A program made the translations under genes and the position numbers. From assembly GCA_904063045.1 (NCBI GenBank), contig CAJFCJ010000021.1:744001-808000 (forward strand): a stretch of DNA of 64,000 nt. Direction: 5' to 3'. Numbering within the stretch: the first letter of the stretch is position 1; each line of letters starts with the position of its first letter. Source of the stretch: Dimorphilus gyrociliatus. Its lineage: Eukaryota > Animalia > Annelida. This document shows, in pieces, positions 1-64,000 of the stretch. The notes beneath the pieces are model-generated. The model did not search any database and was not told where the DNA came from. It saw nothing but the letters and a program-made list of their open reading frames with translations.

Positions 1-189
1 CTTTACCCATCCATATATATATATATATAAGCGTTTTTATTTCCCGCCATTTTACAACATTTATCTTTATTAATGGATTTGTATCTCCCAACGCATCATT
101 CACTTTCTCTGTGTTTCTATATCGCGCCTTTTGTTTATTTGGGTATTGAATACTTTCCGAAATTATATTTTAATAATACAAAAAATCAA

Positions 190-525
190 CAACGCCATCT
201 ATTGAAACGACCCTTATCTTTTTAAGTATGTAACAATAATTTTTATCAGCTATATGCATTGTTTAAATTGGTTAACAATTGTCAGAATATCGCAATCTAC
301 ACTTTGTTCTCTTCAATCAATCGTAAAGAAACGTAACGTCTATCTCATCAAGAAGTTATATACTTATATATATATATACTGGTTTATTTATAGAGATTTT
401 TTGATACAATATAAAACGAAAGAAAGGTTAGAGGGAACAAATCTTTATGTACTATATATATATATATATATATTGTAACAGAAAAAAAAGAGAATAGAAA
501 AAAACACTGACAACGCCATCTATCG
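190..525. promoter_or_regulatory. Two copies of CAACGCCATCTAT (CTCF-like core)
   Basis: Identical 13-mer at 190-202 and 511-523, resembling the CGCCAYCTA CTCF core. Motif match only. Confidence 0.35.
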
Positions 526-3500
526 TTTGAAAATAACTGTATTAAATACGTCAAAATTACTCTATAGAAAATCTAAAGTTATCAAAAATATCTAGTATTC
601 TTTTTAAGTTGAATAGCAGAGTCTAACACGGCGGTGTAATAACAAGCAATGTTTACTCGCGTTAGTCAGTCGTGCATAAAGGCGGCGACAGAAGAAGTTT
701 ATTGATTAGCTATTGATCCGATTTCGTTCTTTGTCGAATCCATATAACGTACGATCGTTATAACGCAATCTTTTTGTGTACAAATTATAAATCAATCGGA
801 CGAAAATAATCTCACTTTACGAGTCTAGCATTGTCGAGTTTAATCTTTACGATTATATTAACCTCTAAGATGGCGCCACTTAGCAGTTAAGGTAACAGCA
901 ATGGGACAATTCCTTTCCTGAAATATAAGTAGTAGCCTAATTGAATATAGAGAGAGAAAGAGAAGAAAAATGCAAAAAGTAGACAAGAATAAAAGACTAA
1001 ATATATAGTATATATATAAAGATATATATTTGTGTATGTATGTGAAAGAGAGTTCCATCTTTACCGTCTACAAAAAAAAAACCAAACGAATCACGTGATC
1101 ATCTGTGCGAACGAACTTTGTTTTTCTTTGCCGTTTTCTCTGTAAAATACGCTGATAGATTTAGAGAAATTTGACTTTTGTATAAATTATTAGGTTTAAA
1201 AGATATTTAGGAAATAGAATGATTGCAGTAGCTGTTTTATATTGTATATATATATATATATATATATGTTCGGTATCTCTTACTATGCCACCCATCACAC
1301 TCGCAAATACCCATTACTTTTTAGCCCTGTCCAATGCAACATTTCTGTTGAGAAAGCGCTTTTGGAGACTAGTAGACGACGGGAAACATCTCTGATTTCC
1401 CTGGGGAATCTTTTCGCCTCTTATTTTCTTTTTAGGAAGGAGGGGAAAGCGGTGCAACCCGGCGTTTTACATCACCCGACCTTCACCTTGCGTGATAATC
1501 AATGTTGTGAACATATGTTACCGAAAACATTGTATTTAAAAAGAACGAGACAAAAAAGACTACGTCCATATGTACATAAAACTTGAATCTCTCGCCAATA
1601 ATTTATTGCAAGTAGGCCAAAATGTTTGTCTCTTATTGTTAGCGTAGAATAACAAAACGGTCAAAACGTAAGGTTAATTACTTAATATCAAGTTTATCGT
1701 ATAAAATAGGAGTATGTATTGTCGTATATAGATATATAACGAATATAATGCTTAGCTTGTAATATTATTATCTCAGCAAATTATATTTAAGATAATAAAA
1801 AAACAATATATGTATTATATATGCATATTATAAATATGTATTAAGGAAACATAGGTAAACAATTGTTTTTAATACTATAATAAAGAATGAAGAGAAAGGA
1901 AATGTTACTATTGATATACACATGAATATATATATATATATATATAATGTATACAGCATATATATGCATATATACATATATATATATATAATTAATTTGA
2001 AACGCATAAACTATACAAACTAATTTAAATTAGTTAAAAATCTATTATGTATACTTAGTATATCTGTAATTATCTCTATGCCATTTTTTCCCGCCTCCAC
2101 CTAATCTCTCTCTCTCTCTTAAATGATACGTTTTTATAAAGAAAAGTACAAACAAACGAAAAAAAGAAAATCAAGCCTAAAACGAATTATAAATGAGGTT
2201 AGAAAAAATATCCTTCGAATTGGTTGCTGTCGTTGTTAAGGACAATCAGGCAGTTTAACAAAACGAAAATTTTATGTAAATAATGAATATATAAGAATAA
2301 TTGTGCAATAGTCTGTTAAACTCAAACAAAAAAACATGAGGTAGATAACTATATGAATAATTCATACGGGATTAACGTAGTAATGTTTACAAGAAAAAAA
2401 AACTGTGTCTCTTTCTAGTAAATATTTTATGGGCTTTCTTTCCCTTTCTTTCTCGGATATAACATCAAGTGATTTAGGAATATATATATATATATATATG
2501 TTATTAATTTTTAGTAACGAGAAAGAGAGAGAGAGAGAAGAGAAAGGAAAAAATAACAGGAAATTTACACGATTATATAGATAGTAGGCGTATCCTTTCT
2601 ATTATATGGGATTGTAATATTTTCAAACCTAACATATACACCATTGAAAGCCCTTCTTTAAAAAATCATTATTCTTTTTCAATCACCTACAAATATATGT
2701 TTATGAATACATCCTTATATAAATATTTTTACTTTGGTTTACCCTCCCACAAACCGCCCATTTGCCACCCCTTTCCCTAATAAATCATTCTCTCCTTTCA
2801 ATTGTTATTAATATTATATTTAATATAATTATCTTAATGATCTTAGTATGAACGATTATTTCGACAAAGGGAACAGTTTAAGATTCTATATAAATAAAAC
2901 TTCAAAAGAAGCTCGTATATGTATATAAACAATACTCGAATACAGATTGTATACATGAATAATAAATTAACAAGGTTACCATTGCTTATATTATAAATAT
3001 TAGACAAGAGAATATTTGTTCGCGAAGGAAAGGCAGAGTTATAGGTACCATGTATATCATATCGTAGTTTATACATCCATACATATATAGTATATATGTA
3101 AAAGTAAGCAAGTGCCAATACAACTATGCTCTACATATACGTATACACATATACAGATAATCATCTCTATATAGATTTAATATAATAAATGCGGTTCGGG
3201 TCAAAAGGAATTAGGAAATAACATTTACTTTAGGAGAAAATGATCGTTATCAATAATTCATAAAGTGAACTTTTATATATACACATAATTTAATAGGAGC
3301 ATTATTTTTGCTTATAGATAATAACAGCAAATATATGTTATGTATATTTATAAATTTCTCTCTTTTCCCCTTCAAATTTGTATTACTATAGTTTTTATTA
3401 ATTTATTATTATAAAATCCACTTTTAAACAAACAATATATTAAATAGATAAAATAACAACACAACGTAAACAAATATCTAAAATTTTCTTTATAGTCTTT

Positions 3501-4373
3501 CATTTTAAAGGTTCTATCGTTTCTCTCTCTCTCTCTCTCTCTCTTTTCATCATATTCCCCTTTCCTTTCGTCTTTTACCCATCTTCATTTATTGAGAGTG
3601 ACGCTTTTAGATGGCAGTAAGACGCCTCGAGTAGTTTTTATCCCATCTACGGATCAATAGAACGTCACAATTTTTTTTTCAAATACTTAATAAAAAAACA
3701 TTAGTAAGGAGAATACCAAAACGTAGGAGTATGCAAATAGATTAAAGCTATAAATGTATTATGCCGAATGTTGATGCGTATAATTTGTATCATCCACTAC
3801 CCTAATATTTATTATTTACCTATTGTTTCTCCAACTTTGTTAGAGCGATACGAATCGTCTAAGATAATATACGAAAATGGAACGCAACATTTATAAAATA
3901 TATGTAAACGTATAAAAGAAAACTAAAAAAAGTAACAATAATGAAATAGAAACGCTCTATTTAATTAAATGGAGCGTCTAAATTTTTTTTCTATACTTTC
4001 TCGTACAATGTTTGTTTTTTTTTTCGGCGAGTTTCATTTCTTTATAACTTTGTAGGGCTAAAAAAAAGTGACGCTAAATAATAATAATTATAAAGGCTTG
4101 GTTATAACTATTAGTTATTTGATACAACAGCTTAACTATTCTTATAAATATATATATATATTCTATTTCCTATTCTATTGAAAAGTGGTTAAGTTCAAGT
4201 ACAAATATAAGAGTAAAATAGTTAGAGATATCGATAAAACGGTAAAATAATTCATTGTATAAACTAGAGGTTAACTTCATTATAGGACTTTTAGGTTATT
4301 TTTTTTTTTTGTTTTATCTTTCTGTTACTTAATAATTTATCTACAATTGTTTCTTTTAATTCTTTTCTAACAG

Positions 4374-7300
4374 CCCTTCTAGCTACATGGTGTGAAGAAC
4401 TTGCTAGGCATATTCTCTCTTCTAAAGTCGCCATTAAGGATCCACCATCTTCAGAGATGAATGGAATGCCTCCCGCAATACAGGCGCCTGGACCTGGAAC
4501 GCCTAATTCTTTAGTACACAGAATGATACCCTCCCCTATGAATCAACAGTAAGTAAAACTCTATTTATAGTTATAAATAACTAAAGAAAACAGAAAGAGA
4601 ATAATAAAAATAGGATGATAAGGCGGCGTTAAAAACTTGAAAATATCGGTTTTCTTTTTAAAGAAAACTATTAATATATCACTATTGTTATATTAAGGAG
4701 TTTTAGACTATAAAAAAGTTGTATTCAAGATAGTTATTACAAGAGAAAAAGAGAGAGAGAATGAAAGAAAAAGAAATATTCAAGAGGAATCTCAAAATAA
4801 AACACTACAGTTAGTGAACTGAAAAAATCCCATGATACTTTCAAAATTGTTATAGTTTCACCACAAGTTTGTAAACAAGGATTTTATATGATAAAAAAAC
4901 AACAAGAAAGATGTGGGAAAGAGTTCATCATTGAAGTAAAATGAATATTTAGTGTCTATTAATTGAACATATATCGAGACACTTCAAGAGACCAATAGAC
5001 AAATGACCAATTCTAGACAAAGAACTTTTCTAGATAACGATAATACGTCAATTGTATTTTCATTAAAATCATTCTTCATTCCGTAATATATCTTCTATAT
5101 AACGTCAAATAGGTTATTTTAAAACTATTTATACTCCTATGTTTTCTTTAGTTTTATTAAAGGGAACATATATAACTAAGTGAAATTGAGAATTCTTGGC
5201 CTTCTGCTTTTATTTATATCAATTAATACTGTTGGCCGTAAATAAGGTTAGGCGTTATGAAATAGAGAAAAATAGATTTTGTCGTCTTAATGACATCAGA
5301 CAAAGTCGAGCGCGTTGTGATTGTGTGAAAAAAAATCGGTCTTTTACAGATTATTGACATCCTGTTCGATATGCGTCCCAGTTACCATGACGATACTCGT
5401 TATCTCCTACTAATTTTGAAAGTAAAGAAGTTTTAGTTAGTGTGATAGAGTGCGCATTCTTAGCGCCTTTCCCCTACACGGTTTCTATGGTTACTCTTTT
5501 TCGCTCCTGGCTATAATATAGCACTCGGTTTCCCTTTCTTGTTGACTACTTAACATTTCTAGCCAATATGTGAAAATGTTCGTTTGAAAAATGTGCGTAG
5601 GACGATAAACATCGTTTATATTTGTCAATGTGTGGGCGATTGTTACTTAAAATTGACCGCCAAGATGGCTCATAACGGCAGATAACGCCATCTTGTGTTT
5701 CATATTTAAAAACTTGTGTCCTATTGGTTGTTGGTGAATAGAACAGTGTAGCTGATTGGTTGAAAGGCGACATCTTCCGGCAAGCGTCGTTGGCAACTTG
5801 TCAGACTTGTTTTTATTGGCGGTTGAAATTTGTTAAACAAGATTTGATTGGCCGATCTTTGTTTAGCTCAGGTACATTACGAGCAGACGTCAGACGAGCT
5901 AGTTTTCATGCGGATTTTTTTAATATTTTTCTTCGTCTTTTTGAAAAATCGATGATTGAAGGCATCTTCAAATGAAAGGATACGCCTGTGATTTATGGAT
6001 TAACTCGACTTTTTAGAAGATTGGCGTCGATGGACGCAGAATTGGAAGCGTTGTTGTTCAGCGCAGCTGGGTCTGTTTACTCGCTAATTAATTACGCGCG
6101 AAAAACGATTAGTAAAGCTGTTTTAACGAAAAAATCAGAGGCAGGACGATTATTATGCGCATAAAATAAGGCCTATCAGTCAGCTGCCCTATTCATCGAT
6201 TTCGTTTCAGTACCGTGACACATATCGTTATCAGTAGTAATACGTCAGAGTTATGTATACAAAAAAACGCCCTGACCCATTTTTCTAAAAAAATCAAGCT
6301 TGTTTTTTTTCGTCCATGTTATTTACATAAGGTGTTGTTAGGTATTGTTTATACGGTCGCCAACTAATAAAAATTCCTTGCCTATTTACAATTAACAGAG
6401 ACGGCCAACCTTCAAATCCACAAGCCCAATGGCAAGGTCAAAACCCACCGTCGCAGAATGGAGGTCCACAAAATGGAAACGTTTCCGTCGTGACGACGGC
6501 CGTATGGCAGCAAAATCGAGCACAAATCGGCCACATGGGAAAACCGGAATACGGACATCCCGAATACGGAAAAGCCGGTCTTCATGGTCGACCAAAGTTT
6601 GTATATTTATTACTTATTCGATGTTTAATCGATTAGATCTATTGTATTTCCCTATTTAGTTTACACACCATAGAAAAATATAGGTAAATAGAATTGACCG
6701 GAAGTTGAGGGTGGTCAGTGGCGCCGCTTCGATAAAAAAAAAAATATATAGCATATCAATTTGCGATAGTAATATCAAAATGAGGTTTTTATACTTTTTA
6801 CATTTAGCTTAGCAGATAGAAAATCTGGATTAAATTCAGTAAAAATTATAGTAGAATTTCCTAAAGACTTAACTTTTATATACAAAAGTTTAGTCTATCC
6901 GGTTTGTGATTTGCAGATAAATACATAAAAGAGTCATTAATCCGTTTTACGCACGCCGTATGTAGTTTTTATAGTAATAGCTTATTGCCTAACCGCTAAA
7001 ATGGCCATAATTAGGGGGAAAGTGAATAAAGTAGGAAAAGTGTTTTATTTATTTATACTTTATTCTCTACTCAACCTTTCTATCTCCCCCTTTTTTCCCC
7101 ACCCCCTATTTCCCATCTATCCCATTCTATACTCTAAATTACCTTATATCTACTACTTGCAATTTGCGCCAATTGAACAATTACATTTCTATATCGTAGT
7201 TATTTATTATCCTTCTCTTTAATTTTCTTTGACGAATATTCCCTTAAAACAACTGACAAACAAGTTAGGGAGGAAAACCGCAATTCGAAGCAGATGTTTA

Positions 7301-10300
7301 GCTTGTTAACTACTAGTAAAGTATTGGTAACACCTGTTTTTATTCGCCAACAGCGGATACAATTCGCCACCTTCTTCGACGCCTAACGGTATGGCCGCAG
7401 CTGCAATGGTAGCTGCAGCAGCTACCGCTACGGCGACGGCAACAGCTACGGCTGTAATGGGAGTACACGACCAAGGACAACAGCCACAACCTCAGCCACC
7501 ACCAGGACAGCCAATAAATATGAATATTAACGTAAACGCTAATAGTCAACTACACGGTCCACACCATCAGGTTAGTATCGAAGATGCTTTAATAATAATA
7601 ATAATAGTAGTACCATCGGGAATTAAGCGCACGTAATTGACTATATAGATTTTTTTTTTTTTGAGTATACGGTTGTTTTATAGTTCGGTGCAGGTGAACT
7701 TTTGTTTACGACGTTTCTTATTTTTATTAACAAAGTATTTCTATCTGGATAGTTTATTTTTCGTTTTTTTTCTTAACAAGAGGTTAACGTCTTAACGTAT
7801 TTGTATATAATTATAATCCAAGCGAGAAAAGTCAATGATCTCTCTCTACAGTCTATACAATAGGTATATAGATATCTCTTGGTGTATGAATGCATATCTC
7901 ATCATTATGAACAATTACTATAAAAACTTTTAAATAATTCATTAAAACACGAGTATTAAAAAAATTTCGATTGATTCTATTAGTCTATATTATTTCTATT
8001 TAAAAAAATCTATTTTTTATTTCAATATGCAAATGTCCGATTCTTTTCTAGTTTTTATTAAAAAAAATCATATATTAATTTTCTTTTTTTAGAAATATCT
8101 ATATTTAAATTACAAAAACAGCTATAACGGTATTAGAAACAATAACGCATGTAAAAACTATATACTACCTCGAACGTGATAGATAGCTAAACTAAACGAT
8201 TATTATAAAAAAGAATTAATAATTTCACAATAGGAAGGTAAAAGAAAGATAGAGAGAGAGAAAGAAAATCACCATGTATCAGGTTGAAAGTTTAGTAAGA
8301 AAATAATATATATCTATATAAAAAATTGTATTAATGGATCAGTTTGCTCTTTTTTTTATCCTATAATCCAGTTTTAACAAAGTACGAATTTTTAGAAATT
8401 TTTACGTTTTATTTAAATATGTAAAAGATCTTGGAAAAACTATAATGGATAGATTAAGAAATAATCGGTAATATAAGTAAGTTGGGGATTATTTCCCTAA
8501 TTGTTGACAAATAATTTCAATAGAGAGAAAGAAAAAAAAAGGAACCCTGCAAGATTATGTATAGTTACTTATTGCGATATTTACGTAACTTTATATAATT
8601 ATACGTATATGTATAATTAACTATTGTTGAAAGGTTATTGTAAATATGTTAAGTACATAGTCTAATCGAACTGGAAATATTTTAAAAATGTGTGCAGCTG
8701 TTAAGAATTAAACGTAAAGTTTATATAAGTCTCTGAAAAATTAGTATTCTACACATGCTATAGGCGTGAAAAAAAAAAAAAAAGACATTGATATTTTGAG
8801 GTTAGACCGTACTTTTTGTAGGTTTTTCTTTTTTTTTTTGGTGAAATTTGAGTACTTAGTTTTTCTTTTTGACTGTTAAGTCTAAAGGAATACGATTCTG
8901 TTTTAAGAGGCCTCTCGGCTTTTTTTTTTATTCGTAATCAGTTCTAGATTTTTAAAAGCTCTTTACAAGATATAAATATGGATATTAGAAAAATTATCCC
9001 ATTTTTTTCTCTTCTAAATACGCAGTAGGAAAAGTCGGTATAGTCTAAGGGCAGATCGATATTTTCCATTTACCTAGTGTCAAGCGGATTATCGACTGGA
9101 TACTGTAGTTCTACTCCTTCTGTCTCTCTTCACTTTCAACTGTGTTTTTTTTTTCTCCGCATACAAAATGCTTTTGTATTTTCTCTTTTATTTTTTGTAC
9201 TTTGCTACTTTTTTTCAATAATACAATTCATTAATTTTTGTAATTGTTTACAGCAAATGTCAGCCTATGGCCACTCGAATGCTATGTTACCAAACCAACG
9301 TCCTGTTCACCAGATGGCACCAATGTCATCAGCGGGTGTTGGAGGTCCTATGGTCAATGGTATGATGAGGAATAGGCAAGCTCCTTATCCAACACCGCAG
9401 CAGTACATGATGCAGAAAAGAGGGCAAAACGTAAGCTATCTTTGTGGGTTGTTTTCGGGGAAAGGGAGGAAGGGGAAAGGTAACGTGGGTATATCGTAGT
9501 TTAGACGTGAAAAAAAAATAGATAAACAAACACTTCGTGGATTTAATTGATTCATAGAAATGCTCACCTGATTCAGAGAGTATGTTCTCAATAGCTCGAA
9601 AATTATTAGGCCTTTTTATATAAATATGTGTACATATCGCGTAGGTGAGATAAAATATTTTTGATGATTTTCTATATTTTAATGAAAATAAGAAGAGAAA
9701 CCCGACAGTTGAATAGAGTGGTGGTATTGTAAATAAATATATTTACGAAAGATATCTTCTCTTCTTACAATGATTTAATATGTATTTATATATAAAAACC
9801 GAACAAATTACAAAATTTTCCTTTTACGAGATTGGATATACTAGTCTCCTTTATGTCAAAATAGAGAAGATAATCAAAAATAGGCGAAACGTTGTTTTAT
9901 TAATCAAAAAGAATGGAAAAAAAAGACATGTATTAAATACTCTCTTTCTAAAAGTGTGAGCAAGTCTATCGTTACAATTTTATCCATAGTTTTTTTTCTA
10001 GTAAAAGTCTTTAGAGTGACATTCCTCCATATTTTTCCTTCCCCCCGCCCCCACTCTCTCTTTGTCGCTCTTTCTCTCCGTCGCTCTATTTTTCTTCATT
10101 TTATGTCTTTACACTAATTTAAACACTCGTATAATAACTCTTAGAATATTCAATACTTTTTTCCTCCTTTTGTTTATTTTTTAACTACGTAATCTGAAAA
10201 GAACACTAGTGTCTAATAACTGGTTGAACAGTTGTATTATTATTCTTTTCCTACCTTTTACATTGTAACCCAGGTTTAAGATTATGGTCTATTGTTTTAT

Positions 10301-13300
10301 TTTCCATACTATTTTGAGTTATTCTTCACTTTTTTCCCTTTTAATTTCTTTTTTAATCCAAAAAAAAATGAGAAATCGAACGCATGAAAGGAACAAATAG
10401 ACCTTTTTTGTTTGTTTTGTTTATATTTTCTATTCCTTTCAATTTTTTTTTATTATCTAATTTGGAATTATTTTTTAATATAATTGAATTTCATTGGTTT
10501 AAGATAAACAAAACCTAATATAACAACGAAACTAAAAAATTATTAATTAAAAAAGAAACGATGAAACAACGAAACGAACTTTACCCTTCCTAAACAAACA
10601 AACAAAACCAATAAATTAATTTTTAATAATTTCGAAAGTTAGAATAAGAAAGTTAATGGAATTTTTCTTTTTTCTCTTTGTAGCCAATGTCATGGCATCA
10701 GTACAATGATTATTGTGCAACTGACGTAAGTTTTCTTTAAGGGTGAAAAATTATTAAATTAATAATATTTTGTAAATATTGAAAACTAATTAATAAAGGA
10801 TTTAGGATTTTAATAATAAAAAGAGATTTTATATTTGAAATGAGAAAAAAATAAGTAGTTTTTATCTGTTTAACGATTATTTATCTTATAAATTTAGATG
10901 TTAAAATGTAGGAGAAATATTAAATGATTAAAAATTCTACAAACATTGGTATAGATATTCAAAATGTTAAAAAAAAAAACAAAAGACTACTGTTTGAATA
11001 TTTATATATTACTGTTGACGAATTGCTTATATTGGTTTAAATATATCTTTTCTTTATTATTATTATTATTATTATTAATTATAAAGTAAATTTTATTGCT
11101 ACTCTATGAAATCTATTGCTAATTAGTTTGCTATTTTATTACAGCCTTATCCTGGTAATATGCCTGCCGCTTATACGCAACAACCGTATAGCAAATACGG
11201 TGGAGCTCCAGCCCAACAACCATTGCCTGGTTCTTCACCGGTTTATAATCGGTAAGTTGAGAGTTTATTATAAGTACAATGAAATATGGATAATGCAATA
11301 ATTAAAAAGTGGTTATCTAATTTAGTCTCGAGGTATTTTTAATCTTTCGAAAGAAAAATACGCGTTTTTCCTTTCTTTTTATTGTAATTGCTATAATCAA
11401 TTTCTAGCTATTTGCACGCGAAGCTTTTAAATAGTTGCTCTGGCAAATATAATTACATAGTGTTGGTCGGGAACAAAAGTGTTTTCATTATCATAGCCAA
11501 GCCTGAAGCGTAGGGAATAACACGTTAATTGACAGACGAAATGTTTAGTTTTTGTTAATAATATGTTTTCGTTAATCCAAACTTAATCTATAAGATAAGC
11601 CGTCCTTATAAAAAAATCAATACCATTAAAAGATTATAAAGAAGAGGGAAAAAGAGAAGAGAGTGTATAAGTGAGTGAGTGAGTGAGTGAGAGAAAGAGA
11701 GAGAGAGAGAGAGAATGAATGAATAAATGAAATAAAGAAAAAATTGTTTATCTGTTAAGTCTATTATTTTCGTTGTTTGACAACAATTTTACTCGGATTG
11801 CAAACATTTTAGATTTAAAAAGTTAGCGGTAAATAATTGCTTAAAGCACGAATAAGGAAGTATTGACAAACTGAAAACAATATAAGAGTGTCTTGGACGT
11901 GACGGGAATATGAGATATTGATTAGGTATAAAGCGTAATACTCTTTTTGTTTTTTTCGTATTTTTTTGTGATGTTAGAAGGGAGTTTATATTCTCTCCTT
12001 CTCTTACGTATTCCCTAATTGGAACGTGTTTTTACACACTATTCCCTTTCTCTGCTCACCGAAACCGACCGAGTTTTATAGTAATTTGAGTAGAAAAAAT
12101 AAACAATGTTGAAAGCTTGTTCCGACCGGAATGAAATAAAGCGAGTTAGAAAGAGTGAAATAAAAGCATTTAAGCAAGCAACTAAGCCAAGCTAAGCGTG
12201 CCTAAGCGAAAAACTATTGAACAAATATATCTTAATAATATCTTTTATTACTAGTATAGATAATTTTTAAATATTTTATCTTAATTTTCATAGTAAATCA
12301 GTCTAGTTATTCTATATAGATAGATAACGGAATTCTTTTCATATGAGTATATTACTTATTTAATTGTTTTTCTTTGTGTTTTTTTTTTACACTCTACAGA
12401 CCATATCCTAATCCTAATCCTATGTACCATCAACGCAATTATAATGGCCACTATCCTCCGGGTGGTCCGGGAGGTGGTGGCGGAGGAGGTTACTATCACA
12501 ATATACCTGGTCCCGCTCCACCTGGAGTTCCTACACCGCCTGTTACGCCTTCAACGCCTAGCGCTGTTCCGTGTCCGGGTCCTGGACCCTACAATCAAGA
12601 CGTCAAACCGCACATAAAACAAGAAATGGTGCAGGAAGAACTACGATTAACGTTCCCAGTTCGAGACGGGGTTGTTCTACCGCCATTTCGGTTGGAGCAT
12701 AATTTAGCCGTATCAAATCACGTATTCCATTTACGGGAGAGTGTTTATAATACGCTTATGTGGCGACCCGATCTGGAATTGCAGCTGAAATGCTTCCATC
12801 ACGAGGACAGGGCTATGAACACTAATTGGCCAGCCTCTGTTGCAGTTTCAGTCAATGCCACACCACTCCATATCCAAAGGTCGTCAGACGTCAAGTCATC
12901 GACACACAAGCCACTCTACCTGAAAAATGTCTGCTGTCCTAACCGCAATACAATCCAGATAACTGTAACCGCCTGTTGCTGTTCCCACCTCTTTGTACTG
13001 CAGCTCGTCCATCGACCATCGGTACGGTCAGTACTGCAAGGTTTATTACGGAAGCGTATGCTGCCTATAGAGAATTGCGTCCAAAAAGTGAAAAAATGGT
13101 TCGGTAACGGTCAAGGAAGTATGGGAGAGGAGGGAGTTGAACAAACAGCGACGAGAGTTTCGTTGAAATGCCCGGTCACTTATAGAAAGATACAATTGCC
13201 TGCCAGGGGGCACGACTGCAGACACATTCAGTGTTTCGACCTGGAGACATATTTGCAGATGAACTGTGAGAGGCCGACTTGGAAATGTCCGGTCTGTAAT

Positions 13301-15158
13301 AAAAATGCCCAATTAGAAGGTCTAGAAATAGATCAATATATGTGGAGTATACTGCAGCAATTGGCCAAGAATGATTTCGACGAAGTAACAATAGAAGCAA
13401 ATGCCAATTGGAAACCCGTTATACAAGTGAAAATGGAAAGTGCTTCCGACTGTGGTCGGTGGATGAAGTCCAATAGTCCTGGATCTATGAAATCGCCAAA
13501 TATGGCACAATGGGAGAATCAACCCCAAAGTCCCGCCTTTTCTCAGGTTCCCGCTTCCGGGCCGGCTACTCCCGGCCAACCGTTAACGCCCGCCACGACC
13601 CCTCAGGGTCAGCAACAACCTCCAACACCCGGTACAGTGGGTTCACCCGCCACGCCAGGAACAAATACAAATCCGGCTTTCCCTCCAGTGGGTACACCAG
13701 ATTTCTTAGCCCCATTGTCCCATCGGTCAGAAGCGGGTCCGCCTGCAGAATCACCAGCTCCGCCAACGCCATCAGAACAACAATCCCAGCAACAGAACAA
13801 TAATATCGACTCCAATTTGGATAATATAAGTCCAGATGAAAATATAGAAAATGTAAGTATTGAAACAAATTTTTATTATTGTTGTAATAATCTTTTATGA
13901 TAAAAACTTACTATCCGGAAGTTGATTGGCAAATAGTGAAAATTTAACATTTACCTATAAAAAAAAAAAGCGACGAGACAAAAAAAACCGAACATTAAAA
14001 ATACGCTTTTTATTCTTTCGAATTGTTATCCTTTTTTATTGTTTTTTTTTTTACTTGGTTACCTATTTCTATTCTCTCTTATTATTCGTTATCAATAGAG
14101 AACTAAGGAGTAGAACAAACAGAATGTCACACACAACCATATATACAAACGCACGCAACACTAGCCGCTATTACGATAAAATAAACACCCGGCAAAACAA
14201 TTTCATACATTAAAAAGTAATTTTCTATAAAATGGATTTTCTTTTTTAATTTTGCAGATATTTGGAGAAACGGAATTAACCGATCCAAATGAGTTATTGA
14301 AATATTTAGGTTAATTATTATCCAATCATATTTATATCTATATTTATTATTATCTCTAACTTGGCGATCTAGTCTTTTTATTATTTTATTCCTATCTCTA
14401 TCTTTTTATATTTTTTCTATGAGAAATTTAGTTTTTTTCTTGTTTTTCCTTTTAACTATTTTAACTTGCGAACAAACTAAAATAAAAACCAATAAAAACA
14501 CACCGCAACAAGAGATTATCAAAGAGAATTATATATATATATATATATAGATATATATATAACTATCGTACAAAGTACATATATGTAACTGTATTCTTTG
14601 TACGTGTATAACGATTAGACTTCTATTGGTAATAAAGACTAAAAAGAAGAAAAGAGAAATATACTTGCACTGTGTTTATTTTAATATTTTAAAGAAAGTC
14701 AGTTTATCTGTGAATCTCTATCTCTATCTCTCTTCTTACTTCCTCCTCTTTCTTTCTTTCTTGCTTTCCTTTTTGTTTCTTGCCACTTGAGAAACAAAAA
14801 CTAACAAAAACAATTAAAGAAAGATATTGTTATTCGCTCACTTTTTGATTTATTCTTATAAATAACACAAATTCCTCATTTACCAATCACTTCCAAAGAA
14901 AGAGTTTTATAGTTCATTTATTTTTGGTTTTGCTATGTTTTTACGCTTTATTTCTTTTATTTTTTTAACTATTACTTTCATTTTAATAAGTTAATATTTG
15001 ACTTTATTTAATTAATTGATTTCATTTTTTTTCTACTATTTCAGATTTTGGGTGACACTGACCCGATGGAACTTCTTGATTACTTAGGGCCGAATAATAA
15101 CAGTAACGGTGCGAATGCAAATGACGATTTAAATTTGTTTGATTTAAAATTCGAGTAA
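4374..15158 (+). CDS. ZMIZ1: Zinc finger MIZ domain-containing protein (ZMIZ1/Zimp10/tonalli ortholog), 5'-partial. Exons 4374-4548, 6399-6596, 7354-7570, 9254-9430, 10684-10725 (possibly optional), 11145-11251, 12400-13852, then last exon 15045-15158 (or alternative 14258-14314)
   Basis: Translations match ZMIZ1 hallmarks: [110 protein letters not shown]...WKCPVC, and C-terminal ELLDYL...NDDLNLF. All junctions are GT-AG with matching phases (2,2,0,0,0,2,0). The N-terminal exons were not found in 1-4373. Confidence 0.93.
5650..5870 (+). promoter_or_regulatory. Putative intronic alternative promoter of ZMIZ1: array of reverse CCAAT boxes plus YY1-like motifs
   Basis: ATTGG at 5723, 5755, 5815 and 5847 (two pairs spaced exactly 32 bp), GTTGG at 5789, CGCCATCTT near 5686, all in a locally GC- and CpG-richer intron segment. 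Confidence 0.45.
11670..11730. repeat. Compound microsatellite (GTGA)n-(GA)n-(GAAT)n
   Basis: Directly visible in a ZMIZ1 intron. Confidence 0.85.
14258..14314 (+). CDS. ZMIZ1: Alternative terminal exon A of ZMIZ1 ([18 protein letters not shown])
   Basis: Phase-0 acceptor tttgcag|, then a paralog of the start of exon 15045 ([15 protein letters not shown]), stop TAA at 14312-14314, and tandem AATAAA at 14481 and 14491. Confidence 0.7.
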   Translation: MFGETELTDPNELLKYLG

Positions 15159-16248
15159 CAAAAAGAGCACAAAGAGCCCTCACCATATAAATTCATATAC
15201 ATTCTCTCTTTCCCTCTCTCTCTCTCTCTCTCACTCTCTCTCTAACTCTCTCATAAAACAAAACGCTTCATTCAAAAATCTACATAACCATCTTAACATT
15301 TGACAAGTTTAGCAAAAAAAGAAAGAAAAAACAAAGAGATGTACATATATATATATATATATATTATACATCTAAATGTCCGACTCCTTTCATTGAATAA
15401 GAGAGGTTTAAGTTTATTATTGAGACAAAAGTTTATTTAAACTAAAAGAAAAAAAAAATCTGAACAAAGAAAGACACAGAAAGCGATTTAAAAGATTTTG
15501 ATATAATTTTGTTTTTTCTCTTCCGTTCAAAAAAAATCTTTATATTTCTTTTTTTTTTGTTTTAAAAGAAAATATTAATAATTCCAAAAAATTGTACGGA
15601 AAATAAAAAGAATACGTCTAATAAAAAAAAAACTCCACATTTACATTAAAAAAGTTAGGGCTCTTTGAATTTTTGCCATACAAACTGTCTTTTCTCTTTG
15701 AATAGTTTAGAAGAAGAACTGAACAAAATTCTCTTTATCATGTATACATATATGTCTACGTCGTGCAATTTTTTTGTAAATATGTCCTTTTTCGATGAGT
15801 ATTTATTGATCATGACTAATGTGTACATAATGTTACGACCATGTATTGTTCTACTTAGGCAAGGACGTATCCACGGTGGGCCTAAAAAAATAACAATGAA
15901 ACAAACAAAAAAAAAACAAAGAGTTTTGGTTCAAATAATAAAAAAGATTAAAACGAAAAGGTATAAAGGAAAAGAGTTTTTTAAGAGACTGCCTATTGTA
16001 GCGTATTAAATATACCTCTGTCTATCTCTATCTCTTTTTTTGTATCTTAATCCTTCCTGGATACGCCCCTGTCTCCTCCCAAGCTTTCAGTGTTTTAAAG
16101 GAAAATATCTTGTACAGTTTTAAAAAGGAATTTTTTTTCTGACAAAAAATGTTGATCCTGCATTTTATCAACAAAAATTTGAAAATAATGTCAAAATGTA
16201 CATGTATTTATTTTTTAAGAGATTCTAGTGTTTTCTATTTGTTTTTTT

Positions 16249-16283
<35 letters not shown>

Positions 16284-18131
16284 TGAATTTGTTCTCTTCT
16301 TTCGATCTCTCCCCGTTTTTTTTATTCAAAGGTTCAGAACGTAACAACAACAACAACAAAAAAAGACAAAAAACTATCGAGTTATTAACTAAGAGAACGA
16401 AAAATACGCAACAGTTTGTTTCAATACAGTGTTGCCTATTTTATCAACTTTTTCTTTTTTATTTTTTTTGTTGAGTTGAATGATATCACACGTCATTATT
16501 ATTAATTATTCAAGTAAAACGTTCAAAAGATAAGGAAAGGAAAAGAAAAAGAAAAAAAAACTAGGAGATATAAAAGATAAAGGATTAAACTTTTTCCTTT
16601 TTTTATTATTATTATTAAAATTAATTTTTATTATTCATATAAACAAAAAAGAAAGAAGAAAAAACGATAGAAAATGTATGGAAATATTTTACCTATATTT
16701 TCACAAGCACATACGCATTGCCCTACACATTGCATACAATTTACGTACATAACAGACAGACACAAAACAAACTACCGGATTTAAAAAGATGACGTCAAAT
16801 GGGGGAAACGATGTGAAATTTATTGGAGAGTCAAAACACTTGAATTATAGACAAAAATTTGAATATTTCTATACATTTTTCTCTCTTTTTTAAACGTTTC
16901 TAATGCAAAGTGTAATAAGAAAAAAAGTATAACGAAAAGCATTGAAAACTCTATTAAAAGTTGAAAGGAGAAAAGGCAAAAAATGTAAAACATTAAACAT
17001 ATTGAAAAGAGGGAAGGAAACAAAAATATGAACAGTTTTTGTCTTTTTTTCTTATATTAATTTACTTTTTTCTTTGAATAAATATAAAAAAAAGAAAGAT
17101 TATGTAATGACACATTTTAATAATTATGACGTATGGCTAAATTATGGACAAAATGATGCCTTAGCTGAACACTGTTACGTTTTATTTCTTTTTTTGTATA
17201 GAGATTTTTAAATTAACGGTCCAGAGCTATTGAAAGAGGTCAGAAATAATTTATTCTGTTTCTCATCTTGTGCTATATTCATATATATTATATATATATA
17301 TTCATATATATGTATGCATATACTTATATCTATATATACGTGTATATAGAGATATATGTATAAAAAAAATTGTATACATTTGTTTATGTTCTATTTTTCT
17401 TTATGGCAAAGTTTTTGACGTCGATTGCAAAATCTGGACCATTGCTTATTCTATTCTTATTCTGCACGAATGGTAATAAGTTATTAAGGAAGCTTCCGTT
17501 GATGAAATTTGTACATTCTGTTTATTTTTTTGGCAATATAATTTTTCTCATATACTATTAAAAATATATTGTTTTATTGTTATTATTTTATTAGTACTAT
17601 AATCATATACATACATATATATATATATATACATTGTTATATTATTGCAGTCATATATGCATTATATATATATACGCATACATACAAACACATACACGCT
17701 TCATAAACGCAACTACAATAAAGTCATATAAGTCAGTCATAAGGTCGCACACGCTTACGCTCTAAGATTCGTTCTATTGTCGAGTATCGAATTATTTACT
17801 CTCTCTCTCTCTCGTTCGCTTGCTCGCTCGATCGCTCTTTTTTTTTCTCTCCTCTAAATGTGTCAAGGGCGTAGCACTTTCTTATCTTTTAACTTTCTTT
17901 TTTAAGCCGTTTTACGAACGCGCCACCTAGAATCGATTAATACTAGACAAAAGTAGATCCAACTATGAAAAGTGAGAATGAATGGTCGATATGAAGTTGT
18001 TTTAGCTAATAACAACTAGCGTCCTCTTGTTGATAAGTTCTATTGCTGGTTTTTTATAGATTTTTTCCGCTGTTCGTCTGCTAGATGTTTTCTGTTTTTT
18101 TCCCAAGGAAAAGATAAATTTCTCACGCAAA

Positions 18132-20039
18132 ATGCCTACCGTTCTATCCAGGACGATTTGCTCGCTTTATGATTCGGTTGTTGATATCTTGCATCATAAA
18201 AATAATTGGAAAATTATCCTAGGAAGTGGTCTTGTTGCATTGTTAGTTATTAAATATAGGCAACCGATATTCAAGCATAATCCGGAATTCGGAGATGTAT
18301 TCCCCAACGCAGGTGGACTACCCATTGTTGGTATAATACCTTTTATAGTACTTTCTGGAAAGACTACCTTCCAATATTGTACCTATCTAAGTAAAAGGAG
18401 AAGGAAGAAGAGTTTTTTTATATCCTTCGCTAGGCTGTTGGTATAGAATTTTCTTTTAGCAATTCATCCAAAATAATCCTTTTCTTCCTTTTTTTCATCA
18501 TATTTTCTCTTAGTCCATTCTTTATCATCAACGGTTATGACGATATAAAAGAAACTTTGGTAAAGAGTAGTACAGCTGCTGCTGGAAGACCAGGCCCCGA
18601 AACATCTTTATATCTAGTTAATCCCGAAGCAAAAGGTCGTTGTTCTATCGCCAAACGCAAGATATAATATGCAATATAACTTTGCTTTTTGTTTTCCCCC
18701 TCCCCGTTTTCTACACTCCAACTAATTAGGTATATTGAATAGAGATTATTCGCAAGAGTTTGTTTCTCAAAGGCAAGCTTGCTTACAAATTCTTAGAAAT
18801 TTCGGCTTTGGTAAAAGATCTAGTGAAGATAGAATTCAAGAAGAGGCATTAGCTTTAACTAATAAACTATTAGAATACGATAAACCATTAAATCCTACAA
18901 GTATTATTCAAAATTCGGTTGCAAATGTTATATGCAATATGGTTTTTGGCTCTAGATACGAATACAATAATTCAATTTTTGATAAATTGATATCAAACCT
19001 AAATTTTATGGCATCTTTTCAATATCACAAGTGTATTGCATTGTATTTACCATTTATGGCGAAATATTCGACATATCTCCAAACGAATATAAAATGCCAA
19101 ACAGAAATTATTGAATTCATACAATCGGAAATTGATAAGAATCAAGAATATCTAAGGAATGAGGAAGAACAAGAAAACTTTATTTACTCTTATCTCAAAT
19201 TAATGAAAGAGAAAAGCGACGACTCTTCATTTTCTACTGAACAATTGAAATTTGTTGTTTTTGATTTCTTCTTCGGTGGAACTGAGACAACCGCAACAGC
19301 CATCTCTTGGGCATTGATCTATTTGGCTAACAGACCAGAGTTACAGAGACGCTTACAAGAGGAAATCGATAGGGTTATAGGTGACGGTGTAGTTAGCTTA
19401 CATAATAAAAATGAGACGCTCTTGTTAGATGCTTTCATCCAAGAAACCCTTCGTATTTCCACTCCCGTCCCAATGACAGTGCTGCATAAAGCCATTGCCG
19501 ATTTGTCTGTCAACGGATTACATTTGCCTAAAGGTGCATTGGTAAGAATTAGTTGTTACTTGCAAATTAATTAACTATTTAAATCAATAATTAGCGCTAT
19601 AAAAAACACGAAAGTCTTTTTATATACAGTTCACGGCAAACCTGCACAGCGTTTTACACGATGAAACCATCTTTAAAGAGCCCGAAACGTTCAATCCTGA
19701 TAGATTTATTCAAAACGATAACATTTTACGACCGGATGAGCTAATACCATTTGGATTAGGTAAGTATAAACAAAATAATAAACAATTTCTCTATCTTTTC
19801 ATCTTAATCTCTCAACAAAATAATCTCGATAATAAAAACACTTTTCGCTCCTTAATCCAGGAAAGAGACTTTGTCTGGGCGAGCAATTGGCTAAACAGGA
19901 ACTTTACATTTTCATCGCGTCTCTTATCCAACGTTTCGAATTTTCTCGGGTAGATGAAGAGAAGATCAACGAGTCGGGCTTGCTAGGAATAACCTATATG
20001 CCAAAAGACTTTCTCATTGTTATAAAAGCAAGAAGCTAA
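18132..20039 (+). CDS. Cytochrome P450, CYP2 clan. Exons 18132-18436, 18514-18635, 18730-19541, 19630-19759, 19861-20039
   Basis: N-terminal anchor, LPIVG, INGYDDIKETLV, LRNFGFGKRS, I-helix FFGGTETT, ETLR (ExxR), FNPDRF, heme motif PFGLGKRLCLGE. Splice phases are consistent. The exon 1 donor (ct|gttggt) is the least certain junction. Confidence 0.93.
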
Positions 20040-20235
20040 TCACTTACTTAGTATATATACTAATATATAAAGAGCCTTGTCAGATAAATAGCTAGCTAAA
20101 ATACAATTATAGGGCTATATATGCATACAATATTACGTCAAAATCAGTATATCAGATAAATATATACCAGTATTCTTTTTTAGTTGTATTTGTATATATA
20201 TAGTATATATGTATTGGATTAATAAACGACAAAGA

Positions 20236-20272
<37 letters not shown>

Positions 20273-20899
20273 ACAAAGACCGATTTTGCTCGCTTATGAC
20301 GATAAACAATTTATATTTGAAAAATATCATTTATGAATTATTAACCATCGTATTACTCTTCGTAAAAATACTGTTTATTATTAAAGATTATGCATAGTCA
20401 ATAGTCTGAAGGGTCGCAAGGGAAATTTCAAACCAGTGAAGAAATATTACTGGGTGGTAGATGAAAAAAAAGAGGGATTGGGCCATTTATCTATATATTA
20501 TTATTATTACTGTTACACGTAGAAAGTCCCAATATGTTTCTATCTCTGTTTCTGTTTCTATATATAATGTATATACAATCTATGCTAATTTTCAGTATCA
20601 ATGTTTAATTGAGTAAAGGCTACCAAAGAAGAAAGTGAACTAAAAAAGAAATAAGCATTCATTTTGATATTAGTATATTTATTTACAGAATATTCAAGTA
20701 CAGTTTTTTCTGTTAACTGCCTATTAATGAATAATGGTAACAGAACATTAACCGTGTCTGATTATTCTAAAAATAGATATACTGCACAGAAGTAACATAT
20801 TTTATTCGCTGTTAGAGAACGGGGAGGGGATGAGGGGGGTTAGGGGAGAAAAGGGGGCAGAGAGAGAAATATATATGTATATTATTAGCCTGTATACAG

Positions 20900-20938
<39 letters not shown>

Positions 20939-21221
20939 GTGATGCAGGAGAGAAAAATTCAATACTAAGCCTATGTTACTTATATTCAATTTACGAATAT
21001 TTATCTTCAACATAAATGTGCGGCTATACGAAAGCGATAGTTTACTAATTATTGACCTGGTGAATTGGTACCAAATTGGCCATTGGCGCTTGTTAATATA
21101 ATTAACAATAGAAAAGAATAAAGGATTGAATTCGTTTAGTTAATTTTTCGTTCTATTTGAGAAACGGGATAATCGTTATTTGTTGCTATTTTTTTATGAT
21201 ATCTATATTCTAAAGGAAACA

Positions 21222-23246
21222 ATGAAATTTATTCTCTTCTTGGCTATATTCATTTGCGTTGTGGGACTAATCGACACATATTGCTATCTTACGGCATGGA
21301 ATACCACTGATATAGATAAATGCAATAATAATACTGGCGTACTGGAAGCTGATTATGCCCTTTTCGGGTCTAACTTTACAACCAATTATTCATCGTTTAT
21401 TCAAGAGATAAATGTTAGATATTCCGTGATAAATTGGTGTCGATTCTCTACGTTGCTAGAATCGGTGGAATACTTAAGAATTTCTCATAGCGTTATTGAT
21501 ATTAATTGCACCGAATCCTTTAATAATCGGAACTTATCCGTCAAAAACGTCTACTTTCTAAATGTCAGCAATATTCCATCCGTTCAACAGTTTCCATTGT
21601 TAGAATCTGTAGAAATAGCTAATTGTAGTGCCAAGCTAATTGATATTAATAATGATAATTTGCTTAAAATCACTGTTTATTTAAATTCTTTTCTAAACAG
21701 TCTTCAATTGAATAACAATCCTAAGTTATCCTATTTAAATGTAACAAACAATTCTATGCTGAAAAACGTCACCGATTTGGACGGTTCAAACTTAACAGAA
21801 GTGTATTTATATAGTAATGCCCTAGAGAGGATGCCCTATTTTCGTAAATTATACTCGATAGATGTATTGGATATAAGTGACAATTATTTAATAGAATTGA
21901 CTCTATTAAACTGCCATATTGTACGTCTTTTAGCCAAAGGAAACCGATTGGAAACGGCCTCTTTCGATAGTGTTCAATTTCTTGATTTAAGTAGTAATCG
22001 TTTAAATTCTTTAATTATTCCAATTAATTTGAAGGAGGTATTTCTAAATGAAAATAATTTTCAATCTCTCGATATACGAAGTAGAGCTGACGTTGATTTG
22101 AAAGAGACGCTAATAAAGAATAACTGCGAAGAAAATTGGAGACGCATGACGAAAGTTTGCCAACCAAATCGGAAAACTCAACTGGAACGTTTGAACTTGT
22201 CATTTAATAATATTAAGAATATTTCGCTCAGATTTCTAACAGAATCTTATCCTAAACTGAAAGCCTTAAATTTGGAAGGAAACCCGATAGAGACAGTGGA
22301 GAAGGGGGAATTCCTTGTCAACGTAAGCCTATCCTCTTACAATTTACAGTGTTCGTGCAACAACTACTGGCTACTCTTTCATCCGGAAGTGGAGTTTTTT
22401 AACCGCAGTAGAACCTATTTTATGGATTTATGCGCCACTAATACGGCCGAGACTCCTTCGGTCAAAGCCGAATGTAATAAGGATTTTTGTTCGTGCTTTT
22501 CCTTGTCCCAAGCCAGTTGCGTTTTCGGAGTAGGAAAAAATTTCTCCGATAAGGATGGAAGGCTTTGGAAGAGGAAGGTTAAAATACCAAACGCCGAAGG
22601 CATTGTCTGCAATGTTGGTGGTCTCTATTATAAAAATGGTACATTCTTTATGGTAGAGAAGACTATTACGGCGAATTTAGTCAAAGAATTTACAACTTCC
22701 GCCACAACCTGGCAACCTACTGTCAATATAACTCTCAGGCCTACTTTGATAACCGAAAAATCATTAAATTGTAAAGAAATGAATAGATATACTTGTACGA
22801 TAATAATAGCATCGTTAAGTTGTATCATAGTAATAAGTACAGGAATTTATTTATCAACTTGCATCTACTATTGGAGAAGATGCAGCAAGTTGAAGAATGA
22901 GCTAATAGTGGCTCAAGAAAGAAAATTAAAACTTCGCCATAGGTTAGAATCGTTTAAATCGGCGTCTAAAAGAATAAGCTGTAGTGAATTTTTTAACGAT
23001 ATTGACGAAAATGAATCTAACGAAGATAGTAGTGAGACTTTTAAAAAATCTGTTAAAAGACATAGGACTAATTCAACAAGATCTAACTGGTACGCCGAAC
23101 GACCTTCTACTTTCGACTATAACAACGACAAAGAAATTCCCAATTCTCATACGCTAACGGGAACGTACAAGAGCCCTAAAATTTTCTTGCCCGAACAGCA
23201 TTTAGGTAACAGAGCGTTGGCGGAACAAAATTCAGTAAAACTTTAG
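21222..23246 (+). CDS. Single-exon type I membrane leucine-rich-repeat protein (Toll-like ectodomain, no TIR)
   Basis: Signal peptide MKFILFLAIFICVVGL, many LxxLxLxxNxL repeats (LDISDNYL, LDLSSNRL, LNLSFNNI, LNLEGNPI), LRRCT NLQCSCNNYWL, a second Cys cluster (ECNKDFCSC), TM IIIASLSCIIVISTGIYLSTCIYYW, and a low-complexity tail. The ATG at 21222 is preferred over the TTG start in the ORF track. Confidence 0.85.
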   Translation: MKFILFLAIFICVVGLIDTYCYLTAWNTTDIDKCNNNTGVLEADYALFGSNFTTNYSSFIQEINVRYSVINWCRFSTLLESVEYLRISHSVIDINCTESFNNRNLSVKNVYFLNVSNIPSVQQFPLLESVEIANCSAKLIDINNDNLLKITVYLNSFLNSLQLNNNPKLSYLNVTNNSMLKNVTDLDGSNLTEVYLYSNALERMPYFRKLYSIDVLDISDNYLIELTLLNCHIVRLLAKGNRLETASFDSVQFLDLSSNRLNSLIIPINLKEVFLNENNFQSLDIRSRADVDLKETLIKNNCEENWRRMTKVCQPNRKTQLERLNLSFNNIKNISLRFLTESYPKLKALNLEGNPIETVEKGEFLVNVSLSSYNLQCSCNNYWLLFHPEVEFFNRSRTYFMDLCATNTAETPSVKAECNKDFCSCFSLSQASCVFGVGKNFSDKDGRLWKRKVKIPNAEGIVCNVGGLYYKNGTFFMVEKTITANLVKEFTTSATTWQPTVNITLRPTLITEKSLNCKEMNRYTCTIIIASLSCIIVISTGIYLSTCIYYWRRCSKLKNELIVAQERKLKLRHRLESFKSASKRISCSEFFNDIDENESNEDSSETFKKSVKRHRTNSTRSNWYAERPSTFDYNNDKEIPNSHTLTGTYKSPKIFLPEQHLGNRALAEQNSVKL

Positions 23247-23505
23247 AAATAGGTGGCGCCAGCTACTTAGTCACGTTTAATATATATATATATATATATA
23301 CTATATATATACACTGTACATATACTATATTTATATAATCATTGTTCGGACTGATGTGCTAAAAAGAAAAAAATTATACTTATTATTGATATTTCTTTCT
23401 TTTTTTACTGTTTTAATTAAAATATAGAAATAGTATTAACAATAGAAAAAAGCCTCATTTTTAATATCATAAACATTTCTCTTTCAACGTTATTTTTATA
23501 GTTTT

Positions 23506-23510
<5 letters not shown>

Positions 23511-23544
<34 letters not shown>
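23511..23544. repeat. (AT)n microsatellite; representative of many, e.g. also 26208-26242, 49090-49116, 51479-51507, 60859-60880, 63299-63325
   Basis: Directly visible. Confidence 0.9.
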
Positions 23545-23548
<4 letters not shown>

Positions 23549-24972
23549 TATATGGCGTCCGTCCATCCGTTCGTTCTCTTCTTAGTTTATTATTGCACAA
23601 TTTAAAATGTCAATCGTTTTAAATAAACATTGACGCGTAGGCCTAACTGTCTTTCTTTCCTTAATTGCGTCCACTAAACCGTTTGGCAATTACCTTTCTC
23701 TTTTACAACTGACATACACCCCTGCCGACTTATGGTTTCCCTTTTTTTTCAACTCTTTCTCTCTATCAATATCAACAAGAATTCGCATAGAAAATGTAAT
23801 TTCAATAGAATCAAATTACTTAAACCGTTTAATTACTTTTTTTTTGTTTTCCTCTCCTCACCTAATCATTTATGCACGTTTTAAAATGACTAATTATCTA
23901 CCTGAACATTCCTTTCTGCTTTTAAATGTATACGTACATATCTATCTATCTATGTACAGTACTACAAAAAAAAGAACATCAAACGCCATCTTGCGAGTTG
24001 AAATAAAGAAGTTTATTGATGGAATTTTATTTATAATTTTAATCACCTATATAAATGATAGAATTTATTATACTTGAATGTATATGTATATTGAATGTTA
24101 CACTCTTACGTATATGTGTAAGCTCTATATGAAATTATAGGCTTAATATGAATTGTAATCTATTCAGCCTTTGAAAAGAATAAAAGAAACGTGTAAGTAA
24201 GAACGGCTTAAATTGAAAAGTGAAGAATCTTATTAACAGGTAAAAACTTTCGCTATTTTCTTTAATTGTCTCTTTTCGACCTTTTAACCCCTATTGAGCG
24301 TTTCCAAATTTAGCCCCTTAACAAGAGCGCAATAGTACACCGTCTACTAAATTTCTTTTACCTTTTGCCAGATGCCGCTCCAATATCTCTGCGCATATAT
24401 AATATATAGATTATGCAATAGTTAATTACTCTGCCTAACTAACCGTTTAGTATGAGTTAGGTAGAGTAATTAATAAATCAACACAAATGCTATAATATAT
24501 TCATTGAGTCGATTCATAGGATAAGATTAGATTGCTTATTTTAAAATGTCTATTACTTTCAATTTCAAGCTCCTTTACCCTCTCTCTCGTTCTCTTTTTA
24601 TGCCTTGTATAGGACTAAACTATAGTCATGAATTCGAAAATTACAAGGAAATGTATTAGATAGTAGCACGTTTGTTTTCTCCTCATAATCTTTCGTAGGT
24701 AACTTGAACCAATAGAAAAAACTTTTTGCTTTAATAATATTCATTATAATCCTTAAATTTCTGATTATTTATTGTTACGTTTCTAATGAAGCAGCTCTTG
24801 AATATTCTAAATATACATATAATGTATGTAAATATATCAACAGTAAAACACGAACAACGAGGCAAAATGAGAGAGTTTGAAGTATCATATTTCCATATTA
24901 TAGACGTCCTCTACAAAATTCTTTCTCAGTTTTGGATCAAATAGACAAAGATTTTAAATAGGCAGGTAAAAG

Positions 24973-25120
24973 GCAGACAGACAGACGAACAGACAGATAG
25001 ATAGTCGGATAGATACATAAAGAGATAGGTAGACAGGCAGACTGGCAAGCTAGTAAGCAAGAAAGTAAGGCAGGTAGACAGACAGACAGACATATAGATA
25101 GAATGATAGATAGACAGATA
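24973..25120. repeat. Degenerate GACA/GATA tetranucleotide satellite
   Basis: cagacagacagac...gatagatag...gacagacagacagac, directly visible. Confidence 0.8.
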
Positions 25121-26203
25121 AATAAGTATATTGATAGAGAGGGGGAGGAGGAGGAGTAGGAAGGGAGAAAGAAACCCGAGGCAAAGGAGAGAGCTAGAGA
25201 TAATAAAAAAAAAAGTACAACTGGAAGATATGTTTTAATAGTTAAGAATACTTTTCTTACAATTCTTGGAAAGTGAATTTGTCTTCCTACTAAAAATTTA
25301 ATTGAAAAGAAAAGATAGTTGTTTATAAAATACAGAATCTATAATTCAAAGGTTTTATTTCAATCTTTTAATCCATAAATCTTACTTAATTAATTTCTTT
25401 TTTATTTAAATTAAACGTTATGTAACATGAAAATAATTGAAATAAACAGTTGATAATTGAATCAATAGACTTACGAATAAGATTTAACTGTTCATTCAAT
25501 ACATTATAATGTCTTTAATATGATTTTTCTTCAATTACTTTTCTTTCTTTCTTTCTTTCTTGTTCTCTCTCTCTCTCTTTTTCACTCTAAATAATAAATC
25601 TAAATAGCGTTAGCTCTTTTTTTTATCCAGATTTTTTAACCGACGAAGGGAATTCTATATTAGAATCGTTTGAAGGTAGAACACTTCTTATCACGCTACC
25701 GATTGCCCATTAGCGTTTTGCTTCTTTACTCTTTCTGATACAAAGTGTTTCTTCAGATATTGTCATCAAAATATATTTTCCCCTTTTACTCCTCCCTCTC
25801 TTCTTCTTCTCCTTCTCATCCTCCTATTCTATATCGAATGTTTTTACTTCTTTGCATCATTTTTTCTATTCTAATTAAAATAAAAGAAAAAGAGAAGAGG
25901 AATGATAGTTTATTGTTAATGTTTTAAATCAATGAATTTACTGACAGTGCTCTTTGTTCATTTTTAGATGATTATTCATGTACTCATATCTAATTTGTGC
26001 TATATGGATAAATATTTTTAACACAAGCACGGAAATATGGAAATAAGCACTCTAGTGGTAGTTCCACTCAGACGAGAAAGATGACCAAACGGCGCTTGAG
26101 CGCCTGTAGATAAAGGATGAGGATCCTAATTATTTGCACATTGGCTTATATAGCCTTAGTTTCTAGTAAGAAATCATACAACGGGTCTGTATACAGTATA
26201 TAA

Positions 26204-26243
<40 letters not shown>

Positions 26244-26882
26244 GTTTAAATTATTGTTATTGCAAAAGGTTTTCTTTTATTTCATTCAATAAATATTAAT
26301 AAATTGAATTATGACATTCTATGAAAAGTTTAGCATTACTCTCGAATATTCATTTTAGTTCTTTTTCTAAATGATAAACAAATAGATTTAGAGAAAAAAG
26401 GAAAGAAACAAAAAATAAAAAGTTGGACTATTTAGAAGAGTCTAATAAATAGAGGAAGAGAGACGGATTAAAGGAAGAAAGACTGAGAGAAAGAAAGAAA
26501 GAAAGAAATAGTCAGGCCGTAAAAGAATTCCATTTATCATATTGAAGTTTTGTAGGTGTTTGCAATAGACGCCGAGTTTTCACTTCAAACTATTCTCTCC
26601 CTTCTCCTTCTAATGGATAGTTATTGTTAAATGTTTTCTGTCGATTTCCCCTGTAAAGAAGTAATAAATGAGCTTATTGTCTAAGAGTATAGATTATTCT
26701 TAGTATAGCAGTCTGTTAGAGATTATGTTTTGGCTACTAATGAATGAATTATACTACTACAAGTGCATATTACAGTAATAGGTGCAGTGTATAGGAGGAA
26801 AGATTACGTTATTCCTAACTTTAATTTTTTTCCCTTTTAAACATTGCTGAATTATTAAATATATTCTCTTTTATCGTTTCAG

Positions 26883-28442
26883 ATACGAATTATTAAATAT
26901 TGAATTGAATAATTATCAAAGAATACTTTTAATAGAAAATTTAATCTCCATAAATAAAGTTCAACCTGTAATAACACCTTTTAACGTATTCTTTATATAA
27001 CTATATTAGATATTAGTCCTTTATAATTTATTCAATTAATTAACCGACTATCTAACTCTTTTCCCTGCTTCGATTAACTATTCTAGGCTTCAGTTGTTAT
27101 CCTTAAAATTCAACCTTTCGTTCTACTTGTACATGGAGAAGTAGCCGAGTTGATTTATGAACTATTAACGAATCTTGGTACAAAATATTCTATTGAGGAG
27201 AACATTGATAATCTATTAAAGATACACGAAAATTATAATTCAATGGCTCCTCTTCAAAGTAACGGAACGCTTAATTTGAATCGTTATCACACCTACGATA
27301 ACATTGTTCAATGGATGTTTCAAATGAAAAGGGATCATTCGAACGATGTGAAAATAATTAAAATTGGTAAATCTTGGCAAAAGAGGTCAATTTTTACAAT
27401 AAAGATTAATAAAGGAGGTAAAATTGGTAGAAAAGCTATTTGGTTAGATGCCGGAATTCACGCTAATGAATGGATTGGACCAGCAGTAATGCTATATTTT
27501 ATAAAAGATGTACGACATTTTCTCTTATTTATGCTAGTTGTTAATTGAGGTTAATTAAGGCACAAAGACTCTCCAGAGTACAAGAAATAATATAGCTAAT
27601 ATTTTCATTTCATTTAGTCTTTCTCTTCCATAGCTTCTCACCGGTAATTCTCAAATGATAAACTTTATGACTGACAATTTCGACTGGTACATCACGCCCG
27701 TAATAAATCCAGATGGTTATAATTTCGCGTGGAAACATGACAGACTGTGGAGAAAAACTAGATCTTCTCATCCTAACAATAAATGCGTTGGTGTAGACGC
27801 CAATAGGAATTGGAATATTTTCTTTGGAGGTAATTAAACCACGTCATAAACAATATATACGGTATATATATTTATATATATATCTTTGTAACAGAGAAGC
27901 TGGATACTAAAGACGAATGTTCCAATACATACGAAGGACCATTTGCTTTTTCCGAACCGGAAGTGAAAGCTGTAGCATCATTTTTGAAAAGTAAACATGA
28001 TATTATAGCTTATTTAGCATTTCATAGTTACAGTCAGGCATGGATGATACCCTTTGCTAACAGCAAAAGTGACAAACCGAGAGATTACGACCGTTTGGTA
28101 AAGTATTTCGAAAAATATTCATATTCTATTATATAGATTACTGAATTATTTACAATAAAGATAAATATGGCTAAAGATATATCGGCAGCAGTTACGTCTA
28201 AGAATGGCGAAAAGTATACATTTGGCAGAATATCCGAATTTGCGGGAGAGGCTACAGGATCATCTGCTGATTATACTTATTTGAAATTGAATATAACGTA
28301 TTCATTTGGCGTGGAGCTGAGAGATAGAGGTTTTTATGGATTTCTCCTACCTCCTGATCAAATTTTCCCAACTGCTCAAGAAAATCTGGTTGGTCTCTAC
28401 ACACTCTCTCAACGTTTAGCATCATTAAGAAACACCTTCTAG
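26883..28442 (+). CDS. M14A zinc carboxypeptidase (CPA/CPB-like) with prodomain; signal-peptide exon unresolved. Exons ~26883-26958 (or -26967), 27087-27509, 27634-27829, 27895-28097, 28161-28442
   Basis: YHTYDNI, IGKSWQKR, WLDAGIHANEWI (HxxE), PVINPDGY, DRLWRKTRS, CVGVDANRNW, FSEPE, FHSYSQ (third Zn ligand), FGVELRDRG (catalytic Glu). Confidence 0.9.
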
Positions 28443-31261
28443 TATTGTATAAACAGTAATACGTTACCTACCAATATTATATTCTTAAAGATGATCTAAG
28501 GATGATAATATGAATACATTTGCATATATTAAAATAAATGTATAAAGTTTTATGAATTTTGTTGATTATTAAATACCCAAAATTAATCATAATGTACAAT
28601 TTGATTACATAACTTATCTAACAATTCGTATGAATAGATTAAATTAATTCTTAATAGAATATTAATTATCGACGATAGAGGAAGAGGAGATCAAGTTATT
28701 AGTATAGACGTATCTCAAGAACTTGGATTAAATAGAATTAACGAGTAAAACAAGTAGTTTAATTATTTTCTATTTTTGTCTGGACAGCAAAATTTTTATT
28801 CTCCTCTCTTTGTTCCCTTTGAAATATTGTTACTCTGTTAACGAATAATACTTGAAAATATACATCTTACCTATTACAAACTAGCCTTTAGATTCAATAG
28901 AGAAGACAATTTCCATTACTGTTCAAGTTTAAAATTATACCATGCTTTTAATTATTCAGTATTGTAAATTGGTGTGATTACCAAAATGTTTATTGTCACG
29001 CTCTGGTGGTATTTAATGGGAATCATGATTGTTGAAAATCACGATAAATCAAGGTTATGAACAACAATGCACGAATGTGTTATAAACGGATTATGATTAT
29101 ACACGTAGATTATGTAGATTGACTATTTGATATTTTCTCAATCCATTGCTCTTGATGATATAGAATAAACTATCAAAATTCTAACGCAATTTGAGTTAAT
29201 GATACAATTTAATTGCTTTAACAATAATCTACTCATTTCATTTATACTTTTTATAGGAAATTTTAGTTAAGATATTCATTGAAATCTATTAGATATACAG
29301 CACATATATACGCGAATAAACCTTCTATAAATAACTCTTTACCATAGTCATGATTTTTGCTAAAATGAAAGAAAATGTCCAATAATGAAACCAAGTGTAA
29401 AGTAATTGTCGAGAAATCATTTCGTATTATTGTAATCTTTATTAAAAGTGGAAATTTTGTTGACTTTCGATTTCTAGTGATTTCACTTTGTAGAAGAATT
29501 CTTCTTCCAATACATTTCATTTATAATTTCTATAGATTTCTGGGATTAATAGTTTTATATTATCTCTATATATACAAATAATTAATGAAAACGTCCTCTT
29601 TGACAGTTATTATTGAATATATTGCCTTAAAAACATGTAAAAAAGAACTCTAAAGAGAACAGTAGAACTCGTAGGTAATTGTTTGTTTTTGGCTAAAAAC
29701 AAAATCATTGTCAGATAAAAGCACCAAACAGATAATTAATCATTTTCAAGTCTTTTTACTGTTAGTGGTAGCTTCTCTTCTTCATTATTTGTTGTTTGTA
29801 CAGATCGTATTCATAATTAAAAGCCTATAGCGAAACTTGCTAGTTTTTTTGATTCACCGTCTTGCCGTTGTAATAACTTGAATATTTAGTCAGAATTGGA
29901 AACTTCTTCCTCTAATACTACTCTACACTATCAGTTGAGATTGAGATGATTTATTATGGAAATTTTTCCAATAATCTACTCATTTTTCGTTGAAGGTATC
30001 ACTTTGTTATAAGGACAATGATGAATTTCATAATCCAGTATATTTTCATAAAGAACCTTTCGAAAACGATTTTATTCATATGGAAAATATTTGATAAGTT
30101 CATACAAATCGAATTGTTCAACAATAATCCTTCTTTAACTGTTTGAATTGTTAGTATTTCATTAATTTATGCAAATTAATTAGCCAATGGTGAATTTTTT
30201 CAAGCTATATCAATCCACACCAAAATTTGAATATTTTTTAAAATTATTCATCTTTCTTAAAGAATAAATAAATAAGAAAGTAGAATTGTAAGAGAGATTA
30301 ACAATTTCGTAATCTTTTCTAGAGGAGAATATCCATTGTCTGTTTTACATATATCGAGTTTTTACAAAGAGATTTCAATGTCATAACCAGATATTGAAAA
30401 TCCATTAAATCCAAATATGTCTTTAAACTTTTGTTAAAATTTGCATATAATATTTAAATTGTAATATAAAAAAAGCCAACGGGATATCTTTATTATAATA
30501 GCTGATTAAAATGTGACTGATTGTGCACCAAGTGACCAACTGTACTACAAATGAAAATTAAATATCTGCAAATATTAGAATAAAATTACTGTTTGAAACA
30601 GCGGTTGGTTAAGGATTATGTTAAAAGCGTTGTTTTTTCAATTATTGTACAACTGTAATAAATTAACTCGTGAAATTTGAAAAAAGGGTAAAGAGGGATA
30701 GATAGATAAAGAAGTAAAATCTATACTTAATGAGCTTTCAATACCTTTTCTTTCAATTCTTTTCTATTCTTAAGAAAAGAAGGCGTTGGAAACCATAAAT
30801 AGTTTTATTCCTTATATATCAAAGTTTTATAAATAAAGTTACGAAAGGTTTTGAACGGTTAATGAACGGGAGAAATATTTTCTTTTAATTATCTATACAA
30901 AAAAAATGGAGGCTATTAAAGTAAGAACAAAAATTCATAAATCAGGTCAAAATGGACTAGGCGACTTTTTAAAAAATTACTTTCCAGTGTTAAATCTATT
31001 ACGTTATCAAAATACGACAAATAGTAGCTACTTCATCATTTTTAATAGTAAATAATAGTTTGTACTTTTAATGTACTTTCACAACAGATGTTAAAGTATT
31101 GTTTAAATATTTTGTTAAGTTCGCTTGAACTCATTTTATGCACTGCGTCTAGTACGCAAAAATGAAAGATAAGAGCGATAACATATTTCAATATAAGCTT
31201 TATGTTAAATTCAACTGTTATATATTCTTTCGTAGCTGTTAACAAGTTGAAAGCAACGAAT

Positions 31262-32844
31262 ATGCATATAATATTTCGATTTATTATATTATTTATTAAA
31301 TGTCTTATGGACATTATTGGGGATATCTTTTATTATTTTGGTCTCAAGTTATCCCCTTTAACATTTGAAAATATCTCGAAAGAGTTGACTAAGGAAGCTC
31401 GTTCGGAATTGTTACAAGTTGAATATCTACAAGACAATTTAGACGTTTTTATTCGGACAATTGCCGATGGGAATACTATGCCTGTTACTGGAAGATATTT
31501 TACTAAAGTATGGCTTATCCATCTACTAGAGTTGCGTGTTAGAATTAAAAGATGCCTTAAGGAAGATCCATCTATTTATCGGGTTCCTTTAAAAAGACCA
31601 ATATTCTTTGTGACTATGATGCGAACTGGTAGTACTTTTATGCATTGCCTAATGGCTGAGGATGACCAATGGAGTTGTCCAAAATTATGGGAATTGGAAG
31701 ATTTCTCTCCTCCACCAGGCACTACGGCTGCCGACGATAAAACTAGAATAGCCAGATGCCAGCTAAAATGGGGTAAGTTCTAAACAAATACTATAGTTTA
31801 TAATGATCAATTCATGATTTCTTAAATATGTTTCTTTTAGAAATTACGTCCACTTTGATGGGTTGGAATGATGTTAAAAAAGCTCATGGATTCAATCCTC
31901 TTACACCGGAAGATCTTCTTTTCCTTTATCATTTAGATTTCAAATTTGTAAGTAGTACATACGGAAATTTCATTCAAAAATTTACAATTTACTATTAAAA
32001 GATAAATAATGCTTTATCAACAAAATTAATGATAAAGATAAATGATAAATTTAATACGACATATTGTCTTTTACTAACTAATTAACTAACTAATTAATTG
32101 ATTAATTAACTAATAATCTAATCCGTTGTAGATAACGGCAATGCACGACAGAATGGAAGGAGAGTTTATGGACTTTTTCCAAAATCAACCAGCAAATTTA
32201 GAGTTAATTTATAATAAAAATTTAAAAACTCATTTGCAAATGATATGCAAAAATAAAGGTTTGTATATTAATTAATTAATTAACTATTTAACTTATTAAC
32301 CAAAATTTAATTTTTCTTTTTAGATATGGAAAATAAAAGATTGTTAACAATGCTTCACGCTTCACCAGCTCATTTGGAGTCCCTTTTGCAAGTGTTTCCC
32401 GATGCTCAAATTATAACTCTTCACAGGGATCCAGTTGGTGTTATGAAATCTGTTTGCGATCTCATTCACACAAACTCTAGAACTTGTAGAAGGTTATTTG
32501 TCGATAATAAAAAGGGCGTTGGTAGACGTCTTTTAAAATCTTTAACAAATGATAGTAAAAACTTGGTAAAATGGAGGAAAGATCAAAATCTTGAAGGAAA
32601 AGGAATTCAAAGATTTATCGATGTTAATTTTAAAGATCTAATAAAGAATCCAATAGAAACTGTCCAATCCGTCTATAAACAATTGGGTACAACATTAGAC
32701 GATAACTCTTATAAAAAGATGGCAGCATTCTTAAATTCTCACAAGAAGTCTTCTTCAAAAGCATTCGATATTCAAGATTTTGGTCTTACGAAAGAAACAA
32801 TTAGGGAAAGTTTCAAAGAGTACACTGACTACTTTAAAGTTTAA
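31262..32844 (+). CDS. Sulfotransferase copy 1 (Sulfotransfer_3 / bacterial-type family). Exons 31262-31772, 31841-31947, 32132-32258, 32324-32844
   Basis: 5'-PSB loop RPIFFVTMMRTGST, CPKLWELE, and 3'-PB motif FPDAQIITLHRDPVGVMKS (R...S spaced by 8). The start Met was chosen from alignment with copies 2 and 3. Splice phases are 1,0,1. Confidence 0.88.
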
Positions 32845-34147
32845 AAAACAAGAGACGTTCAGAAAATGATATTAAATCATTATGATTCATATGCAATAGT
32901 CGTTGCATTGTACATATCTATGTATACATATATATATATATACCTTTCTTTTATTAATCATATGCTAATTTATTCAGAAATATACTTTTTCAAAGTTGCA
33001 TTTATCTTTTATTTTTGAAAAGATCTCCTGCTTGTTGAAATATTCCATTCTCTCCTAAATAAGGATGAATAATTTAAAAAAATCTAATCTAATATAATCT
33101 AATTTACAATAAAGATTATATAATCTCAAATCTCGTGCCAATCTCTCTCTTAAGGTTAAGAATCTTGTTGGTACAGTTGGATACTAACAATAAAATATGT
33201 TCTTCCATAAAAGAACGAAGAATTATAAGATTAATTGTACAAATGTCCCTCTTCAAGAATAGTCCAAGAATACAATGAACAACACCTAGGAAAAAGAAAA
33301 AGATAAACAAAAGTTAAACGATCTTACGTAGCGCAATTCTTACTAATTAATTAATTAATTGTCAAGTATAAAATGAGTTGATAGATATTTTTGTTATGGA
33401 TTATGATAAATAGAAGGATCAGTGTTAGGTTAATATATCAATTGTTATATAATAATTTAAAGTAAAATAGTAAAAACCTTTCGAAAGAATGAAAGTTAAA
33501 AAGTTTAATATTGAAAATATCAGTTTAAATGCTAAAATAGATAGCGATATAATGATGTAATTAATTAGTATAATAACATAATTACAACATTAATTTATTT
33601 ATTTTAACTTTAAGATAGTCACTTTTTTTTATTATTAAAACCTAACCCAATTTTAATGAAATGTTATTGAAAAGATTTTCGTATTATAATTAATTATTAA
33701 AATTGGGTGTGTTTTTTTTTATTGGATATTTCTTCGTATATATAACTATGATGGCGCAAATAAAATTTTGCTGTGGTGCAGTGTTAGATTCATTATTATT
33801 AACTTTTTCAATGTGTATTACGACACTATTATCTTTTAATGCAAAGTAGATATATATACTGTACAACTGTTTTTACTTTCTATCGAAAAGAACAATTAAT
33901 TGAGGAAGAACAGTTCTTCAAATAAATCAAGGAAGATAACTTCAAAGTGTGTATTATGATTGCAAATAGAAATAATTGAGCGAATAGCTTTTAAACTTTT
34001 ATTTATTAAAGTTTGACAAGTTTCCTATTAGTTTAGAATTTCCTTCCATTTCTACAGGAAATCTTTTCAACTTATATTTACAGTAATATAACATCCTCTT
34101 GTGGATCTCTCTGTCATTACTACTATTACTACTACTTGCAAGACGCT

Positions 34148-35164
34148 ATGAATAATCATACGGATCTCTTTAATGCCACATTAGAACCGGAAGCAAGTGG
34201 AAGAAGTTACCTTGATTTAATCGCTTCTAGATTATTTTCCTATACGATATTTCTGGCTTGCACTTCGGTGGGTATACCTTTGAATATTCTATCGATAGTC
34301 GTCATTCGTAAGGGACGACTATGGAATATAACACTTTTTCGATATTTGGCTTCTGTATCATTCGGAGATATCTTCGTGGCTCTAAGTTATACATTCAGGG
34401 CGATTGTTCTAGTCGATTCAGAGAACATAACTCTACTCGCCAACAACATCATCAATTGTCGACTGGCGCCTTTCTTTTACGTTACATTTGCACAACTCTC
34501 TTCGTTCAATCTCGTCGCCGTCACATTTGACCGATATCTATGCGTTGCTCATCCTACCAAAGCAAAGGTTTGGTCGACGATTGGAATTTGTAATAAGGTT
34601 ATCGCCTGCGTTTTTACCTATTCACTCGCCACTGCCATATTCATTCCCATTGTTCAAGACAATAGCGTCCGTCTGTCTCCTACCAGAGTCGAGTGCATGC
34701 CAAAGAACGATGGAGGAATATTCCTTTACAAGTATTTTCTGCAGTACGTTTCGTCCGTCTGCTCCTATATTCCATCCATCATCTTGGCGATTCTCAACGT
34801 GCTCATAGTCGTCAGTCTGAGAAGACACACGAAAGAGAGTGACATGGTTAAAGAGAATAGTAAGGACGAGAAACTGAGGAATGCAACAAGAAGACTAACA
34901 ATTTTGAATCTATTCATTTCAACAAGCTTTATCATCCTTACTTTTCCGTTATGCTGCTTTAGCATATACGTTCGCCTCTTCTCCAAGAATTTCAACACAA
35001 ACTCCCAAGAGAAACTCATCTACGAAGTGGTTTACGTCTTGAACGCGATGAATAGTGTTATTAATTTCTTTGTTTACTGTTTCTGCGGAAGAATGTTCAG
35101 GAACGAGCTATTGAGTATATGTTCTCATACTGAGAGGAAAAGCTCTAGTTTAAGTAATTCGTAA
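34148..35164 (+). CDS. Intronless class A orphan GPCR 1 (FMRFamide-receptor-like / lophotrochozoan-expanded type)
   Basis: Seven hydrophobic segments: PLNILS (TM1), DIFV (TM2), FDRYLCV (DRY), ECL2 Cys (VEC), FIILTFP (TM6), NSVINFFVYCFCGRMFR (TM7/H8). First ATG is at 34148. Confidence 0.92.
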   Translation: MNNHTDLFNATLEPEASGRSYLDLIASRLFSYTIFLACTSVGIPLNILSIVVIRKGRLWNITLFRYLASVSFGDIFVALSYTFRAIVLVDSENITLLANNIINCRLAPFFYVTFAQLSSFNLVAVTFDRYLCVAHPTKAKVWSTIGICNKVIACVFTYSLATAIFIPIVQDNSVRLSPTRVECMPKNDGGIFLYKYFLQYVSSVCSYIPSIILAILNVLIVVSLRRHTKESDMVKENSKDEKLRNATRRLTILNLFISTSFIILTFPLCCFSIYVRLFSKNFNTNSQEKLIYEVVYVLNAMNSVINFFVYCFCGRMFRNELLSICSHTERKSSSLSNS

Positions 35165-36646
35165 GCGAGATGGAAAATTTTTTTAAATAACATTAGTAGA
35201 CTAGACCAGAAAAAAACCTCTATTCTGTCCCCCATCTTCCTCCTCTGCCCTTCTAATTTGACTTGGGCACAACTTTTAACTAATTAAAAAAGTAGTGAAA
35301 ACTATATTTTGTAAATTCAATAGAGGCAAGGTACAGAAAAGAAAGAAAGAAAGAAAGGTAGGGAGAAAGAGGAAATCCCTTTGAAAAGATTATTACAAAG
35401 TAGACATAATAGAAAAGTAGAAAAATAGTTTTCTCTTCTTTAGTAATTGCAATTTGTGAAAGAAAAACTAGTTTTTACTTTTTTCTTTATTGTATTAATA
35501 ATAATTATTTATATGTTTTATGTCAGCCTAGCTGATATGTAAATCTGTTAGGGTATCATTTTTGTAGGTGTAGTAGTTCAATATTTACTACTTGTGTATA
35601 TGTTGGCAGTGCAATGCAAGAAACAATAGCATACTTTCAACCTCAGAATCTAGTTGAGATGGCGATAGTAGTTGCTGTTAATACACAAACAACTCTTACA
35701 GGATATATAACTGATGAGGTATCAGAAATTTTGAGGGTATCGACTAAATAATCTAAGCGTTAGTTATCATCTTTCACAAAGATCTCCAATAATACTCTTT
35801 CACTAATTATTCTTGTTTAAGGGGATAGAATAGAATTTTTGTCGTTATGTTGTTGTTGTTGGGCTATTAAACCCATGTACAATGTGTTGGATTACACAAA
35901 ACATTAATACAATGTACGAAAGTCTGAACCGACTAATTCTTACATTTTATAAATTGCAGAAGTAGTAAAGTAAACTAGTGTTGATTAACCTTCTTAATAT
36001 ATAACTTTCATAAGGATCATCTTTTAATGATCTCAATTATTGTTAGTTGGATTTGAGGTGTCGAACGTGTCTTTAATACGATTCAAATTCTGTTTACGTT
36101 CCTGAGAGCAAATTAATAGCGATCCTTTTATATATTAGGATTATTTTAAATAGTAAAAAGATATAAAGATGTACTATACTAATCAACTGGATAAAAAAGA
36201 TATCAGCGTGACAAAATGAATAGTCCTCATACGCCAATTTAACTCTTCTAATCTTTTTAAATAGCATCTCTAAATCTTTCTAGTATGTTTTTGGTTAACG
36301 AAAAATATTATATTATACAAAAAGTATCTGTTGGTCTTACAACAATTAATAATTTTAGTATCAAGAACTTTTGGCGTCCAACGCTCTCTATGATAATAAA
36401 AATAGTACCTTTCAGGAATATGAAATTATGACGCGATTACCAGGAAAACGGTAATTTGAAAAGAGTATTTTATCAAAGAAGAGCAGGAAGAGAAGAAGAT
36501 GATATTTTTCCTTCTAATATAGACTCTACGATCAAATATCTTTATTATTTAAGTTTTTGTTTATCTTGTTATAACGTGAAGAGAAACTCTGGCTGTTAGC
36601 GATTCGGGACGTCTCGTTTGATAGGCATTCTCTTAAAGGTATTCAA

Positions 36647-37633
36647 ATGAATTATACAAACTCTACAACGACAAATTTATCATCGAATGGTAAAGAAACA
36701 TACTTCTCTTTACCCGCGCCCAGGTTGTTCTCGTATGTAATTCTACCTGTGGCTATCCTGTTTGGAATACCTCTAAATATCCTCTCGTTCCTGGTTATGG
36801 TTAGAACAAACCTGCGAAAGATTACTCTCTTCCGATATCTTACTTCTGTGACAACTGCAGACTTTTTCGTGATTGTCAGTTGTATTTTAAGAGGAATGGT
36901 TTTCGTTGACATTGAAAACGTTTCGTTAAAAATGTTCAATGTCATTTATTGTAGATTATTTTCATTTTTCTACGTTACCTTTGTACAAGTATCATCGCTT
37001 AGTCTTGTGGCGGTAACTTTTGATCGTTATTTGTGTATTGTATATCCAACAAAAGCGAAAATATGGTCAACTATAAACATCTGTAACAAAGTGATTATAT
37101 CTATAGTTGTATATTCAATTGGAGCTGATGTCTTTATTCTCGTTGTTCAAGATAATAGCGTTAGATTATCTCCGGTAAGACTTGAATGTCTACCTCAGAA
37201 TCCCGGTGGAAAATTCTTATATAAATATCATTTAGCACTATCATCAATAGTTTATTCATTTTTACCATCACTTGTACTAATAACCTTGAATGTATTGATA
37301 GTAAGAAACCTTAAAATATATAGAGATAGTTTTAAAACACCTAGACAAACCGGTAAATATGAAGGAATATTTAAAAGTGTTACTAGACGATTAACAATTT
37401 TAAATTTAATTATTTCAACTAGTTTTATTGTGCTTACTTTACCTTTAACATCGTTCAATATCTATGCTCGTTCATTCTCTAAAGATTACTATTCAAACAA
37501 ACAAGAAAAGTATCTTTTTGAAGGTTTCTTTATGCTTAATGTAATTAATCACATTATTAACTTTTTCCTTTATTCATTCTGTGGGAAAATGTTTAGGAGA
37601 GAGTTACTTTATCTTTTGTCGTGTAGTAAGTAG
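36647..37633 (+). CDS. Intronless class A orphan GPCR 2, close paralog of GPCR 1
   Basis: FDRYLCIVYPTKAKIWST, VQDNSVRLSPVRLECLP, NHIINFFLYSFCGKMFR. Confidence 0.92.
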   Translation: MNYTNSTTTNLSSNGKETYFSLPAPRLFSYVILPVAILFGIPLNILSFLVMVRTNLRKITLFRYLTSVTTADFFVIVSCILRGMVFVDIENVSLKMFNVIYCRLFSFFYVTFVQVSSLSLVAVTFDRYLCIVYPTKAKIWSTINICNKVIISIVVYSIGADVFILVVQDNSVRLSPVRLECLPQNPGGKFLYKYHLALSSIVYSFLPSLVLITLNVLIVRNLKIYRDSFKTPRQTGKYEGIFKSVTRRLTILNLIISTSFIVLTLPLTSFNIYARSFSKDYYSNKQEKYLFEGFFMLNVINHIINFFLYSFCGKMFRRELLYLLSCSK

Positions 37634-38357
37634 CTGTATTCCATTTTGTCTCGTCTTTGTGCGAAACTATACGAGGAATAAAGAAACTAATTAAAACGAT
37701 ACTAGTAATATTTACCTAATAATTACATAGTTAGTTTGTTTTGACCTTTGTAGCCAAATCCTTAGGTGTCTATACTTGAAATGTCGATGGAAACCTTGAA
37801 TAATAAACCTTATTTACCGATAATATCTCTCTCTCTCTTTCTCTTCATCCATCCATCTATCTTTTCTATTAGTTTACTTTTCGGGGATAGTTCCAACCTA
37901 TTTATATATAATAAAGTCAAACTGTACTTTGATCTAGCTCCTCTGAAAAATCGAATGATATGATTGCAAAGCAATAAGCCACTAAACAAGATAAGTAATT
38001 AAATTTTACTAGTTAAAGAGAAACACCTAAGGTATTTATTAATTAAAAGACTTCTTTACATTTATAAAATGGACAAATATGCTGAAAATAAGTAAACAAC
38101 ATAGATAGAACATACCAATCGGCATAGTCAACTACAATATAGACAGAGAGATGAACTGATATTTTGTAAAATATAGTTGATGGAAGCAATTAAAAAAGAC
38201 ATTGAGACTGATGAAAAATGAGCATTGCGCAATTGAAAATAAATGAATAAATGAACAAATTAATATTGCTAGCCTGTGTATTTTCATAATTGTTTCCATT
38301 AAATAGGATCTTACGCACTACATTTAAACGGTTACTTGTTTTTAATATATTCCTTCT

Positions 38358-39437
38358 TTAAGTCACAATTGTATCGTTAGTTATAGTCCCCTTTTGCAGA
38401 CTTGGACACTCTCCCCCTCCCCCTCCTCCTTCCCTTCCTTCTCCTTCTCCTCTTCGTTTTCTTATCGAAGGGCAATTAGAAAATAGACGAAACATTTCAT
38501 TTCTAAACGTTTTACCACACAAACAGTAGAATAAAAAATTTAAAGTATGATTTAAACTATTGAATGATGTTAATAATTCTAAAAGTAGTTTATTCACCTT
38601 TGAAGCGTAAAAGTTTGGATCAAATAGCCTTACGTATATACTTGTTATGCAAACGGGAAATGTTAAAATTATAAAGCTTGTCGACACTAAAAGTATCAAT
38701 AAAGTTGACTTTTTTGCTATTTTCTTTATCTTTTTATCTCTGATGCTATTTTCTATTTTAGCTACATCTTTACTATGACATTTAATCTTATATAACATTA
38801 ATATATTAAATATCGCCATTGTAATAGATGGTAAAAGAGAATACATAACGTTCTGAATTGTTAAATATGTTTGGTAGAAAAACTCTCTTGCCAATAGATT
38901 CTTTGGTAAACACTCAATCCTCGCTAACGATATTCTTTTAGCTTGTGTGTGAATGACTGGGGAGAATAAATCAATAATTATTACAGTACTAAAAATACAA
39001 ATAACTACTTTATTACAGATTGATAAAGTAGATAAGACTTTTACTTTTGTAGGAAAAGCAACGCATATAAAACGATCTATAGTTACGGCGACTAAACAAT
39101 ACGATGAAGTTTGAGAGAATGTAATAAGTACGTAGATTGATATTTTGCAATACAACCAAAGATAGACGTCAGTCGATACAACTTCACTAGCAAAGAATAA
39201 TCCTCCTCTGACTGCGTATGCAAATACAACCAATAGGTCTGATATAGAAACTCCAGCAATATATCTAAATAAACTTGATTTCCATAACGAGCTTCTTACT
39301 ATTGTAATGATTGAAATTACATTGAAAGGTATGCCAAAAACTACTGCAATTGGAAAAAAAAAAAAAGGGAACACTCTTGCTCCAAGCCATGAAATTAATC
39401 CTCCATCATCGTTCGTACTATTTGTCAAATTCATCAT
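38358..39437 (-). CDS. Intronless class A orphan GPCR 3, same family, opposite strand
   Basis: PFNVIS, IDRFICVAFPTKVKVLST, RIECLP, FIILTFP, NHTLNFLFYCLCGKTFR. Confidence 0.92.
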   Translation of the reverse strand: MMNLTNSTNDDGGLISWLGARVFPFFFFPIAVVFGIPFNVISIITIVRSSLWKSSLFRYIAGVSISDLLVVFAYAVRGGLFFASEVVSTDVYLWLYCKISIYVLITFSQTSSYCLVAVTIDRFICVAFPTKVKVLSTLSICNKVVICIFSTVIIIDLFSPVIHTQAKRISLARIECLPKNLLAREFFYQTYLTIQNVMYSLLPSITMAIFNILMLYKIKCHSKDVAKIENSIRDKKIKKIAKKSTLLILLVSTSFIILTFPVCITSIYVRLFDPNFYASKVNKLLLELLTSFNSLNHTLNFLFYCLCGKTFRNEMFRLFSNCPSIRKRRGEGEGREGGGGGGECPSLQKGTITNDTIVT

Positions 39438-40659
39438 TTTAAAACTATAATATACGCAAACTCTCCAGCTCCCTCTTCTGACTCCAACTTTTGTTTACGA
39501 ACTAATTTTCAAATACTACTCATTAAACTATCCAGTATCTCTTTAGAAATCGGTCCAAGTACAAATTACTCTTCCTCTCTCCCCTCTCTCTCTCTCCATT
39601 TCTATTATATATACAGTATGTATACTCTAATTTATTCATGCATCTATAATTTTTCTTCATAATGCCATTCCGGGAAAATTGACTTTTATCAAACTTGAAA
39701 ATTAACGCCGTCTTTAAATCGAAATAAGATTTACGGTTTTTTGTAATAAAAGACATGGAGAAAATAATCTAGAAGCAATTAAATCTAGGTAACTTCTTTC
39801 CTCATTACCATCAAAAGAACCATTGCATAAGAATTCATTTAAAAGATCTTCTGTACTGTTATCCATAAAAAAGAGAATTGTTATAGTTTTTCATTCAAAG
39901 TGTAAATGTTGTCTTGTAGTACATGCTTACTTTTGTTGAAGGATATACTAGGTAACACTAATTACACTGCTAATAACTGGTTTCATATACTTCATTCATA
40001 TACATAATTATAGTTTTTTTGGTAATGTATTAGTGTTATATATTCTCTTTTTCGTCAGAGTTAAAGTAGGAATGTTAAGTATTTTATCGTGTAATTTCTA
40101 ATTAGTACAACAATTAAAAAGTAGGTATCTCTTTTCCTAATTCTTCGTATCAGTTATTATACTGATTTGTAACTTTTCGACAAAGTTTTACCTTACTTCT
40201 AGATGTCGTTAGCTGTTTGATTAATTCTAATGCTATGAATAATAATTTTACATTACATTAGAGAAGCTTACTTTTTCCAATATTGAATTTATGAATAAAT
40301 TAGTTAGGTTACTATCCAAAGTATAAGGTAACGTCAATACTATTAAATAGATACGATATTTGATAGATCGTATAAATGAGCTACAAGTATTTTCAACATA
40401 TTGCTATATAATTGCTTATGAAAAGAAAACAGTATGATAAGAATATTCGCAGCGTAGTATATATTAGATTATATACAGTAAATGTCTAAAATATCCGGAC
40501 ACCGTAAAGTTTGATAGGCCTTTATAAAAAAAGATTTTTTTTGCTTGTTGTTTAGCAATGAAATGTTGGGTGAAACTCGGATCTATATATAAATTTCTAT
40601 CAAATAGTATTTAGATAAGTTTTTACTTCATTTTTTTTTGTTTTTCTATTGTTTATTTT

Positions 40660-40960
40660 TTTAAGAGTTTTCTTCTTATTTGGCCATAAGTCATATTATT
40701 CCGGACAATGGTTTGGGGACCAAAAGTTGTATCATTTCTGAATTTGACAACCCTCTTTTTCAATGCACTTACTCTTCCCTGCAATCACCCTTTCCTTGTT
40801 TCTTTTAAGCCTCTTCATGATCCTACTCATTCCTGCTATATCTCTTTCTGTGAGACTCTTAGGACAACCTCTATTCTCTTGTCTGAGTGGCTTATATTTT
40901 AAAATATCGTTTACTGTAGATGGTGCCATTTCCTTAATTTTCTATAATTGTGGATTATTA
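40660..40960 (-). mobile_element. Degenerate Tc1/mariner transposase N-terminal (HTH) fragment
   Basis: ORF 40732-40929 reads PSTVNDILK...RGCPKSLTERDIAGMSRIMK, resembling the Tc1 pattern STVxxI...RxGRPxxLTxRDxRxIxRxxK. No DDE domain or terminal inverted repeats were seen. Confidence 0.4.
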
Positions 40961-42297
40961 GATTCCTAACCTCTTTACTCCATACCATAATTAAATAAAT
41001 GATATAAAAATTGTATAATGTAGGTAAAATGGATAATAAGTAACAAAATAATAAATTTAAAACTTATGGCGTCCGGATGTTTTAGACCTTTACTTTATCC
41101 TATATTGAACAGCTCTTGAACTAAATGGAATCGTTAGTAGACTAATTGAAAATGACAAACTTATACATTTATACAGTGCCTGTAGTTTATTTTTGAAATT
41201 TTCTTTTCAACTTGAACCTTTTTGTCTTGAAATATAAATATAGATTCTTTTAGTATCTCTTTTGCTAGATGTCGCTACTGGCGATGATTTACCGTTTATT
41301 GACATCTTTGAAAAGAAAACACTTGATAAGAGTTTAAAACATAAACAAAAGAAGTAATATTTTTTCCAAATTCTAGTTCAAAACACTGTTCAAATTTCAC
41401 ACAAATACGGGAAGTAAGCTATAGTAACTTTTATCAATTCAAATTCTTGTTTTTATTATTGCGTTTGTTTTGTATTGATTTTAATAGAATTGAATGAAGT
41501 ATAGTATATATATACAGTATATATTAAATTGAATTATACATGCTACTTTCGCTTTCGTCTTTTCGACGCAAATGAAACATTACACTCTTACCGTAATTGA
41601 ACGATGAAGTAAGCAACGAAAAGAGCTATTTTCAAACATATAGGCTGACTGCCGAATAGACTAGCATGTTAGATTGCTTATAAAGCTTATGATAAATGTT
41701 AGGCTGATAGAGTAATCATAGCGCTCTTTCCAGTCTGTGTGCAATTACTGAATATTCTAAACGCGATAATAGTTTGAACGCTTCTCCTCCTAAACAAGAT
41801 AAATAGCACTGATTTCAAATCATATATTAAATTCTTGAAGGAGATCATTTTGATTAGAAAGTAAGCCTATTCCAATTCTTCCTAAATGATATCATCATCA
41901 CAGATACATTGAACAATCATTGACCTTTGCTTGAATGATTATTATTATTAAAAAAATATAAGATATTATCAGTTTTTTTAAGTTAACCGTGTAAAATAGT
42001 CAATATGCTCTTTTAATTGTTAAAGGTGTGAATTGTATCCTTACGAAAACCTTATCTTGACAATTTATCTGTAATTCTTTCCGCCGCTTGTCTAAGACTA
42101 CTTCCGATTAATCAGGCCTATACTAATACAAGTTTTCAGCATATATACTGTAGATAATGGTTAATTATATATTTTGAATACTGAAATAAACAAATTATGA
42201 AATTAACAAATAAGAGAAAAATAGGTTCATATTGTTTTATAGAGAACGCGAATAAAAATAAATAGACAAACAAACAAATATTTAGCTGTTCAAAATT

Positions 42298-43717
42298 TTA
42301 TACTTGAAAGAAATCCGTATAAAACTTCATAGATTCTTGAATTTTCTCTTCAGATAGACCGTATTCTTTTAAATTATACTTTGATTTTCCGGTCTTTTTC
42401 TCATAATTATCTAAGTATACTTTCATCTTTTCTTTACTGCTGTTCGTCAAAGTCATATCTAAATCTTTATATAAATCTTCAACAACTTTCATTGGAGTTT
42501 TAATTAGATCTTTAAATTGTATATCAATAAATCTCTTGAATTCGTCAGTTTTAAATTGGTTACTCTTTCGCCAATTGACCAATTTTTTACCGTCCTCTGT
42601 CGCTCCTTTCAATACTCTTCTACCAAATCCAACTCTATCGTTATTGAAATGTCTACGACAGGATCTCGACATTACTCTAACAAGTTCGCAAGCAGATTTT
42701 ATCTGACCAACAGGATCTCTGTGTATCGTGATAAACTGAGCGTCGGGGAATGCTTTTATCAAAGATTCCAGATTAACTGGAGTGACGTGATGCATGGTAA
42801 GAAGTCTCCTTCTATCCATATCTATTTAATGGAACGGAGGGAAAGTTACTTTTAATATCAATGAATTTGAATGAAAAGTAGAATTACTTACTTGCATTCT
42901 TACAAATCATCTGTAGACGTAGTTTTAAGTTTTCGTCATAAAGATCGCTATTCTTCTTAGAGGGATTGCTGAAATACTTTGTAAATTCTCCTTCCATACC
43001 TTCGTGAATTAGGTTTGATACGATAAAATTGAAATCGGAATAAATATTAAATATTAAATCTTCGGGATTATGCGGATCGAGAGAATGGTATTTTTTAATG
43101 TCGTTCCAACCCATAAGCACTGATGATACATCTATTAATCGTTTATAAATATTTATTATTAATACCTTGTATTATTATATAAAAGCAAACTACGCAAAAT
43201 ATTTACCCCATTTGAATTTGCAATAGGCTATTCTTCTCTTATCTTCTTCCGCATTATCTCCTGGTGAAGGAGCGCAATCTTCAAGTTCCCACAGCTCGGG
43301 GCATTTCCAATTTTCGTCTTGATTCATCAAATGATGAAGAAATGTACTTCCTGTTCTTATAAGAGTCAAAATGAAGACTGGCCTCTTAATTGGTACTTGA
43401 CTGACTGTCGGATCCATTTTCAAGTATTTCTTTACTCTAACGTGCAATTCCATAAGTTGAGTAAGCCATACTCTAAGAAAGTATTGTCCAGAGAGAGGAA
43501 TAATATTATTTGCAGTAGAGTTTTCAATAAATACTAAACAATTGTTTCTAAGATAATCAGTTTGGAGAAATTCTGATTTGGCTTCCTTAGATAAAGAACT
43601 GCAAATTCCTTCAAAAGTTAATGGTGTCAATTTCAAGCCAAATTTCCCAACTAAATCTCCAATAAAATCAATAAAAACTTTCAAACAGAGTATAATAAAA
43701 CGAAATATGATATTCAT
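42298..43717 (-). CDS. Sulfotransferase copy 2. Exons 43207-43717, 42892-43131, 42298-42821
   Basis: RPVFILTLIRTGST, CPELWELE, FPDAQFITIHRDPVGQIKS. GT-AG junctions with phases 1,1. Confidence 0.9.
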
Positions 43718-46150
43718 TTTCTTTTTCCTTTACTTTCCTTCTTCTTTCTCTCTTTTTCAACTTTCTTTCTAACTTTCTTTTCAGTTTGAACTAAGAGAAA
43801 CGATTGCCTTTTATTCTCTTGCCTCTTCTTTGACTTTTCTTTACTCTTCTAACTGTTTTTCGCACTTACATTCATATATATATAGGAAAATATTCTCAAA
43901 AAGTTTTCATTGGCTAATTAATAGAGGTCATGCCGTGCTCATAGTACTTTATCTATTTAATAGTTTTTCTTTATTATATCTTTAATTATCCTAAGAAGGC
44001 TAGGACGTTCTAATCTGTTAACCTCTTATATTAGTAGTACTGTGTAGCGGATGGATTAATAAATGAACACATATATACTGTATATATACAATATATTAAT
44101 ATTGTATAAAATGAATACTAACATGTACGTGTATATTCTGTATGTTATTTCCAAGTTTAGAAATTTAGTAGGTTCTTAATTTCATACATAAACTATGTAG
44201 TTTCATTTTTTACGATTCAATCTTCCTCTCACTCTGCCCCATCGCCTTTCCTCTCCCCCTCCTCCCTCCCTCCCTCCCTCCATATCTCTGTCTCTCCGTC
44301 TTTCTATGCCTAAAATATATATATTAAAAATTAACGCTTATTTTCATTTTCACGTATCTTAATCCTACGAAATTATTTACATAAATTTTGAAAGTTTTAT
44401 CAAACTTACAATCAATTATATCAAAATTTAAGTAAATAACTTACTGTAAGATGTCACTTTGAACCTTTAATTTTTATCAAAAATCTCTTAATTAAACTTA
44501 AAAGTACATATCAGAGGTGAACGAATGAATAATTTATGAAAATATATTTTTTTTAAAAAAAAACTTTTTTCTCTTTTCATTTAACTTTTCTTTCATTAGA
44601 AAAGGGTTAGATATTTATTCAATCGATATACCGAGTATAAGGAGGATACTATACGCACGGTGATTATTTTATTATTAGCATTATTAGGGAATTTTTCTAC
44701 ATTTTCTTGTAGGCTAATTAAATAGAAGTAACTAATTAGTAATTAATTAATTAATATGTTAATATGTTAATAACAACTTAAAGAAACAGATTTACAATTA
44801 TTTCGATCTTTTTTCACTTTTACTCATTTTACGTATTCGTAAACAAGGGAAAGATATACTTGTATATATTTACTAAGAGCGTCTCTTTTCCTTAAAACGC
44901 TTAATAATAAATTAATAATTAAAAGGATATAAAAGTATCACTTGCTGACTAGCTGTTACTGACCTCTTTCAATGTTAGAAAGAGTGTAAAGGTCAAAAAG
45001 AATAAAAGAAAAAAAATACTCTATTAGCATAATATTAAGCCTCATTTCTTGAAATGCTCTCAAAATCAATTGTTATGTTCTTTTATGGAAAATCAACAAT
45101 GTAATCTTCTCTTTGTGTTTCTACTAGTCAAAATAATAAAAACAATCTAAGTAATACATTGACTGAACGAAAAGCAAAATATCTCCAGCCTATATTTACA
45201 TTCATCTCAAGAGCGAAGAGCCAGACAGATTAGCTAAGGTAAAAGTTTTATGATTAGTGTTCCAGTCAGTTTTACGTTACATACTGTATATTACGATATC
45301 ATCATTATAAAACAATCTTCCGTCATATCTCTCATACTAAAAGAGATAGTCACAAGAAGCAATATCTAGACTACTGTCTCTCTTAGTACTAGATCTCTTC
45401 CTTTTCTATCCTAGTATGGGATATTTAAAGTGAATATATATTTTATGCTAATTATAAATTAGTACTCTATTAGAATCTTAAAAATTTCATTTGCATTTCC
45501 ATATTCTTCAATCTCCTCAAACTTAATGATTCATTGATATAATAAATAAATGTCTACATAATAATTCATTCATCCGTTTATAAATCTATTTATTTCACTT
45601 ACCTTGAGCATATGAAGTCTAGCCTTTAAAATTTTTGTTCAAAACCAAAAGAATGTTCCAAATAAGAAATAATCTTATCAGTAATAGGTTGTTGCGTTGA
45701 AAAGCATCTCCCTTAACAGTTAGTACCAAAATCAAAAATGATAAACCGTATCAAAACACAGTCTAGGCTTATATTTATATAATTATAAACAAAGAAATAT
45801 ATAAACAAACTAAATTCCATTGCAAGTTCACTGTTGTGTATTTTTTATCTTATTATAAAGTATCACAAAGCGCTAATCTCTTATCCCATAAAGAAATCCT
45901 CTTCAGATATTTTTCTATTTCTGAAACTCAACTTTCACTTATTAAATTCAACAGATTTTTCTGTTGAAATCAGAAATATCCTAATAAAAATTTGACGAGC
46001 CTCTTTTAGTGTTTTAAAAGGTAAACTTTTAAAACAATTCTATTAACAAGAATACCCGAGAGAATATGATAATTATACTGTACATAGAATACATAAATAA
46101 CCATATAATTCTAATAATTAAACAATTACATACAATACAAGAAACAATAT

Positions 46151-47548
46151 TTATAATTTAACATTGAAATAGTCTATATAATACTTTAGAGAATCTCTCA
46201 CATAATCTTCAGTTAATCCGTAATCGAACAATTTCGATACTTTAGTATTCTTTGTTGATTTTGTGTGATCGTTTAAAAAGTTCAGCATATTCACTTTTGC
46301 TTCTTGATCTAATGTCATATCCAGTTTTTTGTAAATGTACTCTACTGTACCGATTGGATCTTCAATTAAATCTTTAAATTGAACGTCGATAAACCTTTCG
46401 AAATCTTTGGCTTGCAATTTTGGATCTTCCCTCCATTTAATCATTCTTTTAGTATCTCTTAAAACGGCTTTGAACACTCTTCTTCCATAACCAACATTGT
46501 CGCTTGCAAAGATTCTTTTCGTCGACTGTGTATTTACTTTAATCAATTCGCAAGCCGATTTAATTTGATTCGCCGGATCTCTGTGCAAGGTAATTATTTG
46601 AGCATCTGGAAATGTTTCCAATAAGCTTTCCATATGAACTGGAAAAGTGTGTATCATCGTTAAAAGTCGTCTCCTTTCCATATCTGTTCAAGAGATTTTG
46701 TATTTTTATTAATTAAAATAGGATTCCTTTTTTTTAACGTACCAGAATTTCTGCAGATCATTTGGAGCCGAGTTTTCAGATTGCGATCGTAAATATTTTG
46801 AAGAGACTCCTTCGGATTACAAACGAAATCCATATAAACACCTTCGACGTATTCATGCATTAGTGCTGTTTGAACCATAGCGAAATCGGTATGGTATAAA
46901 ATTAATAAATCTTCAGGGTTTCTTGCATTAAATTTATGTACTTTATTAATATCGTTCCAACCCATTAGGACCGATGTTATATCTGTTTAAAATTAATAAC
47001 CGTTAGAATTTAGATACTTTCGTATTTTCACTCGTTTTCTTACCCCATTTTAGGGCGCTTTTCTTAATTCTTCTCTCGTCATCGAAGCCACCCGGTGGTG
47101 GGGCGCAATCTTCTAATTCCCATAATTCGGGACATCTCCACTTTTTATCTTGAGACATAAGATGATGAAGGTGAGTACTTCCCGTTCTCCATAGAGTAAC
47201 AAAAAACACTGGACGACGGAAAGGAACTCTATAAATTGAAGGATCCTCCTTAAGACATCTATTAATTCTTACTCTCATTTCTAAAAGATTCGTAGCCCAG
47301 ATTTTAAAAAAGAACTGAGCGCTTAAAGGAACACGATTTCCCGCCGTAAAATATTTTGTAAACATTTTTAAATTGTCTTGAACATAGACTGCCTTCATTA
47401 ATTCAGTTTTAGCGGGTTTAGAGAGACTTCTAACCAAACTATCATAGCTGAGAAGAGAAACTTTTAATCCGAATGCGTGGAAAATATCCCCAATTAAATC
47501 AACTATAAATTTTAGCGATAATATCAAAAATCTTAATAAGATGTTCAT
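46151..47548 (-). CDS. Sulfotransferase copy 3. Exons 47044-47548, 46743-46982, 46151-46683
   Basis: RPVFFVTLWRTGST, CPELWELE, FPDAQIITLHRDPANQIKS. The 240-nt middle exon has the same length as in copy 2. Confidence 0.9.
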
Positions 47549-48291
47549 GTTGACGGTCTGACTTTCTTAAGATGATTTGATTTCAGTTTTCTCTGTTTCC
47601 CTTTTATAGTGTCATTATCTTATCTGCATATTCGCACAATTACATTGTGATAAGCATAATTTGTATAGTTTTATCACTTATTTAACATTAAATTATGATG
47701 ATTTTAGTTGAAATGTTTAATTAATTTACCTATTGATTGAAAGATTTTTAAACTCTAATAAAAGATTTTCAATAAACGGTTAATTAAACCTTTGAAATTT
47801 AATGAAAAACTCAACATTTCCCAAGAAATCTTTAATAAAATTCACTAAATTAATTGCAATTAACAAAAATATCAGTCCTTTAATGATCTTTCATTAATTA
47901 ATAAACTATTAATTAACATGTTCAGATGCATTTTGGATAGAAAGTGTAAATGTCCTGCCGGTTGTACTTATCGTAGTACTCAGATACCGATTAAGTATGT
48001 AGATTCCTGAGAAAATAGTACACTGTCACCGCTGTTCAACTAAGTTTAAATCGTGATTAATGACTAGTTTTGTTAAGCATTTATTTAGCCTTAAATCCTG
48101 TCGCTAATAAACCTCTTTGAATTGTTTGTTTTGCTATTTAATAGGCGGAAATTAATATCAATATACAAAATATTTTATGGAGTATTTTACGTTGTCAATA
48201 AATATAACAATATGAATATTCATTTTTCTTTGTTTTCAATCAAGTTGAGACTTTAAGAATATTTCTTATTTCTCAACTTTCATTCCTCTAT

Positions 48292-48753
48292 TTATTTCTT
48301 TATTGGAAGACTTTTTTTAATAATATTCAATAGATTTTCAACTTCGTTATCCGTTAATCTCTCTTCGCATTCTTCAATTAATAGTTGAATTTCTACTTGA
48401 CTTGTAGGTCTCAGATTGAGAATTTGCAATTTTTCGCATTTAGTCAAATTAAACTTGTCAATTTTCTGAGAAAATCGTAAATATTAGACATTTTCTTTCG
48501 TAGTTATTATATTAATTCTTTATTATATTCCATTAATAGATCTTACCTTTAAAAATTTATTTATCATTTCATTCGTTTGGTGAATTATTGGGGTTTGTTC
48601 CAAAAATTTTATACTTGTATAACAAACGGACGACAAGTTCTTTTGTTTAGCGGATGGCTTCTTCTGACCATTAGAGCCATTTTGAATATCGTTTAAATGA
48701 TTTAAAACTTCGTAATTGCTAACGAAACTTGAGTTTCCATCGAGAACTTCCAT
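48292..48753 (-). CDS. CRCP: RNA polymerase III subunit RPC9 / CGRP receptor component. Exons 48547-48753, 48292-48465
   Basis: MEVLDGNSSFVSNYEV, QKNLSSVCY, LTKCEKLQILNLRPTSQVEIQLLIEECEERLT match CRCP/RPC9. Confidence 0.92.
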
Positions 48754-49091
48754 TTATTACTGCTTTAGCCTTCTTCCCTTTTTTCTCTATTTCTCTACTG
48801 TTTATTTTTCCCTTTAGTTAATTACAATACATTTAATTTGGAATGACTATTTTACTATCGATACTTGCACTAACCAGGGCTTGTTAACTTACTTTTTTGC
48901 TAAATCAGCTCTATTAAAGAGCGATAATTGATTAATTGCACTCTACTAAAAAACCACGCTTCTGCCATACTTGTTTTCTCTTCACTATTTCCCGCCATAA
49001 GTTAATTGCATGGAATATTCTTATTCTAGAACAGATGTTGTATATAGTTGAAAAATTACAATATCTTGGTTTATTTAATTATTTAAGTAAG

Positions 49092-49122
<31 letters not shown>

Positions 49123-49367
49123 TACATATTTTCAGACTATTATTAAGAAGAAAAGAAACACGAAAAGCTCCATTTGAAACATTTAAGCTATGTTCATAAA
49201 CTTTCATATTGGATATTGTTTTCCTATTCAAATACTAGTTGAAACAAATGAACAAACAAATAGCAAATACCGATGATTATATATAAACATTTTGAATAAA
49301 ATTAAAGTTTTTTATATATATTATTCTTCAAATAATTTAGAAAATGTTAATAAACAATGAGAACTTT

Positions 49368-51479
49368 TTATTCGTACCATTTTCTTTTGAACGATTCTTG
49401 AACACTGATTTTCGATTTAATTAATTTAGATAGTTTCTTGAATTCTGATATATAATTATATTTAGTATTTTGAAATTTACTATTATACAATTCAATAGCT
49501 TCCGGTAAAAATCCAAATAATTTATAGAACATTTCAAACAGATTTGAATTTTCATCGTTTGATAACAATTCAATATAATTTAATATATTTTCATTATCTA
49601 TAAATAGATTATTGAGAATGGTTTCGTATTCCAGTTGGATTGAACAGCTCTCAGGCAGCTCTTCATCATCATTCTTCTCCTTTAAAGATGCGAAATGTCT
49701 ATTCAAATTACAATACAATTGAAGGATGCAGTTTGAAACAATTTCATAATAATTGAATATAGTTTCTTCTCTATCAACTTCTAAAACAGTTGTATAAGTT
49801 GGAAATGTTCCATTTGAATAATAATATTTAGCCGATAAACTGGTTCTTGACTTTCCATCCTCCAAAAAGAACTTATTTACATTATTGAATAAATTATAAT
49901 TAATTAAATAATAAGGTGTATATAATGAATTGAAATTTTTCAATTGGATAGGTAAAACTTCATTTACATAAATTATATTTTCTTTCAATCCAAAAGGCCA
50001 AAAACTTTTATTATGACTTTTTATGGTTTGTCCTTGAAATTCTTCAATAACCTTTGATTTATCCTTGAATGTATAACTTTTAACTATAAATGATCTTTTC
50101 TGTACAAACAAACAAATAAACAAATAAACAAATAAACAATAGAAATTATAATACGTCTACCTGAGATTTTGAACAAATTTCAACCAAATAATAATAAGGC
50201 CTAATTGAATTTTGTTGGCTTATAATAAAGGTATAGAATAAAGATTGTTGTTCCTTTTATGTTAATTAATTAAATTAGGTCAAGGTATTTTCGTATAAAA
50301 GTAATAATATATTTACATAAATTTTTGATAAATTTCTAAAAGAATCTTGCCTGAAAGGATTATTTTCGTAAAAACTCTCAAGAACTTTACTTATTCTTAT
50401 AGCATTTGTCCAATCCTAGTTCAGATGGCAAAGTGTGAAAAGAATCGATGAGAATATTCTATCAATAATATTGAAATTACCTTTCCAAGAGAGAGAGACT
50501 CTATACTCGATTGTAAATCTCTTAGAATCTTATCAACAGTTGGTGTGTCCGTTAATAAGCAATTGTTTAAAATTTGGCTGTAATCTCTCGAAGTTAGAAT
50601 GGAAAAGGCTTTCTCGACGAAATTGTTTGAACGATGATGTATATCGAATATTTCTGTAAGCATTCTTTCGCGTAGATATTCACTTTTTGTGATTTTTCTC
50701 TAAGGATTTATCAAGTATTCAATAACTTGTGCTAATAGATAAACATTCAAATAACCAGACTTACCAGATAATCGCAAGAGATTAATGGAAATAAATCCAA
50801 TTGGTTAAAAGCATACTTTAAACTATATTTATAATTAATAATTCCATCGATAATTCTATAGAAAGTTTCTTTTAAATCTTTAATTAAGTTTTGTTCCAAA
50901 TCTAGTCCATATTCTAATTCAAATCTGAATCGGAAGTTGTTAAAAAACAATCAATCAATCATCTTTTTATCTCTTGACTTACTGAACTAGCCAATTTTCA
51001 GGTTGTTTGTAAATACTGTTGTCTTTTGTTATTATATCGAATAAATCTTCAGCAATTTTATCTTCAATCTACAAACATATACATCTCGTATAGATAGATA
51101 GACGTCTTAGTAATTTATACCCTATTGAACGAATTGAATTGATAATATTCAATTTTAAAGATTCTTCTTAAAATTAATGTTGAAAGGCCACTTAACGTTT
51201 GATTAAAAGAGGCTTTTAGTAATAGTTTTAACGAATCAAGCTGATCAACCCCTTCATGGCGCTGTTGTTAATTTTCCATTAAAGTAGGCTTACATATTTA
51301 AGGTAAATTCTTACCTCCATAGTAGTAAAATTTTTCAAAATATTTGAAAAGATTTTCAAGCATTCCAATTGAAAAGTTTCGTAAATCTCTCTATTCTCTG
51401 TATCGTTGTTATTGGAATAAGAGAATATTTCGTAAAGGCACGTAGATATTTGTTTTAAACCCTTGTGTTATAGATATCA

Positions 51480-51510
<31 letters not shown>

Positions 51511-54500
51511 TATATAAGATTGTCATTATTATTGCATTGAACTTACCTCTTTTCCGCAAAGGTCAATAATCAAAGGTAAAAAGAGTTGAAGAACTCTTAA
51601 CGTTTGATTAATTAAAGAAATTTGTAAATTGAATTTATTTTGTAAACTTAAAAAATCTTCGCAAAAGAACTTTTTTATTAAAGTTAAAAATTTCTTAATA
51701 AAGATTTCTTTTGATAAAATTTTCAATTCGTCATTTAAATTCAAATATCTTAATTCTTTAATTGAAAGAAACTCTTGGCAATTTAATAAATATTCCAATT
51801 TATCTTTATTGAATAGTTGAAATGCTGCCATTATTGTAATAAATATGTCGGTCTGTTTAGGGAGAAGAGAAGAGAGAGAGAGAGAAATAGTTTTTGAATC
51901 CTAATTAAAACTTACGTAATTCTGTTGAACGTTTCTTGTTAAAAACTTGATACATTCTAGTAATGTTTTAGCTTCGAATTGCGACAATTCTATCCCTTTT
52001 GCCAATAATTCGTATCTCTTATTTAAAAGCTTTTGCAATAGAATTAAACTTCTTTTTATTAAGTCGTCATTTTCGTAAATAAGATAAGATACGAACAAAA
52101 CTTGAATAGATGAATTTAAAAATTCATGTCGAACTTGAACAAATGCTGAGAATTCTTTTTCTTCGATAAGCGATTGTAAACAATAGATTTTTGCAGTTTC
52201 TAAATCGATTTCAAAGAAAACCTCCTCTTCGAAATAGACTATTTTGTCTTGTTCCTTGAAGAGGCTTTTAGATATACCGTCGGGCGTTAAGAGACGACAA
52301 TACATTTCCGACATATAGCTTATATGAATTTCTAATATATTTCTCGGTATTTCGTCCGGAAACAGATATTTCCAGCAGATAATCAACGAATTTATAAGTT
52401 TTATACCAATTTTTCGAACTCTTTTAGAGTTTCTTCTAAAATTTTGAATAAAATTATCAATTCGTAAGAAGAGAGTTTGAAGATAAGTTTCCAATGTATT
52501 TCGATTTTTAACGTGAAAATTCAAGATACCAGATTTTAGAATAAACTTGAATAGTAGCGGAACTACTTTAACGACAATGTTTATTTCAGCTACAATCGAT
52601 CTTTCGAATATCCTACAAATTCCTTCTACAATCACTCTAAAACATATAAGAGAGATAGATAAAGATGATGATGATGATGATAATGAGTAGAACCTGTTGT
52701 AATCTCTTTAAAACTGTACATACCTTAGAGCGACGAGAGAGGAGAATTTTAAATCAATATACTGATCAATTTCTCCTTCGTCCTTGTCTTTTTCGTGTAA
52801 AACCAAGAATTGAACCTTTAATCGTTAAAAGAGTTAGTTAACTATTGCAATCGCTTTTCCTTATTATTCTATTACTAACTAGAATATTAAATGCATTCTC
52901 TTCATTTTCAGTCTTGTTCATGTAAAGAAAAATTGTATCCAAAATCAGGAATTTATACTAGAAGATGAAGAAGAAGAAAACTAAATTAGTTTCTCTTAAA
53001 CGCCAATTAATATATTACTTACTCTCGAAAAGTATAATCTATTTTCAATATTAAAAATGGCGTCTAAATCAATTCCGTTGAATGATTTTAAAAGTTGATC
53101 TTTACGAAAAAGGAAAAGAGACTATTAGTAATCTAACTTTGTTGAGCGATACTGTTACCGTCGTTTGTTAGAACATTCGAAACTAGATTAACTTCAACTA
53201 GAAGATTACTTTCCGTACGAGGATTTCTTTCCCATTCATAATCGGTATAGTTCAAAGGAATTCTTATTAATATAAAAGTTTACTTAATTCATTAATCGTT
53301 GTATCTATTCGAAGTTACGAACTTTTCTATATGTAAAGATATATCTTTTAATCCATCTGATAGAATTTTATCACCGTTAAAAAGTGGTAAGAAACCAAAG
53401 CCATAAGTTAAAGAATCTAGTTTATCAACATCTATAGGAAAAGAAATATTTATGGATTTTCTTTTTATCGAGCGAGAGAGAGAGAGAGAACAATTAAATT
53501 AAAGAAAAGAAACCAACTTGTTAACTTTTCTTTAAATCCTTTATAAATTTTGAAGAGAATATGCGATTTAAACAATGCTATCTTTCCATCTTTCCTATAT
53601 AAACATTCGTATAATTTTGATAAATTTATAACAATTCTTTCATTCCAATCAATCGATTGAGATTCTTTTACTAGCAGAGTGAGAATCTCTTTTCTAGATT
53701 CATCATAATTTCCATAAATCGATAAACACTGTATTGTTATTATTATTATTATTGCTGTTGTTACGTGATTAAAAGAGATCAAACGCTAAAATGTAGCAAT
53801 GACAAACATCTATTGGTTCTGGATTTATTCCGTCTCTAACGGATATTCCAATCATCATATAATGCATAGCTCTCCAAGTTTTTGAAATATTTGTTTGGCA
53901 TATGTTCATATTCAAATCATTTCTAGTTAATTTATTGTTAAATAGTTGAACAGAACACTACGTTAGATAAGAAGAAATACTCACTTGGGTAGAAAGTTAC
54001 AAGAGACTTCATTAATAACGTACACCTCTTGCTTTCTTTCGTAGACAGTAAACGTATAAAGATTGCTTTTTAATGGTGAGAATTGAAAAAATACGCGAGC
54101 TTTAGAGAACAACGATATTAAATGATTGCTTAATTCTCTTTGTTTCTATTAAATAAGCCTACCTATCCCAAATAAATCCCCGTCATCTTTGGTTCTCTTA
54201 TACGCTAGAGATGATTTTTTTTTAACCGATCTGTTACATAATATATGAAGGTTTAGCTGACTGGTAAATTTAATAAAGTAGTTTGATTCTATTACGTTAA
54301 ATTACATATTAAATCTTGTAATTTCTCTTCGAAGCTGATATTGTAAACTGAATAAGAGATAATATAGATACTCCTTAGACATTTTATATTGAATAAAATG
54401 ACGAATTTATATACCTCCTGTTCCAAATAGTTTTCTATAGTCTTTCTCATTGTGTGTAGTATCTAATTGAAGAAGAAGTAGAAGAAGAAGGCGATCATTG

Positions 54501-55122
54501 TCATGGATGATAATTTAATGTTAATATTTCACTATATTATTTATTCAATCGTTATAAAACCTTTTTTCATCAGTTTAAATATTACTTTTAATCGGTTATC
54601 GACCAAACACGATTTGTCGAAATTCTTTCAATTGAAACAGTATTTTCGGATATTATTATATAGCTTTATTAATACTATTGATTCTATTACCTTAAAAACA
54701 ATTAGGTCGGGGAAAACTTTGCTTTCAAATTCACCTTTAGAGTAGTTATATTGCCGAACGCATTGGCTAAAGATATAAAGAATTTAAAGAAAGAGATATA
54801 TATTAAAACTCTTTTCTTACGCAATTGATTCGTTTCTTTCTATATCGTATAGAATAATAATCAACTGCAATCTTTCTGGTATTTTCAACGAACCGAACTT
54901 GATATATTGTAATAAAAACTTAATTTCACCCAAAGAGTTCGGTATTAAATATTCATCATCAGTTTCATCCTCGTTAATTCGAATAGGGCGATTATCCGCA
55001 AAAATTGATGGATAATTTTCCAATAATCTTATTATTGAATTATTACGTAACAAATCATTAAACTCTTTTTCAATAAGACTTTTTTCTACAAATTTACGAA
55101 TAGTATCAACTTCTCCTCTAAT
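49368..55122 (-). CDS. Highly divergent multi-exon DOCK-family (DOCK-C/D-like) protein; 5' end and several junctions unresolved, may extend to ~55.5-56.1 kb
   Basis: DOCK landmarks occur in the correct order: N-terminal KFLL...IILYD, DHR-1/C2-like SIYG..WNERIVINL..HILF and YGFGFLPLFNGDKILSDG, armadillo LLQKLLNKRY and LQLFLPL, DHR-2-like LRERML..IHHRSNNFVE, NNVNKFF, KSRTSL, TFP, FYKLFGFLPEAI, YISEFKKL. Similarity is remote and judged by eye. Confidence 0.65.
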
Positions 55123-56262
55123 CTATTTGATATAAACAGAATAGAAAACCATGATCGTTATCATGAAGATTGTTCACTCTGACCTTTGGCCAAATGGCTT
55201 TGAAGTTTAGTTTAATTCTACGACCATTTTCGTTATTTTCTATCTTTAATTGTATATATTAATAATGTTTAGTAACGCATACAGTATGTAGACAGGTATA
55301 TACAAAAACTAACATTATCGCAGCATTGTATTTGACCCAAAATTCCAATAGTGTACTTTACAAGAGAAAACTCAAAACTATCGACCATTAAACTATTTGG
55401 TTGCTAAGATAAGGAAATGATTGATTAGCTTTTGTTTAATATTTATTATTTAATTATTAAATTGTGTATACTGTATAGTTAGTTATACGGTACATACCTT
55501 ATCCTTTATAATGTAGAGTTCTTTGGCGAAATTTTTCAACATATTAACAACTTCTTGGTTGAATACGCCTTATTCAAATTATTTATTTGTTTTTAAAAGA
55601 CTCAATGGAAATAAACAATAATAATAATAATATATTTACCCTTCAAAATGAATGAATAGTTAAAATTTCGTTATCGAAATAAGAAGTAGTCATTTTAAAA
55701 ACTATTCTGAAATTTTGGAAATAAAATACGTTTACCTCATCAATTTGGCATATTTTCTCAAAATATAGGTCTGCGAGAACAAAGTACAATTCTTAAAATT
55801 ATATTATATTAAGTTTCTTCATTGTTTAGCAACTCAAGTATTGTTTTCCAAGTTGCAAATCTTCTTCTATATATATATATATATATATATTAATATATAC
55901 AGTATTTTTATTACCTCCCTTTTCTACTATCAATGTAAGCCAATTTTCTACTTTTGTCATCTTTTCTTCATCTTTCTCCGATTCTTTTTCTTTTTTAGTT
56001 TTTATATAACAAACATTCTATAAATGTAAATACATATATATTTATAGAAATAAAGTTTTTCACCTTTATTATCAACGAATTTGTCATTATTTCTCATTTC
56101 CATTTTGTCTGGATTATTTAGAATGCTACCAGCATCTCTCCTTTTCTTTTTATGTTCTGTTTGACGATTTCCTGTATTAGCGAAAGTATAAATGTTTATA
56201 ATTGGCTAAAAAGTTTTCGCGGCCAGTCTAGGCTCGCACTGAATACGTCTCTGAAAAACAAA

Positions 56263-56952
56263 ATGGCGGGCGTGTTAAAAAAGGTCAGTTGTTTACAAAT
56301 ACGATAAATTCATTTCGAATCGCTTATGTTTTCAATCGTGCAATCTTTAAATTGATTTACTCTTATATACTTGAATATATTTGGGATATTCTATGATATG
56401 TAACTAAGGAAGTTGTGCTCGAATGCAATTTATTTACTTTTCTTCAACGTAAACTTTTTTTTCGTTTAAAACAGACGACTAATTTAACTGGTCTTGCTGT
56501 GGCAGCAGACGCCAGAAAGGTATAATATACATTATTTTTCAAATATACTTAATTAATCTATACGATTTTTATGAAATTCGATATATTATTTTTAAAAGAC
56601 TCTGACTGTCTTGTATGACAAGCTGTTAAGAACATTAAAAAAGATGCCCGACGATGCTACGTATAGAACAAGCACCGAAGAAATAGTTAAGGAAAGATTA
56701 GGAGTCGTTAATAGTGTATGTATTAGAAGAAAAAACAAAGTTGCATCCCTTAAAAGAGTAAAACACTTTTCGAATTAACAGAACAAAAACGTTAGCGATA
56801 TAGAAAAGAAAATTAACTGCGGACAAGCCGAAGAGTTAATCCTACAGGCGGAAAGGGAGTTGGATTTGGCTCGAAAATTTTTAGAGTGGCGTCCTTGGGA
56901 ACCTATGAAAGAGAAGGCGCCAGAAGGTCAATGGAAATGGCCCCACCCATAA
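56263..56952 (+). CDS. NDUFA5: NADH dehydrogenase 1 alpha subcomplex subunit 5. Exons 56263-56283, 56475-56519, 56599-56715, 56782-56952
   Basis: MAGVLKK|[47 protein letters not shown]...GQWKWP. All introns are phase 0. Confidence 0.95.
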
Positions 56953-57258
56953 TTAACTTAATGACTATCGTAGATACTTTATTATATAAAAATAAATGAA
57001 AAACATAATAAAAAGAGATGGAAAAATCAAAATTCTATTATTTTATTTTAACTCTGTAAATACCTCTTTATGTTTTTTATAACAAAAAAAAAATAAGTTT
57101 TTTAGAACACGTGACAAACCTTAAAAGTGAAACTAGAGAAATTTTATTTTAAACCTAGAAACAAGCTAGCCAAAGTTTATTTTTCAAAAAAAAAAAGCAG
57201 CTCAGTTTTAAATTATTAGTATTCGTTTTTTTGTTTTTTTTTATTTTCATTTCGTTAT

Positions 57259-59409
57259 TCACTGCTGCTTGAAGGTAGTTCCTCTGTTTTAAAAAGAGAA
57301 TATATATTAGTATATAAACATCTCCATCTATATATTGTATTTAATAATTTAAGTAATGTTAATAGGTAAATAAGTATTCAAAAGTTGATTCATGCTTTTA
57401 AGAAAAAAATAAGAAACACTAAAAATAGGTTTAAAAAAAAGCAAGTAATTTGTTTTTCTGATATCTTTACCATTTGTTAGTTCATCCAAAATGAATACAA
57501 CTAAAGTTCAAGTAGTAGAGTTAATTAATATGCAACGGCAACGCAAAAACATTGCTTTTTTTTTCCCTCTTCATAATAAATGAACCTATTAGTTATACAA
57601 TCATTCTTTTTCACAAAACTTAAAGCCAACTACTCTCATTTCAGGTATGCAAAAAAAAGAAATTTGTTCTTTTATCAAATTGCTAACGATGATAATTTCT
57701 TTTTGTTTGTTTGTTTGTTTGTTTTTTAACTTAAACACAACAAATAATTTTGTTTCAAATGTTTTTTAGTAAAATAAGTTTCAGTAGCTTTTCCTTTTTA
57801 ATAGAAAAAAAGTAGCACAATAAACACACTAGGTCTAATCCTATGATTAGTTTTTTTTCACCTTCCTCCGTGTAAAACGGTTTAACATAATATCTGATTA
57901 AAAAGTTTATAAAAGAAAATTACATAGTATTTAATTGGTTTGTGCTGTTTTTAACTGCATTATTATTTATGATAGCATTTTGGATATTTATGATTAATAT
58001 TAATAGTTGCCATATATAAAGCTTACTTAGCTGTCTTCTTTTCCTTTGGCTTATCGTCTGGTCGTGCTCTGTTAAGGATTTGCAAGAAATCCGAAGTTTT
58101 CGCTCTCATTTTCGAGTGAATGTAAGCCTATACAACAGCAATTATATAATTAAAAAAAATAGACATATCTACCAACTTAATATAATAAAATACAAACCTT
58201 TGAACATTTAATATGGTAATGCAAATAGTTTCTCAAAGTATGAATCAAATTAATAGTATTTTCTACAGCACTAGCTTGCGTATGTCTTGGAAACAGAACT
58301 GCATAAAACGTTCAATAATTAATTCATTAAAAATATTGAAAATTAATTTTAATTAGCTAATGGCCAATAGTAACAATACGATTAAATATTTACCGAACGT
58401 TATATAAGCAACGTTGTCTCCTACTCTGGCGTTTGTTGCTTTTAATTCCATTGGAGGTTCTTTGTGGCTAAAGAGAACTTGAGGAGCTTGTTGGTATTTT
58501 CTTCTACCATCTTTAAACTCCTACAAGATATATATACATATTAAAGCTATAAGCGCTGCCCTTTTCGTCAATATTACCTGGAGGAAGAGTTTAGCAATTA
58601 CCATATCATCACTATCTCTAAAAACAGTGCTAAATATAACTGTAACTCTGTCCTTTTGAGCCTGAACATACCTAATTTGTACAATAATTAGTATTAGTAA
58701 ACACTATAGCCAATATGTCAAATACAAACATAGTTTCGTCATCTCTGTAATGTATAACTGCAATCTTCCTTCCAACTTCACCATTTTGTTGAAATCTGAA
58801 ATATTCTTCAAAGACGGCAGCGAAACAGTGTCGTTTTAGCATACCACATTTCTTTATCAATTCTTCTTTATTCGAAGGCAACTTATCCAAATCAATCAAA
58901 AGAGTGACGTCGTATCCTATCGAAACATTTATTTTACAAGCAATTAGATATCATTTACAAAAGTGAAGCAAGGAAGGATACAAATATTTTTGGTTAGTAA
59001 TTATCAACTAAATTAAACGTATATATAGAATTATATATAATATTTGACCGATTAACGCAATACGAAAGATAAATATTAATGCATTTACCGCTTTCCGGGG
59101 TAGTCAGGTAGGAGCCATACTCCCTTTTCAACAATTCCTCGGCGCCATGCTCCTTTAATTCTTTAAAGAAATTCAAAGAAATACTAATAAGAAGTTTCGA
59201 TTTGTCTTGATTGTAGTTCGAAATGTGATATTTAACACCATCGAAATCGGCGGCTAGAATTGAAACTGATTCTTGTTTGAGTCTGATGGGTGGAAACAAT
59301 AATAAATATAGATCTATATTATTAACAATTCTTACCCAGCTTCTGCATTTTGAAACTTTTGCTTTAAAGTTTCCTCTATAATTCTACTATTAACTTCGAG
59401 CAGAATCAT
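57259..59409 (-). CDS. ARPC2: Arp2/3 complex subunit 2 (p34). Exons 59336-59409, 59089-59282, 58730-58916, 58578-58671, 58394-58520, 58198-58298, 58027-58127, 57259-57283
   Basis: [77 protein letters not shown], terminal KGTTFKQQ*. Splice phases are consistent. Confidence 0.95.
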
Positions 59410-59664
59410 TTTTGTTTTACTTAAATCTTTGACTAATCGGTATAAGCAGGAAGTTTGCTGGAGAGAACAGGAAACGACTGTCCGTGTTTTCGTAAAAAAA
59501 TACTTTCGTATTATTTTTTTAATAGGTAAATTCATTTCATTTAAAATTATTACTAAGAAATATTTTCTATAAATAATTATTAAAATGTTCATTTTAAATT
59601 CAATGCGATCCTGTTAATTTGATCTGGGCGCTTAGCGACGGAGGCTTACTAACAAATAAACAAC
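59410..59664. promoter_or_regulatory. Bidirectional promoter region between the ARPC2 (-) and RSPH14 (+) start codons
   Basis: Only 255 nt separate the divergent ATGs. ETS-like CAGGAAGT at 59447-59454; near-palindromic RFX X-box-like GGCGCTTAGCGAC at 59627-59639. Confidence 0.6.
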
Positions 59665-60687
59665 ATGGCATCGACAATAATTTCAGCAAAAATGCCTCCT
59701 CTCGTTGATCCTACGCGTTCTACGCAAGCTTACGGGGATAGAGCCCTTCCTCGAATGAATAGAGAACTACAAGCAAAAGAACTACTAACTAGACAGCGTA
59801 GTTTGAACGCTCTTTGCGATTATTTACACGATCCCGAACATATAGCATCTGCCCTAAGAGAAGGTATACCAGAAAGCCTTAAGCGTTTGTTGTACGATGG
59901 TGATGATATGATTAGAGCAAAGACTACTGAATGCCTATATATATTGTCAAGCCACGCTATCGGTAGGGATGCAATTTTGGGTTGCGAACTTGTATTGAGC
60001 TTGGCGAGAGCATTCGAAGACAAAGATATGGCTACTAAAGTAAATGCTCATAAAGCTATTGAAATGCTATCGGAAACGCCTCAAGGAGCTGAAGGAATTG
60101 TCGATGCTGGCCTAGTTCCCACTCTGGTCAAAACTCTAACGACAACAACCGATAATATAAAATCTATAGTATTGGATACCCTGCATTTTTGTATGCTTGT
60201 ACAAACAGAACAAGTATTAGCGAATGAAGGTATGGAAATTTTGAACAAATTACTTTCCCACGAATTACCTTTAATAAGACATAAAGCTGCAAGAGATATG
60301 ATGGATCTTAGCGTTACGTTGGCTGGTAAGAATAAGGCAGTAGAAGTTAAAGCTCCCCAAACCCTGGTTCAATTATTATCCGATGAGAACACCGAAGTCA
60401 GAGCAATGGCCGCTGCAGCATTAATGATAATTACAATCACCACAAAAGGCAAATATACTGCTTTAGAATTTAACGCAATAGAATCACTTTTAAATCTATT
60501 GGAAGATGAATGCAGTGAAGTTAGAGCAAACGCTCTAAAGGCTCTAACTTGTTTGGCCGAAGCACCAGAAGGAAGGACAGCTTTATTAAAAGAAGTAGAA
60601 AGGGTCAGAGACTTAATGAGTGACCCTGTACCCAACGTTGTTAAAGCCGCGACAATAGCGGTTAAAGTTATCACATGGAAACCCTAA
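59665..60687 (+). CDS. RSPH14: Radial spoke head 14 homolog (RTDR1), armadillo repeats, intronless
   Basis: TQAYGDRALPRMNREL, LCDYLHDPE, IRHKAAR, TTKGKYTAL, ALKALTCLAEAPEGR, IAVKVITWKP match RSPH14. Confidence 0.93.
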   Translation: MASTIISAKMPPLVDPTRSTQAYGDRALPRMNRELQAKELLTRQRSLNALCDYLHDPEHIASALREGIPESLKRLLYDGDDMIRAKTTECLYILSSHAIGRDAILGCELVLSLARAFEDKDMATKVNAHKAIEMLSETPQGAEGIVDAGLVPTLVKTLTTTTDNIKSIVLDTLHFCMLVQTEQVLANEGMEILNKLLSHELPLIRHKAARDMMDLSVTLAGKNKAVEVKAPQTLVQLLSDENTEVRAMAAAALMIITITTKGKYTALEFNAIESLLNLLEDECSEVRANALKALTCLAEAPEGRTALLKEVERVRDLMSDPVPNVVKAATIAVKVITWKP

Positions 60688-61196
60688 AACACTGTCTCTT
60701 CTTTATTTTCTATGACAATAAAAATAAATAATATTTCAAATCTTAACTTGGATTCAATTGAATTAAAGAGAAAAGATTGCAATTACCTGTATAAAGTTTA
60801 TATATTACATGTCTTGGATACTGATTAATATAGTCCTTTGATATATGTTATATATACAGTATATATATATATATATATATACATTTAATACTATTATATT
60901 TTTTCAAACAATTCAAGCTGCTATTTGTTTCGAAAACTAAGCGGAAAAATTTTGCAGTATTAGTAAGAATTCAAGGGAAAAAGAGTTAGAATTTGTAGAA
61001 CAGTAGCATGCAATTCAAGACTTCTAAGCGTAATAGATTAGAGGGAAGTTAATCTATCAATATTTGTGATTCAATATATGCTTTAATATTTTTTTGTTCT
61101 TATTCTATTAATTCCATTCGTTTGTGATAAGTCCATAACATAAAAATTTTATAATTCGTTCGGAAAACGAAAATTATAAAGAGAGCTTCATCAGTT

Positions 61197-62485
61197 TCAG
61201 TGTGGTCGGACCGTTATTGAATCCGAGTTGTGTCTATCTCGTAAACTTTCTACTCGGGGTTTCATTAATTCTTCAATATGTTGTACTATCAGATCAACAG
61301 CAACCGTATTATCCGATCCTCTAGGTATTATAACATCAGAGTGTTGTTTTGTGGGTAGGCAAAATTCTTCAAAAGCAGGTTTAACGAATTGTGTATATTG
61401 ATTTAAGACATTTTCTAAACCTCTTCCGTTCTTCTCCGTATCGTTTAGCACTGTTGATAATGACTGTCAATAGATGCCGTTATTACTTATTTAAAATATT
61501 ATATTACCTCTTCGAGATAGTCTTGTATCTGCGTCACTATCAACAAATAATTTCATATGAAACGAGTCTCTAATCTTTTGAAAGTAAAACGCGAGGATTC
61601 CTTCAAAAATAATAACATCAGCTGGCGGAACTTTCTGCCACTTATCCTTAGATAGCCTGTTAAATGTTAAATCCAGTATAGTGTTATATAAAGTAGCACT
61701 GTCAAAAAAATGCTATTGTTGTTACCTCTCATTCGACTTTTTATCGTAGGCCGGTACCCAGACAGTCTTTCTGTCTATTATTTGGTCAAAAGTCTTTTCT
61801 AGTAATTCAATATCGAAAGCATCTGGAAAGAAAAGACGAAAATATAAATCAATTGTTCAATGAGCATAATGATAAATGAAAGGAAAATATCCCAAATATT
61901 ATTATCTTGAATAAACTAAGAGAAGATTATTATCTTATTCTTACCGGGATGATCAAAATTATATTGTCCGTTGTTTGCTGCTTCAATATCCTCTGGATCA
62001 AGATCCTTATAAAAACTTTCCATTGCAATTACTTCTACTTTAGATTTAACCTTTTCTCCTAGTTTCTCCATGATTTTATCGCATACGGTAGTCTGTATTT
62101 TTGCATTGAATAAAGGAATCATTATAGTCATGTTTATCTTAAAATTCTTATCAAGTGACAAATATATGATAGTGATATTAAACTTTACAATTAAATTCTT
62201 TTATTGCAATTATAGCTTATCGTATATATATATATATATTCTATTAATTATTGCTATAAGAACACGATTAATCTTATCCTTGTGTACACGTGTTAAGAAG
62301 AAGATGGATTAAAATGTGTTAAAAGGTTAAAACTCGATTAAAACTTGAAAAAGTTTTAAAAGATTAAATAAAGTACTAACCTTACCAGATGCTGTACCGC
62401 CACAAACTCCAATAATAAACGGTTTTGCAGTGTTTTCGTAATCATTTAAGAAATTTCTACTATTTTTATGACTAGACGCCGCCAT
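61197..62485 (-). CDS. UCK: Uridine-cytidine kinase-like. Exons 62381-62485, 61945-62092, 61726-61822, 61508-61656, 61197-61450
   Basis: [78 protein letters not shown]-terminal RPH. Confidence 0.92.
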
Positions 62486-62710
62486 TTTGGCGCCAGAACG
62501 GAAGTGCAGGATGTTGTCGGATGAATCGCCCATCTCTCAGTAAAAATCTGCAGATTTTCAAGAAAAATTTAACCAAATACGGGTCATGAGACAGATTTTG
62601 CGTGTGATTTAGGGGAAATGACTTGTTAAAATTTAGTGAATTACGATATTTTACATCGTTTTACAACTGGTTGCTATTGACGTGTTTGCAGAATACGCCC
62701 TCTGTCGGAT
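62477..62710. promoter_or_regulatory. UCK promoter-like region with YY1-, ETS- and CTCF-like motifs
   Basis: CGCCATTTT overlaps the UCK start (as AAAATGGCG does at NDUFA5), CGGAAGT at 62499-62505, CGCCCTCTGTCGG at 62696-62708. Confidence 0.4.
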
Positions 62711-64000
62711 ACTCGAATTTGACGTCATCCAGACCTTTCTATTACCCCTAAATAATTATCAACTTCATTGTAAAATAATGTTTAGAAACTATAATTTTAG
62801 CAGAGAAATTATCACAACTAAATCTTAATGTATCGACCGCCATCTTAGAAATACAACGTAATAAAGGAGCAAATAGCTCAAATTATTAACGGTTATAATG
62901 TATAAATCTGACGAAGTTAAACATAACCATATAGGCTGAGAAGAAAATGAATGACAGCTATTTGGTTAATTACGTCAGAAGTTTTAAACGAATATTGTAA
63001 TTAAATGAAGTTTTAAAGAGATTATTTTCAAATCTTTGCCATTTAGATGACGCGTTTGTTACCTCTTGTTTCTATGCTAATATCTATTTGTAGTTATTAT
63101 CCCTTCTCATATAAAGAAAACAAAAACAGTTCTCACTCCTAGAAAGCTCAATAATTCGATTTTAATATCGCTATTCAATTAACAGAGAGAAATCTTCAAC
63201 TTGGCTTAGAAATTAGAGCATAACAAGTTGGTATACGATAACAGTTTCAATGTAAGGTTTTATATAAACTATACTTGTTTATATACATCTATGCAAATGT
63301 ATATATATATATATATATATATATATTCATACGTTATATAACTTCAGTTTTTTATGCGTATACCCTAGATAAACTATTTATTAATACAAATTATGGCCTA
63401 AAGTTAAACAAATAATTCTTAAAGCAATCAATTATACTTTCCTACTTGCGTATTTTCTCGATAAGAATAATGACGTAACGCAAAAGTTTATCTTTAAACA
63501 ATTGAAAATTGAAACTTTTAACTTTCATTTTAAGAAGAAATCCAAATTTATAAAGAATAAAATAAGAACATTCTATTGTTAATAAGCTTTATATTAAATA
63601 AAACCTTTACGTTGTTCTTTTTTCTACATCTATGAATATTTAATTATTTCATCATTCAAAATTCTCCACCTGTTATAATATACAAAGAGAACATTCGCAT
63701 AGTTTACCTTTATCTTCTTCACAAGTATTCCCTCTGTCGTTGCAGTAAACGAATGAAGTTTTAAATTTGAATTTACAACTGTAAATATACTATTTACTAT
63801 GCCACGAAAAAATAAGAGAAAGGAATAAGGTTGTTTTTCTTTAAATCAATGAAAAGCCAGAATTTTTCTTCTATCTCTCTTTATAAAGTTGGCTCTTGAA
63901 AAAAAAAACTGTTCACTATTATACGTAACAGTTATTCTTATCGTTTTAATCGTTTCAACCTCGAATGTCTGTGTAACTCAATCGTGTTTGAATAAGTATA

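Follow-up and report, generated by a model that had tools for sequence, protein, structure and literature searches.

Operon-like functional gene clusters are rare in animals, and a full-text literature search found no described case of a cluster of sulfotransferase (SULT) and GPCR genes. The closest described systems are enzyme-receptor or metabolic operon-like clusters, the Stf-type sulfotransferases of mycobacteria, and the tandem arrays of intronless Srw-like class A GPCRs of spiralians and nematodes, which are candidate chemoreceptors or peptide receptors. The mycobacterial enzymes are represented in the PDB by 2zq5, which we take to be Stf1 of M. tuberculosis, and by 2z6v, presumably Stf9 of M. 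avium ('putative uncharacterized protein' in the PDB copy); a full-text literature search on these two entries returned nothing. To our knowledge, no substrate is known for an animal Stf-type sulfotransferase.

The locus described here lies on contig C21 of Dimorphilus gyrociliatus, within a stretch of 64,000 nucleotides that was analysed as a whole (the window). Open reading frames and Pfam matches identified, at positions 31262-47548, three multi-exon Stf-type Sulfotransfer_3 genes enclosing three single-coding-exon class A GPCR genes (7tm_1/Srw), in the order SULT1> GPCR1> GPCR2> <GPCR3 <SULT2 <SULT3. All six genes were found as an earlier sequence-only reading had given them, including their order, strands, identities, paralogy and mirror layout. 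The locus was compared with that of a related dinophilid species sampled in SRR23372228-31 (the relative), whose synonymous sites are saturated against D. gyrociliatus. We place a probability of roughly 0.65 on the locus being two interleaved arrays of lineage-specific families that were inherited and rearranged.

SULT1 (31262..32844, plus strand) was identified by an RNA-derived contig, Pfam and PDB matches. The contig (31246-32910) skips three GT..AG introns and gives four coding exons, at ~31262-31771, 31840-31947, 32132-32256 and 32322-32844 (joints ambiguous by 1-2 nt), which were joined for a frame check and are in frame over a coding length of 1266 nt. SULT2 (42298..43717, minus strand; also Pfam) and SULT3 (46151..47548, minus strand) were modelled from homology and reading frame. 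Their predicted coding exons are ~43717-43207, 43131-42892 and 42821-42298 for SULT2 and ~47548-47044, 46982-46743 and 46683-46151 for SULT3, separated by predicted GT..AG introns of 75 and 70 nt and of 61 and 59 nt, respectively; the common exon structure previously proposed for these two genes is therefore supported, with three coding exons in each.

In Pfam, the three SULT genes matched Sulfotransfer_3 (PF13469) with their last exons, at 58.4, 49.1 and 61.5 bits (cut-off 27), and gave weaker P-loop matches with their first exons; neither the SULTs nor GPCR1 matched in NCBIfam. Similarity searches with the SULTs used single exons as queries, not the joined spliced protein. The SULTs are collinear with 2zq5 and 2z6v over ~400 residues across exons (E 1e-12 to 1e-14), and the C-terminal HR...S region is also aligned. 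Each of the three first exons carries RTGST, the motif of the 5'-phosphosulfate-binding loop (R-T-G-S/T-T..H, expected late in the N-terminal third), which aligned to RTGTT of 2zq5. In the 3'-phosphate-binding region (H-R-D/x-P ... K-S), H33, R34, K41 and S42 are invariant across 11 subfamily sequences, and the region aligns with the HR of 2zq5. Between SULT orthologs of D. gyrociliatus and the relative, dN was 0.11-0.21 and dS was ~1 or more. The window SULTs are thus predicted from their family to be PAPS-dependent enzymes and appear to be under purifying selection; they may be soluble and cytosolic.

The window SULTs differ from the mycobacterial Stf proteins in being animal genes with two to three spliceosomal introns. 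A recent bacterial transfer was considered and is not supported, since homologs of the window SULTs in Owenia and Lingula are also multi-exon. The nearest Atlas clusters of the SULTs are bacterial, which does not in itself show transfer. This sulfotransferase family is probably an old, intron-bearing spiralian family rather than a recent bacterial import.

The coding sequences of the three GPCR genes are single exons, located at 34148..35164 (GPCR1, plus strand; open frame from 34136, first ATG at 34148), 36647..37633 (GPCR2, plus strand) and 38358..39437 (GPCR3, minus strand, convergent with GPCR2). They scored 83.4, 73.6 and 60.3 bits, respectively, with the Pfam profile 7tm_1 (cut-off 30.5; profile positions 2-260 of 260), and all three open reading frames also matched 7TM_GPCR_Srw, GPCR3 at 50 bits. 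GPCR1 and GPCR2 are 53% identical, and the motif VQDNSVRLSP.R.EC.P, which had been noted as common to them, was found in both. The D/E-R-Y motif at the end of TM3 reads F-D-R-Y in GPCR1 and GPCR2 and I-D-R-F, a conservative variant, in GPCR3. In TM7 the proline of NPxxY is replaced, giving N-F-(F/L)-x-Y in all three GPCRs, which is a variant feature rather than a ground for exclusion because the 7tm_1 profile still assigns them to class A.

The window GPCRs resemble the spiralian and nematode GPCR arrays in their single coding exons and in their tandem and inverted copies. They also resemble them in pseudogenes, relics and fast divergence (54% between orthologs); GPCR3 and the relative's ortholog are 54-55% identical, with a dN of 0.38. 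The window GPCRs have no orthology to any deorphanised receptor, and their best matches among solved structures (opioid, psychosine, CCK-A and nociceptin receptors) reached only E 1e-6 to 1e-7.

RNA-derived contigs for GPCR1 span 34037-35874, and GPCR2 is represented by a single weak RNA contig (36875-37083). One low-depth contig from run X1 joins 33946 to 34037 and thereby identifies a GT..AG intron of 90 nt in the 5'UTR of GPCR1 (33947..34036, plus strand), so the earlier description of the GPCRs as intronless holds for all three coding sequences but not for the GPCR1 transcript. Two low-depth RNA contigs have loose ends (at 33360 and 33640) that did not map inside the window. SULT1 and GPCR1 were both present in one RNA-derived run (a whole-run assembly with no tissue resolution), on different contigs between which the depth was zero. 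An operon or read-through transcript of SULT1 and GPCR1 is rejected, given this zero depth, GPCR1's own 5'UTR exon and the absence of operons and trans-splicing reported for D. gyrociliatus (PMC7854359). The locus resembles enzyme-receptor and metabolic operon-like clusters in proximity and in the same-strand order of enzyme and receptor, but differs from them in the lack of co-transcription (SULT1/GPCR1), of recurrence and of congruent co-duplication.

Both SULT-GPCR boundary pairs of the window are co-oriented, which would occur by chance in ~1 in 4 cases. The D. gyrociliatus genome has ~209 genes per Mb (PMC7854359) and, according to a profile search, about 16 Sulfotransfer_3 loci. The genome tally of GPCRs comprised at least 156 matches that exceeded the 7tm_1 cut-off, and a first look gave 1132 candidates, 147 of which were scored in one search. 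By a rough estimate, chance alone would place a SULT locus next to a GPCR locus ~0.3-0.6 times genome-wide, a figure that is rough because only that part of the GPCR candidates was scored.

The pairing does not recur at the other D. gyrociliatus loci that were compared. No GPCR lies within at least 10 kb of the three other genes of the window's SULT subfamily, which occupy two loci (two genes at C21:890-893 kb and one at C25:973 kb), and no SULT lies within 4-10 kb of the nine nearest GPCR paralogs (on C95, C153, C65, C75, C106, C6 and C64, and two on C5). Among the matches listed, which are lower bounds, none was a GPCR within 20 kb of any other D. gyrociliatus SULT locus, and no GPCR was found within 10 kb of three SULT loci in Owenia and Lingula. 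Further SULT-GPCR pairs were thus absent from the loci compared in this genome, in Owenia and in Lingula, and linkage is present in the one dinophilid relative. With these three SULT paralogs and nine GPCR paralogs unpaired, and with gene trees that do not show a duplicated unit, the proposed retention of an enzyme and a receptor together through repeated duplications is not supported.

The sequence-only reading had explained the mirror-like layout, with both boundaries co-oriented, by an ancestral SULT+GPCR unit that was duplicated in inverted orientation, followed by tandem duplications giving GPCR1/2 and SULT2/3. The three-exon structure common to SULT2 and SULT3 agrees with such a history, and AU tests rejected neither SULT2 and SULT3 as sisters (p 0.33 and 0.13) nor a grouping of GPCR3 with the whole GPCR1/2 clade (p 0.24). 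The same tests rejected an exclusive clade of the window GPCRs (p 0.00175). A corresponding clade of the window SULTs was rejected on exon 3 (p 0.0165), with a borderline result on exon 1 (p 0.088). The clade starred in the GPCR tree includes GPCR1, GPCR2, genes of contigs C95 and C153 and genes of the relative; the C95 and C153 genes, which are unlinked to the locus, and those of the relative nest within the GPCR1/2 clade, and a sister relationship of GPCR3 to GPCR1/2 is not resolved. The SULT tree is nearly star-like, with the orthologous pairs 890a/rel229_a, 892b/rel229_b and SULT3/rel231; SULT2 joins the SULT at C21:890 kb (C21_890a) weakly, not SULT3, and the extra intron of SULT1 is common to the unlinked C25 gene.

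The neighbours of SULT2 also count against this history. Between GPCR3 and SULT2, on the strand of SULT2 (minus), lies a relic of a GPCR1-clade N-terminus (39714..39866, 36 homologous codons), which had no Pfam match but was 55% identical to GPCR1 over 40 aa (E 8.5e-10, blastp-short, small database); within it, the segment 39760-39798 (39 nt) shows 95% complementarity to 34201-34239 in GPCR1. A weak tblastn match suggests that a fourth SULT may have left a relic resembling exon 2 (48307..48465, minus strand; 34% identity over 56 aa, E 0.005, small database). In both species, the gene or relic that immediately adjoins SULT2 on the same strand belongs to the GPCR1 clade and is not GPCR3, and the GPCR clades are therefore not split by arm. 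Comparison of the two arms of the window found no non-coding inverted similarity, and a recent inverted segmental duplication is ruled out, as the arms are alike at the coding level only, at no more than 71%, apart from the 39-nt relic match. With window-only clades rejected or unsupported in both families, the co-duplication expected from congruent trees is not seen, and an inverted duplication of a SULT+GPCR unit is considered unlikely.

In the relative, a composite of loci L034 and L037 gives the order SULT2'> GPCR-psi> Gy> Gx> <G3'. The SULT2 ortholog immediately precedes a GPCR1-clade copy; with respect to SULT2, the GPCR block is inverted, and the GPCR3 ortholog (G3') is likewise convergent with a GPCR. 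The GPCR adjoining SULT2 has decayed in both species, as GPCR-psi in the relative and as the 36-codon relic in D. gyrociliatus. The relative's SULT3 ortholog (L022) is 81-84% identical; its SULT1' locus (L032) and the upstream side of G3' (L035) do not overlap. SULT arrays in which one member is inverted, and which lack any GPCR, were found at a paralogous locus of the relative (L021) and in Owenia (L038).

An assembly artefact or misjoin as the source of the mirror arrangement is hardly credible. Nothing was found in its favour, though close GPCR paralogs are carried by the small unplaced contigs C95 and C153; the RNA-derived contigs on SULT1 and GPCR1 have zero letter differences from the genome, and in the independent assemblies of the relative the convergent GPCR pair is seen again, with a SULT adjoining the array.

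The adjacency of SULT and GPCR genes in a species with saturated synonymous sites fits selected linkage and plain inherited synteny equally. Under selected linkage, the SULTs would either produce or inactivate a sulfated cue, a small molecule or a peptide, that is sensed by the adjacent GPCRs, a functional module that we regard as improbable. It would accord with linkage that has persisted in two species despite inversion and GPCR turnover, with the expression of both SULT1 and GPCR1, and with the conserved PAPS-binding motifs. These points are opposed by the absence of the pairing at the other loci compared in the genome and at three SULT loci of Owenia and Lingula, by separate transcripts in a species reported without operons (PMC7854359), by the decay of the SULT2-adjacent GPCR in both species, by the very different evolutionary regimes of the two families, and by the lack of a precedent in the full-text literature search. 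A dinophilid-specific form of this proposal, in which sulfation would create or silence a cue for, e.g., mate, cocoon or sibling recognition and linkage would be selected through inversion and receptor turnover, is similarly doubtful.

The locus instead looks like two gene families duplicating separately while side by side. We infer the following order of events for the two interleaved arrays, with no functional link between them. The starting point would be a convergent SULT array (S> <S <S), into whose central gap a GPCR gene would have arrived and multiplied, forming a fast-evolving array of orphan class A (Srw-like) GPCRs in which genes arise and are lost. This neighbourhood would be older than the split from the related dinophilid species, and later remodelling probably involved inversion of the GPCR block and decay of the GPCR adjoining SULT2; each gene would be transcribed on its own. 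Two observations count against interleaved arrays: the GPCR block has SULTs on both flanks, each running in the same direction as the GPCR next to it, and the adjacency persists in a relative with saturated synonymous sites.

If the linkage were functional, an enzyme would here be inherited in a single block with the receptor for its ligand, which is rare among animals. The locus would then also open a direct way both to deorphanise a family of spiralian GPCRs and to identify a substrate of animal Stf-type sulfotransferases. On present evidence, the locus mainly illustrates how two tandemly expanding families interleave and reshuffle in a very gene-dense genome.

The ORF scan of the window confirmed the order and strands that the sequence-only reading had assigned to six genes, namely SULT1 (31262-32844, +), GPCR1 (34136/34148-35164, +), GPCR2 (36647-37633, +), GPCR3 (39437-38358, -), SULT2 (43717-42298, -) and SULT3 (47548-46151, -), and the motif said to be common to GPCR1 and GPCR2 was found in both. 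The SULT-GPCR arrangement is real as observed. The three long ORFs, GPCR1-3, matched the Pfam families 7tm_1 and 7TM_GPCR_Srw, and the last exons of SULT1-3 matched Sulfotransfer_3, all above the cut-offs. The assembly holding the window (C21:744001-808000) comprises 77.9 Mb in 349 contigs, and the published D. gyrociliatus assembly has ~350 scaffolds (PMC7854359). Flanking genes, all on the + strand, encode a ZMIZ-type MIZ-finger protein (12374-13900), a cytochrome P450 (18132-19574, ~12 kb from SULT1), an LRR membrane protein (21180-23246), an M14 zinc carboxypeptidase (27150-28442) and an ARM/HEAT-repeat protein (59665-60687).

SULT exons were modeled with an intronless paralog (L010) as template, which split the SULTs into pieces of approximately residues 1-181, 183-252 and 254-425; three coding exons each were assigned to SULT2 and SULT3 by homology and frame. 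RNA evidence came from X1, the sole run containing the window stretch, which was considered RNA-derived because its contigs skip GT..AG introns. In X1, a single contig of 1382 nt represented SULT1; it spans 31246-32910 and reveals introns of 68, 184 and 65 nt, hence four coding exons. The extra intron of SULT1 is also present in the unlinked SULT gene on contig C25. GPCR1 was covered over 34037-35874, with a 90-nt 5'UTR intron (33947-34036), and GPCR2 by one weak contig only. Because X1 depth was zero between SULT1 and GPCR1, at 33000-33199 and 33400-33599, these genes are separate transcripts, which fits the published report that operons and trans-splicing are absent in D. gyrociliatus (PMC7854359). 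Two low-depth RNA contigs within 33200-33640, ending at 33360 and 33640, continue into 255 and 111 letters absent from the window, and could be chimeric or reflect splicing to distant exons.

All SULT searches used single exons as queries. The SULT exons were collinear with 2zq5 and 2z6v, the solved structures of two mycobacterial sulfotransferase-like proteins, across a match that takes in both the P-loop (RTGST) and the HR...S region, and these two motifs were invariant in 11 subfamily sequences. The exon 3 profile matched 4894 library proteins at E <= 0.001 and only three at E <= 1e-30, including one from the related dinophilid species and one D. gyrociliatus paralog, and the next animal matches, from Owenia fusiformis and Lingula anatina, were multi-exon genes. 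The family is therefore an old spiralian one that includes a dinophilid-specific subfamily. Upstream of SULT3, a weak match to SULT exon 2 (34% over 56 aa, E 0.005) at 48307-48465 (-) may be what is left of a fourth SULT copy. Close named relatives of the window GPCRs were not found, the best matches being rotifer and mollusc proteins at 25-27% identity, and matches to solved peptide and lipid receptors were weak. In all three GPCRs the proline of the TM7 NPxxY motif is replaced (N-F-F/L-x-Y); GPCR3 also has D-R-Y changed to D-R-F, and its C-terminal tail is rich in Gly/Glu.

The pairing proposed as a linked system did not recur elsewhere in the genome at the loci inspected. No GPCR was found within 10 kb or more of the three further SULT genes of the subfamily (two in tandem at C21:890-893 kb, the third at C25:973 kb), and no SULT was found in the 4-10 kb fetched on either side of the nine closest GPCR paralogs (on C95, C153, C65, C75, C106, C5 (two), C6 and C64). 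Among the matches listed, the GPCR nearest to any other Sulfotransfer_3 locus was 22 kb away; since one search scored only 147 of its 1132 candidates, the genome GPCR lists are lower bounds. Given several hundred class A GPCRs, ~16 SULT loci and a density of ~209 genes per Mb (PMC7854359), one abutting pair is estimated to be roughly what chance would give. In distant species, three SULT loci were inspected and no 7tm_1 gene was present within 10 kb of any: one Lingula locus and two from Owenia, of which one is an array <S S> S>.

The sequence-only reading had explained the cluster by inverted duplication of a SULT+GPCR unit, and the specifics of that history were not borne out by the trees. 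GPCR1 and GPCR2 fell in a starred clade with an unlinked pair on C95 and C153 and genes from two other species. GPCR3 had no firm place, falling among dispersed paralogs. Exon-by-exon SULT trees were near star-shaped, with SULT2 weakly grouped with a copy at C21:890 kb (C21_890a). In AU tests, exclusive clades of the window genes were rejected for the GPCRs (p 0.00175) and for SULT exon 3 (p 0.0165; borderline on exon 1, p 0.088); GPCR3 with the whole GPCR1/2 clade (p 0.24) and SULT2 and SULT3 as sisters were not rejected. A duplicated unit is thus neither required nor supported, and that history is unlikely. The C21:890 kb SULT pair was orthologous to two genes on the relative's contig L021, laid out S> S> <S with GPCRs absent. 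The third, inverted SULT there (rel229_c) has no counterpart at C21:890-905 kb (compared: C21:885001-905000, L002 and L003). The C95 and C153 GPCRs (C95:121231-122157, L007; C153:16830-17804, L009) are close copies (tree path ~0.2) on small unplaced contigs; they could stem from a recent duplication or be haplotigs.

The relative was read from Logan contigs of runs SRR23372228, SRR23372229 and SRR23372231. Orthologs of SULT1 (L032; 68-74% identity, same four exons), SULT3 (L022; 81-84%) and GPCR3 (L034; 54-55%) were found, with dS ~1 or more and dN of 0.11-0.21 for the SULTs and 0.38 for GPCR3. Contigs L034 and L037, overlapping by 1858 nt at 100% identity, form the composite SULT2'> GPCR-psi> Gy> Gx> <G3', whose SULT fragment shares 70% identity with SULT2 exon 3 versus 48-51% with SULT1 and SULT3. 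G3' is sister to GPCR3; GPCR-psi, spread over three frames, clusters inside the GPCR1 clade with P0001, from a second relative, and the C95/C153 genes, its nearest D. gyrociliatus relatives; and Gx is sister to that clade. From this composite and these placements, SULT-GPCR linkage and a convergent GPCR pair are common to both species. In the relative, one GPCR copy with in-frame stops (L020:6631-7029) and another broken across three frames (L037:1013-1743) are either pseudogenes or short-read contig errors.

The GPCR block has opposite orientations relative to SULT2 in the two species, and its inversion in one lineage or the other accounts for the difference. Between GPCR3 and SULT2, upstream of GPCR3 and on the SULT2 strand, a short ORF (39866-39714, -) carries a relic, 36 codons long, of an N-terminus like that of GPCR1; 39 nt of it match, inverted and at 95% identity, the 5' coding part of GPCR1 (34201-34239, +). 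The relic's position corresponds to that of GPCR-psi in the relative, and it may be the remnant of a decayed GPCR or the footprint of an inversion breakpoint.

The linkage common to two related species is the only positive point for a true module in which the SULTs and GPCRs serve a sulfated cue, and such a module seems very improbable. The SULT and GPCR families have each duplicated without the other, and the cluster probably represents juxtaposed families expanding independently (probability about 0.65).
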